Origin: a virus
Taxonomy: Duplodnaviria; Heunggongvirae; Uroviricota; Caudoviricetes
IMG/VR virus record: IMGVR_UViG_2671181056_000013
Location: 1 to 60,485 of that record
Length of the DNA: 60,485 nt
Reading direction: 5' to 3' (one strand)
Part shown: piece after piece, positions 1 to 60,485 of the stretch
Position numbering within the stretch: position 1 is the stretch's first letter
Layout: each line of letters begins with the position of its first letter
Position numbers and translations under genes: made by a program
The notes under the pieces: generated by a model
What the model saw: the letters and a program-made list of their open reading frames with translations, nothing else
What the model was told of the DNA's origin: nothing
The model's database searches: none

Positions 1-35
1 AAGCCACTGGAGCACCTCAAAAACACCATCATACA

Positions 36-497
36 CTAAATCAGTAAGTTGGCAGCATCACCGCCACTTTCCAGTTCTTCCACCCAGGCCTGCGGGACAC
101 TGAAATCGAGACGAAAAACCCCGATATCCCAGGTATAGCTCCCACCCTGAACAAGTTGCTCAAATGTTAAACATTGCTTACCGCTGGCGAAGTTATCGCT
201 ATTAATGCCTAACCGCTTGATAACTTCTCTTGATAAACATGTTTCTTGCGGGTTGTCTTTAACAATAATCTCATATTTCCCGCGCCATTGCTTATTGACA
301 TAAATATCGATGTCATACTGCCCCGGTAAGGGTTGATTATCATCAAGACGAATATTTGCAACCTGCTGGTCTTTCATTCCACCTATCATAAAATGGGTAT
401 CAAAGGTTTCTTCAGCTGCATAAGCTTCAATGCCGAGCAATAACGCTACGATTGCTGATGCAAGTGGGGTCATTCTCAACATAGGCAGCTCCTGCAA
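36..497 (-). CDS. yehB: fimbrial usher, N-terminal 153 codons only (signal peptide plus N-terminal domain); ORF stops 35 nt from window edge
   Basis: Translation has a signal peptide and usher N-terminal-domain-like sequence, and sits directly downstream of the chaperone gene as in chaperone-usher operons. A TAG at 36-38 ends it far short of a full usher. Confidence 0.5.
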   Translation of the reverse strand: MQELPMLRMTPLASAIVALLLGIEAYAAEETFDTHFMIGGMKDQQVANIRLDDNQPLPGQYDIDIYVNKQWRGKYEIIVKDNPQETCLSREVIKRLGINSDNFASGKQCLTFEQLVQGGSYTWDIGVFRLDFSVPQAWVEELESGGDAANLLI

Positions 498-1217
498 TTA
501 AATTTTGTCACTAATATAGTTGCCATGGTCATCGATAATGGTCAGATGCCAGTTATTTGCATTATTACTTTTGACATTAACACTCTGACTTTCTAAGGGG
601 GCAATCATAATAGTTTCATAATTGACTTTGACATTATTAGCTTTGACATCCGAGATCGTCACCCAATTAGCTGAGTCATTTTTTATCACCAAACCATTGC
701 CACTGCGATTTACCAGCAATTTTTTAAATGTCGCTTTATTTACCGGAGCAATACCCGCTGGTCGGTAAAACAACTTAATTCTGTTTTGCATCGCAAACTT
801 CAGTGCATTCTTACCTTCTTGCTCTGGACTATTTGGTGGAATATCCAGAACATTCAGATAAAAAATGCTTTCTTTATTAGTGGGCAGTTTATTCGGCATA
901 ATTTTGATTTTTACTTGCTGCCCGGAATTTGCCCCTATTTTTGCCACTGGTGGCGTTAACATGAAAGGAACCTGAATTTTTTCTGGTGGTAATGACGTAT
1001 CGCCATCATCAATCCACGCCTGCAGCAGCGAAGAACGGTTTCCCTGGTTCATCAACTGCACCATCACTTCTTTATTTTCTGCCGGGTAAATAATGCGCGT
1101 CCCGTAGATAACAATTCCGGCATGTGCAGGAAGGACCATAGAAAAAATGAGTAAAGATAATAATCCTTTCATTTTAATGCCTCTTAAATTAAAAGGCCGC
1201 CATGGGATAGCGGCCAT
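498..1217 (-). CDS. yehC: periplasmic fimbrial chaperone (PapD-like)
   Basis: 239 aa with signal peptide and a PapD/FimC-like N-terminal motif (GIVIYGTRIIYP); lies between subunit and usher genes. Confidence 0.85.
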   Translation of the reverse strand: MAAIPWRPFNLRGIKMKGLLSLLIFSMVLPAHAGIVIYGTRIIYPAENKEVMVQLMNQGNRSSLLQAWIDDGDTSLPPEKIQVPFMLTPPVAKIGANSGQQVKIKIMPNKLPTNKESIFYLNVLDIPPNSPEQEGKNALKFAMQNRIKLFYRPAGIAPVNKATFKKLLVNRSGNGLVIKNDSANWVTISDVKANNVKVNYETIMIAPLESQSVNVKSNNANNWHLTIIDDHGNYISDKI

Positions 1218-1251
1218 GTTTATTACCTGGAGAAACTTACAATTTTATTTA

Positions 1252-1794
1252 TTAATCCTGCGCCACACGCATAACCAGAGAAGATAACACATCACCTGAT
1301 TGCACTGAGTTATCTGTCAGTTTCAGGTATTTTGCTTTAAACGGAATAGCATATTGACCTTCCGCTGTTTTATAACTCTCAATGTTAAAAGGTGCAGAAA
1401 CATCCAGGACATCGCTGTTATCACCTAAATAGAGATAGTAACCCACGGTATCGTTGCTACTGGCTATCGCCTTATCGTTACCGGTTATTTTATCGTTGGT
1501 AATCAACGAGAGTTTTACACCAGCAACTTCTTTCGGGCAGCTAATTTTTAACATGCTGCTGGTTACACCGACTGCATCATCATAGGTAGAATATTTAGCT
1601 TTACCTTCAAAGACAGTGGTTGGTACAGTCGGCATATTAATACTTACTGAATCACCACCCGCTTCGAATTTACACGGAGATTCTGCAATATTCCCCTTAA
1701 TAGTTAATGTTCCGGTATCAACGTCTGCAGCAAATACTCCAGCGCTCATAAAAAAAGAAGAAAAGACAGCGGCAGCAATAATTGAACGTTTCAT
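1252..1794 (-). CDS. yehD: fimbrial major subunit
   Basis: 180 aa with signal peptide and fimbrillin-like sequence; first gene of the operon, AT-rich upstream region. Confidence 0.8.
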   Translation of the reverse strand: MKRSIIAAAVFSSFFMSAGVFAADVDTGTLTIKGNIAESPCKFEAGGDSVSINMPTVPTTVFEGKAKYSTYDDAVGVTSSMLKISCPKEVAGVKLSLITNDKITGNDKAIASSNDTVGYYLYLGDNSDVLDVSAPFNIESYKTAEGQYAIPFKAKYLKLTDNSVQSGDVLSSLVMRVAQD

Positions 1795-2035
1795 AATATG
1801 TTCCTTAATAAAATTTTTTTTGGTTGTTAAGAGTCTGTATCTCTTGGAAACAAATTTCTCACATCAAAAAAGTTACCGCAATGTAAACACATTGTTTTAT
1901 TTATTTGAAACAAATTAACCATTGCAATATAAATACAACAAATATTTAAGAGTATTAACTATTTATCGCATCTATCAATTAATGTAGATTTATGTAAATG
2001 GTATTGTTGATATCAATAAAAATCAGGTTGCCAAA

Positions 2036-2317
2036 TTAATCGTAGCGATTTAACACGATTCGACGTTTGCTATCGCTACCTGCAACAACCACTTCTGTCG
2101 TTACACCTTTGACGGGCGAAGAAAACAGATGACGGGTGTCAACATTATACGTTAACTGACCACAATGCGGTTGAGGTTGACCATTAACCATAGCCATACT
2201 GCATGTTGGGGGACTGATCCTGCCATTAATCGCTAATGTGGCAGTCTCTGAAGAGAATGCGGGAGAAGCCAATCCATAGGCAAGAAAAATAATTCCTGAC
2301 AGCCAATACTTATTCAT
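2036..2317 (-). CDS. yehE: small secreted protein, YehE-like
   Basis: 93 aa ORF with N-terminal signal peptide between the fimbrial operon and mrp, matching the E. coli gene order yehD-yehE-mrp-metG. Confidence 0.6.
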   Translation of the reverse strand: MNKYWLSGIIFLAYGLASPAFSSETATLAINGRISPPTCSMAMVNGQPQPHCGQLTYNVDTRHLFSSPVKGVTTEVVVAGSDSKRRIVLNRYD

Positions 2318-2561
2318 TGAAGGTTATGCCTGGATAGAATGAGTGCATAACAAACTATAGCTGTACATCCACTACACAGCCACGAAGGATGATAATGAAG
2401 CATTGCCTGTATGATCAATCGACTTTGTAGAGTTTCGGACGAAGGTCCGCAGAATATTCGCAGTATTAAATAAGTGTTCATTAATGCGGCAAAAACTAAT
2501 ACACCGCATCAATGTAACATCTCTGCGGTGTATGAAGAATAACCAGAATGGTTAATAGGCG

Positions 2562-3671
2562 TTAGACCGCGCGGAAGGAAATCTCGCCTGGAATGACTTC
2601 ACCCTGCCAGTAGAGCTGAGCTGCAACGCGGTCAGCCAGCTGGCGGTAGATAGCGGTAAATTCGCTCTCCGGACGGCTGATAACCGTTGGCGTGCCTTTA
2701 TCGAGATCCTCACGTAAGGAGATGTGTAACGGCATCTGCCCCAGCAGCTGTGTGTGGTATTTTTCAGCCAGTTTCTCTGCACCACCGGTACCGAAAATCG
2801 GTTCATGGTGACCACAGTTACTGCAAATATGCACACTCATGTTCTCGACAATACCAAGCACCGGAACCTCGACTTTCTCGAACATCACAATGCCTTTTTT
2901 CGCATCGATCAAAGCGATGTCCTGCGGGGTGGTGACCACGACTGCACCAGTTACTGGAATGTTTTGCGCCAGCGTCAATTGAATGTCACCGGTGCCTGGC
3001 GGCATATCAAGCACCAGATAGTCGAGATCCGGCCACAAGGTTTCCTGCAACATCTGCATTAACGCCTTGCTCGCCATCGGTCCACGCCACACCATCGCAT
3101 TGTCGTCAGTGACCAGATAACCAATTGAATTGGTTGCCAGGCCATGAGACATAATCGGTGCCATATGGGTACCGTCCGGCGAAGTTGGACGCTGATTTTC
3201 TGCGCCCAGCATGGTGGGAATTGATGGGCCGTAGATATCGGCGTCCAGAATGCCGACTTTCGCCCCTTCCGCCGCCAGTGCCAGCGCCAGGTTTACCGCC
3301 GTGGAGGATTTACCCACGCCGCCTTTACCGGAACTGACCGCAATGATGTTCTTCACACCATTAATACCCGGCTGATTCTTCACGCGTTTTAAGGTGGCGA
3401 TATTGTGCGACAGTTTCCAGTCGATAGCTTTCGCCCCGGTGATACGCAGCAGTTCGGCGCTACATTGCTCTTTTAACTCTTCAAACGCGCTATGCCAGAC
3501 GAATGGCATAACCAGTTCCACATGCAACGTGTCGTCCATCCAGGCGACATGGTGCAACGCGTTCAGCGTGGTGAGGTTATGCTTCAGGGTTGGGTGCTGA
3601 AAATTGGCCAGTGTCCCGGCGACCATTGCGCGCAAGGCTTCTGGTGATTTGGCCTGGGATTGTTCGTTCAT
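2562..3671 (-). CDS. mrp: Fe-S cluster carrier ATPase Mrp/ApbC, copy 1
   Basis: P-loop GKGGVGKS and CxxC motif. Start set at MNEQSQ (369 aa); the ORF track begins 10 codons further upstream. Confidence 0.9.
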   Translation of the reverse strand: MNEQSQAKSPEALRAMVAGTLANFQHPTLKHNLTTLNALHHVAWMDDTLHVELVMPFVWHSAFEELKEQCSAELLRITGAKAIDWKLSHNIATLKRVKNQPGINGVKNIIAVSSGKGGVGKSSTAVNLALALAAEGAKVGILDADIYGPSIPTMLGAENQRPTSPDGTHMAPIMSHGLATNSIGYLVTDDNAMVWRGPMASKALMQMLQETLWPDLDYLVLDMPPGTGDIQLTLAQNIPVTGAVVVTTPQDIALIDAKKGIVMFEKVEVPVLGIVENMSVHICSNCGHHEPIFGTGGAEKLAEKYHTQLLGQMPLHISLREDLDKGTPTVISRPESEFTAIYRQLADRVAAQLYWQGEVIPGEISFRAV

Positions 3672-3802
3672 CCCGACTCCTTTTTTGTATAGATAAACCA
3701 TCAGCTGATAGTTTACCTGAAGAATATAGAGAAGTACTTACTTAACATTTTCCCATTTGGTACTATCTAACCCCTTTTCACTATTAAGAAGTAATGCCTA
3801 CT

Positions 3803-5221
3803 ATGACTCAAGTCGCGAAGAAAATTCTGGTGACGTGCGCACTGCCGTACGCTAACGGCTCAATCCACCTCGGCCATATGCTGGAGCACATCCAGGCTGA
3901 TGTCTGGGTCCGTTACCAGCGAATGCGCGGCCACGAGGTCAACTTCATCTGCGCCGACGATGCCCACGGTACACCGATCATGCTGAAAGCTCAGCAGCTT
4001 GGTATCACCCCGGAGCAGATGATTGGCGAAATGAGTCAGGAGCATCAGACTGATTTCGCAGGCTTTAACATCAGCTATGACAACTATCACTCGACGCACA
4101 GCGAAGAGAACCGCCAGTTGTCAGAACTTATCTACTCTCGCCTGAAAGAGAACGGTTTTATTAAAAACCGCACCATCTCTCAGCTGTACGATCCGGAAAA
4201 AGGCATGTTCCTGCCGGACCGTTTTGTGAAAGGCACCTGCCCGAAATGTAAATCCCCGGATCAATACGGCGATAACTGCGAAGTCTGCGGCGCGACCTAC
4301 AGCCCGACTGAATTGATCGAGCCGAAATCGGTGGTTTCTGGCGCTACGCCGGTAATGCGTGATTCTGAACACTTCTTCTTTGATCTGCCCTCTTTCAGCG
4401 AAATGTTGCAGGCATGGACCCGCAGCGGTGCGTTGCAGGAGCAGGTGGCAAATAAAATGCAGGAGTGGTTTGAATCCGGCCTGCAACAGTGGGATATCTC
4501 CCGCGACGCGCCATACTTTGGTTTTGAAATTCCGAACGCGCCGGGCAAATATTTCTACGTCTGGCTGGACGCACCGATTGGCTACATGGGTTCTTTCAAG
4601 AATCTGTGCGACAAGCGCAGCGACAGCGTAAGCTTCGATGAATACTGGAAGAAAGACTCCACCGCCGAGCTGTACCACTTCATCGGTAAAGATATTGTTT
4701 ACTTCCACAGCCTGTTCTGGCCTGCCATGCTGGAAGGCAGCAACTTCCGCAAGCCGACCAACCTGTTTGTTCATGGCTATGTGACGGTGAACGGCGCAAA
4801 GATGTCCAAGTCTCGCGGCACCTTTATTAAAGCCAGCACCTGGCTGAATCATTTTGACGCTGACAGCCTGCGTTACTACTACACTGCGAAACTCTCTTCG
4901 CGCATTGATGATATCGATCTCAACCTGGAGGATTTCGTTCAGCGTGTGAATGCCGATATCGTGAACAAAGTGGTTAACCTGGCCTCTCGTAATGCGGGCT
5001 TTATCAACAAGCGTTTTGACGGCGTGCTGGCAAGCGAACTGGCTGACCCGCAGTTGTACAAAACCTTCACTGATGCCGCTGAAGTGATTGGTGAAGCGTG
5101 GGAAAGCCGCGAATTTGGTAAAGCAGTGCGCGAAATCATGGCGCTGGCTGATCTGGCTAACCGCTATGTCGAAGTGGCCTTAAACAATTTGTTTTCTACC
5201 TTTTCTTGTTCGAGAAAATAA
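3803..5221 (+). pseudogene. metG: metG 5' portion (about 456 codons) fused in frame to phage-like sequence, ending after 16 unrelated codons
   Basis: Class I aaRS motif HLGH and KMSKS are present. MetG-like sequence stops at 5172/5173 where the full copy continues ...RYVDEQAPW; here it reads ...[19 protein letters not shown]. Confidence 0.8.
5183..5220 (+). promoter_or_regulatory. about 40-bp phage promoter-like element, copy 1 of 3 (AAACAATTTGTTTTCTACCTTTT...GAGAAAATAA)
   Basis: A 23-nt stretch is identical to 12203-12225 and near-identical to 16091-16113; possible -35 TTGTTT and -10 GAAAAT/GATAAT. Confidence 0.4.
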
Positions 5222-5253
5222 CGTTCCTTTGTCTGGTGCTATGTACCGATCAG

Positions 5254-5300
5254 TTGCACTGAGTGAGCTTCTTTCATGTATACTGTGTAAATGAACAGTA
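5254..5300 (+). promoter_or_regulatory. sigma70-like promoter (TTGCAC ... TATACT) overlapped by a LexA/SOS box TACTGTGTAAATGAACAGTA
   Basis: CTGT-N8-ACAG palindrome at 5281-5300, matching the LexA consensus at 16 of 20 positions by my alignment, about 17 nt upstream of the umuD'-like start. Confidence 0.65.
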
Positions 5301-5316
5301 TTGAGGGCAAAACGCT

Positions 5317-5706
5317 ATGGGCTTCCCTTCTCCTGCGGCGGATTATGCTGAGAGCCGTATTTCTCTTGATCAGCAGATAATTAGACATCCTTCAGCGACC
5401 TACTTCATGAGAGCAGCTGATAGTCATCATCGTGAGGGAATATTACAGGGTGCATTGCTGGTGGTTGATTCCTCACTTACCCCGGTTGATGGTTCTCTGC
5501 TTGTATGCGCTCTGGATGGGGAATATCGCGTAAAAAGATACCGGAAGTCTCCACGTCAGCATCTGGAGGATTTAAGAACCGGTAAGAAGGAAGCATTGCC
5601 AAAGGATGACGATGGATGCACGGGCAGCAATGCCGTGTTTGGTGTGATCACTCACATTATCAACGACGCAAGAAGTGGCGAGTTTGATGATTGTCCTGTG
5701 ATGTAG
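5317..5706 (+). CDS. UmuD'-like S24 peptidase-family protein, natively starting at the position equivalent to UmuD Gly25
   Basis: MGFPSPAADY...HPSATYF...VFGVITHII aligns with E. coli UmuD from the Cys24/Gly25 cleavage site onward. Good RBS GAGGG; in-frame TGA at 5302-5304 excludes a longer N-terminus. Confidence 0.8.
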   Translation: MGFPSPAADYAESRISLDQQIIRHPSATYFMRAADSHHREGILQGALLVVDSSLTPVDGSLLVCALDGEYRVKRYRKSPRQHLEDLRTGKKEALPKDDDGCTGSNAVFGVITHIINDARSGEFDDCPVM

Positions 5707-5718
5707 GAGAACTGATTA

Positions 5719-5745
5719 GGCGGTGCAATGCACCGCCTTTTTATC
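5719..5745 (+). terminator. intrinsic terminator (GGCGGTGCA-A-TGCACCGCC plus T-run)
   Basis: Perfect 9-bp stem followed by TTTTT, placed between the convergent umuD'-like gene and mrp copy B. Confidence 0.6.
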
Positions 5746-6844
5746 ACACTGCGCGGAATGCGATTTCGCCAGGTATTACTTCACCTTGCCAATACATTTG
5801 GGCAGCAACGCGATCTGCGAGGTCACGATAAATAGCCGTAAATTCGCTATCTGGACGACTAATAACGGTTGGTGTTCCGTTATCCAGATCTTCACGAAGA
5901 GAGATATGAAGTGGCATTTGGCCTAACAACTGCGTGTTGTATTTCTCGGCCAGTTTCTGTGCTCCACCGGTGCCAAAAATTGGCTCGTGATGACCGCAGT
6001 TACTGCAAATATGCACACTCATGTTTTCAACGATACCCAGTACCGGCACTTCGACTTTTTCGAACATCACAATGCCTTTCTTCGCATCGATCAGCGCGAT
6101 GTCTTGCGGCGTAGTTACCACAACCGCACCAGTTACAGGAATGTTCTGCGCCAGCGTCAATTGAATATCACCAGTGCCCGGTGGCATATCGAGAACGAGA
6201 TAGTCCAGATCAGGCCACAGTGTTTCCTGCAACATCTGCATCAGCGCCTTGCTCGCCATCGGTCCACGCCACACCATTGCATTGTCATCGGTGACCAGAT
6301 AACCAATAGAGTTGGTTGCCAGGCCATGAGACATGATAGGTGCCATGTGAGTACCGTCCGGTGAGGTTGGACGTTGGTTTTCCGCGCCCAGCATGGTTGG
6401 AATTGATGGACCATAGATATCGGCATCCAAAATACCAACTTTCGCACCTTCAGCAGCCAAAGCCAGTGCCAAGTTTACTGCTGTGGAGGATTTACCCACG
6501 CCGCCCTTGCCTGAGCTGACGGCGATAATGTTCTTAACGCCATTAATGCCTGGTTGGTTTTTGACGCGCTTAAGCGTGGCAATGTTGTACGACAGCTTCC
6601 AGTCAATAGCCTTTGCGCCAGTGATACGGAGCAGATCACCACTACATTGCTCTTTCAGGTCTTCAAAAGGCTTATTCCACACGAAAGGCATGATTAGTTC
6701 GACATGCAGTGTGTCATCCATCAACGCAACATGGTGTAACGCTTTAAGCGTAGTCAAGTTGTGTTTCAGGGTTGGGTGCTGAAAATTAGCCAGCGTACCG
6801 GCTACCATTGCTCTCAGGGCATCCGGCGATTTGGACTCGCTCAT
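5744..6844 (-). CDS. mrp: Mrp/ApbC, divergent copy B
   Basis: 366 aa with the same motifs as copy 1, but many synonymous and some non-synonymous differences; its flanking non-coding DNA is unrelated to copy 1. Confidence 0.85.
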   Translation of the reverse strand: MSESKSPDALRAMVAGTLANFQHPTLKHNLTTLKALHHVALMDDTLHVELIMPFVWNKPFEDLKEQCSGDLLRITGAKAIDWKLSYNIATLKRVKNQPGINGVKNIIAVSSGKGGVGKSSTAVNLALALAAEGAKVGILDADIYGPSIPTMLGAENQRPTSPDGTHMAPIMSHGLATNSIGYLVTDDNAMVWRGPMASKALMQMLQETLWPDLDYLVLDMPPGTGDIQLTLAQNIPVTGAVVVTTPQDIALIDAKKGIVMFEKVEVPVLGIVENMSVHICSNCGHHEPIFGTGGAQKLAEKYNTQLLGQMPLHISLREDLDNGTPTVISRPDSEFTAIYRDLADRVAAQMYWQGEVIPGEIAFRAV

Positions 6845-7001
6845 CCCGTCTCCTTTATTTTAATTTGCGCAATTGTCGCCTTGTAGTGTACTCCAGCTAC
6901 GACATTTAATCATTTATGAGAAATGCTGTTATCACATGGCAGACATAAGGCCATTTTGTTACTATCAAGCCCCTTTTCACTACAAAGAAGTAATGCCTAC
7001 T

Positions 7002-8837
7002 ATGACCCAAGTCGCGAAGAAAATTCTGGTGACGTGCGCGCTGCCGTACGCTAACGGCTCAATCCACCTCGGCCATATGCTGGAGCACATCCAGGCTGAT
7101 GTCTGGGTTCGTTACCAGCGAATGCGCGGCCACGAGGTTAATTTCATCTGTGCCGACGATGCCCACGGTACGCCAATCATGCTGAAAGCACAGCAGCTTG
7201 GTATCACACCGGAACAGATGATTGGCGAAATGAGTCAGGAACATCAGACTGATTTCGCAGGCTTTAACATCAGCTATGACAACTATCACTCGACGCACAG
7301 CGAAGAGAACCGTCAGTTGTCCGAGCTTATCTACTCTCGCCTGAAAGAAAACGGTTTTATTAAAAACCGCACCATCTCACAGCTGTACGATCCGGAAAAA
7401 TGCATGTTCCTGCCGGACCGTTTTGTAAAAGGCACCTGCCCGAAATGTAAATCCCCGGATCAATACGGCGATAACTGCGAAGTCTGCGGCGCGACCTACA
7501 GCCCGACTGAACTGATCGAGCCGAAATCGGTGGTTTCTGGCGCTACGCCGGTAATGCGTGATTCTGAACACTTCTTCTTTGATCTGCCCTCTTTCAGCGA
7601 AATGTTGCAGGCATGGACCCGCAGCGGTGCGTTGCAGGAGCAGGTGGCAAATAAAATGCAGGAGTGGTTTGAATCCGGCCTGCAACAGTGGGATATCTCC
7701 CGCGACGCGCCATACTTTGGTTTTGAAATTCCGAACGCGCCGGGCAAATATTTCTACGTCTGGCTGGACGCACCGATTGGCTACATGGGTTCTTTCAAGA
7801 ATCTGTGCGACAAGCGCAGCGACAGCGTAAGCTTCGATGAATACTGGAAGAAAGACTCCACCGCCGAGCTGTACCACTTCATCGGTAAAGATATTGTTTA
7901 CTTCCACAGCCTGTTCTGGCCTGCCATGCTGGAAGGCAGCAACTTCCGCAAGCCGACCAACCTGTTTGTTCATGGCTATGTGACGGTGAACGGCGCAAAG
8001 ATGTCCAAGTCTCGCGGCACCTTTATTAAAGCCAGCACCTGGCTGAATCATTTTGACGCTGACAGCCTGCGTTACTACTACACTGCGAAACTCTCTTCGC
8101 GCATTGATGATATCGATCTCAACCTGGAGGATTTCGTTCAGCGTGTGAATGCCGATATCGTGAACAAAGTGGTTAACCTGGCCTCTCGTAATGCGGGCTT
8201 TATCAACAAGCGTTTTGACGGCGTGCTGGCAAGCGAACTGGCTGACCCGCAGTTGTACAAAACCTTCACTGATGCCGCTGAAGTGATTGGTGAAGCGTGG
8301 GAAAGCCGCGAATTTGGTAAAGCAGTGCGCGAAATCATGGCGCTGGCTGATCTGGCTAACCGCTATGTCGACGAGCAGGCTCCGTGGGTGGTGGCAAAAC
8401 AGGAAGGCCGCGATGCCGACCTGCAGGCAATTTGCTCAATGGGCATAAACCTGTTCCGCGTGCTGATGACTTACCTGAAGCCGGTACTGCCGAAACTGAC
8501 CGAGCGCGCAGAAGCATTCCTCAATACAGAACTGACCTGGGATGGTATCCAGCAACCGCTGCTGGGCCACAAAGTGAATCCGTTCAAAGCGCTGTATAAC
8601 CGCATCGATATGAAGCAGGTTGAAGCACTGGTGGAAGCGTCTAAAGAAGAAGTGAAAGCAGCTGCCGCGCCAGTTACTGGCCCACTGGCAGATGATCCGA
8701 TTCAGGAAACCATCACCTTTGACGACTTCGCAAAAGTTGACCTGCGCGTGGCGCTGATCGAAAACGCAGAGTTTGTTGAAGGTTCTGACAAACTGCTGCG
8801 CCTGATGCGGTGTATGAAGAATAACCAGAATGGTTAA
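7002..8837 (+). CDS. metG: methionyl-tRNA synthetase copy B, truncated after about codon 601 and read through into 10 junction codons
   Basis: Near-identical to the other metG copies except scattered SNPs. Junction at 8805/8806 joins metG to sequence equal to 2524 onward. The ORF-track N-terminal extension (6873-6992) is treated as artefact. Confidence 0.8.
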
Positions 8838-8843
8838 TAGGCG

Positions 8844-9953
8844 TTAGACCGCGCGGAAGGAAATCTCGCCTGGAATGACTTCACCCTGCCAGTAGAGCTG
8901 AGCTGCAACGCGGTCAGCCAGCTGGCGGTAGATAGCGGTAAATTCGCTCTCCGGACGGCTGATAACCGTTGGCGTGCCTTTATCGAGATCCTCACGTAAG
9001 GAGATGTGTAACGGCATCTGCCCCAGCAGCTGTGTGTGGTATTTTTCAGCCAGTTTCTCTGCACCACCGGTACCGAAAATCGGTTCATGGTGACCACAGT
9101 TACTGCAAATATGCACACTCATGTTCTCGACAATACCAAGCACCGGAACCTCGACTTTCTCGAACATCACAATGCCTTTTTTCGCATCGATCAAAGCGAT
9201 GTCCTGCGGGGTGGTGACCACGACTGCACCAGTTACTGGAATGTTTTGCGCCAGCGTCAATTGAATGTCACCGGTGCCTGGCGGCATATCAAGCACCAGA
9301 TAGTCGAGATCCGGCCACAAGGTTTCCTGCAACATCTGCATTAACGCCTTGCTCGCCATCGGTCCACGCCACACCATCGCATTGTCGTCAGTGACCAGAT
9401 AACCAATTGAATTGGTTGCCAGGCCATGAGACATAATCGGTGCCATATGGGTACCGTCCGGCGAAGTTGGACGCTGATTTTCTGCGCCCAGCATGGTGGG
9501 AATTGATGGGCCGTAGATATCGGCGTCCAGAATGCCGACTTTCGCCCCTTCCGCCGCCAGTGCCAGCGCCAGGTTTACCGCCGTGGAGGATTTACCCACG
9601 CCGCCTTTACCGGAACTGACCGCAATGATGTTCTTCACACCATTAATACCCGGCTGATTCTTCACGCGTTTTAAGGTGGCGATATTGTGCGACAGTTTCC
9701 AGTCGATAGCTTTCGCCCCGGTGATACGCAGCAGTTCGGCGCTACATTGCTCTTTTAACTCTTCAAACGCGCTATGCCAGACGAATGGCATAACCAGTTC
9801 CACATGCAACGTGTCGTCCATCCAGGCGACATGGTGCAACGCGTTCAGCGTGGTGAGGTTATGCTTCAGGGTTGGGTGCTGAAAATTGGCCAGTGTCCCG
9901 GCGACCATTGCGCGCAAGGCTTCTGGTGATTTGGCCTGGGATTGTTCGTTCAT
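8844..9953 (-). CDS. mrp: Mrp/ApbC, copy 2 (identical to copy 1)
   Basis: Translation is identical to 2562-3701; the DNA repeat runs from 8806, offset 6282 from copy 1. Confidence 0.9.
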   Translation of the reverse strand: MNEQSQAKSPEALRAMVAGTLANFQHPTLKHNLTTLNALHHVAWMDDTLHVELVMPFVWHSAFEELKEQCSAELLRITGAKAIDWKLSHNIATLKRVKNQPGINGVKNIIAVSSGKGGVGKSSTAVNLALALAAEGAKVGILDADIYGPSIPTMLGAENQRPTSPDGTHMAPIMSHGLATNSIGYLVTDDNAMVWRGPMASKALMQMLQETLWPDLDYLVLDMPPGTGDIQLTLAQNIPVTGAVVVTTPQDIALIDAKKGIVMFEKVEVPVLGIVENMSVHICSNCGHHEPIFGTGGAEKLAEKYHTQLLGQMPLHISLREDLDKGTPTVISRPESEFTAIYRQLADRVAAQLYWQGEVIPGEISFRAV

Positions 9954-10084
9954 CCCGACTCCTTTTTTGTATAGATAAACCATCAGCTGATAGTTTACCT
10001 GAAGAATATAGAGAAGTACTTACTTAACATTTTCCCATTTGGTACTATCTAACCCCTTTTCACTATTAAGAAGTAATGCCTACT

Positions 10085-12118
10085 ATGACTCAAGTCGCGA
10101 AGAAAATTCTGGTGACGTGCGCACTGCCGTACGCTAACGGCTCAATCCACCTCGGCCATATGCTGGAGCACATCCAGGCTGATGTCTGGGTCCGTTACCA
10201 GCGAATGCGCGGCCACGAGGTCAACTTCATCTGCGCCGACGATGCCCACGGTACACCGATCATGCTGAAAGCTCAGCAGCTTGGTATCACCCCGGAGCAG
10301 ATGATTGGCGAAATGAGTCAGGAGCATCAGACTGATTTCGCAGGCTTTAACATCAGCTATGACAACTATCACTCGACGCACAGCGAAGAGAACCGCCAGT
10401 TGTCAGAACTTATCTACTCTCGCCTGAAAGAGAACGGTTTTATTAAAAACCGCACCATCTCTCAGCTGTACGATCCGGAAAAAGGCATGTTCCTGCCGGA
10501 CCGTTTTGTGAAAGGCACCTGCCCGAAATGTAAATCCCCGGATCAATACGGCGATAACTGCGAAGTCTGCGGCGCGACCTACAGCCCGACTGAATTGATC
10601 GAGCCGAAATCGGTGGTTTCTGGCGCTACGCCGGTAATGCGTGATTCTGAACACTTCTTCTTTGATCTGCCCTCTTTCAGCGAAATGTTGCAGGCATGGA
10701 CCCGCAGCGGTGCGTTGCAGGAGCAGGTGGCAAATAAAATGCAGGAGTGGTTTGAATCCGGCCTGCAACAGTGGGATATCTCCCGCGACGCGCCATACTT
10801 TGGTTTTGAAATTCCGAACGCGCCGGGCAAATATTTCTACGTCTGGCTGGACGCACCGATTGGCTACATGGGTTCTTTCAAGAATCTGTGCGACAAGCGC
10901 AGCGACAGCGTAAGCTTCGATGAATACTGGAAGAAAGACTCCACCGCCGAGCTGTACCACTTCATCGGTAAAGATATTGTTTACTTCCACAGCCTGTTCT
11001 GGCCTGCCATGCTGGAAGGCAGCAACTTCCGCAAGCCGACCAACCTGTTTGTTCATGGCTATGTGACGGTGAACGGCGCAAAGATGTCCAAGTCTCGCGG
11101 CACCTTTATTAAAGCCAGCACCTGGCTGAATCATTTTGACGCTGACAGCCTGCGTTACTACTACACTGCGAAACTCTCTTCGCGCATTGATGATATCGAT
11201 CTCAACCTGGAGGATTTCGTTCAGCGTGTGAATGCCGATATCGTGAACAAAGTGGTTAACCTGGCCTCTCGTAATGCGGGCTTTATCAACAAGCGTTTTG
11301 ACGGCGTGCTGACAAGCGAACTGGCTGACCCGCAACTGTACAAAACCTTTACTGATGCCGCTGAAGTGATTGGCGAAGCATGGGAAAGCCGCGAATTTGG
11401 TAAAGCTATCCGTGAAATCATGGCATTGGCTGACCTGGCTAATCGCTATGTCGATGAACAGGCTCCGTGGGTGGTGGCGAAGCAGGAAGGTCGCGATGCA
11501 GATCTGCAGGCGATTTGCTCTATGGGCATTAACCTGTTCCGCGTGCTGATGACGTACCTGAAACCGGTACTGCCGAAACTGACTGAACGTGCAGAAGCAT
11601 TCCTGAATACAGAACTGACCTGGGATGGTATCCAGCAACCGCTTCTGGGCCATAAAGTGAATCCGTTCAAGGCACTGTATAACCGTATCGATATGAAACA
11701 GGTGGAAGCACTGGTGGAAGCATCCAAAGAAGAAGTGAAAGCCACAGCTGCACCGGTAACTGGCCCACTGGCTGACGAACCGATTCAGGAAACCATCACC
11801 TTTGACGACTTCGCCAAAGTTGACCTGCGTGTGGCGCTGATTGAAAACGCGGAGTTTGTCGAAGGTTCTGACAAACTGCTTCGCCTGACGCTGGATCTCG
11901 GTGGTGAAAAGCGTAATGTCTTCTCAGGCATCCGTTCCGCTTATCCAGATCCACAGGCACTGATTGGTCGTCACACCATTATGGTGGCTAACCTGGCACC
12001 ACGTAAAATGCGCTTCGGTATCTCTGAAGGCATGGTGATGGCTGCCGGTCCTGGCGGGAAAGATATCTTCCTGTTAAGCCCGGATGCTGGTGCTAAACCT
12101 GGCCACCAGGTTAAGTAA
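10085..12118 (+). CDS. metG: methionyl-tRNA synthetase, full length (677 aa)
   Basis: Complete ORF including the C-terminal tRNA-binding domain. The 3' third differs at many sites from copies 1 and B. Confidence 0.9.
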
Positions 12119-12140
12119 TTAAACAACCTCTCTTCGCAAT

Positions 12141-12166
12141 GCCCGGCAACACGCCGGGCATTTTCA
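12141..12166 (+). terminator. intrinsic terminator of metG (GCCCGGC-AACAC-GCCGGGC plus T-run)
   Basis: 7-bp GC stem followed by ATTTTC, 23 nt after the metG stop. Confidence 0.7.
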
Positions 12167-12201
12167 TATAGACACAATCCCTCCTGATTTACACAAGCCC
12201 T

Positions 12202-12240
12202 AAAACAATTTGTTTTCTACCTTTTGTTGATTGAGATAAT
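12202..12240 (+). promoter_or_regulatory. about 40-bp phage promoter-like element, copy 2 of 3; apparent left edge of the phage region
   Basis: Same 23-mer as at 5183; sits between the metG terminator and the first phage-like gene. Confidence 0.4.
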
Positions 12241-12279
12241 AAGCCACATAAGAAAACAACTTGTTTTGGAGTAGTTGAA

Positions 12280-12579
12280 ATGTTGAACATTACCCAAGCC
12301 TACCAGGTGGCATTGATCAGTTCATCTCATACATCAGAGGAAGATGCTCGCCGATTCATGATCGCAAGCAATGAGCTGGATTGGGTTTCACAAATTGAGT
12401 ACGGTTGCATTGTCCACGCCGGGTTACAGGACGATGACTGGAAAGATGAGTTGCGTCGATATGGTATATCCGAGGGTGCGATTGCGAACATTCAGAAAGT
12501 ACTTGATGTAGGCTTTAACTCTGTACATTTTGATTGTGGCGCACCGGTCGTTGAAGGGCTTGAGTGCTGGCAATGGTAA
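12280..12579 (+). CDS. hypothetical early protein (99 aa)
   Basis: ORF with GGAG RBS, preceded by the GAAAACAAnTTGTTTTC palindrome. Confidence 0.55.
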   Translation: MLNITQAYQVALISSSHTSEEDARRFMIASNELDWVSQIEYGCIVHAGLQDDDWKDELRRYGISEGAIANIQKVLDVGFNSVHFDCGAPVVEGLECWQW

Positions 12580-12615
12580 TCCGGCAATCGCTTCATACTA
12601 GATAACGGAGAATTT

Positions 12616-12801
12616 ATGCTTAAAGAAGACTCATATCTACTAAAGGCGCTTGAAATGAGTGGCGTTGAACCTACAGTGAAAAACGCTCACGATATCTACC
12701 TTCAGTTTTCGACAGAGCTGAAACAGCTCATAAATAAATATGGAGTGAACGACTCCAGCGTCAAAGCCATGATAGATGATGAATTAGACCATCTCATCTA
12801 A
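12616..12801 (+). CDS. hypothetical small protein (61 aa)
   Basis: ORF with RBS-like GGAGAA upstream. Confidence 0.45.
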   Translation: MLKEDSYLLKALEMSGVEPTVKNAHDIYLQFSTELKQLINKYGVNDSSVKAMIDDELDHLI

Positions 12802-12899
12802 TCAAACCGTTGATAATGGCGGTCACAATTTGATTCTTTTCTATAAGAACCCGTTGATCGCCACTACTACCCTCCCATACCAGCAATCACATCATTAAA

Positions 12900-13700
12900 T
12901 ATCAATAGGTTATGGTTGTTTATACCAATAAGAAAACAACTAAATAACAGATCAACGAAACATCAACGCTTTCTCCCGATTTGGTCTAAAAAATTGACGT
13001 TATCACACATCACTTCTTATACCCGTAATTCTACGCAGCAGATAGCGCCACAGCGTCCAAATTTCACCACAGACGACTCAACACACTACCAACAAAAACA
13101 CACGCTCAAAATCGCTCCCGTTGCGTTACACAACCATATAAACAACTTATTTTCAGGCATAACAAAACAACCAAATAACACATATGCCATTACCCAAAAC
13201 AACCAACCTCTTTATGGCAGGCTACCGAAAAGACCCACCTCTTCTCCCCAGGCTACCGGACAACCAACCTAACTTTCACAGGCAATCCGAAAACATTCAT
13301 ACGCGCGATACCCACGACACGCCATTACCCAAACAGCGAAGAAACACCTGAACCGCTGAAACCCTAACGAAGCCTGTAACCGCAAGGTTTCTCTCAATCC
13401 CAAAAGACACGAAACATAACAATCACGGGAAACGCCATTACCCAATACACGAATAACTACAAAAGCCTTCACACACTCCAGACAAACAACTCAAACACAA
13501 TAACGAAAGCAATCGCCCACCTGCCATTACTCCATACACGGAGAAGAACAATCACCAAAACGACGAGAACACCCCCATAGAAGAACCACCGCAAAACTAA
13601 CGAAACCACATACACCGACAGAGAAAACAACACACCCAATTCACCAACAGAAATAGTCGCCGTATAGAACATTCTGGAAGGAGTGAGCATTAACGCCTAT
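12900..13700. repeat. G-poor, CA-rich non-coding tract with dispersed GCCATTACCCA and CAGGCTACCG...CCCACCT repeats
   Basis: Top strand is almost devoid of G for about 800 bp. Four GCCATTAC(C/T)C copies near 13186, 13321, 13433, 13523; two CAGGCTACCG copies at 13217-13273. The only ORF translates to low-complexity sequence. Confidence 0.6.
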
Positions 13701-13854
13701 AGAGAGGTTGAGACAGATAAAACACAACATGTATAGCGAAGAAGCCAGGTATGTATAAGTGGAGAGGGAAGGAGGGGGGTCGCCTCCTTTTTCGTATTTA
13801 TTCAACTCCTGATTTTATCCCCCGTAACACCCCCTACGGTCAGCCTTCGGTCCA

Positions 13855-13992
13855 TACAGGGAAAAGGTTGCATCCAGCTACAGAAACGGCTGGGTTGCCT
13901 TCGGGGGAACGGCTGGGGATTTTCAGGGAAACGGTCGAGTTGCCTGTGTGGATTTCGGGAAAAGGCTCGATGCCGGTTCTGGAACGGCGGCG
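13855..13992. repeat. iteron-like direct repeats (GGGAAAMGG family, about 6 copies at 21-32 bp spacing), set 1
   Basis: CAGGGAAAAGG, CAGAAACGGC, CGGGGGAACGGC, CAGGGAAACGG, TCGGGAAAAGGC, CTGGAACGGCGG in series; no convincing ORF. Confidence 0.55.
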
Positions 13993-14370
13993 TACCGGTA
14001 TAGCGAGAGAGAGAGTTGCAGCTACCCACCTGTAATGTGCGGGAAGAAGAGAGGCGCTCACGTGCAGGCTGACTTGCTTACCGCTGGATTCCCTCTGAAT
14101 GCCAGATACAGCGTAATTGTGCCAGACAGCCAGCGGGTCACAATCGATTTCAGTAGGTTTTCGGGGAGAGGATTATTCTACCCACCAGCCCCGCGGCGCG
14201 CGTAGAGCAGAATATCGTAAATACTGGCTCTCGTGTCGTTCCCGGATATTCACTGCCCAGCCTGGCTTTCCCGACATAAAATCCTTTTTCGCCTTTATCT
14301 TATTGCGATAATAACACCAACAAGTAAACAGCATATTTAGACGTTATAGAAACGAAGTGAGGATGAAGAG

Positions 14371-14589
14371 ATGATTAAGATGCCTGTGACGGTTGAGGTG
14401 TGGGGCGTGGATTCCCTGGCTGAGTGTCTGGATGCAGTGGGGCCGGAGTTGTACCGCAAGTTGTGGTCGTTCGTCCCGGCAGAAGGGGAATCGCCCAAAG
14501 GGAAGGATATCTGGCACCTGCTGAGTGAAGATGAAAAGCGGGAGCTGGTGGGCGCGGTACACAGCGAGTTCCCGGACGACCAAGATTAA
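14371..14589 (+). CDS. hypothetical acidic small protein (72 aa)
   Basis: ORF with GAGGA RBS, followed by a terminator. Confidence 0.5.
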   Translation: MIKMPVTVEVWGVDSLAECLDAVGPELYRKLWSFVPAEGESPKGKDIWHLLSEDEKRELVGAVHSEFPDDQD

Positions 14590-14595
14590 GAGTGA

Positions 14596-14618
14596 GGCCA
14601 CCAGCACGGTGGCTTTTG
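14596..14618 (+). terminator. intrinsic terminator (GCCACC-AGCAC-GGTGGC plus TTTT)
   Basis: Hairpin plus T-run immediately after the stop at 14589. Confidence 0.6.
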
Positions 14619-14727
14619 TCGCTATTAACCTCGGGGCAGCGCAGCACCGTAACGATATACTTTGTGGCCGTTTTCTTACTGGTATTGTTTACGTAATTCA
14701 GAAAACAACATGTTTAAGGATTGCTTT

Positions 14728-15057
14728 ATGTTTGCAAATATCGACATCAACCAAATTAAGAAATTGACTCAAAAAGAGTTTGACCAGTTTTATGAGCTGG
14801 AAGGTTGGTCTTCCACTCTGATTAATTCAAGATGGGTGCTGGAGCTGATGACTCGTGATGACGCACCTGCTTTGATGATTTGCGACATGGGTGAAGATGC
14901 TGACTTTATGGATATGAGCGAATTTTGTGTGGACACATACAACCGCAGCCAGAAGTACTACTTCACATGCGATAGCGAAAATGACGTGATTTCTAAGGTC
15001 TATCTTCACCTCGTCCAGCATTGGGACGTTCAGGACTTCCTTGCGATATTCGCGTAA
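14728..15057 (+). CDS. hypothetical early protein (about 110 aa)
   Basis: Start chosen at the ATG after an AAGGA RBS, downstream of the palindromic motif at 14701; the ORF track begins at 14662. Confidence 0.55.
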   Translation: MFANIDINQIKKLTQKEFDQFYELEGWSSTLINSRWVLELMTRDDAPALMICDMGEDADFMDMSEFCVDTYNRSQKYYFTCDSENDVISKVYLHLVQHWDVQDFLAIFA

Positions 15058-15211
15058 GCCCAACCAAAGCCAGCATTGCTGGCTTAACTTCATCTGTAGC
15101 CGCAGGGAAGAACCTGCATATCGCTCATGCGCCTGATCAATATGCTTTGTAGCCGTTTTCTTACTGGTATTATTTACGCCATTGAGAAAACAAGTTGTTT
15201 ACGGAGTTGTG

Positions 15212-15523
15212 ATGAAAAAATCATTGGTTCTTGGTCTGGACAAAGACCAGAAGAGAAAAGAGAAGCCTGCACTGGTTGCTCAATTAACTTTGCTGGACAT
15301 CGTTGCCAATGGAACCTCTATTCGTCTGTTCCGTGAAACAGCGGTGTCTTTCGATAAAAACACCTTTACTCGTTATGTAATGAATGTTCGTCGCCAGCGT
15401 GGAAAAGGCTGGATGGCATTTCAAAGAATGTGGCCGGAACATCAGCTCGAACTGGCTTTGATGGAAGTTAACCGCGTGGCCCAGCAAGAGATTCAGAGAG
15501 CATCAGTGATGGCAATAGCCTGA
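15212..15523 (+). CDS. hypothetical early protein (about 104 aa)
   Basis: ATG after a GGAG RBS; the 55-bp upstream block is shared with the 14660-14715 region. Confidence 0.55.
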   Translation: MKKSLVLGLDKDQKRKEKPALVAQLTLLDIVANGTSIRLFRETAVSFDKNTFTRYVMNVRRQRGKGWMAFQRMWPEHQLELALMEVNRVAQQEIQRASVMAIA

Positions 15524-15559
15524 TAATGTGCAAGTGGTAATTAGTCGACAGTACGACAG

Positions 15560-15585
15560 CCCCGCCATCCTTACGGGGTTTTTTG
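15560..15585 (+). terminator. intrinsic terminator (CCCCG...CGGGG plus T6)
   Basis: GC hairpin followed by TTTTTT. Confidence 0.7.
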
Positions 15586-15636
15586 TATTGTAAGTACATA
15601 CCTATGTCTATAAAATAGAAAAATAACCAAGACACT

Positions 15637-16044
15637 ATGGAGAGTGATATGAGCGTTAAACGAGAAAACCTGACAGTTGATGTCTACTATGCTTCAGAAA
15701 GCGCCGAAGGTAAGAATGTAGCTAAAATCACCGTCGTTACGTACAACACCGAAACTGGAACTGAAGTTCAGGCAAGTACTATTGTGCGTAAAGGAGATAC
15801 ATCAGGCGGGGAATATGAGGCGCAATATCAGTCCATTTTTGATGCAACGGACCCGTTGTTGTTGAAAATTGAAAGTTACTTCCGTAAGGTGAATAAAGAG
15901 GTGTTTGAAACCATGATGAATATGGTTAACACCGTATTCGCTTCCAGTCTGAACACTAACACTACCTGGATTGGTCAGTATGGTCTGCGCATTACCTCCG
16001 GCATTCCTGCTGACACCTTAATCCCTGAAAGCGTATTCGCTTAA
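15637..16044 (+). CDS. hypothetical early protein (135 aa)
   Basis: ORF with its own upstream AT-rich region and downstream terminator. Confidence 0.6.
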   Translation: MESDMSVKRENLTVDVYYASESAEGKNVAKITVVTYNTETGTEVQASTIVRKGDTSGGEYEAQYQSIFDATDPLLLKIESYFRKVNKEVFETMMNMVNTVFASSLNTNTTWIGQYGLRITSGIPADTLIPESVFA

Positions 16045-16056
16045 TCCTCTTTGAAT

Positions 16057-16080
16057 GGCGCGTAAACCGCGCCATTTTCT
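16057..16080 (+). terminator. intrinsic terminator (GGCGCG-TAAAC-CGCGCC plus T-run)
   Basis: Hairpin and ATTTTCT directly after the stop. Confidence 0.65.
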
Positions 16081-16090
16081 TATGCCCGAT

Positions 16091-16130
16091 AACAATTTGT
16101 TTTCTGCCTTATCTGATTTGTGAAAATGCT
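16091..16130 (+). promoter_or_regulatory. about 40-bp phage promoter-like element, copy 3 of 3
   Basis: AACAATTTGTTTTCTGCCTTATCTGATTTGTGAAAAT is closely similar to the elements at 5183 and 12203. Confidence 0.4.
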
Positions 16131-16162
16131 TTCACTGAAAGCAACTTGATAAGGAAACCATC

Positions 16163-16537
16163 ATGGGACTTGATATCTACATTGAGACGCAACCAAAAAA
16201 CGATCTGAATAACGATGCATCCAGAAAGAAGGTTGCTTACTTCCGTAAGTTCAATGCTCTCTTTGGGTGGATGGAACGCAACGTAGGTGAAGTCAAAAAT
16301 TGTGAGCTTTTAGAATTAACGATGAATGACATTTGTGCTCTGAAAGCTCATTTGATGCACATGAACGAAAGTAACTGCGAAGAGTACTTACCTACCTGTG
16401 AAGGTTTTTTCTTCGGCAGTCAGGAGTACGATGAAGGGTACTGGCATGACGTGGGGGAGTTGAAAAAACTTGTGGAAGAGCTGATTAAGAACCACGACTT
16501 TCACAATAACAGACTGACCTTCTGCGCCTGGTGGTAA
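16163..16537 (+). CDS. hypothetical early protein (124 aa, Cys-rich)
   Basis: ORF with AAGGAAA RBS. Confidence 0.6.
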   Translation: MGLDIYIETQPKNDLNNDASRKKVAYFRKFNALFGWMERNVGEVKNCELLELTMNDICALKAHLMHMNESNCEEYLPTCEGFFFGSQEYDEGYWHDVGELKKLVEELIKNHDFHNNRLTFCAWW

Positions 16538-16539
16538 AT

Positions 16540-16683
16540 ATGGGCGATTTCAAGAAACGCCTGAAGGAAAGAGCCGAGATAGTCAGAAAGCAAAACGCCT
16601 CTTCTGTCATCAGATACGCAAGGCAGTTTAGTCGCAACAACAAATCAGTTGAGGAAAAGATCCTTAGCGTAATCGGTCGATAA
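16540..16683 (+). CDS. hypothetical small basic protein (47 aa), possibly translationally coupled
   Basis: ATG 3 nt after the preceding stop; followed by hairpin AAGGCCACCACTGCTGGTGGCCTT. Not in the ORF track (below its size cut-off). Confidence 0.35.
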   Translation: MGDFKKRLKERAEIVRKQNASSVIRYARQFSRNNKSVEEKILSVIGR

Positions 16684-16732
16684 TTATTAAGGCCACCACT
16701 GCTGGTGGCCTTAAATGACCATCCTGTTTCCC

Positions 16733-16805
16733 GCAGGCTAAAAACACCAACCTCTTACCTCCAGGCAACCGACAAACCCACCTGTTCCCGTCCGGCTACC
16801 GCAAC
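16733..16805. repeat. second cluster of CAGGCTACCG...CCCACCT-family repeats
   Basis: GCAGGCTAAAAACACCAACCTC, CCAGGCAACCGACAAACCCACCTG and CCGGCTACCGCAAC resemble the repeats at 13217-13273. Confidence 0.45.
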
Positions 16806-16887
16806 TTTCCACTTTGACGCCTTATTCGTACAACGATAATTAACGCCAACAAGAAAACAATTTGTTATTTACGATAAGGAATTAATC

Positions 16888-17370
16888 ATGAATTTTATCG
16901 CTACTGTAAACGCACCCGCACATGGCAATATCGCTGTAACGTTCTCTGACATTGAAAAACGAGTACTTGGTGCATGGCGCGACAATGAGACGGTAGAACT
17001 GTCAGCACAAGAAAAATGCATTATTGCACGCGACATCATTGGCAATCGTCGTTACTCGCGGGTATTTGAGAAAGCGTATGTGGTAAATTCTGGATTCGGA
17101 ACGTTCGTCTTTCCGGTGCGCTCCGGGCGATTCTGCCAGTCCAAGCTGATTGAGTTCGCTACGCAGATTTCTGTCTGGATTAAAACTCAATCGTCGTTCA
17201 AATTTTCCGACGATGAAGCAGTATCGCAGGGGATGCGGATCGCCAACAATGCAATTAAATGCAAAAACATTACGTATACCGCTGGCGTTGATACATGGAA
17301 ACTGTTTTGCGCTAACTTTATGCTGAATGTATACGCAAGCAACCGCATCCACATCCTTGATGGCGTGTAA
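16888..17370 (+). CDS. hypothetical early protein (160 aa)
   Basis: ORF with AAGGA RBS, preceded by the palindromic motif at 16853. Confidence 0.6.
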   Translation: MNFIATVNAPAHGNIAVTFSDIEKRVLGAWRDNETVELSAQEKCIIARDIIGNRRYSRVFEKAYVVNSGFGTFVFPVRSGRFCQSKLIEFATQISVWIKTQSSFKFSDDEAVSQGMRIANNAIKCKNITYTAGVDTWKLFCANFMLNVYASNRIHILDGV

Positions 17371-17379
17371 CTGAGAAGA

Positions 17380-17402
17380 GGGCCAGTAACGGCCCTTTCT
17401 CT
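17380..17402 (+). terminator. intrinsic terminator (GGGCC-AGTAAC-GGCCC plus T-run)
   Basis: Hairpin and TTTCTCT 10 nt after the stop. Confidence 0.65.
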
Positions 17403-17417
17403 ATAGCCACCAGATGC

Positions 17418-17580
17418 CGCAGGGAAATTTTCAGAAACGGCGAGGAACGTATTCATGAACCGACGGGGAACGGCCAGGATTTTTTCGGGAAACGGCTGCA
17501 TTCGCCTTTATGTAGAAAAAACATCGGGAAGCTGGTGGAATCCAACCAGCGGTTGTCGGACAGGTGAGCGGGGAAAATTA
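17418..17580. repeat. iteron-like direct repeats (GGGAAAMGG family), set 2
   Basis: CAGGGAAATTTTCAGAAACGG, ACGGGGAACGGC, TCGGGAAACGGC, TCGGGAAGCTGG; closely resembles set 1 including the GATTTT...CGGGAAACGG units. Confidence 0.5.
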
Positions 17581-17962
17581 TGATGACTTTCGTCGCCTGA
17601 GACATCCAGATTTCTTTCGTAGCGTAATCGCATACGTGATTAAGTGGTGTGATTATGTGAAAAATCACGCGCACATAATACGCGAGCGGATACGGAACAA
17701 AACAAAATGCCGATCCGCGCCGACAAATAAACGCGGATCACATAGCAAGACTAAAAGCCAATGATTAACTATGCGCTATAGCGCAATATAACGCGTTTTA
17801 AGCGCGTTAATGTGTTAAGTAATGGGTATGTACTGGCAAGGATATAAAAGCGCGTCTATGGCGTTATTTTGGCGCTTATTTTTATGTTGTTGGAGTGAGT
17901 CAAAGACAATAAAAAACGCGCCATCATTGGCGCGTTATGGTGGGAGTATTGGAAACGAAAAA

Positions 17963-17997
17963 AGCGCCCACTATGGGCGCTATTGTTTTTATTTTTC
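17963..17997 (+). terminator. GC hairpin AGCGCCCA-CTA-TGGGCGCT plus T-run; inverted partner copy at 18458-18478
   Basis: One of several GCGC-rich hairpins in the AT-rich 17760-18000 tract; the same 19-mer recurs as its reverse complement 495 bp away. Confidence 0.55.
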
Positions 17998-18216
17998 TAA
18001 GCGAATATTAAAACCAGCGTTTAAAAATTCTTGAAGCATTAAAGTAACATCTGCTTCATTGATTCCTGCGCGCGCTCTATGTTCTACGTCATTGATGTTT
18101 ATTTTAAACGTTGTTTCATCAACCACTTCAGAACTTAGAGCATATCCAGCTAAACCAGCAATATCATAAACAAGAGTATGATTATTGATATTTACGCCAG
18201 AGATGAAAATAACCAT
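17989..18216 (-). CDS. hypothetical small protein (75 aa)
   Basis: Second ORF of a two-gene minus-strand cassette lying between the inverted GC hairpins; AT-rich. Confidence 0.45.
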   Translation of the reverse strand: MVIFISGVNINNHTLVYDIAGLAGYALSSEVVDETTFKININDVEHRARAGINEADVTLMLQEFLNAGFNIRLEK

Positions 18217-18236
18217 GATTAAGCTCCTTAAAAAAA

Positions 18237-18440
18237 TTAAATAGAATTATGAAGTTTTCCGATTAATGCGCTTAAACGTAAGTATTCACGTTTACGCTTG
18301 CAATCTCGTTTGCTGTTAAGCAAATCAGAAAACGTAAAATTTAATTGGTCGCGTTGCGCGATTAAATCATTGATTAATTCTAGTTTATAAGCGCGATACT
18401 TTGCGCGATATTCCGCGCGGATCTTGTCATAGCTGACCAT
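18237..18440 (-). CDS. hypothetical small basic protein (67 aa, K/R-rich)
   Basis: AAGGAG RBS 9 nt upstream, immediately preceded by the hairpin 18458-18478. Confidence 0.45.
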   Translation of the reverse strand: MVSYDKIRAEYRAKYRAYKLELINDLIAQRDQLNFTFSDLLNSKRDCKRKREYLRLSALIGKLHNSI

Positions 18441-18489
18441 TTTTTAAAGCTCCTTTAAAGCGCCCATAGTGGGCGCTTGATTCCATTAA

Positions 18490-19140
18490 TTACGCTTTGA
18501 AAGCGTCAGCTAGATAATTGTAGAAATCATTCTTGATAAAGCGATATTGCTGTGTACCAGCTTTGGCGCTTCCCATTCCTTTGACTTTCTCAACAAGTCC
18601 GAGACGTTCGCAAAGATTGATTAGCTGGTTAGCTTGAGTATAGCCAGCGTCCAATTTAATTTCACACGCTTTTTTAGCTTCATTCATTAAATCGAAAACA
18701 GCGCCATTCGTGAACGTGTCGATCTCGTCGTTAATCATATCGATTAAAGCGAATACACGAGATCCAGACATATCAGCGACGGAATAAACACATTTTCCAG
18801 CTTTAATTGATTTAACCAGATAAACCAGTTTTTCCAGTGAATAACTATTAGTCATAGCGTCACGAAAAAATACTTCTGGCGCTTGTTTGCTTGCTTTAAT
18901 CGCATAGTAGAAAACAGAGCATAATTTTTCGTCTTCTACAGCGTTTACGACGTTGTTGATGAAGTAAGCAAGTTTAGTGGTCGCAGCTTGCATATTTGCT
19001 TTGTCTGCTTTAGTGTGCGTACCATTTTTATAATGTTCGTTATATGTTTGAGTTGCCAGATCTGCTTTTTCGCGCAGTTCGTCGGATACAATAGATGCAG
19101 CTTCAATGATGGACTTTTTAGAAATGATAATGTTAGCCAT
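18490..19140 (-). CDS. hypothetical protein (216 aa)
   Basis: ORF with a long AT-rich upstream region (19141-19400). Confidence 0.6.
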   Translation of the reverse strand: MANIIISKKSIIEAASIVSDELREKADLATQTYNEHYKNGTHTKADKANMQAATTKLAYFINNVVNAVEDEKLCSVFYYAIKASKQAPEVFFRDAMTNSYSLEKLVYLVKSIKAGKCVYSVADMSGSRVFALIDMINDEIDTFTNGAVFDLMNEAKKACEIKLDAGYTQANQLINLCERLGLVEKVKGMGSAKAGTQQYRFIKNDFYNYLADAFKA

Positions 19141-19437
19141 GATTTTATTCCTTAGTATAAATATTAAAATTTAACTCAAGAAAGAAAGTGTTTTGCACTC
19201 GTTCCTGATGCGTTCAATTATCGATACGCGAAAAAAGATTGCAAGTGTTTTTTTAAGTTTTTTTGCAGGGATGAAAGTCCTAGAAATAAATGTTAGATCG
19301 TCGAGGGTGTTCCCTAAATAAATAATCGATTCCGGCTTTAGACCTTATATATTTATACGGGGTAGAATTGAAAGAGTATAAAATGAATGGCATGTAAAAT
19401 AATAACCGGACTTAGCCGGTTATTACCCTTATAGAAA

Positions 19438-19959
19438 TTAAAACGGAAGGATTCGTTCAACCCAATCGAAGAAAATAAGTATTTTTCTACCGTCTTCCAA
19501 CTTAAGTGTGACTAGACAGGCGTCAACGCCATCTGACGTTCCCTCAATTTCGCGACCGTCTGCCATGTAGACCCTTATAGATTTGCCGTTTTGGTAAGCC
19601 TGACGACATATCTTAAAAAAGTCACGACGTGATGGCTGATTAACCATCTGTTCATTGTTTAGCGTTAGTCGACCTGTGAATGAAGTGTCAACCTCTTCTA
19701 TGCCCGACTCAATTGTGCTAATGCGCTCAAGAGGGAGCCTTATACGATTTGTGTTGCTAAGCGGATCTGGTGTGAGGTTCAGCTTATTTCTTGCGCTCAA
19801 TAGCCCGTAGACATACATGCAAAACACTTGGCCGTCTTCGAGAGTGACTCTTACAGGAAATTTTGCACTCCGCCAGAAGAGCAAGGTACGTTCAGCATGT
19901 TCGTAGTCTCGCGGCCATACTTCAGCCGGTATGCCGTAGGTGATGTCCAATGTTCTCAT
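19438..19959 (-). CDS. hypothetical cytoplasmic protein (173 aa), translationally coupled to the upstream secreted protein
   Basis: ATGA overlap with the 19956-20549 ORF; a hairpin plus T-run terminator at 19396-19424 on the minus strand. Confidence 0.6.
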   Translation of the reverse strand: MRTLDITYGIPAEVWPRDYEHAERTLLFWRSAKFPVRVTLEDGQVFCMYVYGLLSARNKLNLTPDPLSNTNRIRLPLERISTIESGIEEVDTSFTGRLTLNNEQMVNQPSRRDFFKICRQAYQNGKSIRVYMADGREIEGTSDGVDACLVTLKLEDGRKILIFFDWVERILPF

Positions 19960-20549
19960 TCTGATACTCTTAGAGGTGTTTTCAGCAACCCAAATTTAAA
20001 TTCTTTGTTACCAACGACAAAGAAGGGAACCTCAACATAGATTTTTTTATCGACGGATTTAGAGTTCGCTGTTTTCTGTATGTCACGAACGATACGTTTT
20101 GAGGTATTTTCATCGATAAACAATACCTTTCCACTTGTATTCCCTTCAGCCTTGGCGTAAGTAACGATAGGCTCTTCATTGCCAACCCTAATGTTTACTT
20201 GGCAACCTGTTGTAGCCATTTCATCACAGTAAAGTGTGCCGTCTTGAACTTCCAAAACAATTCCAGATGGCTTCATGGCTTCGTCAGAGCTTACATTAAC
20301 GTTTTCTGGTACAGCGGTTCCGTTAATTTGCAACCGTAATCTTTCTTTTCCTGCATTAAGTATTGTTTCTTCTGCGTTATCTGAGAATCTGAACCAGACT
20401 GGTTGAATCAGACCTCGTGATTCGTATTTTAGTACGTCTTCAGAAGTATACATGCTGTACGTTTTTTGCATGTCGGAGACGATATCTGACAACGCATTGG
20501 CGGAAAATGACGAGAGGTATATACAAGCAAGAAGTAACGAACGTTTCAT
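19956..20549 (-). CDS. secreted or periplasmic protein (197 aa) with N-terminal signal peptide
   Basis: MKRSLLLACIYLSSFSANA-LSD looks like a signal peptide with an AxA cleavage site; own promoter region at 20550-20650. Confidence 0.6.
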   Translation of the reverse strand: MKRSLLLACIYLSSFSANALSDIVSDMQKTYSMYTSEDVLKYESRGLIQPVWFRFSDNAEETILNAGKERLRLQINGTAVPENVNVSSDEAMKPSGIVLEVQDGTLYCDEMATTGCQVNIRVGNEEPIVTYAKAEGNTSGKVLFIDENTSKRIVRDIQKTANSKSVDKKIYVEVPFFVVGNKEFKFGLLKTPLRVSE

Positions 20550-20730
20550 TTTTATACAGCGATTATTGCAAAGTAGAATTATAAATATCCAATAGTCTCA
20601 AACGATAAGTTTTCAACTGTAAATAGCAGACGTGTTTTCTCTAAAAGCTGTGCGGCAAAGGCGTTGTTGCCGCACTCTGTCTATTAGCTCTTCAAGTCTG
20701 GCAATTCTGAAATTGACTAAGAATCCAATA

Positions 20731-21009
20731 TTACGGCAGTTTGCTTAGAATTTGCTCTAAATCTTCCTTTGTCATATTAGAGTTCTCATAGATGCGCATG
20801 ATTTTCTCACGAGCCTTAGCAGAGACTCCAACGGCAGATGAAACTTTGTCAAATTCAGCCATCGTCATCGTCTCCAGAATGGTATTGATAACTTCAGCCT
20901 TAGACATTTTGATGTTTTTTTCTTTTAGTTTCATTTGAAACTTTCCAAGTTTGTCATTGGCCTTATCGGACAATGCCACCTGACAATAAGTTGTTTTCTT
21001 TTCGCTCAT
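20731..21009 (-). CDS. hypothetical small protein (92 aa)
   Basis: ORF immediately downstream of the helicase gene (3-nt gap); a hairpin terminator follows on the minus strand at 20650-20675. Confidence 0.5.
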   Translation of the reverse strand: MSEKKTTYCQVALSDKANDKLGKFQMKLKEKNIKMSKAEVINTILETMTMAEFDKVSSAVGVSAKAREKIMRIYENSNMTKEDLEQILSKLP

Positions 21010-21011
21010 AA

Positions 21012-22571
21012 CTAATCTCGTTTCAGAACTCCAAAATCGAATGCGCCATCAATAGGCAATACACCTTCTGCAAAGCCAGGTGTGGTGTCGATGATGTGTT
21101 TTCGCTCATAAGAGTGAGACAACAGGTATTTGTTGCTAATGTCAATGAAATCAGTGATAAAACACACGTTTGCCTGATTCTTCTTGGCTCGTAAGCCACG
21201 ACCGACACGCTGCCTCATTTCAACTTCTGCTTTCCCACCACCAGCAAGAATGACCGCACCAACGCTTGGCACATCAACACCGACATCCAGAATAGTCGAG
21301 CCTATTAAAACATCTATTTCTCCAGACGCTAAACTGTTCAGCTTTGCTTGCCTTGTCGCCTGGTTAGATTCCCCATAGATGAAGTCAACTCTAAGGCCGG
21401 ACTCTTTCATCATTTCCATCAGGATTTGCCCGTGGCGTTTAAGGCGAACCAGAGTCATACAATTGAGAGAATGTTGCTTATAGAGCAATGCTTCGCGCAC
21501 AATGGCCTCGTTACGTCCCAAATTATACACGATCCCCAACTGATAAGCCTTTTGGTAGGCGGTGCTCATACCAACTCTAAAATTGAGGTGTTTGTTGGCA
21601 AGTTCGGCCTTGATTCTGGCCTCGTCTGGCTTGTAGGCAACTTTATGATAAAGGAAGTACGGCTTTGCCAGAATGCCTCGATCAATCAGATACTTTTCTG
21701 TGACTTTAATTTCAATTCGCCCGGCCACCGCCATCAGGCGCATGTTGGCTTCCGTCGAATCCTTCATGAACGGCGTGGCTGTAAGCGCCAGACGATAGTC
21801 TGCGTTCACACATAATCTGGCGATGTCATAGAAATTTGAGCCTGAAGACTCATGCGCCTCTTCCAGAATAAGAAGAGAGACACTTGAAAGGAAGCGTTTC
21901 ACCAACTCCCGACGTTTGAGGTGGTAGCTTTTCTTATCTGGTGTTGCATCGCGTGGTGGTTCTTCGAGGAAACTTGCAAGAGTTTGAACTGTAGCGACGT
22001 TGATATGTCGTGATACCTGGAACTCACCCGAGCCAATGACTCCAACCTTTTGGTCTTTTAACCACGGTTCGCCATTTTTGGCGCGGTAGTCGATGGATCT
22101 CTGGAAGTTTTCGGCCATTTGAAACATCAGAACAGAGCGGGTTGTTAAAAATAATGTCATTCGACCGATACGTGCAGCTGCTTTGCAGGCAACGTTAGAT
22201 TTCCCGCCACCAGTAGCGATCTGCGCAATCATCATTCCCTCTCGAACCAGTGTTTCCACAGTCTGATCCTGATACGCATAATCAGGATTGTATGGGAATG
22301 GGTTAACCGCCGGATTTGGTTTACCAAGCGCCGGGGCTTTGTCTTTGCGGATATGAACACATTTGATGCCCGCCTTGTTCAAATTAGCCGCCACGGGCTT
22401 GGCAAAGCCAGCAGGGAACGAGTTTTTGCTCCAGTTGAACATTGTGCTTGTGCCCTTCCAGTCGCCAGCCTCGACTTCGTAGCTCAACATTTGCTGCACC
22501 AGTTGCTTTACCTTGTCATCTGCGCCAGAAATAAGCGCATTTACTGCGTTAGATACAATCCGAACAGTCAT
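21012..22571 (-). CDS. SF2 (DEAD/DEAH-box-like) helicase
   Basis: Walker A ATGGGKS, motif II LEEAHE, motif III TAT and motif VI QRVGRGLR are all present. Confidence 0.85.
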   Translation of the reverse strand: MTVRIVSNAVNALISGADDKVKQLVQQMLSYEVEAGDWKGTSTMFNWSKNSFPAGFAKPVAANLNKAGIKCVHIRKDKAPALGKPNPAVNPFPYNPDYAYQDQTVETLVREGMMIAQIATGGGKSNVACKAAARIGRMTLFLTTRSVLMFQMAENFQRSIDYRAKNGEPWLKDQKVGVIGSGEFQVSRHINVATVQTLASFLEEPPRDATPDKKSYHLKRRELVKRFLSSVSLLILEEAHESSGSNFYDIARLCVNADYRLALTATPFMKDSTEANMRLMAVAGRIEIKVTEKYLIDRGILAKPYFLYHKVAYKPDEARIKAELANKHLNFRVGMSTAYQKAYQLGIVYNLGRNEAIVREALLYKQHSLNCMTLVRLKRHGQILMEMMKESGLRVDFIYGESNQATRQAKLNSLASGEIDVLIGSTILDVGVDVPSVGAVILAGGGKAEVEMRQRVGRGLRAKKNQANVCFITDFIDISNKYLLSHSYERKHIIDTTPGFAEGVLPIDGAFDFGVLKRD

Positions 22572-22635
22572 AAACCTCTTTCCTTAGTGCCTTTTGTATG
22601 TTATTTGGCTATTATAATAAGTAAGTGATTACTTA

Positions 22636-23334
22636 GTGGATTGTAGCAATAAAATGGACGTAAAAATCACGATTTTGCAGGTTGATGTTGCCAACCTTCG
22701 CCCGAATACCTGGAACACCAATTCGGTTGGTGCGCAGAATTTCGAAAAACTGAAAGGTTCTATCGAAAAATTGGGCTTTTTTAAGCCAATTTTGGCTCGT
22801 GAACTTGAAGATGGATTTTTTGAAATCCTCGGCGGCGAACATCGCTGGCGTGCCGCTATTGAGCAAGGAATTTCAACGGTTCCAGTGCTTTCTGTGGGCA
22901 AAATTAGCGATGTCGTAGCTAAACAGATGTCACTGGTGGACAACGAGCGATACGGTGAAGACGACCAAATCGCATTGCAACGCTTCATTGAAGAAATTCA
23001 GTCAGAACTTGACTATCAACTGTCTGAAATCGCCCCGTATGACGACGAAATCTCGATGGTTTTAGCAAAAGAGGCGGCAATCGACCTTGAAGCACTGGAG
23101 GCGTTGTCTCGTGGTAGTGATGAGCCTGTCGATACCGACAAACGAGAGAAAACCGAACGTGTGGGGGCGGAACATCAGACCATGCGCTTCAAAGTAACTT
23201 TCGATGCGTCAGATCGTGTTGCAGAAACCATAAAAAACATCATCAAAGAGCAGGCTATTAACACCGGTAATGAAATGGAGAACGCTGGTGAGGCTCTGGT
23301 GTGGCTGGTCGACTACTACAAGGAGCGTATGTAA
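22636..23334 (+). CDS. ParB/Srx-fold N-terminal-domain protein (ParB-like nuclease domain)
   Basis: GGEHRWRAA motif typical of the ParB N-terminal domain; the true start may be the ATG at 22654. Confidence 0.7.
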   Translation: MDCSNKMDVKITILQVDVANLRPNTWNTNSVGAQNFEKLKGSIEKLGFFKPILARELEDGFFEILGGEHRWRAAIEQGISTVPVLSVGKISDVVAKQMSLVDNERYGEDDQIALQRFIEEIQSELDYQLSEIAPYDDEISMVLAKEAAIDLEALEALSRGSDEPVDTDKREKTERVGAEHQTMRFKVTFDASDRVAETIKNIIKEQAINTGNEMENAGEALVWLVDYYKERM

Positions 23335-24002
23335 TGACCAAAAAGTTTGAAATCGTATATCGCGACCCGGCAGATCTTATTCCCTATGAGATGAATGCCA
23401 AAAAGCATGATGAACAGCAGATCAGAGATCTGGCCGCAGCCATTAAAAAGCGCGGATTTGACCAGCCAATTACGGTCGATAAGAACGACGTAATTATTAC
23501 TGGCCACGGCCGTCGTGAGGCTGCAATTTTTGCTGGACTTGAGCGTGTACCGGTTATTGTTCGCGATGATCTCAGTGATGACGAGGTTCGTGCGAAGCGC
23601 CTTGAAGATAACCGACTTGCCAGCATTGATTACGATGCAATTAAGCTACAGAAAGAGCTTGAGTCGCTTGTTCTGGACGATATCGAGGTTTTCGGCTTCG
23701 AAGAGCGTGAGTTGAATGTTCTCGTTGGCAGTATGACAGAAGAAATGGACACCGACTCGCTAGTTATCGATCTTGGCGAAGAAACTAAACGACAGAAGGA
23801 TGAACACACCGAGATCAGTCGTGAAGTTGCAGCGGAAGAAGTACGTGTTGTCGACGTATTGGGCTTTAAAACGCTTCCTGCTGGCTCTGCCATTGTTGTT
23901 GGTGATTTGCTTGCCCACATGGAAGAAATGACGGGAGAAAGCGGGGTAGACGCATTTGTGGCATATGCGGAGAAAATCTCTTCCGGGGAGATGGCTGCAT
24001 GA
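23334..24002 (+). CDS. second ParB-like N-terminal-domain protein
   Basis: ITGHGRREAA motif; start overlaps the previous stop (TAATG). Confidence 0.7.
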   Translation: MTKKFEIVYRDPADLIPYEMNAKKHDEQQIRDLAAAIKKRGFDQPITVDKNDVIITGHGRREAAIFAGLERVPVIVRDDLSDDEVRAKRLEDNRLASIDYDAIKLQKELESLVLDDIEVFGFEERELNVLVGSMTEEMDTDSLVIDLGEETKRQKDEHTEISREVAAEEVRVVDVLGFKTLPAGSAIVVGDLLAHMEEMTGESGVDAFVAYAEKISSGEMAA

Positions 24003-24637
24003 GCAAATACATCATCAACGTATCGTTTCAGACACGCGTAAATAAAACCACGCGCACGTTGGAAATCGCTGAGTCGTTCGGGCTTGGCCTGGACGAAAAA
24101 GAGTGGACGCTTTACGACAATCTGGAGCTGGAAGTGAAGCAGGGCGATGTGGTGTACATCACCGGCCAATCCGGTTCCGGCAAATCCGTTGTGCTGCGCG
24201 AGTTGCAACGACAGATGAAGGATGAAGGGCTGTCTGTAGCCTCCATCGATGATTTTACCTTCGATAATGAGGTTAACGTCATCGATCAGTTGGGCAAAAC
24301 GACCAGTGATGCGCTTGGGTTGTTATCTATGGCTGGTCTGAACGATGCATATCTGTTTGTTCGCAAGCCTTCTGAAATGTCAGACGGCCAGAAATATCGT
24401 CTCAAGATTGCCAAACTGATTGAGTCAGGCGCTAAAGTATGGGCTGCTGACGAGTTCGGCGCTGTTCTAGACCGTGTAACCGCTCAGGTTGTGGCGTCTA
24501 ACCTCCAGCGTGCCGCTCGAAAGGTTGGTGCGACGGTAATGGTGGCGACGACTCACGAAGACCTGAAGAACGCGCTGCGCCCGGATATGCAGATCACCAA
24601 GCACTACAAAGAACGCGTGAAGGTGGAATATGCCTGA
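23999..24637 (+). CDS. ABC-type ATPase (no transmembrane domain)
   Basis: Walker A GQSGSGKS, signature-like MSDGQKYRL, Walker B AADEFGA and H-loop TTHE. Confidence 0.7.
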   Translation: MSKYIINVSFQTRVNKTTRTLEIAESFGLGLDEKEWTLYDNLELEVKQGDVVYITGQSGSGKSVVLRELQRQMKDEGLSVASIDDFTFDNEVNVIDQLGKTTSDALGLLSMAGLNDAYLFVRKPSEMSDGQKYRLKIAKLIESGAKVWAADEFGAVLDRVTAQVVASNLQRAARKVGATVMVATTHEDLKNALRPDMQITKHYKERVKVEYA

Positions 24638-24884
24638 TTTGAAGATCGTAGAGCTGAAGCCATCGAAAGAGACTGATAACAACAACGTGGAAGTCATCCG
24701 CCTGCTGGAAGAAGCACTTCAGCACGCCAGAGAAGGAAAAAGCCAGAGCCTGGCGCTGTTGATGATCAACAACGACGGCAGTGTTCTTGATTGCTGGCAT
24801 AACGGCGGGCGCCCGTATGTCATGGTAGGGGCGATGGAGTCTCTTCGCCTGGATTTCATCAATGCCAATATCGAGCGCAGGTGA
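24630..24884 (+). CDS. hypothetical protein (84 aa)
   Basis: ORF overlapping its neighbours by 8 and 4 nt, suggesting operon membership. Confidence 0.5.
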   Translation: MPDLKIVELKPSKETDNNNVEVIRLLEEALQHAREGKSQSLALLMINNDGSVLDCWHNGGRPYVMVGAMESLRLDFINANIERR

Positions 24885-25780
24885 TCGACATGGCAGATAT
24901 CATCATCAAACGCTACCGCCCTGAAGAGTTTCCGCGTCATCTGGACTTTCTGGAGCGAATGACTGTCACAAAGGGAACTGTAGAGGACTGGCACGCTCTT
25001 AAGTCGCTTCACTACAAAACAGACGGCAAACCTTTCGCGCCAACTTACTATCGCTGCGAACTTGATGACCGTCTGGTGGGCGTCGTGGTTATGGCTTACC
25101 CGAAACTACTGTTGGCACCTCGCCACCGCATGTTTCCTAAGTTGAAACCAACCACTAATACCACCGTAGCTAACCAGTACTGGGGTCGGTACGTGAATAA
25201 CAACTTTGCGGTGATCAGTCGCTCAGTTGTGGATACTCAGTATCGTGGCGTAGGCGTCTCTTATCGAATGATTAACCTGGTTAGCAGGATGCATGACCGG
25301 CCAATCATTGAGATCCAGTCCTCGATGAGCAAATACAATCCCTTCGCCATGAAAGCAGGGTTTAAGTTCATCCGCCCTGAGCGACCGAAGAGCTATGAAA
25401 GTGCACTGCGTGTATTCCAGCGCCATTTCCGTTCCGACCCTGGTGATAACGAGGCGATCGTCAAAGAGTTGTTCGCAATGAGCGAGTCTCGTCGTCGCCG
25501 TGCACTGCGTGATCTGGTGGCGGACTACCACAAGAACAGTTCCCTGGCAAAAGCTGGGCGGAATCGTGGCACGACGATTCAGGACATTGCCGACAGTCTG
25601 GTGGACGAGGCCAGCATTGTGAAGCTGCTCAAGGACATTCACAACCTGAGCTTTACGTCTCCGTTGTATGGTGTGTACCGAAACCCTGACTTTGGTCGTC
25701 GACTGCCTGACACGCTGCCACTGCTGGCATTCGACAAACAACCTTTGGATAAACCGTTAGAAATTGCTTTACCGGCATAA
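24881..25780 (+). CDS. hypothetical protein (299 aa) with a possible GNAT-like acyltransferase core
   Basis: Q-Y-R-G-V-G-V resembles the GNAT motif A (Q/RxxGxG/A); assignment is tentative. Confidence 0.4.
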   Translation: MIDMADIIIKRYRPEEFPRHLDFLERMTVTKGTVEDWHALKSLHYKTDGKPFAPTYYRCELDDRLVGVVVMAYPKLLLAPRHRMFPKLKPTTNTTVANQYWGRYVNNNFAVISRSVVDTQYRGVGVSYRMINLVSRMHDRPIIEIQSSMSKYNPFAMKAGFKFIRPERPKSYESALRVFQRHFRSDPGDNEAIVKELFAMSESRRRRALRDLVADYHKNSSLAKAGRNRGTTIQDIADSLVDEASIVKLLKDIHNLSFTSPLYGVYRNPDFGRRLPDTLPLLAFDKQPLDKPLEIALPA

Positions 25781-25789
25781 GGATTTGCC

Positions 25790-26056
25790 ATGACGTTAAC
25801 CGACAAACAAAAGGACATCATCAAAACGCTCAATCTCGGTTATGAGCGAGGTCATCTACTTGATCTGGACGAATTGCTTGAAGTTTTGCCGTACAAGACA
25901 ACCAAGCAAAGCATCCAGTTCTCAATTCGCGCTCTGATAAAAAAGGGGCTGGTGGAGAAAGGACATACGCGCCAACGCAGTGACAATCGCTATCACCGCC
26001 GGACTCTTGGGTTAACCACTTTAGGTCGAGCCAAAGCGAAGTTACTGGTGATGTAA
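25790..26056 (+). CDS. small basic protein (88 aa), possible DNA-binding regulator
   Basis: Basic C-terminus; followed by the long palindrome at 26081. Confidence 0.4.
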   Translation: MTLTDKQKDIIKTLNLGYERGHLLDLDELLEVLPYKTTKQSIQFSIRALIKKGLVEKGHTRQRSDNRYHRRTLGLTTLGRAKAKLLVM

Positions 26057-26080
26057 TCGGTCTGGGAGCTTATTTAAAGA

Positions 26081-26135
26081 CCTGCTTCTGTATATATAAA
26101 TAATAAGTAACTTATTAAATATATACAGAAGCAGG
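26081..26135. repeat. 55-bp imperfect palindrome with 17-bp perfect arms (CCTGCTTCTGTATATAT ... ATATATACAGAAGCAGG), copy 1
   Basis: Read directly; outer arms GGTCTGGG / CCCAGACC extend the symmetry to about 100 bp. A second copy lies at 56965-57017. Confidence 0.7.
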
Positions 26136-26252
26136 CTTAGTAAGACATGCCCAGACCTAATTAAACACCCCAGAAAACAAGTTGGTTAGCATATGCAGTA
26201 AACAAGTTGTTTTAGAGCGCATGGACGCGCTCTGTGTGTTTTAGAGGGATCT

Positions 26253-26885
26253 ATGACGGTCGAAAAAGACGAGGTAAAAACTCGCCTGACACCAGCGGAG
26301 TGGGCCGAAGCTGAAGCCAAATGGACGTCAGGCGAATATACACTCTCAAAGCTGGAGGAAGAGTACGGCATTCGTCGTGAAACACTCTCCAGACATTTCA
26401 AAAAGCGAGGATTAGAGAAAGGCGCGGACTCTGTTGGGAAGATGGTTCGTGAGTCTCTTAAATCTGACGCAGAGCTTCGCGCTAAAGCCCGTGCGGAAAA
26501 GATAGAAGAACGTCGTACACGTTATGACGGCTGGGCGTATGCGTTGGGGCAGATGGTGATGGTCGAAGTCACTACGGCCAAACGTGAGGGTAAGCCTTTA
26601 GGGGCGATTGAGGATTCTCTCAAGAGCTTACAGAGAGCCAGTAATACTCTTGCAAAATGCTTTGAAGTTTCGTCCAAAGCATTGGGCATGGATCATGCGG
26701 AAAATGACGAGGAAGAAATTCCGAACCTGGTATTTGGTGAGCTTACGCCTTCCCAGGTGGCGAAATTACGTCAGGAAGACGACGAGCCTGAAATCATCGA
26801 TGACGAATTGCTTGAGACGTTGGAAGAAGAAGCTCTAAGCGAATTTGATGCGACAGATGATGGAAGTGAAGGGGAGGACGAATAA
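26253..26885 (+). CDS. putative terminase small subunit
   Basis: Directly upstream of, and abutting, the large terminase; 210 aa with acidic C-terminus. Call rests on position. Confidence 0.55.
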   Translation: MTVEKDEVKTRLTPAEWAEAEAKWTSGEYTLSKLEEEYGIRRETLSRHFKKRGLEKGADSVGKMVRESLKSDAELRAKARAEKIEERRTRYDGWAYALGQMVMVEVTTAKREGKPLGAIEDSLKSLQRASNTLAKCFEVSSKALGMDHAENDEEEIPNLVFGELTPSQVAKLRQEDDEPEIIDDELLETLEEEALSEFDATDDGSEGEDE

Positions 26886-28141
26886 TGGCAATCCCGTCCT
26901 CGCTCAGTCTTGTGCAACTGCATTCTGGACAGATGAAAGTCTTCCAGTCTCCGCATCGATTTAAAGTTGTTTGTGCTGGTCGACGCTGGGGAAAATCCCG
27001 GTTGTCGATCTCCACTATTATTCGTGCGGCGGCAAAGGAAAAAAAGCAAAGAGTCTGGTATGTCGCTCCTACTTACCAGATGGCTCGCCAGATTTTGTGG
27101 GACGATCTACAGGAAGTTCTGCCTCGTAAGTGGGTTAGGAAAAAGAACGACACCACGATGACAATCGTGTTGAAGAACGGTTCGGAGATCGCCCTCAAAG
27201 GTGCTGATAAGCCTGACACTCTGCGCGGCGTAGCGTTGCATTTTGTAGTGCTTGATGAATTTCAGGATATGAAGGCTGACACCTGGTACAAGGTGTTACG
27301 ACCTACTCTTTCATCGACACGCGGCGGTGCACTGATCATTGGTACGCCAAAAGGCTTCTCGGAATTTCACAAACTGTGGACTATAGGCCAGAACGTAGAG
27401 CTGCAAAGAAAGGGACAGTGGAAGAGCTGGCAGTTTGTAACTGCCGATTCTCCGTTTGTACCTACGGCGGAAATTGAAGCTGCTAAGAACGATATGGACC
27501 CGAAATCGTTCGCTCAGGAGTACCTGGCGAGCTTTGAGAACATGTCCGGGCGCGTTTACTACCCGTTCGATCGTAACGTGCATGTAAAACCGCTTCAGTT
27601 CAACCCTCGGTTGCCTATATGGGTAGGGCAGGACTTCAACATTGACCCGATGTCTTCAGTAATTTTGCAACCTCAGCCAAATGGTGAGCTATGGGCAATT
27701 GATGAATTGGTGCTCTTTTCCTCTAACACGGCAGAAGTTTGTGATGAGCTTGAGAGACGCTTCTGGCGCTGGAAATCACAGGTAACGGTATTTCCAGATC
27801 CGGCAGGTGCTTATCGCCAACATGCTCGTGGGGAGTCTGACGTAGACATATTCAAAGAGAAGGGATTCTTACGTGTCGATTATTCGAAAAAGCACCCGCC
27901 AATTGCGGATCGTGTTAATGCTGTTAACCGAATGCTGATGTCCGCATCTGGAGATATCCGGCTGTATATCGATCCGAAGTGCAAGCATTTGATTGATTCA
28001 CTGGAAAAAGTCATCTACAAGCCTGGAACACGAGATATGGATAAGACAGGTGGCATTGAGCATAGTGCAGACGCATTGGGCTATCCAGTACATCGTAGGT
28101 ATCCAGTAAAAAATCGTGTTATTCTTGGTGGTTCTCGATAG
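26885..28141 (+). CDS. terminase large subunit
   Basis: Walker A AGRRWGKS and Walker B VVLDEF in the N-terminal ATPase; nuclease-like C-terminal half. Confidence 0.85.
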   Translation: MAIPSSLSLVQLHSGQMKVFQSPHRFKVVCAGRRWGKSRLSISTIIRAAAKEKKQRVWYVAPTYQMARQILWDDLQEVLPRKWVRKKNDTTMTIVLKNGSEIALKGADKPDTLRGVALHFVVLDEFQDMKADTWYKVLRPTLSSTRGGALIIGTPKGFSEFHKLWTIGQNVELQRKGQWKSWQFVTADSPFVPTAEIEAAKNDMDPKSFAQEYLASFENMSGRVYYPFDRNVHVKPLQFNPRLPIWVGQDFNIDPMSSVILQPQPNGELWAIDELVLFSSNTAEVCDELERRFWRWKSQVTVFPDPAGAYRQHARGESDVDIFKEKGFLRVDYSKKHPPIADRVNAVNRMLMSASGDIRLYIDPKCKHLIDSLEKVIYKPGTRDMDKTGGIEHSADALGYPVHRRYPVKNRVILGGSR

Positions 28142-28167
28142 GTAAGTAATTATCTAAGGTTATTCAA

Positions 28168-29742
28168 ATGGAATTGAACGACAAACAAATTAAGGATCTG
28201 GTGGCGCGACGCCACCCGGAATACGAAAAGAAAAAAGAACATTGGGACTTCCTCGCCAGCACTTACGCTGGCGGGCGTGGTTGGTTTACAGACAATATCT
28301 TTCGTTACTTTAAAGAGGGAGATCAGGAGTTTAAGGAGCGAGTTGAACGTGCTTATCGCTTCAACCACACTCGTGAGGTGGTAAACCTCATCAACAAATA
28401 TCTCTTTAAAGAAGACATTCATAGAAATATCGAAGAGGCACCAGAGCAGATCCGCAATTTCTGGAAACGTGCGACTCGCCAGAATGCCTCTATTGACTCA
28501 TTTATGGCCGCTATTGATTTGCAGTCGTCTATTTACGGTCGCATATGGGTTGTTGTCGATAGCACGATGAGTGGTGATGTTGAGTCAGTAGCTGACGAGA
28601 AAAAGAAAGATGCTCGCGCCTACGCCTACTGGATTTCACCTCAGCAAATGCTGGATGTGGCATGGGACGACGACGGGAATATGTTGTGGGCGTTAATTGT
28701 GGAAGTCGCTCGTGATGACGCAGATCCTTTTACTTCTACAGGTCAGGAATACCAACGTTATCGTCTGTGGACACAAAACGAGTGGTATCTGTTCCGTGAG
28801 GAAGTGAAGAAGGGCGCTGGTGGAGCAGGTCGCCGTCAGGCAAAAGTTATTTTAGAGGATAGCGGTGAGCATAATCTCGGCGTAGTTCCTGTGTTTCCTG
28901 TTGATTGTATTGGAGAAAGTGAATCACCGTATTTCAGCCCATCGTTGATCGATGATATCGCTTATCTTGATCGTGCGGTTGCAAACTATCTGTCAAACCT
29001 TGATGCCATTATTCAGGATCAGACATTTAGCCAGTTGGCTATACCGGTACAGTCGCTTTTACCTGGTGATGAAAACCACACTAAAGTGCTTGAAATGGGC
29101 ACAAAGCGAGTCTTCACCTACGATTCTGAAGGTGGAAACCAGCCGTTTTATCTGTCACCAGACCCGAAACAAGCTCAGATGATCATCACTACGATTAAGA
29201 CGGTGATTAACGAAATCTACCATTCAGTTGGTGTAGCTGGTGAGCGAACGAAGCAGGACAACGCACAGGGAATCGATAATTCATCTGGTGCCGCAAAAAT
29301 GTATGACTTCCAGCGTGTAAATAGCTTGCTTGTCACAAAAGCAGAGCGTCTGGAAAGGGCTGAACGCCAAATCATGCTACTGGTTGCGAAATGGATGGGG
29401 GTAGATCTGGACGAAGACCACTCTTTAATTGCGTATCCAGAAAGTTTCGATATTCGTGGCCTTACTGATGAATTTTCTGTTGCCGAGAAACTGTCATTAC
29501 TTCAGGCACCGGACTCTGTACGTCGTCACCAGATGGAAATGCTTATTGAGAAGATTTTCCCGAACATTACTGAGGCGATGAAAAAGGAATTTGATAAAGA
29601 TCTCTTGAATTTTCCTCCAAAAAATGATCTAAATACCCTTGAAAATAAGTCAGTACTTACTTATGATCGTGGTGCAGCCCAAGAAAGCGGGCAAGATCAA
29701 CCCCGAGGGAATGGGGACTCATCTACTCAAGAGAACGAGTGA
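28168..29742 (+). CDS. portal protein
   Basis: 524 aa ORF immediately after the terminase; call rests on position and size. Confidence 0.7.
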   Translation: MELNDKQIKDLVARRHPEYEKKKEHWDFLASTYAGGRGWFTDNIFRYFKEGDQEFKERVERAYRFNHTREVVNLINKYLFKEDIHRNIEEAPEQIRNFWKRATRQNASIDSFMAAIDLQSSIYGRIWVVVDSTMSGDVESVADEKKKDARAYAYWISPQQMLDVAWDDDGNMLWALIVEVARDDADPFTSTGQEYQRYRLWTQNEWYLFREEVKKGAGGAGRRQAKVILEDSGEHNLGVVPVFPVDCIGESESPYFSPSLIDDIAYLDRAVANYLSNLDAIIQDQTFSQLAIPVQSLLPGDENHTKVLEMGTKRVFTYDSEGGNQPFYLSPDPKQAQMIITTIKTVINEIYHSVGVAGERTKQDNAQGIDNSSGAAKMYDFQRVNSLLVTKAERLERAERQIMLLVAKWMGVDLDEDHSLIAYPESFDIRGLTDEFSVAEKLSLLQAPDSVRRHQMEMLIEKIFPNITEAMKKEFDKDLLNFPPKNDLNTLENKSVLTYDRGAAQESGQDQPRGNGDSSTQENE

Positions 29743-29763
29743 TAAGTAACAAAAGGAATTTTT

Positions 29764-30651
29764 ATGAATCTGTGGCAAATGCTTTTGGCCCGTCGTGGTC
29801 TGATGGATGTCGCTGAAGCGCATGAGCGTGGAGGCGCTGGCGGTGTAGCTGCTGATAATGAGCAGAGTACACAAGATCCTGACAAACAGGGTGAACAAAA
29901 AGAGCAGCCGAAGGGCGATGACGAATACGCTGGCATGACTCAGGAAGAGTTACTGGCCGAACTTCGTAAAACCAAGAAAGCTGGTGCTGAACTGCTGAAG
30001 GAGAACATGAAGCGCAAAGAGAAAGAGCGCACATTGGCCGATCAGCTTGCTCAGTACGGTGATATCGACCCGGCGCGTGCTCGCCAGCTTTTAGAGGCTG
30101 AACAGGCCGCAGAAAACACACGTCGTGAGGCGGAGCAAGCTGAACTGGAGCGTCGTGGTGAGTTCGATGCTGTTAAAAAACAGATGATCGAAGCACACCA
30201 GGCAGAGCTGGCACAGCGTGACGAACGTTATGCAGCACTGGAAAGTGAAAACGCATCACTGAAATCTCAATTAGTTGAGATGACCGTTGGCGCGTCATTT
30301 AGTAATTCTGCCTTCCTTCGTGACAAAGTTCTAATGACTCCCGCGAAAGCTCGCGTGATCTACGGTTCTCATTTTGAAGTCGGTGATGACGGTAGCGTAG
30401 TGGGTTATGACAAACCGGCAGGCCACAAAGATCGAGCTGTTCTGGTTGACGGTGAAGGAAACACGTTGTCATTTGAATCTGCGATTGAACGCATTGTGCG
30501 GGCAGATCCAGAGGCTGACGCAGTCATGCGCAGCGAAGCCAAACAGGGTGCTGGTTCTAATAGCAAACCAACCCATAAGGTAGTCCAACAGAAGTCTAAG
30601 TCGACGATGGACAAGTTGACCTCTGGTCTTGGGAAAATTGGACTTAAGTAA
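29764..30651 (+). CDS. putative scaffolding protein
   Basis: Charged, Ala/Glu/Lys-rich coiled-coil-like sequence between portal and capsid genes. Confidence 0.55.
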   Translation: MNLWQMLLARRGLMDVAEAHERGGAGGVAADNEQSTQDPDKQGEQKEQPKGDDEYAGMTQEELLAELRKTKKAGAELLKENMKRKEKERTLADQLAQYGDIDPARARQLLEAEQAAENTRREAEQAELERRGEFDAVKKQMIEAHQAELAQRDERYAALESENASLKSQLVEMTVGASFSNSAFLRDKVLMTPAKARVIYGSHFEVGDDGSVVGYDKPAGHKDRAVLVDGEGNTLSFESAIERIVRADPEADAVMRSEAKQGAGSNSKPTHKVVQQKSKSTMDKLTSGLGKIGLK

Positions 30652-30676
30652 CATCTAAATCAAAGGGAATTGATAG

Positions 30677-31597
30677 ATGCCATTACTGCGTGAAGAAGCT
30701 GAAAAGCTATCCAATAATGAACTTGAACAGGGTGTGATCGAAACTATCATCGATCGCGATGACCTGTTTGCGATTCTGCCTTTTATGAAGATTAACTCGA
30801 AGGCATATCTTTATAATCGCGAAGCAACGCTTAGTGAAGCGACCTTTATTGATGTAAACGATACTATTGCGGAAGGCGCAGCAACATTCAGCGAACATGT
30901 TGCAAAACTGCGTATTCTGGCTGGTGACGTTGACGTTGATAAATTCTTAGCAACAACTATGTCCGATACTAACAATCAGTTGGCTGTTCAGGTTCGCCAG
31001 AAAGTTAAAGGTCTGGCTCGTGCATTCCGTCGAAATCTGATCTTGGGTAATTCTGAAACTAATACCAAAGCGTTTGATGGTATTCCGCGTCTGATGCACA
31101 AAGATCAGAAGATCGACATTGCTGGTGCATCTATGACTTTCTCTATGTTCGACGAGCTGGTCGATGCGGTGAAAGATTTGGGCGCTGACTGCATCATGAT
31201 GCGTTCAGAGCACCTGCGTGCTTACCGTGCGCTGCTGCGTACAGTAAACGTAGGCCCGTCTGAAATCATGATGGAGAACTTCGGTCGTCCTATGCTGTGC
31301 CATAATGGTATTCCATTTATTGTTAACGACTTCATTCCTAAAAATGGGGTTAAAGTTACTGAAGATTCAGAGCAGAAAACGGAAGGCCAGGAAGGCACTG
31401 CTAACATTTATTGTCTGCATTTGTCAGAAGAAAATGGTCTTACCGGTCTGTATGGCGGTGACAATGCTGGTATCGTTGTGGAGAACATTGGCACGGTACA
31501 GAATAAAGATGCAGTACGTACTCGTGTGAAATGGTACTGCTCTCTGGCGAATAAGCACGATAAGGCTATCGCTGCACTGAACAATGTAAAAATTTAA
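30677..31597 (+). CDS. putative major capsid protein
   Basis: 306 aa ORF after the scaffold gene, followed by a strong terminator as is usual for capsid genes. Confidence 0.65.
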   Translation: MPLLREEAEKLSNNELEQGVIETIIDRDDLFAILPFMKINSKAYLYNREATLSEATFIDVNDTIAEGAATFSEHVAKLRILAGDVDVDKFLATTMSDTNNQLAVQVRQKVKGLARAFRRNLILGNSETNTKAFDGIPRLMHKDQKIDIAGASMTFSMFDELVDAVKDLGADCIMMRSEHLRAYRALLRTVNVGPSEIMMENFGRPMLCHNGIPFIVNDFIPKNGVKVTEDSEQKTEGQEGTANIYCLHLSEENGLTGLYGGDNAGIVVENIGTVQNKDAVRTRVKWYCSLANKHDKAIAALNNVKI

Positions 31598-31630
31598 CTA
31601 AAATAATAGGTGTGTAATTACCTATGCTTA

Positions 31631-31658
31631 AGGGTGGGCTATACGCCCACCCTTTTTG
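31631..31658 (+). terminator. strong intrinsic terminator (AGGGTGGGC-TATAC-GCCCACCCT plus T5)
   Basis: Perfect 9-bp stem followed by TTTTT. Confidence 0.75.
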
Positions 31659-31694
31659 TAGGTTTTAAATATGCCTGTATAGCGAGAAAGCGTA

Positions 31695-32129
31695 ATGAAA
31701 CCAGCAAAAATTCGTTTATTGGAACCGCAATTTTCTGATTATTCGGGAATGTTGTGTGGAGTTAAGTTTGAGAATGGGGTATCCGTTTCCGAGTTACCTT
31801 TTATCGACCAGCAGAGGATTTGTGCATCAATGCGCGCATCAACTGTTGAGGGTAAAAACGTTTCTCCATCTGCTGCATATGGCGAACGTAATGATCTGAA
31901 CGTAGATCAGATTGTTGAGCCATCAGCACCTGACATTGTTCCAATGAAGCGCGGAACGGCAGATGAACCAGCTAAACCAATTCAAACTTTCACACGGGAA
32001 GAACTGGAGTCAATTGCTGATAGTGAGGGTATTGCCGGTTTACGTTTAATTGGGAATAAGATTGGTGTTAAGGCGAAAGGAATTGTCGAAATGATTGACG
32101 GCATCATGAAAGCACAAGGCGGTGAGTAA
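31695..32129 (+). CDS. head-associated hypothetical protein (144 aa)
   Basis: Position in the structural module only. Confidence 0.5.
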   Translation: MKPAKIRLLEPQFSDYSGMLCGVKFENGVSVSELPFIDQQRICASMRASTVEGKNVSPSAAYGERNDLNVDQIVEPSAPDIVPMKRGTADEPAKPIQTFTREELESIADSEGIAGLRLIGNKIGVKAKGIVEMIDGIMKAQGGE

Positions 32130-32962
32130 TGGCGCAGATCGACTCGTATCGTAGCGGTGAAGCTGTTTCTCTTTCATTTGCCTTCAACGTGCTGGATATC
32201 GAATCTGCCACCTACACAGTAAAGGACAGCACCGGGGCTATTCTCGTTGATGGCGAGCCGCTAGAAATTACCAGCGGTCAAATGTCGATTCCGGTTGTCG
32301 TGTCGGCTGAATATAACCAGCTCTCTGAGAAAGAACGAGATCTGCGGTACGTCATTGTGAAGGCTGTTGCATCGGGCCTTACGCATGAAGAGCGTCAAAT
32401 GTATGTTCTGCTGAATACTTTTGAACTGTCGATACCAGAACAGTCGTTTGCAACTGTCGCTGATGCTCAAATGCAGGCGATCGATATGCTGAATGGGGAC
32501 ACTTTGCTGTCGGATGGTGAAGGCTTAATGCGCAAGCGTCTCATTGAGGCTACAAGACGTATTAAAACTTTACCGTTCTCAATCCGCAAAATTCTACGTA
32601 TCGACTTTGACCGATACGATCGCCCTCAAAATATGCTGAATGTGTATGACATTCCGTGGGGAGCAGATGGAGCGTACCGGCATGATTTAGTCGATTGGGA
32701 AAAGATGACTCAGGAGAAGTTTGAAGAGTTCCCTGACTACTTCAAAGAAGCGTTAATGCTAGCCGTTGTTAATGAAGCGTGTGAGATAGCAAATGGCAAT
32801 GATATCGTCGCAGCACGAGAGGATGGCATTTTGTCAGAATCGATCGGTGAAACGACCAACATGTATCGTACAGGTAAATCAGCAAACGTGCATGTTGCTC
32901 GCAGCACCTGGCGTTTACTGATCCGTTATATAGACAATCGTATGATTGTTCGACGTTCGTAA
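32129..32962 (+). CDS. hypothetical structural protein (277 aa)
   Basis: Position; start overlaps the previous stop. Confidence 0.5.
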   Translation: MAQIDSYRSGEAVSLSFAFNVLDIESATYTVKDSTGAILVDGEPLEITSGQMSIPVVVSAEYNQLSEKERDLRYVIVKAVASGLTHEERQMYVLLNTFELSIPEQSFATVADAQMQAIDMLNGDTLLSDGEGLMRKRLIEATRRIKTLPFSIRKILRIDFDRYDRPQNMLNVYDIPWGADGAYRHDLVDWEKMTQEKFEEFPDYFKEALMLAVVNEACEIANGNDIVAAREDGILSESIGETTNMYRTGKSANVHVARSTWRLLIRYIDNRMIVRRS

Positions 32963-33033
32963 TGTCTTTCTCATTATTTGGTTTTGGAAGCAATAGTTTT
33001 GGCTGGCAATGAGATCGACAACAGGGAGAGAGC

Positions 33034-33378
33034 GTGAATATTTCATGGCAAACAGAAATTGCGATCTACCGCTTTGGCACAAAGAACGTCTACGGTGAAG
33101 CGCAATTGCAGTTCGTCAGGAAGACGAATGTCGGTGTAGTTAAATTCGAACAGAGTAATGAGAAATCGTCAGTTCGTGCTGATAGCTCTGGTAGTCGTGG
33201 CAAGGCGAGTCTGGAGCTGTTTGATGCTGTGTTAGTTGTCCCTTTGGAATCGGCTGTACAACTTGATGATGTACTGATCCTTGAAGGTCAAAAATTAAAG
33301 GTGTCCAGTGTTCATCGCCGCTGGGGGCTACGAGGAAGACCTGGGCATCTTGAAGTAGGGGCGAATATATGGGTCTGA
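33034..33378 (+). CDS. hypothetical head-tail joining region protein (114 aa)
   Basis: Position. Confidence 0.5.
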   Translation: MNISWQTEIAIYRFGTKNVYGEAQLQFVRKTNVGVVKFEQSNEKSSVRADSSGSRGKASLELFDAVLVVPLESAVQLDDVLILEGQKLKVSSVHRRWGLRGRPGHLEVGANIWV

Positions 33379-33842
33379 AATACGATGCGCATCAGTTCAA
33401 ACGTGCGGGGAATAGACTCAACAACAGCCAGAAAGCATTTAAGCGATATCTTATTCGGGATATGGAAAAGCTGGCGCGTTTGGTTGAGCGCCTCAGCCGT
33501 GCAATGGCCCCGCTGGAAACCGGATCTCTGGAGACAGCCATCTTTGCTAGGGTGATTAAAGAAGGTTATTCAGGGCTGCGCATTGAGCTTTCTGTGTCTG
33601 GAGCAAAGCCACGTCAGGGGCATCCTGGCGTAGAAGTAGGTGACTATGCTAAGTACATGGAGCTGGGCAAATACCGTCTCGGTTATCTTTCTCGAATGAA
33701 GAACGTGACAAACCCACCAATTGAAGGTGTAAAACCTCGTGTTGGTCCACACTTTCTGGAAAGAGCGGTGGAAATTAGCGAGAAGCAGTTCTCCGAAGCG
33801 ATTCTTGAGGCTGCCAAAAAAGCCGGGTTTACGAGAGGTTAA
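33369..33842 (+). CDS. hypothetical head-tail joining region protein (157 aa)
   Basis: Position; overlaps the previous gene by 10 nt. Confidence 0.5.
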   Translation: MGLKYDAHQFKRAGNRLNNSQKAFKRYLIRDMEKLARLVERLSRAMAPLETGSLETAIFARVIKEGYSGLRIELSVSGAKPRQGHPGVEVGDYAKYMELGKYRLGYLSRMKNVTNPPIEGVKPRVGPHFLERAVEISEKQFSEAILEAAKKAGFTRG

Positions 33843-33843
33843 T

Positions 33844-34227
33844 GTGTTTATTGAAGCATTTGCAAATTTGATGCAGAAGGCAAAGATTGGCACGGTAGGG
33901 ACAGACATTTTCTGTCATTACTTACCTGCCTATGTCAAATCCGGTGTCCTGCTTATTAACCCAAATACCGGTATCAGTATCGATCATGAGTTACAGGGCT
34001 TTTATCATGAGTCGTTCACAATCATTGTGCGTGGCTCGTCAATTACAACGACTATTGAGAAAGCGCGTAAGATCATTGATATGTTTCCCGTAGAGGAAAC
34101 GGAATCTGGAGAGGTCTATTTTCGACTTGTACGGCCTATGGCTATGCCTGTCGTTTATCCGAAAAATGATGGATCGTTAATAGAAGCCGGTATTCCAGTT
34201 GAATTTGCTGGCTATTTATTGAATTAA
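33844..34227 (+). CDS. hypothetical tail-completion-region protein (about 127 aa, GTG start)
   Basis: GTG at 33844 with a GAGAGG RBS right after the upstream stop; the ORF-track start at 33739 would overlap the previous gene by about 100 nt. Confidence 0.45.
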   Translation: MFIEAFANLMQKAKIGTVGTDIFCHYLPAYVKSGVLLINPNTGISIDHELQGFYHESFTIIVRGSSITTTIEKARKIIDMFPVEETESGEVYFRLVRPMAMPVVYPKNDGSLIEAGIPVEFAGYLLN

Positions 34228-34300
34228 ATAAATAGGTAAGTATATACTTAAATATAGCGCAATGAATGCGTGAAATTAACGGAAAAAGGAGTTTCCATCA

Positions 34301-35038
34301 ATGTCTAATACCCATGTAAAAAACATCAAGCTTGGTGCCTGCAAGGTATCATTTGGTGGTGTGGATCTGGGTTACACCAAAGGTGGTGTTCAGGTTGAAG
34401 TAGCCACTGAAACGCTTAAAGTTACAGTCGATCAACAAGGTCAGACAGTAATCTCTGAATTGGTTCAGGGGCGTAACATTACCATTACCGCACCTCTGGC
34501 CGAGTCTGTGCTCAAAAACATGGTCGATCTTATGCCTGGTTCTACTTTGAGCGAAGATGACAACTCCGTCACCATCACATCTGCACAGGGCGTAAATCTG
34601 ATCAACGTGGCGAAGGAACTCGTCCTGACACCGCAGGACACCACCGACTATGTGTTGACGCTCCCGAAAGCGGCAACCGCTGGCAACTTCACTATGTCCT
34701 ACCAGTCTGATGATGTACGTGTGTTCTCTGTTCAGTTCAACGCGTACCCTGATGATGAGGGGGTTCTTGGCAAAATGAGTGGCCCAAAACCGGTGAAAAA
34801 CGTGACGATTACACCTGAATCTCCGAGTGTAAAGGTCGGGGCGACAGTTCAACTGACTGCTAATTTCACCCCAGATGATGTAGTTGATAAAACAGGCGTA
34901 TGGTCATCTGATAATAAAAAAGCCACTGTTGATCACACTGGTCTTGTGCGTGGTGTGGAACAAGGTTCTGCAAACATATCATTCACCAGCAATAGCGGTA
35001 GCAAGAAAGTAACCAAATTAGTGACGGTTAATCAATAA
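34301..35038 (+). CDS. major tail protein with C-terminal Ig-like (Big_2-type) domain
   Basis: The C-terminal roughly 80 aa match the Big_2 pattern (VTITPESPSVKVGATVQLTA...VWSSDNKKATVD...); lies just upstream of the chaperone and tape-measure genes. Confidence 0.75.
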   Translation: MSNTHVKNIKLGACKVSFGGVDLGYTKGGVQVEVATETLKVTVDQQGQTVISELVQGRNITITAPLAESVLKNMVDLMPGSTLSEDDNSVTITSAQGVNLINVAKELVLTPQDTTDYVLTLPKAATAGNFTMSYQSDDVRVFSVQFNAYPDDEGVLGKMSGPKPVKNVTITPESPSVKVGATVQLTANFTPDDVVDKTGVWSSDNKKATVDHTGLVRGVEQGSANISFTSNSGSKKVTKLVTVNQ

Positions 35039-35064
35039 TCAAGCAACTTATTAATCTATAAATT

Positions 35065-35090
35065 GAGGCTCATGATGGGCCTCTCTTTTA
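35065..35090 (+). terminator. intrinsic terminator-like hairpin (GAGGC...GCCTC plus T-rich tail)
   Basis: Hairpin plus TCTTTT after the major tail gene. Confidence 0.55.
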
Positions 35091-35105
35091 AAAGGATTTT
35101 AACAA

Positions 35106-35423
35106 ATGACAAAATTACTCGATCTCGACTCCATCCTACCTCCTAAAAAAAGTGTCAAATTTGGCGGCCAGGAATATCCCATCGTTGAAATGACGGTAGG
35201 TCTGTTCGTTTCCATTAAGCAGATGGAAGGTAAAGATCTGACCAATATGTCTCCTGTTGAGCAAGTGACAGCTTATGCAGATCTGGTTCGCAAGGTTATC
35301 CCTTCAGTGCCCGACGAAGTTCTTGAAAAACTGACTGTTCCGCAACTTCAGCAGATCTTCACCTTCGCTATGGAAGTGATTGATGAAGAAAACGAAAAAG
35401 CGGCTGGCGAAGGGGCAAAGTAA
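35106..35423 (+). CDS. tail assembly chaperone (lambda G-like)
   Basis: Small acidic protein immediately upstream of the tape measure. Confidence 0.6.
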   Translation: MTKLLDLDSILPPKKSVKFGGQEYPIVEMTVGLFVSIKQMEGKDLTNMSPVEQVTAYADLVRKVIPSVPDEVLEKLTVPQLQQIFTFAMEVIDEENEKAAGEGAK

Positions 35424-35773
35424 TTTCCCGCGATGAATCCGGGACAAGGACCGTCTCAATAGATCTCGGATTCTATTTCAGTCGTATAGTTGCTCACTAC
35501 GCCGTGTCGCCGTTAGAACTACTGAACATCCCTCTCACGATGTTCTGGATGCTCAGTCGCAACATCGACCGTCTACGTGCGGAAGAGGATGTCCGCAACC
35601 TGCAAGTCGCTCGCGCTGCTCAGGCAGATGGCGAGGGCGTGAAGGCGTTCATGGAGGGTTTGCAACTCAGGATTGGAAGACCAGTCGTAACAGATAAAGT
35701 CTACGATCCAAGCCAGGATAGGGCAGACCCTGACGCCAAAGAGCAACTGATGCAAATATTTGGCAGAGGATGA
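35387..35773 (+). other. -1-frame open segment overlapping the chaperone 3' end: candidate frameshift extension (G-T-like)
   Basis: The frame is open from 35387 to 35773 with no stop, overlapping the chaperone's last 36 nt; an A-rich stretch GAAAACGAAAAAG lies in the overlap. No canonical slippery heptamer identified. Confidence 0.45.
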
Positions 35774-38700
35774 CAAGGGAATGTCACAAAACGTAGAGTT
35801 TATCCTGTCGCTGGAAGACAAACAGTTTACAGCGTCAATCGATCGTGCGGGAAAACTGCTTACTCGATTTGGTGAGCAGGTAACAAAGCCTGCTCAAAAA
35901 ATCCAAACCTTTGAACGCTCTTTGGGTTCGGTCGCCCGTATCATTGGCGTTCTGGAAAGCAAGCTCGATTCTACGGCAGATAAACTACAGGATGTAGCTG
36001 TCGGTTTTGAGCTTGCTTCAGATGCTACGCGTAAAATGCGTGGCAACATCACCAGCCTCAATTCTGGTCTTAAAGCTCTGATTGAGCGCGTCGATACGAC
36101 AACTTCTTCAGTAGATAAACTCACCGCGTCATTACGTAAAGTGCAATCAGAGCTAAATGATTTCTCTGACTGGGCGACCTATGCAAGCAAAAGCGCAAGC
36201 CGTTTTGGTACGGAGGTCAAAGAAGCCTCTGCGTCCGTGAGTGGCATGAATACGCGCCTTAACACCACGACGAAGCGACTCAGTAATTGGGGTGTGACAA
36301 CAAGCCAGGCTGCCGAGGGACTAAAAAAAGTTCGTGAGCAGATGGACGAAGTTATCGGACGTCAGCAACTCATTAACAAGCCTGTACGCGTTCGCACATC
36401 AGGAAGCGGAAATGGTGGGGGTAGCGGTGGACGTGGTGGTTACTCTTGGCATATCGGTAAAAATAACGAAGGCAGTATGTTCTCTGGCCTTCGTGGCAAC
36501 ATTTTCCTGCTTGGTGAGATCGGAGATGCTGCAAGAACCGTCACCAGTATCATGTTTGGTTGGCAGAAGCCTATTATTGAAGCTGCGGCCGAAATGGAAC
36601 GTATGCGGGTGATGCTTCGAGGGTTGAATAAGGAGAAGTCCAACCCGGGCCAGGCTGCCGCTGATGATATGAAGTACATCGTAGACATGGCTCAAAATGC
36701 GCCGTTCGCGATGCAGGCGTTAACAGACTCCTTCGTGAAGTTTCGTTCTGCTGGCTTAGATCCAACCGATGGTTCTCTGAAGGCGCTGGTGGACTCCGTT
36801 GCTCGTTTTGGTGGTGATAGTGAGCTGTTGAAACGTGCGGCTGTGGCCGTTCAGCAGATGTCCGGTAAGGGCGTTGTGTCAATGGAAGAGCTACGTCAGC
36901 AATTAGGTGAAGCCGTTCCTAACGCGATGCAGGCAATGGCAGACGCCGCAGGCATCACTATGGGGGAACTGACTAAAGCCGTTGCCAGCGGTACGGTTGA
37001 GGCAAAACAGGCGTTGTCTCTGATGTTTGTTGGTCTGCGTGCGGAGAATGAGAACGCAGCGAAAGACATGATGCAAACCTACACAGGTGCGCTGGCGCAA
37101 CTTCAGACGTCATTCACGTTATTTGCTGATCGGGTTGGTCAGGCCGGATATCTGGATTCTCTATCGAAGGGGATGAAAGAACTGGCTTCAATCATGAATA
37201 GCGCCGAAGGGATTTCGTTTGCCAATTCTTTAGGTTCGGGGTTAACGACGGCAATCGATGGGTTGCGTCAGCTTGCTCAATGGTTAGCAAAGAACCAAGA
37301 GCTGGTAATTAATCTCGGTAAGGTCGTGGCCGCGATGGTTGCGTTCAAACTGATGCGAGCAGGGATCATGGGAGTAGTTGGCGCAGGCAGCAAGATGGTT
37401 AGCACCTTTGCCACGATGGCGACCGCCATACAGACTCCATTTAACCTCGGCGCTACAGCAGTAACTCGATTCAATCGTGCGGCACGTATGGGGCTGGCTC
37501 CGATCCCCTCTCTTATTTTCGCCATCCGTGGGGCGATTACGGGGCTTAAAGGCGCTTTTGCTGGATTAACGGCGTTCATTGCAGCAAATCCTATAGGGGC
37601 AGCATTTACAGTTGCCACTGTAGCTGTTGCTGGCCTAATCACGTACATGACCATGCTCCGCAGCGAAACTTCAAAGGTCGTTGACGAGATTAGGAAAATA
37701 CCAGAGGCGATGACGGCGGCCAAACGTGCACAAATGGCCGACCGCGCAGAAAAGCTCGAAAAGCAGATTCTTGCTGATCAACGAGCATTAAAAACTGGTG
37801 AGGGTGTTAATTACGTATCTAACTCTGCCGGTGTTATTACTCACAAAGAGTCGAAGGCTGACATCGAAGCACGCCTGAAAAAAAATCAGGAAGAGTATCA
37901 AAAGATAACCGGCACGATAGCTCTTGGTGACGGCGCTGTAGCAAAGCGTTTGGCTAAAGAGGCTGCCGAATCTCAGATTGAGAAAATTCGAGCGGAAAAC
38001 CAGATTTTCGCGGCAACATTCGTGAAAGCCCGGCAGGAGGCTCTGGATAAGATCCAGAAAATCAATGATGACGGTTCACTTTCAGATGACGAAAAGAACA
38101 AGCTATTGGCACCGTTACGTGAAACGGTAAACAAAAGCTATCTGGAGCCTGCGCAAAAACTGGTTGATTCATTTTCTTCTCGTAAGAATGCTACCGAGAA
38201 GCAAATAGCGACTCTTAATGATCAGCTTGAAAAAGCCAAAAAGGATGGAAATACCGAGCAAATCCAGAAACTGCAAGGCAGTATCCGTGGTTATCAGGAG
38301 CATTTGGAAGCCGTTGCTCAGGAACTGACACAGGCAGAGTTCGAGAGAGATAACGCGGCCAAAACTGGTAAGGGCGTAATGTCAAACCAGGGGACTGTTC
38401 TTGGGTTAGGTACAACTGATAAAGCTGCTCAGAAGGCGCTGGCGCAATATATGCGAAACCAGATGGATTCTGCGACTTATCAACGTACTTTGCCTGACGG
38501 CACTCCGATGATGGACTTCGAAGGTAAGCCGATTATTGGGCCTAAACAACTCAAGACGCAGCTTAATTTGCAGAAAGCATCCAGTGCCAGCTCTCTGGAG
38601 AAAATGAGCGATGAAGAGCGTGCCGCAGCCATTGCCGCACTGACTAAAGCTCGTGAACAGGATGCCGCAGCCGCCGAGAAAGCAGCCCAACGATCAGCTA

Positions 38701-40337
38701 ATGCCTCGCAGCGTGCGGCCAAGAAAGAACAGACAGCGCAACAGAAACTGGCAGCCGGATACCAGAAGGCTCTGGATAAAGCCGATCAGCTTATGGGGCA
38801 AATGGGTGAAAGCTCTAAGGCTACGGTATCGTTTGATCAGTCTCTTCGCGATACAACGAAATCGCTGACAGATTTGGCTAATGCGGTTCCTAACGAGTTC
38901 ATCACTCAAGAGATGATCGACAAGGCGAAAAAACGTCTTGAAGACCTCAAAAATGCGACACCTGAATATCGCGAGATGTTTAATCGCCGCAATGTTGAGC
39001 AGATGATCTCCACCTGGGCACCGGAGTCGGATTCCATTATTAGTGCTGGCTATACGCCGTCTCGTGAAGAGAAAGTTGCTGATTTCGAAGACACCTACAA
39101 CCGCAATCTCAAAGCGTTGATAGAACTTCGTGATAAGGCGTCTGATCCTAAAGTTGTGGCGCTTTATACAAAGAAAATCAATCAACTGATTGCTGCTGGC
39201 AATACCGCGCTTATTAAAGAGACGGGGACTGCGACGCAGAAGTTGGCACTGGAATACGAAAACCTGGCAGAGCAGATCGAAAGCACCTGGACTGATTTGT
39301 TTAGTGGCTTAACTGATGTCCTGACTGATTTCGTTATTAACGGGAAGATGAGTTTCTCCAGCCTATCTCAGTCCATTTTGAAAGATATCACCAATATGGT
39401 CGTGAAGTCGCAAATCACGCTGCCTCTAATGAACATGTTGGGGATGGGAACCACCGCAGCTGGTAGTTCACAGAGTGGTAATTTGCTGACCGGGGTTGCT
39501 TCCGCCGTTGCCAATCAAGGGGTACGAATGGGCAACACTGTTAACGGCGACAAGTCGGTAGGAGAAGCCACGAAGGAGACGTCCAGTTCGGTAACTGGAT
39601 TAGGGCAAACAACACAGCAGACCACCAGCGCAATTGGCACTGCAACAAATGCGATTGGTAGCTGGGTATCAGGGCTATTTGATAGCACTGAAGCCAAAGA
39701 TGCCGAGACAAAAGCCGTGAAGGACTCCATCTTCTCGATGCAGAACCTCAGCTCTGTTACCGGCGCGCTGTCTGCCGCGTTTGCAATGCTTGGAGCTAAT
39801 GCTTCCGGCTCTGGTAATAAGTGGTTGAGTTTTGGAGCAACGGTTGCATCTGGTCTTGTTTCAGCTTGGGCTGGCGGTGGTTTCGACAGCTTGACATCAA
39901 GCTCTGCTAAAACCGCAACCAGCAGTGTGGCTGACGGAACTAAAGGCATTCCTGCAATCCCGAAGTTTGCAAATGGAGGAATATTCGGAAAAGACGGCGT
40001 GATCCCGCTCCGGGCATACCAGAAAGGCGGTATTGCTAACTCGCCTCAATTAGCGTTGTTTGGGGAAGGTTCTATGAATGAGGCGTATGTTCCATTGCCT
40101 GATGGCCGAACAATCCCTGTAACGCTCAGTACCGATGGTATGAGTGGAGGCGGAAATGTTCTTTCTCCTGTATCAATTGAGATCAACGTCCATAGTGACG
40201 GTAGCACAACTGAATCCGGCGATACAGAAAGCATATGGAACAATGCCGCTCAACGGATGAAAGCAATCGCGCTTGAGACTATCGCTCAAGAGAAACGCCC
40301 TGGCGGATCACTCAACCCAAACACTCAACGTAACTAA
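35760..40337 (+). CDS. tail tape measure protein
   Basis: 1525 aa, Ala/Gly-rich with hydrophobic segments, in the canonical position. Confidence 0.85.
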   Translation: MAEDDKGMSQNVEFILSLEDKQFTASIDRAGKLLTRFGEQVTKPAQKIQTFERSLGSVARIIGVLESKLDSTADKLQDVAVGFELASDATRKMRGNITSLNSGLKALIERVDTTTSSVDKLTASLRKVQSELNDFSDWATYASKSASRFGTEVKEASASVSGMNTRLNTTTKRLSNWGVTTSQAAEGLKKVREQMDEVIGRQQLINKPVRVRTSGSGNGGGSGGRGGYSWHIGKNNEGSMFSGLRGNIFLLGEIGDAARTVTSIMFGWQKPIIEAAAEMERMRVMLRGLNKEKSNPGQAAADDMKYIVDMAQNAPFAMQALTDSFVKFRSAGLDPTDGSLKALVDSVARFGGDSELLKRAAVAVQQMSGKGVVSMEELRQQLGEAVPNAMQAMADAAGITMGELTKAVASGTVEAKQALSLMFVGLRAENENAAKDMMQTYTGALAQLQTSFTLFADRVGQAGYLDSLSKGMKELASIMNSAEGISFANSLGSGLTTAIDGLRQLAQWLAKNQELVINLGKVVAAMVAFKLMRAGIMGVVGAGSKMVSTFATMATAIQTPFNLGATAVTRFNRAARMGLAPIPSLIFAIRGAITGLKGAFAGLTAFIAANPIGAAFTVATVAVAGLITYMTMLRSETSKVVDEIRKIPEAMTAAKRAQMADRAEKLEKQILADQRALKTGEGVNYVSNSAGVITHKESKADIEARLKKNQEEYQKITGTIALGDGAVAKRLAKEAAESQIEKIRAENQIFAATFVKARQEALDKIQKINDDGSLSDDEKNKLLAPLRETVNKSYLEPAQKLVDSFSSRKNATEKQIATLNDQLEKAKKDGNTEQIQKLQGSIRGYQEHLEAVAQELTQAEFERDNAAKTGKGVMSNQGTVLGLGTTDKAAQKALAQYMRNQMDSATYQRTLPDGTPMMDFEGKPIIGPKQLKTQLNLQKASSASSLEKMSDEERAAAIAALTKAREQDAAAAEKAAQRSANASQRAAKKEQTAQQKLAAGYQKALDKADQLMGQMGESSKATVSFDQSLRDTTKSLTDLANAVPNEFITQEMIDKAKKRLEDLKNATPEYREMFNRRNVEQMISTWAPESDSIISAGYTPSREEKVADFEDTYNRNLKALIELRDKASDPKVVALYTKKINQLIAAGNTALIKETGTATQKLALEYENLAEQIESTWTDLFSGLTDVLTDFVINGKMSFSSLSQSILKDITNMVVKSQITLPLMNMLGMGTTAAGSSQSGNLLTGVASAVANQGVRMGNTVNGDKSVGEATKETSSSVTGLGQTTQQTTSAIGTATNAIGSWVSGLFDSTEAKDAETKAVKDSIFSMQNLSSVTGALSAAFAMLGANASGSGNKWLSFGATVASGLVSAWAGGGFDSLTSSSAKTATSSVADGTKGIPAIPKFANGGIFGKDGVIPLRAYQKGGIANSPQLALFGEGSMNEAYVPLPDGRTIPVTLSTDGMSGGGNVLSPVSIEINVHSDGSTTESGDTESIWNNAAQRMKAIALETIAQEKRPGGSLNPNTQRN

Positions 40338-40379
40338 CTATCGACTGCCCCGGTCGGGGCAGTCTCACAAGGATGTGAG

Positions 40380-40715
40380 ATGGAAAGACAAACGTTTAAT
40401 TGGTATCCAGATTACGAATCTGAAAAGAGCGTAAAACCGAATGTAACGGTACTTAATTTTGGTGATGACTACGAGCAGCGACAGGCTCAAGGTCTTAATC
40501 GTATTAAAGAAGAATGGTCGTTAACCTTTACCAGATCATACAACGAAATTAATGCAATCGATGACTTCCTTACTGAGCGATCAGGTGTTGAATCGTTCTA
40601 TTGGGTTAATCCAAGAGGCAAGCAGATTGTAGTTGTATGTGACAGTCATACGGTCAAGAGATATCAGGGGTACTGTGTCTTAACTGCTACATTCAGACAA
40701 GTATTTGAGGCTTAA
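40380..40715 (+). CDS. minor tail protein (lambda M-like)
   Basis: 111 aa, first gene after the tape measure; size and order match the lambda M-L-K-I-J arrangement. Confidence 0.7.
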   Translation: MERQTFNWYPDYESEKSVKPNVTVLNFGDDYEQRQAQGLNRIKEEWSLTFTRSYNEINAIDDFLTERSGVESFYWVNPRGKQIVVVCDSHTVKRYQGYCVLTATFRQVFEA

Positions 40716-40764
40716 GTATCTGGATAAGTAAGTACTAATTTACTATCATTGTGGCGCTGACAGG

Positions 40765-41496
40765 ATGTCAGCGCCTACTTATTTCAAGGATGAAACAATG
40801 GGAATTAAAGCTGATATTCAGAGCTTATCTCCCTCTGCACTCATTGAGTTGTTCGTACTGGATATGTCGAACACAACTTCAGGGGGGAAGCTATTCTTCC
40901 ACGCCGGAACAAACGAACTGATGCAACCGGTCGTCTGGCAAGGAGTGACATACGAGCCGTGGCCAATCAAAGCATCAGGCTTTGACAAAACTGGCCAGGG
41001 AACGTTGCCACGTCCAAAAATTCAGGTATCGAACTTTGCCGGAACCGTCTCTGCGGAAGTTCAGGCGAACGACGATCTTGTTGGCTGCCGCATTATTCGC
41101 AAGATGACGCTGGCTCGCTTCCTCGATGCCGTTAATTTTAAAGACGGCAACCCAACAGCAGATCCAAACCAACATTTCCCGGATGAAATGTGGTTTATCG
41201 AACAGAAAACTCTCGAAACTCATCAGGTTGTCGAGTTTGAATTGTCCAGTGTGTTCGATTTGATGGGGGTACAACTGCCGTATCGTCAGATCATTAAAAA
41301 CACCTGCCCGTGGAAATACCGAGGGCCAGAATGCGGCTATACCGGTCCATATTTCGACAAAAATAACCAGCAGACGTCTATGTCTGGTGCGGATTACTGC
41401 ACAAAACGTTATGACGCCTGTAATGCGCGTCGGAATTATTTTGCCGACGGTGTGATCCATTTTGGTGGATTTATTGGAGCTACGCGGTATGGGTAA
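40765..41496 (+). CDS. minor tail protein (lambda L-like)
   Basis: 243 aa with a Cys-rich C-terminus (CPWKY...CGY...YCTKRYDAC), as in L-type proteins. Confidence 0.7.
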   Translation: MSAPTYFKDETMGIKADIQSLSPSALIELFVLDMSNTTSGGKLFFHAGTNELMQPVVWQGVTYEPWPIKASGFDKTGQGTLPRPKIQVSNFAGTVSAEVQANDDLVGCRIIRKMTLARFLDAVNFKDGNPTADPNQHFPDEMWFIEQKTLETHQVVEFELSSVFDLMGVQLPYRQIIKNTCPWKYRGPECGYTGPYFDKNNQQTSMSGADYCTKRYDACNARRNYFADGVIHFGGFIGATRYG

Positions 41497-42286
41497 TAAA
41501 GCAATCCCTGAGCTTGGCTCTGACGTTATGCAGCAAATCTATCTCTGCGCCATAAATCGCTACCCTAATGAAGCGTGTGGCTTTCTGGTTAGAACTAATG
41601 GCGACAAATATCGCTTTATGGAAGCGCGGAATGTTTCGGAGAACCCGCAGAACACTTTTGTAATGCACGTTGACGACATTATGGCGGCTGAGGATGCGGG
41701 TGATGTTATCGCAATCTGGCATTCACATACTGATGAATCAGCAGAAGCATCTGATGCCGATCGTGCAGGCTGCGAAGCGACGGAAGTTCCGTGGATGATT
41801 CTGGCTATTCGCAAGAATGTTGAGGGAGATGCCCCTTTCCATTTTAGCGAGATGAATGTGATCACACCTGATGGTTTCGAAATGCCATACCTGTGCAGAC
41901 CGTATGTATTTGGCGTATTCGATTGCTGGATGTTGTGTCGGGACTATTTGAAGCGTGAGTTTAACGTCGAACTAAACCCGAACGCACACCTGCATATTCC
42001 ATCGTGGTACACCGGCGATAACGACATTCTCGACCAGAACTACCGAAACGAAGGATTGGTACGGCTTGCGCCCGGAACAGAACCTCAACGTGGGGACGTC
42101 TTCTTTATCCAATACGGAAAAATGCCTGACCACTGTGCGGTTTATATCGGCGATGGAATGATTCTTCATCACCAGATCGACCGCCTTAGTTGTCGTGCTT
42201 ATTACGGCGGGATGTATCAGAAACATACGACGCATCACTTGCGTCACAGAGACTTGCTCAAGGGAGATGAGACGTGTCTGAGTTAG
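41462..42286 (+). CDS. tail tip protein (lambda K-like) with JAB/MPN and NlpC/P60-like domains
   Basis: JAMM motif HSHT...S..D (IWHSHTDESAEASDAD); C-terminal Cys/His residues consistent with an NlpC/P60 fold. Confidence 0.8.
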   Translation: MVDLLELRGMGNKAIPELGSDVMQQIYLCAINRYPNEACGFLVRTNGDKYRFMEARNVSENPQNTFVMHVDDIMAAEDAGDVIAIWHSHTDESAEASDADRAGCEATEVPWMILAIRKNVEGDAPFHFSEMNVITPDGFEMPYLCRPYVFGVFDCWMLCRDYLKREFNVELNPNAHLHIPSWYTGDNDILDQNYRNEGLVRLAPGTEPQRGDVFFIQYGKMPDHCAVYIGDGMILHHQIDRLSCRAYYGGMYQKHTTHHLRHRDLLKGDETCLS

Positions 42287-42867
42287 TTCATGTGCAGCTT
42301 GGCGGCCCTATGGCCAAACATTTTGGCCGCCACTGGCATCTAAAGGTGCGCAATACAAAACAGGCTCTGGATTTAATTGAGGCCAATAAGCCTGGTTTTA
42401 AAGCATGGATGAAGCGCAATATCAAAACCTATGACAGATACCACATCCAGATCACCAATAAACAGGGCCACAAGTGGTCTGTGGACGAGAGTGAATATCA
42501 GATGATGGGGCAGTCTGACAACATTGCCAAAATCCGCATTACCCCTGTTCCGCGAGGAAGCGGCGGATCTGCTTTTGGGTGGTTTCAGACGGTAGTAGGG
42601 GCCGCTTTGTTGGTTGTATCGGCGGTAATGATGCCCGCTCTTGCCCCTCTCGGTTTGTCACTGATGATGGGCGGTATAGCGCAAATCATATCTCCGCAAG
42701 CCACTAACGAAAGTGTGAGGCAGGCGGATAACTCGAACTCTTATTACTTTGATGGACCTCAAAACACAACAAACCAGGGGAACCCTGTACAGCTTATCTA
42801 TGGCGAGGAAATTTTAGTTGGCTCACAGGTCGTGAGTTCTTCTATCACCATCGACCAGCTTATGTAA
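42274..42867 (+). CDS. tail assembly protein (lambda I-like)
   Basis: Position between the K-like and J-like genes; hydrophobic C-terminal half. Confidence 0.6.
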   Translation: MSELVHVQLGGPMAKHFGRHWHLKVRNTKQALDLIEANKPGFKAWMKRNIKTYDRYHIQITNKQGHKWSVDESEYQMMGQSDNIAKIRITPVPRGSGGSAFGWFQTVVGAALLVVSAVMMPALAPLGLSLMMGGIAQIISPQATNESVRQADNSNSYYFDGPQNTTNQGNPVQLIYGEEILVGSQVVSSSITIDQLM

Positions 42868-42877
42868 TCAAGGATTT

Positions 42878-45800
42878 TTGGACATGGAACAGTTCAAGAA
42901 GAAAAAGTTACCTCTATTAATTGCAGGTTCTGGTGGCAAAAAAAGTAGCAAAAGCTCTAGTCGCACACCAGTTGAAGCAGACGATACCGTAAATTCTCGT
43001 GCTATGGCCTCTATTCTCGATCTTCTTGGAGAAGGCGTAATTGGCGGCTTGGTAAATGGCGCAAGATCTATTTTTGTCGACGATTTGCCCATAGTAAATG
43101 AAGACGGCTCTTCAAACTTTAGCGGAATTTCATGGGATTTTCGAGACGGCTCGCAAGACCAGACACCAATGTCTGGCTTTGATTTCGTCGAAACACCTAA
43201 ATCGATCAATATCCAACTAAAGAAATCGCATTATGTGACGGTTTCAATAGATAACGATGAGGCCGATCGTGTTCGAGTCATCATGAAGTTCCCTTCTCTG
43301 CGAAGAATAGACCAAAAAACGGGTGATACAAACGGCACTACCGTTGAGTATAAGTTCCAGATCTCAAATGGAGATTCAACATTTGTAGATGTGGTCGCAG
43401 AAGGTGAAAAAAACGTTGGTATTAAGTTAACAGCGAAGAAAACCGGTGCTTATTATCGTAGTTATGAGCTGAAGTTACCCAAGCCAGGTCGGGCATACAG
43501 TGTTCGAGTAGTTCGTATTACTGATGATAACAGCGGTCAGTATCTTTATAACGATACATGGGTGGACTCAATCGGTGAGATCGTTGATACACCGATGAAC
43601 TACCCAAACTCTGCGTTGGTGGGACTGAAGGTTAATTCTGAGCAGTTTGGCGGCTCTATGCCTTCTCGTTCCTATCTGGTGCGGGGATTAAAAATTCGCG
43701 TACCATCAAACTACAACGAGGCTAGCAACACTTATGATGGCGTATGGGATGGCTCTTTTAAGCTGTTGTCATCTTCAAACCCTGCGTGGATTCTCTTCGA
43801 CTTGCTTACCAATTCTCGATATGGGCTTGGTCAGTATGTGTCGGAATCTATGATTGATCTCGGCCAACTGTACCAGATCGGTCGATATTGTGACGAAGAG
43901 GTTGATGATGGCTTTGGTGGTAAAGAGAAACGCTTTGCAATCAATACGCAGATCACCAGTAGACAGGATGCATACCGACTAATTCAGGATATTGCCGGTG
44001 CATTCCGCGGCATGGTGTTTTGGGCTGGTGGCATGGTTAACATCATGCAGGATAGCCCATCAGATCCAGTAATGATGTTTACCAACTCGAACGTCAAAGA
44101 TGGATTGTTTACCTATAAAGGTTCTGCGCGTAAAGATCGCCCATCCGTTGCGCTCGTAACCTACAACAACAAGGAGGACGGTTATAAGCAAAACATTGAG
44201 TACGTTGAAGATCAGGACGCAATGCGCCGTTATGGTGAGCGTAAAACAGAAGTCGTAGCATTTGGATGTACAAGCCGAGGCCAGGCTCACCGAGTTGGTT
44301 TGTGGCTTTTGTATACCGCCAGAATGGAGTCGGATGTAATTACATTTACTGCCGGTTTAGACGCCTCATTTCTGATGCCCGGTGAAACCGTTCTGATTCA
44401 GAACAAATATCGTGCAGGTAAACGTAACTCCGGTCGAATTGTGGAGTTTACCAAAAACAGCATCACTCTCGATGCGCCTGTGTCGTTAGCTAAAAGCGGC
44501 AGCTTTATTCGGATATTGAATCAGGAAGGCAAAATCGTTGAACGCGATGTTCTTGAAACTGGCGAAAACATAACAAAGGTTACGTTTTCAAAAGCTCTGT
44601 CGTCAGCGGAAACGCCTGTTTTGAACGGTGTATGGACAATCACAGAACCAGATCTCGAACCTATGCGCGTTCGCATCGTTAACATCGCTCAGGGGGAAAC
44701 GTCGGGTAGCTTTGACATCACCGCTGTTGAGAACAATCCGTCTAAATATGAGGCAATCGACAATGGTGCAACGCTTATCCCGCAGAATACGACGGTATTG
44801 GACCCGACTTACTCCAAGCCGTCTAATTTGCAAATCACCGAAGGGACTTATCTCTCAAGCCCAGGCAACCTGTCAGTAAAACTGACTGCAACATGGGAAG
44901 GGAAATCTCCAGAGTATTGGATCAGTTGGCGACGTTCTGATGAAAACAATGTATCGAACTGGCAATCGGCACGTGTAACCGAAGAGCAATACGAAATCGT
45001 TAATGTCGCGGAGAATGGACGCTACGACTTCCAACTGTATGCGGTTTCATTCAACGGTAAAAAAACAGAGATTATCAGTACCGTTTATCAGGTGCTGGGC
45101 ACAATGACACCGCCGGATGCACCAACGTCATTAACGGCCGTTGGAGACTATCGTAATGTGATACTGAATTGGGTTAATCCAGATTCGGTAGACCTTGATC
45201 ACATTAATGTTTACGCATCCCAGACCAACAATCTGGATACGGCGAAACTGATCGCAGAGTCTGCAAGCACCACCTTTACACATTCTGGTCTTGGGGATAG
45301 TGAAACTTGGTATTACTGGGTTAGATCAGCAAATAAGCGTGGCATGTTGAGTCGCCCAAACTCAAATCTTGGTACAGAGGCCACAACGCGAGATGTTCTT
45401 TCATTTTTAGCCAATAAAATTACCTCGTCAGAACTTGGCCAGGCTTTAAATGAGGAAATTGACAGTAAGGCTTCTCAACAAGCTGTTGATGAAATCAATA
45501 ATCATATCGATCAGAGCGTCGAATCTCTGGAAGGTGAAATTTCCGCATTAAATAAGGAGCTAACGAGTAGTATCGATGAGTTCAAAACATCGTTTACTGA
45601 ACGCAGCGAGACACTGGAGAATGCGCAAAGCGAGCTTAGAACGGAAGTTTCTAGCACTCGGGAAAAAGTAGATGATGCATTACGACAAGTTGAAAATTCA
45701 AATGCAGCACTTATTGAACTACGTAATACAGTATCAAAACAAGGTGATTCTGTTGCTGGTGTCGTAGAAGCAGCAAATGCGGCACTTGAAAATGCATCAT

Positions 45801-47590
45801 CTTTAATTGCCGAAGAGCGTAAAGTTCGTGCACAAGCAGATCTAGCGAATGCTAAAAAGATAGAAACGATGAGATCATCGGTTGATGAAAGTGTTGCGGC
45901 TGTAGAAGAAATGCGGAGAACGGTTGCTGAGGTAGGAAGAGTAAGTTCAGAAATCACAACTAATCTTGAAGCCATTTCTAAGACAAATATCGATCTTGCG
46001 TTGCGGCAGGACGAAGATCAGCACAGACAGCTGGTAAATAACGCGAAAATTGCCACGACTCAAAAGATTCTTGTCGATGATGTGTCAGCAATGGCGTCTA
46101 AGGTTGAAGAGATACGAGCCGAGATTGGTGACAACATTCGAGCATCTATTCTCGAAGAAGCGACAGCCAGAACTGATGGTGATAATGCGTTAGCCAATCG
46201 TGTGACACAATTACAGAGTAAATTTGAAGGTGATATCAGTGCCGCAATAAGGACCGAACAATCTGCAAGAGCATCGGCCAATGAGACTCTTTCAAAGCAG
46301 ATCACACAACTGGAGTCTAAAGTAAATACTGATATTTCAACCGCTATTAGAGAAGAGCAACAAACAAGAGCAACGCAAGATGAAGCATTATCAAGGCAAA
46401 TAACTCAACTTCAAACAAAAGTTAATAACGATATATCTGCTGCTATTAAAAGTGAGCAACAAGCGCGAGTTAGCGGCGATTCAGCGTTATCCACACAAAT
46501 TAATCAATTGCAGGCAAAAGTAGATGATGACATATCAGCTGCTATTAATGAGGAAAGAGAAGCCAGAGCATCAGGCGATAGTGCACTATCAAGAGAAGTT
46601 AGTAGTTTAAAAACAAAAACAGGTAAAGACATTGCAGCGGCGGTAGCAGTTGAAACCAAAGCAAGAACTGACGCTAACGATGCATTATCCAGACAAATTT
46701 CTTCTCTTACTACGAGGGCTAATAATCTTCAGTCCTCGATAGAGCGAGAATCGACATCTCGTACAAGTCAGGATTCTGCCATTGCAAAAGACTTGGCAAG
46801 TTTTAAAACAAAAACTGCTAAGGATATAAGTGCAGCTGTTGCGGTTGAAACTCAAGCAAGAGCTGCCGCTGATACCGCATTGACGTCGCAGATTAACTCA
46901 CTAAAGACACAAACAGGTAAAGATATAAAGGCTGCTGTAGCAGAAGAGACGAAAGCCAGAACTGATGCTGATGCAGCGCTTTCGACAAGGGTAACTAATC
47001 TCCAGTCGCAAACAACAAATTATATCAATGCAGCGATTACGTCAGAGTCAAAGGCCAGAACAAGTGCAGACAACGCTCTAGGAAAACGAATTGATACACT
47101 GAAAGCGTCTGTAGATGGAAATGTTGCCGTTATTCAGCAGCAGGCTTCTGCTATAGCTGACGCTAATAGAAAAGTATCAACCTCGTACACATTGAAGATG
47201 GAAACTTCAACGAGTGGTGGGCAGAAGTATGTAGCGGGCATTGCGCTGGGTATTGATACAACGGGGCTTTCTCAGTTTTTGGTGCGGGCAGATCGATTTG
47301 GTTTGGTCAACAATGTTAATGGGAAGATCACAACGCCATTTGTTATCGAAAACAGCGTTGCGTATATGAACGGTGCTTATATCAAAGATGGCACTATCAC
47401 AAACGCAAAGGTAGGTGACTTACAATCAACAAACTTCGTAAGAGGACGAGCCGGATGGAGATTTGGCAAAAACGGAACGCTTGAGATTAACGGTAACAGT
47501 GGAGGAAATGGGAGATTAGTTATCAATGGGCAGAGAATCGACGTTTACGACGACAATAATGTACTCAGGGTAAGAATTGGTCGACTTTGA
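42878..47590 (+). CDS. central tail fibre / host specificity protein (lambda J-like) with C-terminal tandem coiled-coil repeats
   Basis: 1570 aa; about 13 tandem units of roughly 29 aa (..DISAAI..E...R...D.ALS.QI..L..K.) encoded at about 46150-47100. Confidence 0.85.
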   Translation: MDMEQFKKKKLPLLIAGSGGKKSSKSSSRTPVEADDTVNSRAMASILDLLGEGVIGGLVNGARSIFVDDLPIVNEDGSSNFSGISWDFRDGSQDQTPMSGFDFVETPKSINIQLKKSHYVTVSIDNDEADRVRVIMKFPSLRRIDQKTGDTNGTTVEYKFQISNGDSTFVDVVAEGEKNVGIKLTAKKTGAYYRSYELKLPKPGRAYSVRVVRITDDNSGQYLYNDTWVDSIGEIVDTPMNYPNSALVGLKVNSEQFGGSMPSRSYLVRGLKIRVPSNYNEASNTYDGVWDGSFKLLSSSNPAWILFDLLTNSRYGLGQYVSESMIDLGQLYQIGRYCDEEVDDGFGGKEKRFAINTQITSRQDAYRLIQDIAGAFRGMVFWAGGMVNIMQDSPSDPVMMFTNSNVKDGLFTYKGSARKDRPSVALVTYNNKEDGYKQNIEYVEDQDAMRRYGERKTEVVAFGCTSRGQAHRVGLWLLYTARMESDVITFTAGLDASFLMPGETVLIQNKYRAGKRNSGRIVEFTKNSITLDAPVSLAKSGSFIRILNQEGKIVERDVLETGENITKVTFSKALSSAETPVLNGVWTITEPDLEPMRVRIVNIAQGETSGSFDITAVENNPSKYEAIDNGATLIPQNTTVLDPTYSKPSNLQITEGTYLSSPGNLSVKLTATWEGKSPEYWISWRRSDENNVSNWQSARVTEEQYEIVNVAENGRYDFQLYAVSFNGKKTEIISTVYQVLGTMTPPDAPTSLTAVGDYRNVILNWVNPDSVDLDHINVYASQTNNLDTAKLIAESASTTFTHSGLGDSETWYYWVRSANKRGMLSRPNSNLGTEATTRDVLSFLANKITSSELGQALNEEIDSKASQQAVDEINNHIDQSVESLEGEISALNKELTSSIDEFKTSFTERSETLENAQSELRTEVSSTREKVDDALRQVENSNAALIELRNTVSKQGDSVAGVVEAANAALENASSLIAEERKVRAQADLANAKKIETMRSSVDESVAAVEEMRRTVAEVGRVSSEITTNLEAISKTNIDLALRQDEDQHRQLVNNAKIATTQKILVDDVSAMASKVEEIRAEIGDNIRASILEEATARTDGDNALANRVTQLQSKFEGDISAAIRTEQSARASANETLSKQITQLESKVNTDISTAIREEQQTRATQDEALSRQITQLQTKVNNDISAAIKSEQQARVSGDSALSTQINQLQAKVDDDISAAINEEREARASGDSALSREVSSLKTKTGKDIAAAVAVETKARTDANDALSRQISSLTTRANNLQSSIERESTSRTSQDSAIAKDLASFKTKTAKDISAAVAVETQARAAADTALTSQINSLKTQTGKDIKAAVAEETKARTDADAALSTRVTNLQSQTTNYINAAITSESKARTSADNALGKRIDTLKASVDGNVAVIQQQASAIADANRKVSTSYTLKMETSTSGGQKYVAGIALGIDTTGLSQFLVRADRFGLVNNVNGKITTPFVIENSVAYMNGAYIKDGTITNAKVGDLQSTNFVRGRAGWRFGKNGTLEINGNSGGNGRLVINGQRIDVYDDNNVLRVRIGRL

Positions 47591-47684
47591 TTATGGAAAA
47601 AAATATTTTTATCGATAATAATAGGTAGTTACATACTTAATGGTGGGCAAGGATAGCCCACCTGATTAAAGGAGCAGATTCAAC

Positions 47685-50600
47685 ATGTGGTACAGGGAAG
47701 GTACTATCACATTTACACAAGGCAGCAATACTCTGGTTGGTGCTGGGACAGCATGGAACGTTACGGCCAATGGTGTGTTGCCTGGCATGATTGTCGTCGC
47801 ACCTGATAATAAATTGTATGAAATTAAAAGCGTAACAAATGACACAACCTTAACGTTGGTTGAAAACTATACTGGTGAAACGCAAAGTGATATACCATGT
47901 AGGATCATCACTACCTACGAAGGAGATTTGACACAGTTTAGTGCGAGATTTACGGCTCTTTTATCACGAATGTCTGGTGATGCAAAAACAGTTCGAAATT
48001 GGTTAACTGCCGTAGATGAAGTTACTCTTGAGCGAGAAGATGGCACTAATGTTAATGTAAAACCTCTTTCTAAGATTATCGCGGAGCATAATAAGCACGT
48101 AGAATGGTATGAAAATAATACTAACGCAATTAATTCCGCAGGAGATAAAGCAAAACAGGCTGCGGCCAGTGCGTCGGCTGCGGCGAAGAGTGCGAATCTA
48201 GCAAGCAGTAAGGCTACTCAGGCATCTAATAGTGCGTTGGATGCTACAGCGTCTAAAAATGCAGCAAATAAAAGTGCATCAAGTGCTAAAGCATCAGAAA
48301 CAAGTGCTTTAGAGGCGAAGAACGCAGCTGCAATTTCTGCATCAACAGCTTCCACTAAGGCAACAGAAGCCACAAGTTCGGCTAATGCTGCGTTGGTCTC
48401 TAAAGAGGCTGCAAAATTATCTGAAATGAATGCTGCTTCTGGTGCTGGCAGTGCATCAACTTCTGCAAATCAGGCTAGAGAGTCGGCAAGGTCTGCGAAG
48501 ACATCCGCTAATCAGGCTTCAACTTATGCGTCTGCTGCTAGAGCTTCGAAGGATGAAGCTAGCCGAAAGTCTGCTGAAGCCTCAACTAGTGCTAGTAACG
48601 CATCATCGAAATCAGCTGAATCTGCGGCTAAAGCAGAAGAAGCAAAGCAAAGCCAAACATCAGCACTTGCATCGGCAGAGCGTGCAGAGATAGCTGCTAC
48701 TAGAGCAGAAAGAGCTTTGTCAGCGATATCATTACATGATGCCAGTTTGACTATGAAGGGTATTGTCAAATTAAGCAGTGAGACGAGCAGTTCGTCAGAA
48801 GAATTTGCAGCAACACCAAAAGCAGTAAAGGCTGCGTTTGATCTTGCTAAATCAAAATATACTGCAAATGACGCGACAACTTCACAAAAAGGGCTGGTTC
48901 AATTAAGTAGCGATACAAATAACGCCTCTGAATCATTGGCCGCAACAACAAAAGCGGTTAAAAGTGTAAAGGATCTTGCTGATAGAAAAGCAGCAATCAA
49001 CAGCCCAGCATTTACTGGCACACCAACGGCACCAACGGCGACTCAAGGCACTAATAATACGCAAATTGCCACAACTGCTTATGTAAGAGAAGCGATCTCA
49101 GGTCTTGTAGGATCATCACCTGAAGCGCTTGATACTCTTAATGAGTTGGCAAGGGCTTTGGGTGATGATCCCGATTTTGCCACAACAATGACGAACAAGT
49201 TGGCCACAAAACAACCTCTTGATGCTACGCTGACTGCACTGGCTGGACTAACAACAGCCGCTAATAAACTTCCTTATTTTACAGGGAATGATACAGCTGG
49301 ATTAGCAACAATAACTTCTGTTGGTCGAGATATTCTTTCTAAAGCAAGTGTACAGGCGATTATTCAGTATCTTGGATTGAAGGAAAATGGAACAAGTGGC
49401 GATAAAATACCTTTATTGAGTACAGCCAATACATGGAGTGCAAAGCAAACATTTAGTAATGGTCTTGCAGGCTCACTTAACGGAAATTCCGATACCGCAA
49501 CAAAATTAAAAGCAGCACGAAAAATTGGCGGAGTACCGTTTGATGGTTCATCAGATATAAATCTACCAGGTGTAAACTCAACAGGAACTCAGAGTACTAG
49601 TGGAAACGCTGCCTCTGCCACTAAGTTAGCAACACCTCGTTCAATTGGTGGAATGTTATTTGACGGCACTGCAAATATTGACTTACCAGGCGTTAACAAG
49701 GTTGGAAATCAGAGTACAACAGGTAATGCAGGGAGCGCAACGAGACTGCAAACGGCAAGAACAATAGGTGGGGTATCGTTTAATGGCACTGCAAATATTG
49801 ACTTACCTGGTGTCAATAAAGCTGGAAATCAGAACACGTCAGGTAATGCTGCAACGGCGACAAAACTTGCAACGGCACGAAAAATAAATGGGGTCAGTTT
49901 TGATGGCTCAAAGAATATAAGCATCACGCCAAAACAACTAGGTGCAGCAAAATATGTTGCTAATCTTGCTACGGGGAATACTCAAGAGTGGACAACTGCA
50001 CAATTTGTCGCATGGTTAAATTCACAAGGGGCATTTGATGCAACTCAGTGGAGCACACGTTGTAGCTGGTCTTATGGTAGTAACTGTTATATAGGAAATG
50101 CATCAACGGGATGTGGAGTTATACCTCTTGCTGGTTCTGTTATTGAGGTGTTTTCAACCGGTACAAGTAATTACACTATACGCATTACAACACCTTCAAC
50201 ATCTGGAGGTGCATCTGGTGCTGTTCTTAATAGTGAGTTTATTTATACATACAACGGCGATAACTATAGCCCAACATGGCGTCGTAATTACAGTTCTCAA
50301 AATAAACCAACGGCTTCAGAGATAGGCGCCCTTGCCTCAAATGGAAATGCAGTTTCGGCTACGAAACTGAAAACAGCGAGAAATATAGGGGGGGTATCGT
50401 TTGATGGTACAGCGAATATAGATTTACCAGGCGTTAACAAAGCTGGAAATCAGAACACATCAGGTAATGCTGCAACAGCTACTAAATTAAAAACATCAAG
50501 AACAATAGGTGGAGTATCATTTGATGGTAGCGCAAACATTAATCTTCCAGGTGTGAATACGTCAGGAAATCAGAATACATCTGGTAACGCAGCATCAGCA

Positions 50601-51056
50601 ACTAAGCTACAAACAGCACGTACTATAAATGGAGTAAGTTTCGACGGAACAAAAAATATTAGTATAAGTGCCGCTCAAATTGGTGCTTTGCCTATCGGTG
50701 GGGGTACGATAACAGGTAATTTGACTGTAAATGGAAATGGCTCATTTAATGATGTTCAGATCCGCTCAGATAAGCGTAACAAGCGTAATCTGGTAAAGCT
50801 AGATAATGCGTTAGATCGTTTGGAGGCACTTACTGGTTATCTTTATGAAATCCAACTCTCTGATGATAGTTGGAAAACGTCAGTTGGTTTAATTGCTCAG
50901 GATGCACAAAAAGCATTGTCTGAACTGGTAACTGAAGACACAGACGTTATATCTGGTGAAAAACGTCTGTGTCTTAACTACAACGGCATAATTGCATTGT
51001 TAGTCGAGGGCTTTAAAACACTTCGTCATGAGATTAAAGAACTTCGGGAGAAGTAA
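47685..51056 (+). CDS. tail fibre with internal repeats and a C-terminal intramolecular chaperone domain
   Basis: Repeated GVSFDG..NI.LPGVN..GNQNTSGNAA.ATKL units, and a C-terminus resembling auto-cleaving chaperone domains of L-shaped fibres and endosialidases. Confidence 0.8.
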   Translation: MWYREGTITFTQGSNTLVGAGTAWNVTANGVLPGMIVVAPDNKLYEIKSVTNDTTLTLVENYTGETQSDIPCRIITTYEGDLTQFSARFTALLSRMSGDAKTVRNWLTAVDEVTLEREDGTNVNVKPLSKIIAEHNKHVEWYENNTNAINSAGDKAKQAAASASAAAKSANLASSKATQASNSALDATASKNAANKSASSAKASETSALEAKNAAAISASTASTKATEATSSANAALVSKEAAKLSEMNAASGAGSASTSANQARESARSAKTSANQASTYASAARASKDEASRKSAEASTSASNASSKSAESAAKAEEAKQSQTSALASAERAEIAATRAERALSAISLHDASLTMKGIVKLSSETSSSSEEFAATPKAVKAAFDLAKSKYTANDATTSQKGLVQLSSDTNNASESLAATTKAVKSVKDLADRKAAINSPAFTGTPTAPTATQGTNNTQIATTAYVREAISGLVGSSPEALDTLNELARALGDDPDFATTMTNKLATKQPLDATLTALAGLTTAANKLPYFTGNDTAGLATITSVGRDILSKASVQAIIQYLGLKENGTSGDKIPLLSTANTWSAKQTFSNGLAGSLNGNSDTATKLKAARKIGGVPFDGSSDINLPGVNSTGTQSTSGNAASATKLATPRSIGGMLFDGTANIDLPGVNKVGNQSTTGNAGSATRLQTARTIGGVSFNGTANIDLPGVNKAGNQNTSGNAATATKLATARKINGVSFDGSKNISITPKQLGAAKYVANLATGNTQEWTTAQFVAWLNSQGAFDATQWSTRCSWSYGSNCYIGNASTGCGVIPLAGSVIEVFSTGTSNYTIRITTPSTSGGASGAVLNSEFIYTYNGDNYSPTWRRNYSSQNKPTASEIGALASNGNAVSATKLKTARNIGGVSFDGTANIDLPGVNKAGNQNTSGNAATATKLKTSRTIGGVSFDGSANINLPGVNTSGNQNTSGNAASATKLQTARTINGVSFDGTKNISISAAQIGALPIGGGTITGNLTVNGNGSFNDVQIRSDKRNKRNLVKLDNALDRLEALTGYLYEIQLSDDSWKTSVGLIAQDAQKALSELVTEDTDVISGEKRLCLNYNGIIALLVEGFKTLRHEIKELREK

Positions 51057-51141
51057 ACGACAGCTGTTGGAGTTTCTGGTTTCTACTGAATTTAAATTGT
51101 GGGGGTGATACTCACCCCACGCATTCAAAAGGAGGGGTAAA

Positions 51142-51654
51142 ATGGGGGTAGCGTCGGGATGGGTCGGTTCTTCGGCTAAGAGCGAAACGGGCGAACAATG
51201 GATGAGCGCTGCGGGTACTAAGTTAGGATTGGGTAAACCTTTTATGATGAGTCAAATGGTGGGACGATCTATGGGCTGTAAAATTGCAACCGCTTACTAT
51301 AAAGGGAATCCTCCTGATAAAGTCGAAAACTGGGGGGCTGTAGGTTCAGATTGGCCATTGGCTGAAAAGAACCAAGGTACAATTGCTGGTGCTTCGAGCT
51401 GTGGTTTAGGTCGTTTAGTGGGGATCGTGCTTACGCAAGCTCACTACGTTCCTGGTTTACCGCCCACTGGGGGTTTATACATCGCAGGGGGAAGGGCAAG
51501 CAATATTACAGTAACAGTTGGTGGAGTCTCACAAGTTTTTACTTACAATAGTGTTATTAACGGTTTTCACTATTACTGGCAAGGAACACCTAGTTCGGCC
51601 TTTATAACGGCAATGAAAAGGACGGGGGTTACACAAGATTTGAAAATTAGTTAA
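51142..51654 (+). CDS. hypothetical Gly-rich protein downstream of the tail fibre (170 aa)
   Basis: ORF with GGAGGGG RBS; function unknown. Confidence 0.5.
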   Translation: MGVASGWVGSSAKSETGEQWMSAAGTKLGLGKPFMMSQMVGRSMGCKIATAYYKGNPPDKVENWGAVGSDWPLAEKNQGTIAGASSCGLGRLVGIVLTQAHYVPGLPPTGGLYIAGGRASNITVTVGGVSQVFTYNSVINGFHYYWQGTPSSAFITAMKRTGVTQDLKIS

Positions 51655-51751
51655 AATATAAAAGGTTATATATTATTTAAATTTCAGTTGATATTTAAAT
51701 TACATAAAATTATGTAAGGGGATATTAAAATAGATTGCTCATGGAGGAAGC

Positions 51752-52075
51752 ATGGCTAATGACGTAGGAGGCGTCACTCATGATCAGGTTGAGAGAATAG
51801 CTAAAATTGTCGCCAGAGAAGTTGTTGGTAAATTAGGAAAAGAAATCAGAGAGGAGATAGTTCATGAGGTTCATGAGCAGTTGAAAAACTATTTTGGTGA
51901 CATGACTCCGGCTCAACACAGTATTCAACATTCCAATCTGGATAAACTACTTAATAGGTTAGATTCGATCTCAAGCGGCTTCTTTGGAGGCATTATTTCT
52001 AAAGTGACGTCGTTTATTATAACCGCACTAATTTTAGGATTAGCCGCATATGGCGTAAAAAATGGACTGCAATAA
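51752..52075 (+). CDS. putative holin-like membrane protein
   Basis: 107 aa with a C-terminal hydrophobic helix; first gene of the lysis cluster, AT-rich upstream region. Confidence 0.45.
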   Translation: MANDVGGVTHDQVERIAKIVAREVVGKLGKEIREEIVHEVHEQLKNYFGDMTPAQHSIQHSNLDKLLNRLDSISSGFFGGIISKVTSFIITALILGLAAYGVKNGLQ

Positions 52076-52088
52076 CAGGAGAACAAGG

Positions 52089-52781
52089 ATGAAGACTCCG
52101 AGAGGCATTCGTAATAATAACCCCGGTAATCTTGATAAAGGATCACCGTGGCAAGGTCTGGTTGCGAATCCAGACGAACCTCGCTTTTGCACGTTTAAAG
52201 ACCCTGTTTGGGGTATTCGTGCTCTGGCAGTGACTCTAATTACCTACCACGATAAACGTCGCGCCAAAGACGGCTCAAGTATTGATACCATTCGCGAAGT
52301 TATTGAACGTTGGGCACCGCCGAATGAAAACAACACTGACACCTACATTAATGAGGTGTCTAAAGCTGTTGGTGTAACCGCAGACATGATCATCGATCTG
52401 CATGATTACGACATCCTTCGACCTTTGGTTGAGGCAATCATTCGCCATGAGAATGGGCGAGGTCCGCTAAAAACGCTGAACACCTGGTATGCGGCAGAAG
52501 TTATTGAGGAAGGTCTGCGTCGAGCTGGAGTCGTTAAGCCGGTGAAAACCGTGAAGGCTGTTCCTGTAACTAAAGAAACAGCAGGCGCAACTGTTACAGC
52601 AGGTATTGGTCTGGCGCAGCTGGCCGATGTTATGCCGCAGGTTTCCGCTGCTATGGATAAAGCACAAGGTCATATCTCTAGTGGGGATACAGTACGCATC
52701 ATCTTCGGTATTGCCACTATTGTTGTGGCAGGATTCATTGCCTGGTCGCAGGTAAGAAAACACCAGAAAGGGATGGCCTAA
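52089..52781 (+). CDS. putative endolysin-position protein with C-terminal transmembrane segment
   Basis: Sits between the holin-like and spanin genes; hydrophobic segment IIFGIATIVVAGFIAW near the C-terminus. No catalytic family recognised by eye. Confidence 0.4.
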   Translation: MKTPRGIRNNNPGNLDKGSPWQGLVANPDEPRFCTFKDPVWGIRALAVTLITYHDKRRAKDGSSIDTIREVIERWAPPNENNTDTYINEVSKAVGVTADMIIDLHDYDILRPLVEAIIRHENGRGPLKTLNTWYAAEVIEEGLRRAGVVKPVKTVKAVPVTKETAGATVTAGIGLAQLADVMPQVSAAMDKAQGHISSGDTVRIIFGIATIVVAGFIAWSQVRKHQKGMA

Positions 52782-52782
52782 T

Positions 52783-53034
52783 ATGCTAGGTAGCCTGATG
52801 ATAAAGCTAAAAGTTGCTTTGATTACTCTGGCTGCCGTTCTTTTCGTTCTGGTCGGCGCTTACACGATGGGCGGAAATGCGGCGCGACGAGCAATGGAAG
52901 AGAAGGCAAAACAGGAAGACAGGAAACGACTTCAAAGCACAGTGGATGTCAAAAATGAAACACTTGATGAGTTACGGCGCAAAGATGCTTCTACTGTTCA
53001 TCATGAGTTGCACAATAAGTGGTTGCGTGATTAA
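52783..53034 (+). CDS. i-spanin (Rz-like)
   Basis: N-terminal transmembrane helix followed by a charged coiled-coil-like region. Confidence 0.6.
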   Translation: MLGSLMIKLKVALITLAAVLFVLVGAYTMGGNAARRAMEEKAKQEDRKRLQSTVDVKNETLDELRRKDASTVHHELHNKWLRD

Positions 53035-53185
53035 GCCTCAATCCTCTGGTGTGCTTTTCTGCGATGCGGCTACACCGCTATACATCAGCCGTGATGATCT
53101 CATGACCGAAGAGACTGAAAGGGAAGTACTTTTTCACAATATGATAGGGGAGCGATTGTGTGGATGGGGCAGAAAAGTGCCATAA
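52955..53185 (+). CDS. o-spanin (Rz1-like lipoprotein), overlapping Rz in another frame
   Basis: Signal peptide with lipobox TISGC inside the +1 frame of the i-spanin gene; extends past the i-spanin stop. Confidence 0.6.
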   Translation: MKHLMSYGAKMLLLFIMSCTISGCVIKPQSSGVLFCDAATPLYISRDDLMTEETEREVLFHNMIGERLCGWGRKVP

Positions 53186-53359
53186 TAAAAGCGGAATTTT
53201 CTAACATAAAATTTGCATATTATTAGAGCACAAGGTAGATTTGAAGCATGGATGTCAAGTAAATCATACCTTGTTTTAATAAATCGACGCATACTCGTAG
53301 CCTCTAAACCGACAAGGTCGCCGCTATGACATAAAGTTATTACCGGCTAAGGTGGAAAC

Positions 53360-53758
53360 ATGCATACTGCGCTTAACGCATCTCGTTCTATTCAGACGAT
53401 AAGAGACTGTACCAAGATGATCGCATCGGTTCCGTTGCGGCATTGGAATGACTCGCTCCAAATTCGTGAAATGAACAAACCGGGTATGCTTAAGGATCAG
53501 CGTTTCATCGTTAACCTTAAAAGTGACGTTGAAGAAGGCAAGTTTACCATCAAATTGTTTGCAGAAATGATGGTGCTCAACAATCGGTTACGTTTTCTTG
53601 TTAAGCCAGAAAAACAGTTTCCCGATGTTGTGCGTTGTGAACAGGATGCTTTCTATGAGATTGAAAGCAAAATAGCTAAATTTATCAAAGATAAATACCG
53701 CGTAGATGTTAAAATAGCGAAACTGGATTCATCTACGGATATGCGGCTTGCTAACTAA
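53360..53758 (+). CDS. hypothetical protein (132 aa), first gene of a two-gene cassette
   Basis: AT-rich promoter-like region upstream; GGTGGAAA RBS; stop abuts the next start. Confidence 0.55.
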   Translation: MHTALNASRSIQTIRDCTKMIASVPLRHWNDSLQIREMNKPGMLKDQRFIVNLKSDVEEGKFTIKLFAEMMVLNNRLRFLVKPEKQFPDVVRCEQDAFYEIESKIAKFIKDKYRVDVKIAKLDSSTDMRLAN

Positions 53759-54535
53759 ATGTCACCATCATTCATAGCAGAGTATTCAAAAGTACTGTCT
53801 GATTTCCCTGAATGTGAAGCAAGAGAGAAAATCAGAGTTGGCTACATGGTTAACTCTGATTTTTCTGTTTTACGGCTCACAGAGTGGTCCTTGATCGGGT
53901 CTAATTATGATTACTGTTTGACAGTGTCATTTGTAGGCGACCCTGATGCAGATTGGCTTCAAGAACATGCAATGGATCTTGACGAGCAGGGGCATTCAGA
54001 AGAAGAGATAGTTCATAGTGTTCGTGAATTAGTTGGTGATGAGCAAGAAGATGATGACGGCATTCAGATCGCCAGGTTCGTCTACAAACGATTCCAGTTT
54101 CGCTCACAAAAAGGCTCTCACCTTGGGGTCCAGATTAAAGGGGCATTTGTAACCCCTTCAAAGGAACAAAAGGGACTTGCTAGAAGAGTTTACAATTTTC
54201 TTCTCAATTGGCATGACCATGTAGTATGTGATGACCATCAGACGGTTTACGGTGCCAGAATTTGGGCTGTAGGTATGCTTTTGGTCGGTCGTGTCCAAAT
54301 CTATGACAATTTAAATAAAGAATTTATAGATGTCCTTGTTGAAGGTGGTATTGGGCAGAATGGCGTCAAACCGTGGGATGCGCTGCTATTGAACAGCGAG
54401 GCTCAGTTACGTCACTGGAACCCTATGGCTGTCAGCATAGACCCATCTAGTCAGATTCTCACCATCATCTCCAAAGAAGACCGCCACATTGAAGTGGGCG
54501 TTACAACATTTGATGCCAGGTCTACCAACCACTAA
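53759..54535 (+). CDS. hypothetical protein (258 aa), second gene of the cassette
   Basis: Start immediately follows the upstream stop; terminator 9 nt after its own stop. Confidence 0.6.
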   Translation: MSPSFIAEYSKVLSDFPECEAREKIRVGYMVNSDFSVLRLTEWSLIGSNYDYCLTVSFVGDPDADWLQEHAMDLDEQGHSEEEIVHSVRELVGDEQEDDDGIQIARFVYKRFQFRSQKGSHLGVQIKGAFVTPSKEQKGLARRVYNFLLNWHDHVVCDDHQTVYGARIWAVGMLLVGRVQIYDNLNKEFIDVLVEGGIGQNGVKPWDALLLNSEAQLRHWNPMAVSIDPSSQILTIISKEDRHIEVGVTTFDARSTNH

Positions 54536-54543
54536 TTCCTAAA

Positions 54544-54565
54544 CCCGCTACGGCGGGTTTTTTGT
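54544..54565 (+). terminator. intrinsic terminator (CCCGC-TACG-GCGGG plus T6)
   Basis: Hairpin plus TTTTTT. Confidence 0.7.
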
Positions 54566-54697
54566 TATTAAGTCCTTACCAAATCTATGTACCTATCATT
54601 AAACCTTTACACAGCAGCCGTAGGCATTTAGGCTATATCACATATAAGAAAACAAGTTGTTTCAGACAATAATAATAGACGCAAAGGAAACTCTCCA

Positions 54698-55366
54698 ATG
54701 ACCAAGATCTTTGTGGTTGGCGGCACAAAGGGCGGGCCTGGCAAATCCACCGTTGCCCAGCAAATTGCCGTTTGCCTGAAAGTCAAAAAGAAGAAGAAGG
54801 TTTATATTACCGATATAGATATTCAGCGCACGACAACGAGCTGGTGTGAAGACCGTCGACAGAACGAAGACCTTGAGCTGATTCCTTTTGCATACGTTCA
54901 GGATGACATCATTAAGCACCTAAAATCGCTTCAGGGTAGAGCTGAGTTTGTAGTGGTAGATGCTGGTGGCTTCGACTCCGAAATTCAGCGACAAGCGATG
55001 CTGATGGCTGACGTTATCATTATCCCGCTGCGTCCTAAGCGTCGTGATTTGAAATCTTTACGTGACATCGATCCTATTATCGACAATGTTCGCAATGTAA
55101 ACGATAAAGTGAAGGTCCGCGCGGTCATGAACCAGTGCCCGGCTTTGCCATCACAAGTGTCTCGCATTCTGGCGGCTAAAGAGATTGTTGAGACGTTTGG
55201 CATCGAGTCTGCGCCAGTCAATCTATATAACCGCAACGTCTATGATGATGCGGAAGAGTCTGGTCGTTCTATCTTTGAAATGACCGGTAGCGAGCGCGAC
55301 AAAAAGGCGGAAGCCGAGTTTGAAGAATTTGTAGATTATCTGTTGAGTCTGGAGGAAGAAGAATAA
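54698..55366 (+). CDS. ParA/MinD-family partition ATPase
   Basis: Deviant Walker A GGTKGGPGKST; 222 aa, typical small ParA size. Confidence 0.8.
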   Translation: MTKIFVVGGTKGGPGKSTVAQQIAVCLKVKKKKKVYITDIDIQRTTTSWCEDRRQNEDLELIPFAYVQDDIIKHLKSLQGRAEFVVVDAGGFDSEIQRQAMLMADVIIIPLRPKRRDLKSLRDIDPIIDNVRNVNDKVKVRAVMNQCPALPSQVSRILAAKEIVETFGIESAPVNLYNRNVYDDAEESGRSIFEMTGSERDKKAEAEFEEFVDYLLSLEEEE

Positions 55367-55725
55367 TGTCCATGAAAATGGGTGACCTAGCAAAGCGCAA
55401 AGAGTCTGATGCACCGGCTAAGAACACAACTCCTTTGCGCCAACCAGTCAGACCACAGGGACGCCCGACTCGTGGCAAAGAGAAAATTAAAAGCCGCACA
55501 ATGTCACTGGAGGACGAATACTTCGAACTGCTGGAGATGATGAAGTTCATCCCTCGCTTCGAGAAATTCACCCGCTCTGATGTGATTCGTGCTGCTATTT
55601 TCCATCTGGCAGAGAAGTCACCGCAGGAAATCGAGGACATCGTGAAGCTTAACGAGGCGATCACTGCTGCCGATGTCACGATGCGTACCGATGAAATTAA
55701 ACGCGAGTTAATGAAGAAAGGTTGA
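55366..55725 (+). CDS. putative partition partner protein (ParG/ParB-like adaptor)
   Basis: Overlapping start with parA-like (ATAATG); basic N-terminus. Call rests on position. Confidence 0.5.
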   Translation: MSMKMGDLAKRKESDAPAKNTTPLRQPVRPQGRPTRGKEKIKSRTMSLEDEYFELLEMMKFIPRFEKFTRSDVIRAAIFHLAEKSPQEIEDIVKLNEAITAADVTMRTDEIKRELMKKG

Positions 55726-55734
55726 TATAAATCT

Positions 55735-55764
55735 CTAAGGCTGGTCTGCATTGGACAGCCTTAG
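55735..55764. terminator. hairpin between convergent genes (CTAAGGCTG...CAGCCTTAG)
   Basis: 9-bp stem with 12-nt loop; the flanking A/T runs are weak. Confidence 0.45.
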
Positions 55765-55785
55765 AAATATTTCGTTCTATGAAAG

Positions 55786-56859
55786 CTATTCGTAGTTAAG
55801 CTCACCGAACAGACTGAACATCAAGTCACCATCCAAAATTTCAAAGGGCAACTCAACATACTCATCCTTATGTCTCGGAATTGCATTGCCGTCGTTAGGG
55901 GCATTCTTGGTATAACCTTTTACATGTTTACCGTTTTCTTTTGTATACGGCAGCACGACAATTCGACCGTGATTTTTTGAAATGATAGTTCCTTCTTTCC
56001 AGAGCGTATTGCCTCTTGAGGTGGTTTCGCTTTCGCTAGCAACTTTAACACTCCAACCTACCTGATTTTTGTCCTCAAACCAGAAAACAAAGTTGCCAAC
56101 AACCAGTACCTTTTGCCCATTCCTGAGAGCTTCATCCAGCATTCTTTTTACGCTGGCGAGTTGCAGTAACCGGTTAGCACGCGGCAGAAGCATTGAGCGA
56201 ATAGTCGCTTTTGTTTTTCCCCAATGTGCAGCACCTGATAAACCAAAACCTCTGGCTATGCGTTCTTGGTAGCAGATCTTCGCTGTCTTAGCTTTGTTGT
56301 TATATGAACATTCCCAAGTGTTAGGAGCAACGAGTTGAAGTGAAACTTGGAATTTGGGAAGAAAAACAAAATGTAAGTAAGGCATCTCGCTTAGCACGTC
56401 AAAAAGGGGTTGACGCAAAGTTTCGTAATCTGGGTTAATTATTAACTCATTTAATGTCACTCGCGGATCGTTGGCGTGTGCCTTAATTGCTTCGTTGAGC
56501 ATTATATACTCTTCATCCATGAGACGTGATTTGGCTTTGAGTGCTTTGTCAACTTTCAAACGCAATGACTTCTTTTGAAACATAGATAGAGGAAGTTTTT
56601 CAATGTCAAAGCTCACGTTTTTATTCAGCTCTAATGCCGCTTTTCTTGCTTCAGGATAGTTATCGTAGTCGTCATCAACAGCGTGGTTTGGCATACCACG
56701 ATCAACATATCGCCGATACCAAGCAAGGGTTCCATCATTACGGAGTTTCAGACAGAACATCGACCATTTATTCCGTTCATATTTAGGCTGAGGCCAAAAA
56801 GCCAGTTCGGGAAGGCCATATCCTGGAAGTCTATTCATGCGCATGGTGACAATATCCAC
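55786..56859 (-). CDS. hypothetical protein (357 aa), lone minus-strand gene in a plus-strand region
   Basis: Long ORF with its own upstream region containing palindrome copy 2. Confidence 0.65.
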   Translation of the reverse strand: MDIVTMRMNRLPGYGLPELAFWPQPKYERNKWSMFCLKLRNDGTLAWYRRYVDRGMPNHAVDDDYDNYPEARKAALELNKNVSFDIEKLPLSMFQKKSLRLKVDKALKAKSRLMDEEYIMLNEAIKAHANDPRVTLNELIINPDYETLRQPLFDVLSEMPYLHFVFLPKFQVSLQLVAPNTWECSYNNKAKTAKICYQERIARGFGLSGAAHWGKTKATIRSMLLPRANRLLQLASVKRMLDEALRNGQKVLVVGNFVFWFEDKNQVGWSVKVASESETTSRGNTLWKEGTIISKNHGRIVVLPYTKENGKHVKGYTKNAPNDGNAIPRHKDEYVELPFEILDGDLMFSLFGELNYE

Positions 56860-56964
56860 GAGGCTAAAACACTAATTCTAACATGATCTCCCTTGATAAA
56901 TCTGTCAATGACATAGCATCTGGAGTTGGAGTCAAATTATGTTGTTCTTGGTATCCATTAGGAG

Positions 56965-57017
56965 CCTGTTTCTGTATATAAATAATAAGTAACTTATTAA
57001 ATATATACGGAAGCAGG
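56965..57017. repeat. 55-bp imperfect palindrome, copy 2 (two substitutions relative to copy 1)
   Basis: CCTGTTTCTGTATATAT...ATATATACGGAAGCAGG; both substitutions keep pairing as G-U in plus-strand RNA. Confidence 0.7.
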
Positions 57018-57124
57018 TCTTTTAAAAGACACCACCAGAACAACTCCCTTCCGTTTTCACTTCCAAAAACTGACACCAGTCGCTATCATCCGTCCATTGT
57101 GATAAGTAAGTAACTACCTACCAG

Positions 57125-57874
57125 GTGAGCCACATGAGCCAAATCTTTTTCGATACCATCGACAACGACCAGTACGACTTCATGACAGAGTGGAATACCG
57201 CTGTTATGGACAAGTGGGTCGCTGAAAACATTGGTTTGTCGCGCTGTAAAGACGAGGCTGAACTCTTCGAGACGAAGTGGTTTGATTACCGAGACATGCA
57301 TCCTCTTATGGCCACCTGTCTGTTTACGGAGGCATACAAACGTCAGTACTCAAATATCATGCTGACGCACGGTCGCGAACACTTTGAAACAGCTCCGTTC
57401 ACCACCGGGTTAAAACGCCTGCCTTATCAGGAGTTGTCGACTGCCAATAAAACGTCTCTATGGAAAGCACGCCAGTTTGCTGACCGCTATTGCTGCTCAT
57501 ACGACTACTTTATCTCCACCGTTCTTTCCGCAGCTGCACGACGGCTGTGGGACAAGCTGCCGCGCCCACAGCATTTGTGGCAGCCAGAGCTGGTTGAGAT
57601 ATTCGAAGAGAAATTAGCCAGACGCGCAACAACCCGTCTGGATGACTCTCTTGTTAGCTTTAAGCATATGGGAGACATGCAGTTCAACCCGATTCAGGAA
57701 AGCTATTTTGAGTGGATTCTGGAGTGTTTGCGCACCATCCCTCGCAGCAAGCGCATACGCGCAATTTTCTCCGCTATCTGGCTAATGGAAATCGTTCCAG
57801 AGCGCCTTATTTCCGCCCACTTTCCAGAAGAACTGGAAGAAGCACGGCGGTTTATTGATCCCCTATCTAATTAA
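57125..57874 (+). CDS. hypothetical protein (249 aa), possibly replication-associated
   Basis: Lies immediately upstream of the DnaB-like helicase. Confidence 0.55.
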   Translation: MSHMSQIFFDTIDNDQYDFMTEWNTAVMDKWVAENIGLSRCKDEAELFETKWFDYRDMHPLMATCLFTEAYKRQYSNIMLTHGREHFETAPFTTGLKRLPYQELSTANKTSLWKARQFADRYCCSYDYFISTVLSAAARRLWDKLPRPQHLWQPELVEIFEEKLARRATTRLDDSLVSFKHMGDMQFNPIQESYFEWILECLRTIPRSKRIRAIFSAIWLMEIVPERLISAHFPEELEEARRFIDPLSN

Positions 57875-57917
57875 CTAATACTAGAAAACAATTTGTTTAA
57901 AAAACAAAGGAAAGCAC

Positions 57918-59258
57918 ATGACAGAACTTTGCCATACAGGACGCGGGCTGTCCGAAGAGTTTGATGAAGATTTCCAGAACAGACTGACGGCATATTTTTG
58001 TCGTGATCACGAGTTTCTTACTCGTGCGGGAGATCTGGTTGTGCCTAGCCAATTTGCCAATGCGGCCAATGCCATATTGGTTAATATGGTTTCGGGCTAT
58101 TACCGTATGTACAAGAGCGCGCCCTCTTCATCTGCAATTCTGGATATGCTTAAGCGTGCGAAACGCGATAAGACTATCCGTGAGGAACTATTCGCCGATG
58201 TTGTTGCTGCGTTTAAGCGCATTCTTGCAGAAAAATTGTCCGATACCTCGTACATGGTTGACCAGGTATCAACCTTCGCAAAAAGTGTAGCGTTTGATGA
58301 TGCTCTGATTAAGGCTGCTGAACTGAAAGAGAAAGGCGACTTTCAGGGAGCGATGGCAATCATGGCTAAGGTTCAGCAGATTGGATCGAACGAAGCGACC
58401 GGAATCTATGACTACTACACCTCCGCAAGTGAGCGATTGAAAGCGCGTGAATATGAGGCTTCAGAGGAGTATGTGCCAAACAGCATTACAACTGGACTCC
58501 CTCTGCTCGATAGGTTGCTGTACCAAAAAGGCTGGGCGAAGCGTGAAATGGTGCTCTTCATGGGGTTCGCTAAATCCGGTAAATCGACCGCAATGGGTGA
58601 GTTTTCCATAAACGCAACGCTTGCTGGCTACAATGTTCTGTATCTCTCGCTGGAGGTTCACACCACCATTTTATCCGACCGTTTTGATGCAAGATTGTCG
58701 GAGACAGAAATGTCCAAGCTGGTGGAACGGCGCGATGAGGTTCATCGTAAGTTGGCAGAGTTGGGAGCCACGAAGGGGATTGGTAGTTTGTGGGTGGTTG
58801 AGCGTCCGTCAGGAAGTATGTCACCGGCAGATCTGGACCGTATGCTTAACAGCATGAAAGCCAACGGCATGGTGCCTGACATGGTTGTTGTCGACTACGC
58901 AGATTTGATGCGTGCCAGTTATGACCTTCGTGATGATCGCGCCAACATTCGTAGTATCTACACCGATTTACGTGCTCTTTATGACAAGCATAACGTTGCT
59001 GGGATCACGGCATCGCAGACAAACCGTGAAGGTGGCGCGTCAGAAGTTGCCACAATGATGCACGCTGCCGACAACATCGAAAAAGTACGTATTGCTGACC
59101 TGGTAATAACGATCAACAAAACCGAAGAAGAAGAAGCGAAAGGAGAGGCTCGTCTCTACTTTGCTGGTTCACGTAACCAGCAGGGAGGGATCAGCATTCG
59201 CGTTAAACAAAACCTCGAACAAATGCGCTTCATTGAGCGAATCTTAGACGTTACCTAA
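57918..59258 (+). CDS. DnaB-like replicative helicase
   Basis: RecA-fold Walker A GFAKSGKST in the C-terminal half; 446 aa. Confidence 0.8.
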   Translation: MTELCHTGRGLSEEFDEDFQNRLTAYFCRDHEFLTRAGDLVVPSQFANAANAILVNMVSGYYRMYKSAPSSSAILDMLKRAKRDKTIREELFADVVAAFKRILAEKLSDTSYMVDQVSTFAKSVAFDDALIKAAELKEKGDFQGAMAIMAKVQQIGSNEATGIYDYYTSASERLKAREYEASEEYVPNSITTGLPLLDRLLYQKGWAKREMVLFMGFAKSGKSTAMGEFSINATLAGYNVLYLSLEVHTTILSDRFDARLSETEMSKLVERRDEVHRKLAELGATKGIGSLWVVERPSGSMSPADLDRMLNSMKANGMVPDMVVVDYADLMRASYDLRDDRANIRSIYTDLRALYDKHNVAGITASQTNREGGASEVATMMHAADNIEKVRIADLVITINKTEEEEAKGEARLYFAGSRNQQGGISIRVKQNLEQMRFIERILDVT

Positions 59259-59339
59259 AAAATAAGCGTGGAGAACACCTCCACGCTTGATTCATTGGTG
59301 AAACAACTTTTCTTTTGCCAAACCACAAAAGAAAAACAC

Positions 59340-60485
59340 ATGAGCCTTTATGTTATATCAACATTTAGATTGGTCACAATATTGCCTGTTAAAAGTGGAA
59401 TTATCGTGAGCGAGCTGAAAGAGCTAATTGCCGAATTAGATTTTGAACAATGGTTGGATACTGAAGGTATCGTTTATCGACGTGGAGGCGTGAGTACTCG
59501 CGGTCGTGAAGTGAATATCAAGGAGTGTCCGGTATGCGGCAGCTCCAACTGGAAGGTATATTTCAATCTGACCAGTGGCGTCGGCAAATGCTTCGCTGGT
59601 GATCATCCCGAAGAGATTCAGTTCAATAAGCTGGTCTTCCTCAAGCACTACAGCGGTAAATCACGACGACAGTTCGAGGAATATGTGCAGAACGCTCTTC
59701 TTTCCCAGGGGTGGGCACCAAAGAAAGAAGAGCTAGTGCTTGCAAGCACAGTCGAGTTAGAGGGGCCAGTTGCACTCCCTCGTCATTACGAGCTTCCTAT
59801 AGATGGCCGTCTTCCAGATTATCTGGTTGAACGAAACATATCACCTGAAATGGCAAAGTATTTTGACCTACGATACTGCGTCGAAGGCAAGCACGCTTAT
59901 GTAGATCCGTATACAGATCAGGTAAAAGGGCAGATATTCGATATGCGAATACTGATACCGGTTTACGATCTGGATGGGGTAATGAAGACATTTCAGGGAC
60001 GAGACATTACCGGTACAGCAGAACGCCGCTACCTCTTTCCTATGCAGCTTCCAGCTTCAGGTAAATTTCTCTACAACGGCCATAATGCAGTCGGCAAACA
60101 GACTGTAGTTGTCTGTGAGGGTGCGTTCGATGTTATGGGGGTCAAACGAGCTATTTTCGACGAAGAAACATTACGTGATTACGTGGAGCCAATAGGAACG
60201 TTCGGGATGCATCTATCTGGCAACACCACTCAGGATGCAGAAGATCAGTTGGGCGCGTTCCTGACGCTCAAGGCGCGTGGATTACGTAATGTGATCATGA
60301 TGTGGGATAGTGAAAAGCAAGCTATACGCAACACGATGGCCGCAGCCAGGCGACTGACCAGTATCGGTCTTAATGTCAAAGTTGCGTGTTTGGGTGAGGA
60401 AGGACTCGACCCGGGCGGTGCAACGCCAGAACAAATTATCAAAGCCTATTATCGGTGGATTTGCCCCTATATTTCCAGACACCTG
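59340..60485 (+). CDS. DNA primase (zinc ribbon plus TOPRIM), 3' end beyond the window
   Basis: CPVCGSS...KCFAGDH zinc-binding motif and TOPRIM-like VVVCEGAFDVMG. The frame is open from ATG 59340 (alternative GTG 59406) to the window end. Confidence 0.75.
   Translation, partial: MSLYVISTFRLVTILPVKSGIIVSELKELIAELDFEQWLDTEGIVYRRGGVSTRGREVNIKECPVCGSSNWKVYFNLTSGVGKCFAGDHPEEIQFNKLVFLKHYSGKSRRQFEEYVQNALLSQGWAPKKEELVLASTVELEGPVALPRHYELPIDGRLPDYLVERNISPEMAKYFDLRYCVEGKHAYVDPYTDQVKGQIFDMRILIPVYDLDGVMKTFQGRDITGTAERRYLFPMQLPASGKFLYNGHNAVGKQTVVVCEGAFDVMGVKRAIFDEETLRDYVEPIGTFGMHLSGNTTQDAEDQLGAFLTLKARGLRNVIMMWDSEKQAIRNTMAAARRLTSIGLNVKVACLGEEGLDPGGATPEQIIKAYYRWICPYISRHL

What the first reader, a model, noticed from the sequence alone, without database searches (positions are those of the whole stretch)
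54698..55725. ParA-type partition system inside a phage genome
A deviant-Walker-A ParA ATPase and an overlapping small partner gene lie next to the replication genes. Partition systems in phages are characteristic of elements maintained as plasmids during lysogeny; with the iteron arrays and lack of an integrase this suggests a phage-plasmid lifestyle, which conflicts with the apparent chromosomal context of the window.
Basis: partly seen in the sequence, partly recalled or inferred. Interest (0 to 1): 0.6.

Follow-up and report, generated by a model that had tools for sequence, protein, structure and literature searches.

The report
Partition cassette of SSU5-type phage-plasmid
The two genes are the known but untested ParA-type plasmid-partition cassette of an SSU5/pHCM2-family phage-plasmid of Shigella sonnei, so the phage-plasmid reading is right and ordinary, except that in this window the element is joined to chromosomal DNA through a metG/apbC copy it carries.

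Summary
Window 54698-55366 encodes a 222-aa ParA/ParF-like ATPase with a deviant Walker A motif. Window 55366-55725 encodes a 119-aa partner whose start overlaps the parA stop by 1 nt.

The region is 100% identical to four ~108-kb circular S. sonnei plasmids of the SSU5/pHCM2 phage-plasmid family. The cassette occurs in 264 of 5,426 complete E. coli genomes, always on plasmids. In the relative Cyrano it is transcribed during lysogeny. So the phage-plasmid interpretation is correct and already known.

New details:
- The cassette is a self-contained mosaic unit, about 54591-55728.
- Its ~75-bp upstream block is 93-96% conserved, against 77-84% for parA.
- There is no repeat array next to the pair. 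The only repeat-like element is one palindrome, AGAAAACAAGTTGTTT.
- That palindrome belongs to a plasmid-wide family of 18 promoter-associated copies.
- The partner belongs to a tiny orphan family. A ribbon-helix-helix (RHH) fold is suspected but not shown. Cyrano's "RelE/ParE toxin" label for it has no support here.

"No integrase" holds only inside the window. The chromosomal context is real: yehBCD, then three chromosomal, plasmid or hybrid apbC-metG copies, then plasmid DNA. This means either integration by homologous recombination or an assembly chimera.

The parts
54541..54560 (+). Intrinsic terminator hairpin plus T-run that ends the upstream gene (53759-54535). It insulates the par cassette from upstream transcription.
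   Evidence: Terminator scan, 8-bp stem with 5 GC pairs. Conserved in the window, SSU5 and the Klebsiella plasmid, absent in pJN2-26.
54591..54666 (+). Ultra-conserved upstream block. It is the probable par promoter/operator and the best candidate for the cis-acting centromere-like site of the cassette.
   Evidence: 93-96% identical to SSU5, a Klebsiella plasmid and phage pJN2-26. The sub-block 54616-54655 is 97-100% identical. parA coding DNA is 77-84%. Homology of most E. coli copies starts exactly at 54591 or 54602. It holds candidate sigma-70 hexamers TAGGCA-16-TATAAG and TTTACA-17-TAGGCT, read by eye and not called by the scan. It also holds the short direct repeats ACCTAT/ACCTTT and TAGGCATT/TAGGCTAT, read from the sequence.
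54647..54662 (+). 16-nt motif AGAAAACAAGTTGTTT (13-bp palindrome at 54650-54662), 35 nt before the parA ATG. It is a probable operator. It is one member of a plasmid-wide promoter-associated family.
   Evidence: AAACAANTTGTTT with at most 1 mismatch occurs 13 times in the window against 0.40 expected, with 0 of 100 shuffles reaching 13. It occurs 18 times in the full plasmid. It is invariant in the 4-way alignment. A one-mismatch version sits before parA and an exact copy before the DnaB-like gene in a distant relative (L013) whose partner is only 31% identical.
54698..55366 (+). parA: a 222-aa ParF-like (type Ib-like) deviant Walker A partition ATPase.
   Evidence: It has no N-terminal extension or HTH domain; it aligns to ParF residues 8-189 of 206.
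55366..55725 (+). The 119-aa partner, translationally coupled to parA. It is the presumed centromere-binding/adaptor protein. Residues 1-47 are disordered and basic, with a conserved MGDLAK tip and an RPQGRPTRGK patch. An RHH-like segment KSRTMSLEDEYFELL...FTRSDVIRAAI follows, then two more helices.
   Evidence: coupling. (tiny orphan family). (conserved core). (AF2: disordered 1-47; helices 48-59, 70-82, 86-97, 101-118; pLDDT 67). (31%-identical homologues again sit directly after a 221-229-aa ParA-like gene). (residues ~24-119 almost invariant across elements whose parA differs by 16-23%).
55731..55768 (.). Inverted repeat (13-nt arms, 12-nt loop) between the partner stop and the convergent gene 55786-56859(-). 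It is a probable bidirectional terminator and lies just outside the cassette boundary.
   Evidence: I10, 92% complementary. Cassette homology to SSU5 and pJN2-26 ends at about 55728.
57883..57898 (+). A second copy of the same 16-nt motif (AGAAAACAATTTGTTT), 19 nt before the DnaB-like helicase ATG. It is shown as an example of the regulon to which the parA promoter belongs.

Best explanation
The pair is the plasmid-partition cassette of an SSU5/pHCM2-type phage-plasmid, of the S. sonnei type that a 2025 preprint calls pWPMR2-like.

The proposed mechanism follows the small-ParA (type Ib, ParF/ParG-like) paradigm. The 119-aa partner is made from the same transcript by translational coupling. It binds as an oligomer to the conserved 75-bp block just upstream of parA, including the AGAAAACAAGTTGTTT palindrome at the transcription start region. 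There it both autoregulates the operon and forms the partition complex. Its flexible basic N-terminal tail contacts ATP-bound, nucleoid-associated ParA dimers and stimulates their ATPase. This moves the ~108-kb, low-copy prophage plasmids apart before division.

Shown here:
- the ATPase family;
- the coupling and the conserved pairing of the two genes;
- the cassette boundaries;
- the strong conservation of the upstream block;
- exclusive plasmid location in E. coli;
- transcription in a lysogen of a close relative.

Inferred:
- DNA binding by the partner and its RHH fold;
- which bases form the centromere;
- ATPase stimulation;
- the stabilising effect itself.
For: ATPase family:
- ParF (4dzz) is the best solved relative, aligned over the full length at E 1.2e-10.
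- ParA_partition scores 1.9e-33 and PHROG 164 scores 4e-51.
- The deviant Walker A KGGPGKST is read from the translation.

Operon structure:
- TAATG overlap plus a GGAGG ribosome-binding site.
- The pairing is kept in relatives whose partner is only 31% identical.

Replicon:
- 100% identity to four circular S. sonnei plasmids. 721 plasmid records match, 687 of them non-mobilizable.
- 265 of 265 E. coli copies are on plasmids.
- It is the only ParA-type partition ATPase gene I recognised in the annotation of the whole plasmid. The other small AAA gene I scanned there is AAA_28 kinase-like.

Mosaic unit:
- Homology to SSU5 and pJN2-26 is limited to about 54540/54591-55728, with different genes on both sides.

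Cis site:
- The upstream block is 93-96% identical (97-100% in its core), against 77-84% for parA.

Expression in a lysogen (Cyrano in E. coli LF82, about 97% identical cassette):
- ParA about 50 fpkm, partner about 89, next gene about 55.
- Helicase about 21, primase about 11, CYRAN_31 about 6.
- The putative repressor gives about 96.
- Plasmid copy number is 5.5. Virions are made after ciprofloxacin (PMC9928086 main text, Table 1 and S1 Table).
Against: - No array of direct repeats (the usual type Ib centromere) lies beside the pair. The only clear repeat-like element is a single palindrome, and it is not specific to the par locus.
- The partner has no Pfam, PDB-sequence or fold match. The only hints of an RHH are a sub-threshold aCcr1 hit (E 2e-4, 21 bits against a cutoff of 60) and a 'faint' RHH_8 hit on a 22%-identical relative.
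- ParA scores below the NCBIfam equivalog cutoff (115.7 against 180 bits).
- I found no experimental test of partition for this cassette in the searched literature.
- In this window the element is contiguous with chromosomal DNA. If that is real, partition would be dispensable in this strain.
Confidence: 0.8

Rival explanations
1. Omega-like variant. The partner is not a locus-specific centromere binder but the global regulator of the element. It would bind the 16-nt AGAAAACAANTTGTTT sites found at 13 or more promoters (18 copies per plasmid). These dispersed operators together would serve as the partition sites that ParA acts on, as omega does at several promoters on pSM19035.
For: - The motif is 30-fold over-represented. 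It lies 11-14 nt after a -10-like box and 15-35 nt before the start codons of parA, the DnaB-like gene, cobT, nrdB, a TerB-like gene and the terminase operon, among others.
- parA's own promoter carries it, so autoregulation would be satisfied.
- The half-sites are 7 bp apart, like omega heptads (my reading).
- The partner's putative DNA-reading strand (I[KR]SRTxS) is the most conserved part of the family. The motif is likewise kept in the most distant relative.
- Partner residues 24-119 are almost invariant while ParA drifts, as expected for a protein with many targets.
- In the Cyrano lysogen the partner is transcribed at about the level of the putative repressor.
Against: - pMT1 of Y. pestis has no copy of ParA or the partner (tblastn) yet keeps 6 motif copies at homologous promoters. 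pMT1 is a recent defective derivative, so this is weak evidence.
- Other candidate binders exist: the HTH 'putative repressor' next to the recombinase, and a FljA-like repressor at 19438-19959.
- The same motif precedes late genes (terminase) that must be silent and parA that must be on. This argues against one simple repressor.
- DNA binding by the partner is unproven.
Confidence: 0.25
2. The ATPase is not a partition protein. It would be a ParA/MinD-family positioning or regulatory ATPase used in the lytic cycle (replication-factory or packaging placement), or a MipZ-like modulator of host division, as some RefSeq records name it.
For: - The best Pfam hit is MipZ, and some RefSeq records say 'division plane positioning ATPase MipZ'.
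- The gene lies between the lysis module and phage-type replisome genes.
- Its promoter carries the same motif as lytic-cycle promoters.
- No classical centromere array is present.
Against: - The MipZ match covers only residues 4-132, whereas ParF aligns over the full length.
- The gene is transcribed in lysogens above neighbouring replication genes.
- It is the only ParA-type partition ATPase gene I recognised on a 108-kb replicon with about 5 copies, which needs active segregation.
- It is a self-contained cassette that swaps between backbones, as par modules do.
Confidence: 0.08
3. The small gene is a RelE/ParE-type toxin, as annotated for CYRAN_29 in phage Cyrano, so the pair is not a ParA/adaptor operon.
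For: Only the database label in OV696614 and in Table 1 of PMC9928086.
Against: - No RelE/ParE or any other Pfam family matched any of 15 family members, even at E<=10.
- There was no PDB sequence match.
- The architecture is a disordered basic tail plus a helical acidic domain. From general knowledge, this is unlike the compact alpha/beta RelE fold.
- The gene is always coupled to a ParA gene, and no antitoxin-sized gene lies between or after them.
Confidence: 0.02

Closest known systems
ParF-ParG-parH of Salmonella plasmid TP228 (type Ib partition)
   Same: - Small ParA without an N-terminal DNA-binding domain. ParF is the best solved homologue (E 1.2e-10, full length).
- A small downstream partner with a disordered basic N-terminal tail and a short C-terminal folded domain.
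- The likely cis site lies upstream of parA and overlaps the promoter.
   Different: - The partner shows no detectable sequence or fold similarity to ParG.
- The partner is longer (119 against 76 aa) and has two extra C-terminal helices.
- There is no array of short boxes like parH. Instead there is a 75-bp invariant block with a single 13-bp palindrome.
- The system rides on a phage-plasmid, not a conjugative plasmid.
Delta-omega system of pSM19035 (small ParA plus an RHH global regulator)
   Same: A small ParA plus a small partner. The putative site of the partner is also found at several other promoters of the replicon. The half-sites have 7-bp spacing.
   Different: The motif sequence is unrelated, and there is a single inverted pair per site instead of heptad arrays. 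There is no evidence that the partner binds these sites. There are 18 copies spread over 108 kb.
P1 ParA-ParB-parS, and the related pMT1 par (type Ia), the classical phage-plasmid partition systems
   Same: Same biological role: segregation of a low-copy plasmid prophage. pMT1 belongs to the same SSU5 supergroup (PMC7969092).
   Different: Type Ia ParA is about 400 aa with an HTH domain, ParB is about 320 aa, and parS lies downstream (general knowledge, plus for the pMT1 gene sizes). pMT1 has no homologue of the present pair.
SSU5_033/034 (phage SSU5), CYRAN_28/29 (phage Cyrano) and the corresponding genes of pHCM2-type plasmids
   Same: Direct orthologues, 85-98% nucleotide identity, in the same order with the same upstream block.
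   Different: Nothing essential differs. The flanking genes differ because the cassette is mosaic. The partner is annotated 'hypothetical' or, in Cyrano, 'RelE/ParE putative toxin'.

Membership tests
ParA/MinD superfamily, small (type Ib, ParF-like) partition ATPases | Deviant Walker A motif KGGxxK[ST] with the signature N-terminal lysine | tested here: met
   K11-G-G-P-G-K16-S-T in the translation. It aligns with the ParF P-loop.
ParA/MinD superfamily, small (type Ib, ParF-like) partition ATPases | About 200-230 aa, with no N-terminal HTH/regulatory domain | tested here: met
   222 aa. Residues 9-199 align with ParF 8-189 of 206.
ParA/MinD superfamily, small (type Ib, ParF-like) partition ATPases | Significant whole-protein match to a curated partition-ParA model | tested here: inconclusive
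   NF041546 ParA_partition gives E 1.9e-33 but 115.7 bits, below the 180-bit equivalog cutoff. PHROG 164 'ParA-like partition protein' gives 4e-51.
Type Ib partition operon | A small adaptor gene immediately downstream in the same operon, with the pairing conserved in relatives | tested here: met
   1-nt overlap TAATG. The same pairing is seen at 31% partner identity and in SSU5, pJN2-26, the Klebsiella plasmid and Cyrano.
Type Ib partition operon | The adaptor is a ribbon-helix-helix DNA-binding dimer | tested here: inconclusive
Type Ib partition operon | A centromere made of iterated repeats next to the operon | tested here: not met
   No tandem or direct-repeat family lies within or beside 54536-55790. 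There is only an invariant 75-bp block with one palindrome.
Type Ib partition operon | Stabilises a low-copy replicon; the partner stimulates ParA ATPase | not testable with these tools
   This needs a plasmid-loss assay and biochemistry. I found no publication on it.
SSU5/pHCM2 phage-plasmid group | About 100-115-kb element with SSU5-type siphovirus structural genes plus plasmid replication and partition genes, found as a circular plasmid | tested here: met
   Window 10569-60455 is 99.96% identical to pMHMC-002 positions 1-49889. That record carries terminase, portal, capsid, tape-measure and tail genes, and a Rep_3 initiator. SSU5 and Cyrano themselves match. The family is described in PMC7969092.
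SSU5/pHCM2 phage-plasmid group | Extrachromosomal state in this particular genome | tested here: not met
   The window joins phage-plasmid DNA to chromosomal yehBCD-apbC-metG through hybrid metG genes. Reads are needed to tell integration from misassembly.
RelE/ParE toxins (the label given to the partner in Cyrano) | Match to RelE/ParE family models | tested here: not met
   No such Pfam hit for any of 15 family members at E<=10. None in the PDB.

The most novel reading that the evidence does not exclude
The 119-aa partner is an omega-like master regulator. It would bind the 16-nt AGAAAACAANTTGTTT sites at 13 or more promoters (18 copies) of the phage-plasmid. One small protein would then both set the transcription of replication, nucleotide-metabolism and virion operons and turn these dispersed operators into a distributed centromere for ParA. 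That would couple plasmid segregation to the lysis-lysogeny state in a family carried by about 18% of UK S. sonnei and 17% of S. Typhi isolates.
Probability: 0.2. Interest if true: 0.7.

Novelty: already known. Interest (0 to 1): 0.27.

Why it matters
SSU5/pHCM2-type phage-plasmids are common in clinically important lineages. They are reported in 18% of S. sonnei and 17% of S. Typhi isolates scanned in the UK, and some carry CTX-M genes (bioRxiv 10.1101/2025.09.12.675607). Their stable inheritance presumably depends on this cassette. Yet its adaptor protein is an unannotated orphan, its centromere is undefined, and I found no functional test.

Defining the cassette boundaries, the invariant upstream block and the plasmid-wide promoter motif gives concrete targets for curing, incompatibility and regulation experiments.

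As a discovery the finding itself is ordinary. The gene has been annotated as ParA since the SSU5 genome record, and the family is a standard example of phage-plasmids.

The possibly interesting extra is the chromosomal junction. If real, it shows an integrase-independent route by which a phage-plasmid enters the chromosome: homologous recombination through housekeeping-gene paralogues (metG/apbC) that it carries.

Tried and rejected
- Centromere repeats next to the pair. The repeat finder (seed 7) and TRF (score >=30) found nothing beyond chance-level two-copy matches.
- hhalign against CopG, ParG, omega, Arc and Mnt. Nothing was significant.
- Family expansion. 25 hits in 5.8 billion proteins and 19 representatives in 1.8 billion. 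All informative ones come from SSU5-like contexts.
- A natural 'knock-out' to test whether the palindromes depend on the partner. pMT1 lacks the pair but keeps 6 motif copies. I judged this uninformative because pMT1 is a recent defective derivative. Among 12 enterobacterial SSU5-like phage records, 11 carry the cassette, and the twelfth is an 84-kb record that I suspect is partial.
- A second ParA on the plasmid. The 214-aa 'AAA family ATPase' is AAA_28/kinase-like. The 'septum site-determining protein' in Cyrano's expression table is probably the apbC/Mrp cargo; I inferred this and did not check it.
- The two ParB_N-domain genes at 22636-24002, considered as possible partners. I rejected them. 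They lie 31 kb away in the terminase-proximal block and are retained in pMT1, which uses a different par system.
- Rfam scan of the whole window: no RNA family.
- tRNA scan: none.
- The junctions J1 and J2 in 5,426 E. coli complete genomes: none spans them.
- Literature on SSU5 integration at metG: none found.
Full report
**1. What is at the coordinates**

The ORF listing gives two same-strand ORFs exactly as described. One is 54698-55366 (222 aa) and the other is 55366-55725 (119 aa).

The first protein starts MTKIFVVGGTKGGPGKST. This is the deviant Walker A motif KGGxxK[ST] with both lysines (K11, K16).
- It matches Pfam MipZ, AAA_31 and CbiA.
- It matches NCBIfam ParA_partition at 1.9e-33, but at 115.7 bits it is under that model's 180-bit cutoff.
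- It matches PHROG 164 'ParA-like partition protein' at 4e-51.
- Its best solved relative is ParF of TP228, aligned from residue 9 to 199 (E 1.2e-10). It is therefore a small, type Ib-like ParA with no N-terminal DNA-binding domain.

The parA stop codon and the partner start codon share one base (TAATG). A GGAGG lies 10 nt upstream of the partner ATG, so the two genes are translationally coupled.

**2. What the window is**

The 4.6 kb around the pair is 100% identical to four circular 107-109-kb Shigella sonnei plasmids. It matches 721 plasmid records, of which 687 are predicted non-mobilizable. It also matches phage SSU5, phage Cyrano and Klebsiella SSU5-like phages.

Window 10569-60455 is 99.96% identical to positions 1-49889 of pMHMC-002. 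The annotation of that record shows terminase, portal, capsid, tape-measure, tail, lysis, helicase and primase genes.

This is the SSU5/pHCM2 group of phage-plasmids, a standard example of the class (PMC7969092). A 2025 preprint reports a conserved S. sonnei clade (pWPMR2-like) in 18% of the UK S. sonnei isolates it scanned (bioRxiv 10.1101/2025.09.12.675607).

In SSU5 the gene is annotated 'putative ParA family protein' (SSU5_033). In Cyrano it is 'ParA plasmid partitioning protein' (CYRAN_28).

**3. Evidence that it acts in the plasmid state**

- In 5,426 complete E. coli genomes the cassette occurs 265 times in 264 genomes. Every copy is on a plasmid and none is on a chromosome.
- In the annotation of the whole plasmid it is the only ParA-type partition ATPase gene I recognised. 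The other small AAA gene I scanned there is kinase-like.
- For Cyrano, whose cassette is about 97% identical, published data give a plasmid copy number of 5.5 and virion production induced by ciprofloxacin.
- RNA-seq of the Cyrano lysogen gives ParA about 50 fpkm, the partner about 89 and the next gene about 55. The adjacent CYRAN_31 gives about 6, the helicase about 21 and the primase about 11. The putative repressor gives about 96 (PMC9928086 text, Table 1 and S1 Table).

Expression in lysogeny at about the level of the repressor fits a maintenance function. It does not fit a purely lytic one.

**4. The cassette and its cis region**

Homology to SSU5 and pJN2-26 is confined to about 54540-55728, and the genes on both sides differ. 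Most E. coli copies begin to match at exactly 54591 or 54602 and stop matching at 55723-55728. The unit that moves between backbones is therefore about 107 bp of upstream DNA plus parA plus the partner.

Conservation against three diverged relatives:

| Segment | Identity |
|---|---|
| Upstream block 54591-54666 | 93-96% |
| Core of the block, 54616-54655 | 97-100% |
| parA coding sequence | 77-84% |
| Partner coding sequence | 84-88% |

The partner protein is almost invariant from about residue 24 onward across these elements.

The upstream block contains plausible sigma-70 hexamers, which I read by eye. The simple scan did not call them. It also contains two short direct-repeat pairs (ACCTAT/ACCTTT and TAGGCATT/TAGGCTAT) and the palindrome AGAAAACAAGTTGTTT, which ends 35 nt before the ATG.

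No tandem or multi-copy repeat array lies next to the pair. The invariant block is the best candidate for a combined operator and centromere.

**5. The palindrome is not specific to par**

AAACAANTTGTTT with at most one mismatch occurs 13 times in the window, against 0.40 expected. None of 100 shuffles reached 13. It occurs 18 times in the full plasmid.

Thirteen of the 18 copies share one orientation and one architecture. A -10-like box (TTAnTTA, TATTAT, GATAAT) comes first. AGAAAACAANTTGTTT follows 11-14 nt later. A ribosome-binding site and ATG follow 15-35 nt after that.

The genes served include parA, the DnaB-like helicase, cobT, nrdB, a TerB-like gene, several small genes at 12-17 kb, and the terminase operon, which has two copies.

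A distant SSU5-like contig (L013) has a partner only 31% identical and a parA leader that is otherwise unrelated. It still has a one-mismatch version of the motif before parA and an exact copy before its DnaB-like gene.

The parA promoter therefore belongs to an element-wide regulon. Who binds the motif is open. Candidates are:
- the partner itself, which would be an omega-like arrangement;
- the HTH 'putative repressor' next to the recombinase;
- the FljA-like protein at 19438-19959 (Pfam Flag1_repress, 1e-68).

pMT1 lacks the pair but keeps six copies of the motif. Because pMT1 is a recent defective derivative, I give this little weight.

**6. The partner**

It belongs to a very small family. 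There are 25 hits among 5.8 billion proteins and 19 representatives among 1.8 billion. It matches PHROG 5111, of unknown function.

Family alignments show four parts:
- a conserved N-terminal tip, MGDLAK;
- a variable linker;
- a conserved basic patch, RPQGRPTRGK;
- the most conserved stretch, I[KR]SRTxS[LIM]E[DE]E[YF]..[LF]...[FS][TS]RSDV.RAA...L.

That last stretch reads like a ribbon-helix-helix strand, helix A and the N-cap of helix B.

AlphaFold (monomer, 15-sequence alignment, pLDDT 67) gives a disordered region 1-47 and helices 48-59, 70-82, 86-97 and 101-118. Support for an RHH is weak:
- an aCcr1 hit at E 2e-4, 21 bits against a cutoff of 60;
- a 'faint' RHH_8 hit on a 22%-identical relative;

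I therefore call the RHH fold an inference.

What is shown is the genetic linkage. Homologues at 31% identity again sit directly after a 221-229-aa ParA-like gene in SSU5-like contexts. The 'RelE/ParE putative toxin' label in Cyrano has no support from any search here.

**7. Mechanism proposed**

The model follows the type Ib paradigm. The partner binds the upstream block. It represses its own promoter and forms the partition complex. Its basic disordered tail stimulates nucleoid-bound ParA-ATP, which drives the low-copy plasmids apart.

Shown here: the family of the ATPase, the coupling of the two genes, the conserved pairing, the cassette boundaries, the constraint on the cis block, the plasmid-only distribution, and expression in a lysogen.

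Inferred: DNA binding by the partner, the identity of the centromere, ATPase stimulation, and stabilisation itself.

**8. The chromosomal context**

Window 36-1794 encodes the N-terminal part of a yehB-type usher, the chaperone YehC and the fimbrial protein YehD. E. coli chromosomes match the whole of 1-12119 in the order yehB-yehC-yehD-yehE-apbC-metG. Phage-plasmid records match only from about 2566 onward.

SSU5-type plasmids carry their own apbC-metG pair. It is about 83% (apbC) and 95-96% (metG) identical to the chromosomal pair.

The window holds three apbC-metG copies.

| Copy | Window position | Type | How it ends |
|---|---|---|---|
| 1 | 2524-5172 | Purely chromosomal | Stops at metG nt ~1358. 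Joined with at most 2 nt of microhomology (J1, 5172/5173) to plasmid position 107126, which carries the S24 peptidase gene and the plasmid apbC. |
| 2 | metG 6873-8805 | Plasmid-type to nt ~510, chromosomal-type from nt ~674 | Stops at nt ~1796. Joined (J2, 8805/8806) to a second copy of the chromosomal apbC segment. |
| 3 | metG 10076-12118 | Chromosomal-type to nt ~1193, plasmid-type afterwards | Runs on into the plasmid body. |

Two metG hybrids of opposite polarity are what a crossover between chromosome and phage-plasmid would leave. The 6,282-bp B-C duplication and the two non-homologous joints need extra events, or an assembly error. No complete E. coli genome contains J1 or J2, and I found no paper on this. 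I put genuine integration at roughly even odds. Only the reads can decide.

If integration is real, the par cassette is a passenger in this strain. The route of entry would then be independent of the integrase.

**9. The integrase**

There is none in the window. The complete plasmid has a tyrosine recombinase (Phage_integrase, 1e-9) next to the putative repressor, about 7.3 kb past the window's right end.

In Cyrano it is transcribed in lysogens at the level of ParA. That would fit a role in resolving plasmid multimers, as in P1. This is an inference.

**10. Verdict**

The finding is a real, correctly interpreted and already known feature. It is the ParA cassette of an SSU5-type phage-plasmid, 100% identical to published S. 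sonnei plasmids.

The open points are modest:
- the adaptor protein is an orphan;
- the centromere is undefined;
- the parA promoter shares a motif with an element-wide regulon;
- in this window the element is joined to the chromosome through its metG/apbC cargo.

Noticed in passing
window 1-12118 (junctions at 5172/5173 and 8805/8806): The left end is true chromosome (yehB', yehC, yehD, then apbC-metG). The phage-plasmid is joined to it through three apbC-metG copies. Copy 1 is purely chromosomal-type and truncated. Copy 2 is a plasmid-5'/chromosome-3' hybrid metG, also truncated. Copy 3 is a chromosome-5'/plasmid-3' hybrid metG that runs into the plasmid body. There is also a 6,282-bp duplication with two non-homologous joints. 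This is either integration by homologous recombination through the plasmid's housekeeping-gene cargo or an assembly chimera. No complete E. coli genome has these joints.
   Followed up: partly
window 1885, 5182, 12203, 12254, 13140, 14703, 15188, 16090, 16855, 26175, 26200, 54650, 57886 (13-nt cores): A 16-nt motif, AGAAAACAANTTGTTT, is 30-fold over-represented. There are 13 copies in the window and 18 in the full plasmid. It mostly lies 11-14 nt after a -10-like box and 15-35 nt before operon start codons, so it marks an element-wide promoter/operator regulon. The binding protein is unknown. The motif is also present in pMT1 and in a distant SSU5-like contig.
   Followed up: partly
window 19438-19959 (-): This 173-aa gene is a full-length match to Pfam Flag1_repress, the FljA repressor of phase-1 flagellin (E 1.4e-68). 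It lies in a minus-strand cluster of the phage-plasmid. Its pMT1 homologue is annotated 'transcriptional regulator'. It could affect host motility, or it could be the regulator that acts at the 5'-leader motif.
   Followed up: no
window 26112-26135 and 56965-57017: A 24-nt element, TTATTAAATATATAC(G/A)GAAGCAGG, occurs twice (0 expected). One copy lies about 60 bp upstream of the double palindrome before the terminase operon. The other is one arm of a 26-nt near-perfect inverted repeat between the divergent genes 55786-56859(-) and 57125-57874(+). A related sequence is present in pMT1 and in contig L013. It is a possible second regulator site or origin-like element.
   Followed up: no
window 12100-14650 and 16700-16770: This gene-poor stretch holds several repeat families. 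Periodic units of about 31 nt (CCAAAACAACCAACCTC...CAGGCTA) lie at 13194-13285 and 16710-16768. GCCATTACCCAA boxes lie in and around repeats starting at 12288, 13174, 13316, 13422 and 13511. The Rep_3 initiator is not nearby; it lies about 31 kb from parA, outside the window.
   Followed up: no
window 22636-24637: Two adjacent ParB_N-domain genes (22636-23334 and 23301-24002) are followed by an ABC-ATPase-like gene, just upstream of the terminase block. They are also kept in pMT1. They are probably not partition proteins.
   Followed up: partly
window 55366-55725; Cyrano CYRAN_29 in L010 3776-4135: The orthologue of the partner is annotated 'RelE/ParE putative toxin' in phage Cyrano and listed as a moron in PMC9928086. 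No search here supports a toxin family. This is probably a mis-annotation.
   Followed up: yes
window 5317-5706: A 129-aa S24 peptidase (UmuD/HumD-like) gene has no DNA-binding domain. It sits next to the plasmid apbC, and a reverse-oriented copy of the 16-nt motif and a hairpin lie just upstream of it.
   Followed up: no

What the first reader, a model, noticed from the sequence alone, without database searches (positions are those of the whole stretch)
55735..57017. Lone antisense 357-aa gene with private regulatory signals between partition and replication genes
The 55786-56859 ORF is the only minus-strand gene in a long plus-strand block. It is separated from the partner gene by a convergent hairpin and has the 55-bp palindrome in its upstream region. 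The protein has no motif I can recognise. Reverse-oriented single genes of this kind in phages are frequently accessory immunity or abortive-infection functions.
Basis: inference. Interest (0 to 1): 0.6.

Follow-up and report, generated by a model that had tools for sequence, protein, structure and literature searches.

The report
Orphan cargo gene in defence hotspot
The lone backward-facing gene is a self-contained accessory cassette in a swap-prone slot of an SSU5-type phage-plasmid, where related elements carry known or candidate anti-phage genes; it encodes a widespread, unnamed protein that is probably, but not provably here, a new single-gene phage-exclusion factor.

Summary
The ORF is real, but its conserved start is ATG 56844 (352 aa), not GTG 56859. 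It is under purifying selection (dN/dS 0.08). It is the only non-shadow minus-strand gene in a ~37-kb plus-strand block.

The window is an SSU5-type phage-plasmid, 100% identical here to ~108-kb Shigella sonnei plasmids. The gene fills a replaceable slot (55726 to ~56960) between the parB-like gene and the replication module. Only 37 of 248 complete E. coli genomes with this backbone carry it. Relatives hold PD-T4-3, DUF2971/PDC-S31, KAP-NTPase/PDC-S49 or unknown genes there.

The 3' hairpin and a conserved extended -10 travel with the gene. The palindrome does not. It is a backbone element present whatever the cargo.

Homologues (346 clusters at 90% identity, mostly Gammaproteobacteria) are solitary. 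They sit in the P2 gpA-gpQ hotspot, next to integrases, in a P2-like lysogeny operon, and beside Gabija, TIR and AbiTii genes.

No Pfam, NCBIfam, PADLOC or PDB match exists, and no convincing fold match. Distant relatives with other N-termini share a conserved C-terminal beta-rich module.

Best reading: a new candidate anti-phage exclusion gene. Function and mechanism are untested.

The parts
55726..56960 (.). Variable cargo slot (cassette) between the stop of the parB-like gene and the conserved palindrome
   Evidence: Alignments with PhiR41_1, Cyrano and SSU5 lose all similarity right after the parB-like stop (55725) and regain it a few bases before 56965. megablast coverage falls to 63-64% in relatives with other cargo.
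55786..56844 (-). CDS, 352 aa, uncharacterised family (PHROG 22329). RefSeq annotates a 357-aa GTG start at 56859.
   Evidence: PHROG hit 9e-256 over residues 6-357. 346 homologous clusters, nearly all about 352 aa and starting MR. dN/dS 0.076 against the Salmonella allele. ATG-CGC start conserved in Klebsiella and Salmonella copies.
55731..55768 (.). Hairpin between the convergent parB-like gene and the ORF; probably a bidirectional terminator that belongs to the cassette
   Evidence: 13-nt arms, 92% complementary. Folding z-scores -3.3 and -4.4. Conserved with the ORF in Klebsiella, and in Salmonella (different 3' neighbour) with a compensatory stem change. Absent from relatives with other cargo, each of which has a different hairpin there.
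56875..56883 (-). Extended -10 promoter-like element TGTTAGAAT, 31 nt upstream of the ATG
   Evidence: Unique in the window. TGTTA(G/A)AAT is conserved in the Klebsiella and Salmonella copies of the upstream region. The strict sigma-70 scan found no canonical -35/-10 pair. Function inferred, not shown.
56903..56908 (-). TTGACA hexamer, 22 nt upstream of the -10 hexamer (non-canonical spacing)
   Evidence: The TGACAGA core is conserved in all three ORF-carrying relatives, but its distance to the -10 varies (9-bp insertion in Klebsiella). Role uncertain.
56965..57017 (.). 53-bp palindrome: a backbone element at the right border of the slot, not part of the cassette
   Evidence: 26-nt arms. Conserved in PhiR41_1, Cyrano, SSU5, Klebsiella and Salmonella relatives whatever the cargo. 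As plus-strand RNA it folds at -31.7 kcal/mol (z -8.6) and is followed by TCTTTT.
54698..55725 (+). Left conserved flank: ParA ATPase (54698-55366) and 119-aa parB-like partner (55366-55725)
   Evidence: Pfam MipZ/AAA_31/CbiA/ParA hits; PHROG 164 and PHROG 5111.
57125..59258 (+). Right conserved flank: PHROG 2500 gene (57125-57874) and DnaB-like helicase (57918-59258)
   Evidence: Found on plasmids in 248 of 5426 complete E. coli genomes.

Best explanation
The gene is an autonomous accessory cassette, a 'moron', carried in a recombination-prone cargo slot of an SSU5-type phage-plasmid.

Shown:
- It is a real gene under purifying selection.
- It has its own terminator hairpin and a conserved extended -10.
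- It is present in only a minority of otherwise near-identical replicons.
- Relatives have known or candidate anti-phage genes in its place.
- It belongs to a widespread family of solitary ~352-aa proteins that recur in prophage defence hotspots and defence islands.

Inferred function:
- It is transcribed on its own in the plasmid-prophage state.
- It protects the lysogen, and so the phage-plasmid, against competing phages or other mobile elements as a single-protein exclusion or abortive-infection factor.

Inferred mechanism (weakest step):
- The protein has no nuclease, NTPase, transmembrane or other effector signature.
- The residues invariant across distant relatives are W, S, N, G, P, G, T and R in a beta-rich C-terminal module.
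- It probably acts stoichiometrically rather than catalytically. The conserved C-terminal module would give a common assembly or target-binding function. The basic helices and the variable N-terminal beta-alpha region would recognise a phage component or nucleic acid. This is in the manner of P2 Tin rather than a nuclease-type system.
For: Cassette and hotspot:
- The slot borders are sharp.
- Alternative cargos at the same site are PD-T4-3 (1.6e-23, also on the minus strand), PDC-S31/DUF2971 (3e-41 and 2e-33), PDC-S49 KAP-type NTPase (about 1e-21), and an unknown two-gene set.
- Salmonella pHCM2-like plasmids stack DUF2971 next to this ORF.

Presence/absence:
- 138 of 721 PLSDB matches cover at least 80% of the query.
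- 37 of the 248 complete E. coli genomes with the backbone carry the ORF.
- IS1 disrupts it in one plasmid.

Own signals.

Selection: dN/dS 0.076.

Independent contexts of homologues:
- Serratia P2-like prophage, between gpA and the portal gene and next to PDC-M01A/B. PMC9122126 describes this gpA-gpQ interval in E. coli P2-like phages as a defence hotspot.
- P2-like vibriophage 1.202.O, in the repressor-integrase lysogeny operon.
- Salmonella lambdoid prophage end, next to the integrase.
- Pseudomonas prophage, between SMEK_N and SLATT genes.
- Pseudomonas, next to a Beta_protein gene, a P4 cII-like gene, Gabija-like genes and an AAA_15 gene.
- Vibrio, directly after Gabija-like genes (GajA/GajB by Pfam domains) and before a HEPN_Toprim_N gene.
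- Vibrio splendidus, between a CAP12-PCTIR TIR gene and a NERD/helicase gene.
- Shewanella P22-like prophage, near AbiTii.
- No partner gene is conserved across these contexts.

Domain logic: distant relatives with different N-termini, some with zinc ribbons, share only the C-terminal module.

Physical properties: the protein is basic overall (pI 9.3), and the 206-243 helix has pI 11.8.
Against: - There is no experimental or homology-based link to any defence system.
- PADLOC 2.0.0, Pfam, NCBIfam and PDB sequence searches are all empty.
- Hotspot cargo also includes anti-defence genes, toxin-antitoxin systems and fitness genes, so association does not prove defence.
- The Pantoea plasmid context (next to umuDC-like, ParM and IS66 genes) is not defence-specific.
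- The promoter is only a consensus match (one search found no canonical promoter), and the ribosome-binding site is weak.
- Expression in the prophage state is assumed.
- The C-terminal module has only moderate model confidence (pLDDT about 70).
Confidence: 0.5

Rival explanations
1. It is a counter-defence or inter-element competition factor. Examples would be an inhibitor of a host defence system, or a factor acting against rival plasmids or satellites. It would help the phage-plasmid establish or persist rather than protect the host from phages.
For: - Variable hotspots in phages and plasmids also hold anti-defence genes.
- SSU5-group elements of S. sonnei are reported to carry the Rad anti-retron gene (bioRxiv 10.1101/2025.09.12.675607).
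- The protein lacks enzymatic motifs, as many anti-defence binders do.
- The family occurs almost only on mobile elements or in islands.
Against: - In P2-like vibriophage 1.202.O it is co-oriented with the repressor and integrase, not with early lytic genes.
- It lies in the P2 gpA-gpQ slot and directly beside Gabija, TIR and HEPN genes in islands. Those places are typical of defence cargo.
- At 352 aa it is larger than most anti-defence proteins (general knowledge, not tested).
- In the window it is transcribed against the phage operons, with its own terminator.
Confidence: 0.17
2. It is a maintenance, replication-control or life-cycle regulator of the phage-plasmid. Its position between the partition and replication modules and its nearness to the palindrome would reflect a role at the origin or in par/rep regulation.
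For: - It lies between parAB and the helicase/primase module.
- The protein is basic with long basic helices.
Against: - About 85% of E. coli replicons with the same backbone lack it, and unrelated genes take its place.
- The palindrome is conserved without it.
- Homologues occur in unrelated prophages and chromosomal islands that have no par/rep genes.
- IS1 disrupts it in a plasmid that is still maintained.
Confidence: 0.05
3. It is another kind of lysogenic-conversion or selfish cargo. Examples would be a solitary toxin or addiction factor, or a host-fitness or virulence modifier with no role in phage or mobile-element conflict.
For: - In Salmonella it sits beside a NEL/LRR type III effector gene at a prophage end.
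- In Pantoea it sits in a plasmid accessory region with an autotransporter gene nearby.
- The element circulates in epidemic drug-resistant S. sonnei lineages (bioRxiv 10.1101/2025.09.12.675607).
- The neighbouring variable site in relatives holds a TacA/TacT-type toxin-antitoxin pair.
Against: - There is no signal peptide or transmembrane segment evident in the model, and no secretion-associated neighbour that recurs.
- There is no adjacent small antitoxin-like ORF in the cassette. Only 60 nt separate its stop from parB.
- Most contexts are defence-type rather than virulence-type.
Confidence: 0.13
4. It is not a functional gene, only a chance or decaying ORF antisense to the backbone.
For: Weak ribosome-binding site, no canonical promoter, and inconsistent annotated starts of 357, 352 and 324 aa.
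Against: - 346 homologous clusters with conserved length across genera.
- 59 invariant columns in a 33-sequence alignment.
- dN/dS 0.076.
- A confident AF2 model for residues 1-220.
Confidence: 0.01

Closest known systems
PD-T4-3 (single-gene anti-phage system from the E. coli functional selection, PMC9519451)
   Same: In Escherichia phage PhiR41_1 a 255-aa PD-T4-3 homologue occupies exactly the same slot, also on the minus strand and also solitary. It shares the cargo logic, position and orientation.
   Different: There is no sequence relationship. The window protein gives no PADLOC hit at E <= 0.1. Length and predicted architecture differ.
Cargo of the P2 gpA-gpQ hotspot (old, tin and others; Rousset et al. 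2022, PMC9122126)
   Same: A 74%-identical homologue lies between gpA and the portal gene of a Serratia P2-like prophage. Like Tin, it is a solitary hotspot protein with no recognisable enzymatic domain, so a binding or poisoning mechanism is the natural analogy.
   Different: No similarity to any PADLOC model was detected, the Old model included. Whether that library holds a Tin model was not checked. No target is known. The Tin analogy concerns mode of action only and is untested.
PDC-S31 (DUF2971) and PDC-S49 (KAP P-loop NTPase) candidate systems of PADLOC
   Same: They are alternative or co-resident cargo of the same slot in Cyrano, SSU5, pHCM2-like plasmids and E. coli plasmids. Like this gene, they are candidates supported by association.
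   Different: They are unrelated proteins. This family is in none of the libraries searched.
T4 fibritin foldon (C-terminal trimerisation hairpin)
   Same: The best PDB sequence hit aligns GYTKNAPNDGNAIPRHKDEYVEL with the foldon [23 protein letters not shown]. The AF2 model puts a hairpin-like element there. The invariant R324 would match the foldon Arg.
   Different: E = 1.5, not significant. Other foldon-tagged PDB chains did not score. There was no fold-level match. This is a lead only.

Membership tests
Any PADLOC 2.0.0 defence or candidate family (including PD-T4-x, PD-Lambda-x, HEC, PDC, Old, Abi) | Significant match to the family HMM | tested here: not met
   0 families at E <= 0.1. Neighbouring and alternative cargo proteins matched readily in the same library.
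Hotspot or defence-island cargo (operational class, not a homology family) | Sits in a variable slot bounded by conserved genes, with presence/absence polymorphism among close relatives and known defence genes as alternative occupants | tested here: met
Hotspot or defence-island cargo (operational class) | Homologues recur next to known defence genes in unrelated genomes | tested here: met
   About ten independent contexts, with PADLOC or Pfam identities of neighbours. No formal enrichment statistic was computed.
Anti-phage defence system (functional class) | Reduces phage infection when expressed | not testable with these tools
   Needs phage challenge of a strain carrying the cloned cassette.
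Pfam / NCBIfam curated families | Score above the curated cut-off | tested here: not met
   No hit for the window protein. Scanning 33 members at E <= 10 gave only scattered single-member noise.
Type II toxin-antitoxin module | Adjacent co-transcribed partner gene | tested here: not met
   The cassette holds one ORF. Its stop is 60 nt from parB, and only a 70-aa ORF overlapping the backbone palindrome lies upstream. No partner is conserved across contexts.
Core replication, partition or recombination protein of SSU5-type elements | Conserved in all related elements; homology to Rep, Par or recombinase families | tested here: not met
   Present in 37 of 248 E. coli and 138 of 721 PLSDB relatives. 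No such homology was found.
Fibritin foldon-like trimerisation motif | Significant sequence or fold match to the foldon; trimeric state | tested here: inconclusive
   HMM against PDB gave E 1.5. No fold hit. Oligomeric state cannot be tested here.
AP2 / integrase arm-type three-stranded DNA-binding domain (N-terminal module) | Significant profile or fold match | tested here: inconclusive

The most novel reading that the evidence does not exclude
This is the founding member of an undescribed single-protein anti-phage defence family with no detectable structural relative. Its conserved C-terminal beta-rich module (W..G.I.S.N.G..IV.P......G..V.G[HY]T[KR]N....R) would be a new, non-enzymatic effector or assembly domain, reused with different N-terminal sensor regions (zinc ribbons, coiled coils) across phyla. 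If so, the phage-plasmid circulating in epidemic drug-resistant Shigella sonnei, reported as carrying no detectable defence system, would carry one after all.
Probability: 0.4. Interest if true: 0.65.

Novelty: new variant of a known kind. Interest (0 to 1): 0.5.

Why it matters
If the protein is a defence factor, three things follow.
- It adds a new, mechanistically opaque family of about 350 clusters, spread over Enterobacterales, Vibrio, Aeromonas, Pseudomonas and Shewanella, with remote relatives in Myxococcota. That family would join the catalogue of single-gene anti-phage systems.
- It defines the parB-to-rep interval of SSU5-type phage-plasmids as a defence hotspot that can be mined systematically.
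- It gives a testable reason why particular phage-plasmid variants persist in clinically important lineages such as MSM-associated drug-resistant S. sonnei and pHCM2-like plasmids of S. Typhi.

It also corrects the local annotation:
- the start codon is ATG 56844;
- the palindrome is a backbone element;
- the hairpin is the cassette's own terminator.

If the gene has no anti-phage phenotype, it is still a well-defined orphan cargo family worth a structure.

Tried and rejected
- Sequence families. Pfam, NCBIfam and PADLOC on the protein gave nothing. Pfam on all 33 alignment members at E <= 10 gave noise only. Pfam on 20 distant relatives gave only zinc ribbons on some N-termini and one weak DUF6613 hit at E 0.005.
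- PDB sequence search with the family profile. The best hit had E 1.5, a foldon-containing chimera.
- Structure prediction. The first AF2 model, from 33 sequences, left the most conserved C-terminal third unmodelled (pLDDT about 30). Adding distant relatives raised it to about 70.
- Internal repeats. hhalign between the three beta-alpha modules and the two long helices gave probabilities below 1% apart from a deliberately overlapping control pair, and 24% for the two helices. The repeat idea is rejected.
- Profile search with only the 104-aa C-terminal module in the word-indexed protein database. It returned just 10 short fragments, which was not a good use of a search.
- Literature. No paper mentions the accessions WP_039581784, WP_230467043, WP_268809494 or WP_243668210, the UniProt ids, or PHROG 22329.
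- The idea that the palindrome regulates the ORF. Rejected by its conservation in relatives without the ORF.
- The GTG 56859 start. Rejected.
- A canonical sigma-70 promoter. None was found by the scan.
Full report
WHAT THE WINDOW IS

The region belongs to an SSU5-type phage-plasmid. Window 54600-58000 is 100% identical to ~108-kb Shigella sonnei plasmids (LR213459.1, NZ_CP053753.1 pMHMC-002 and others). It is 97-99% identical to many E. coli plasmids and to Escherichia phages CMS-2020a, PhiR41_1 and Cyrano over the flanks. The left flank encodes a ParA ATPase and a 119-aa partner. The right flank encodes a PHROG 2500 protein, a DnaB-like helicase and, beyond that, a primase. PMC9442613 describes pMHMC-002 and LR213459.1 as relatives of the resistance-free 109-kb IncFIB plasmid of MSM-associated drug-resistant S. 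sonnei.

CHECKING THE OBSERVATION

The ORF exists. It is the only non-shadow minus-strand ORF from about 22.6 kb to the end of the window.

The true start is almost certainly ATG 56844, giving 352 aa:
- Homologues are about 352 aa and begin MR.
- PHROG 22329 aligns from residue 6 of the 357-aa version.
- ATG-CGC is conserved in the Klebsiella and Salmonella alleles, while the GTG is not.

The gene is under purifying selection. Against a 75%-identical Salmonella allele, dN/dS is 0.076, similar to the flanking core genes at 0.05-0.06.

The convergent hairpin at 55731-55768 is real. So is the 53-bp palindrome at 56965-57017.

WHICH SIGNALS BELONG TO THE GENE

Alignments with relatives carrying other cargo lose similarity immediately after the parB-like stop. 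They regain it a few bases before the palindrome. The replaceable unit is therefore about 55726-56960.

The palindrome is conserved in PhiR41_1, Cyrano and SSU5 themselves. It is also conserved in the Klebsiella and Salmonella ORF-carrying relatives. It is a backbone element. As plus-strand RNA it forms a -31.7 kcal/mol hairpin followed by TCTTTT. It could therefore be a terminator or insulator ahead of the replication module, or a protein-binding site. It is not this gene's private signal.

The 3' hairpin does travel with the gene. In a pHCM2-like Salmonella plasmid the ORF's 3' neighbour is a DUF2971 gene instead of parB. The CTAAGGC.G...C.GCCTTAG stem is still there, with a compensatory substitution.

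Upstream, an extended -10 (TGTTAGAAT, 56875-56883, minus strand) is conserved as TGTTA(G/A)AAT in all three ORF-carrying lineages. No canonical -35/-10 pair exists.

The cassette thus looks like a self-contained moron, transcribed against the par and rep operons.

THE SLOT IS A CARGO HOTSPOT

The same interval holds different genes in relatives:
- A minus-strand PD-T4-3 homologue in PhiR41_1 (1.6e-23).
- A DUF2971/PDC-S31 gene in Cyrano (3e-41) and SSU5 (2e-33, plus two unknown ORFs).
- A KAP-type P-loop NTPase matching PDC-S49 in E. coli pEC00678_4 and pTIC (about 1e-21).
- An unknown two-gene set in pTLYA-2.
- DUF2971 plus the present ORF in pHCM2-like Salmonella plasmids.

Of 721 PLSDB records matching the flanks, 138 cover at least 80% of the query. 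Among 5,426 complete E. coli genomes, 248 carry the replication module. Only 37 carry the ORF, all on plasmids and all at least 99% identical. In pCTX the ORF is split by IS1.

The gene is therefore dispensable cargo.

THE FAMILY AND ITS OTHER HOMES

The word-indexed search found 346 clusters. The exhaustive profile search found 142 representatives at 50% identity. The full-length family is gammaproteobacterial: Enterobacterales, Vibrio, Aeromonas, Pseudomonas, Shewanella, Colwellia. Every copy is named hypothetical.

The contexts are strikingly consistent:
- A Serratia P2-like prophage, between gpA and the portal gene and beside PDC-M01A/B. In E. coli P2-like phages this is the old/tin hotspot of Rousset et al. 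(PMC9122126).
- The repressor-AAA ATPase-integrase lysogeny operon of P2-like vibriophage 1.202.O.
- The integrase end of a Salmonella lambdoid prophage.
- A Pseudomonas prophage, between SMEK_N and SLATT genes.
- Pseudomonas loci with a Beta_protein gene, a P4 cII-like gene, Gabija-like genes or an AAA_15 gene.
- Directly after Gabija-like genes (GajA/GajB by Pfam domains) and before a HEPN_Toprim_N gene in Vibrio parahaemolyticus.
- Between a CAP12-PCTIR TIR gene and a NERD/helicase giant gene in V. splendidus.
- Near AbiTii in a Shewanella P22-like prophage.
- An Aeromonas integrase-bounded island.
- One Pantoea plasmid context that is merely 'accessory'.

No neighbour recurs, so the protein works alone.

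Among 50,697 phage records only six encode it. All six are temperate: three Klebsiella SSU5-type and three records of the same P2-like vibriophage.

THE PROTEIN

There is no hit in Pfam, NCBIfam, PADLOC or PDB sequences.

The second AF2 model (109 sequences, mean pLDDT 81) shows four elements in order:
- An N-terminal three-stranded sheet plus helix (residues 13-75).
- A long helix (88-122).
- A helix-sheet-helix unit (138-200).
- A long basic helix (208-241, pI 11.8), followed by a beta-rich C-terminal domain (246-336, pLDDT about 70) and a conserved acidic-hydrophobic tail.

The exhaustive search revealed remote relatives of 212-557 aa, including Myxococcota. These share either residues ~85-338 or only the last ~100 residues. 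Their N-termini differ, and some carry zinc ribbons.

Across all of them only W, S, N, G, P, G, T and R are invariant, within the motif W..G.I.S.N.G..(I/V)(I/V).P......G..V.G(H/Y)T(K/R)N....R. That residue set points to a structural or binding module rather than a metal- or nucleotide-dependent active site.

The best PDB sequence hit aligns the end of this module with the T4 fibritin foldon (E 1.5). I record this as a lead for oligomerisation, not as evidence.

INTERPRETATION

Shown:
- A real, selected, self-contained, dispensable cargo gene.
- A slot that otherwise holds known or candidate defence genes.
- A family that recurs as a solitary gene in the canonical defence hotspots of temperate phages and in defence islands.

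Inferred (about 0.5): it is a single-protein anti-phage or anti-mobile-element exclusion factor, expressed in the plasmid-prophage state.

Inferred more weakly (about 0.2): it acts by binding rather than catalysis. The conserved C-terminal module would supply assembly or target engagement. The basic helices and variable N-terminal parts would supply recognition, in the manner of P2 Tin.

Rivals:
- Counter-defence or inter-element competition factor (0.17).
- Other lysogenic-conversion or selfish cargo (0.13).
- Maintenance or replication regulator (0.05, essentially excluded by distribution).
- Non-gene (0.01).

COMPARISON WITH WHAT IS KNOWN

The gene behaves like PD-T4-3, DUF2971/PDC-S31 and the P2 old/tin-slot cargos in position and genetics. 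It is a member of none of them.

A 2025 survey screened SSU5-group elements with DefenseFinder 1.3.0. It reported no detectable defence system in the S. sonnei pWPMR2-like clade or the S. Typhi pHCM2-like clade (bioRxiv 10.1101/2025.09.12.675607). pHCM2-like plasmids carry this gene. The window matches S. sonnei plasmids of that epidemic background. So the family appears to be outside that tool's models as well. I could not verify the clade assignment of the window itself.

No paper in the library mentions the family's accessions.

VERDICT

This is a solid, ordinary-looking kind of object, hotspot cargo, carrying an unstudied protein family with no detectable structural relative. It is a good candidate for a new single-gene defence system, but function and mechanism remain untested. 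Its interpretation is plausible and now better founded, but not demonstrated.

Noticed in passing
window 56965-57017: The 53-bp palindrome is conserved across SSU5, Cyrano, PhiR41_1, Klebsiella and Salmonella relatives. As plus-strand RNA it folds at -31.7 kcal/mol (z -8.6) and is followed by TCTTTT. It may be a terminator or insulator between the par/cargo genes and the replication module, or an operator or origin-related site.
   Followed up: partly
window 53360-54535 (compare L001 480-1314, L021 8430-9264): A second variable site lies between the Rz/Rz1 genes and parA. The window has two unknown ORFs (PHROG 2594 and 3307). Cyrano and some E. coli relatives instead carry a TacA/TacT (KacT-type) acetyltransferase toxin-antitoxin pair on the opposite strand.
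   Followed up: partly
L028 1369-3249 (Salmonella pHCM2-like plasmid CP090231.1): The slot can be stacked. A DUF2971/PDC-S31 gene on the plus strand sits between parB and the minus-strand homologue of this ORF, which keeps its own hairpin.
   Followed up: yes
L038 1824-3120 (E. coli pCTX, NZ_CP047004.1): An IS1 element is inserted in the ORF, leaving a 606-nt 5' fragment annotated. The plasmid is maintained without an intact copy.
   Followed up: yes
window 56844-56859; L039 4187-5260: Public annotations disagree on the start: RefSeq WP_243668210.1 has 357 aa from GTG, most E. coli records have 352 aa, and some S. sonnei records have 324 aa. Family conservation supports 352 aa.
   Followed up: yes
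L008 7007-9597 (Pseudomonas brassicacearum prophage): The homologue is flanked at 53- and 56-nt gaps, on the same strand, by a SMEK_N protein (PADLOC Aga_REase-PNTD-like, 2.5e-36) and a SLATT 2TM effector. It is unclear whether it was inserted into a two-gene system or is co-transcribed with it.
   Followed up: no
window residues 310-332 of the 352-aa protein (about 55849-55917): The segment GYTKNAPNDGNAIPRHKDEYVEL resembles the T4 fibritin foldon [23 protein letters not shown]. This was the top PDB sequence hit, with E 1.5. It is not significant, but it suggests testing for trimerisation.
   Followed up: partly
L040 4187-6218 (Vibrio phage 1.202.O): An AAA_21-type ATPase and a 209-aa unknown ORF lie between the repressor and integrase of this P2-like phage, in the same operon as the homologue. 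They look like another candidate defence pair.
   Followed up: no
window 47685-51056: The 1123-aa tail-fibre-like ORF contains several near-identical internal repeats of the type GNQNTSGNAATATKL.TAR.I.GVSFDG..NI.LPGVN.
   Followed up: no
L001 2265-2624 (phage Cyrano): The 119-aa parB-like partner of ParA (PHROG 5111) is annotated 'RelE/ParE putative toxin' in Cyrano. Nothing here supports that: it has no Pfam hit, and its position is that of a partition adaptor.
   Followed up: no
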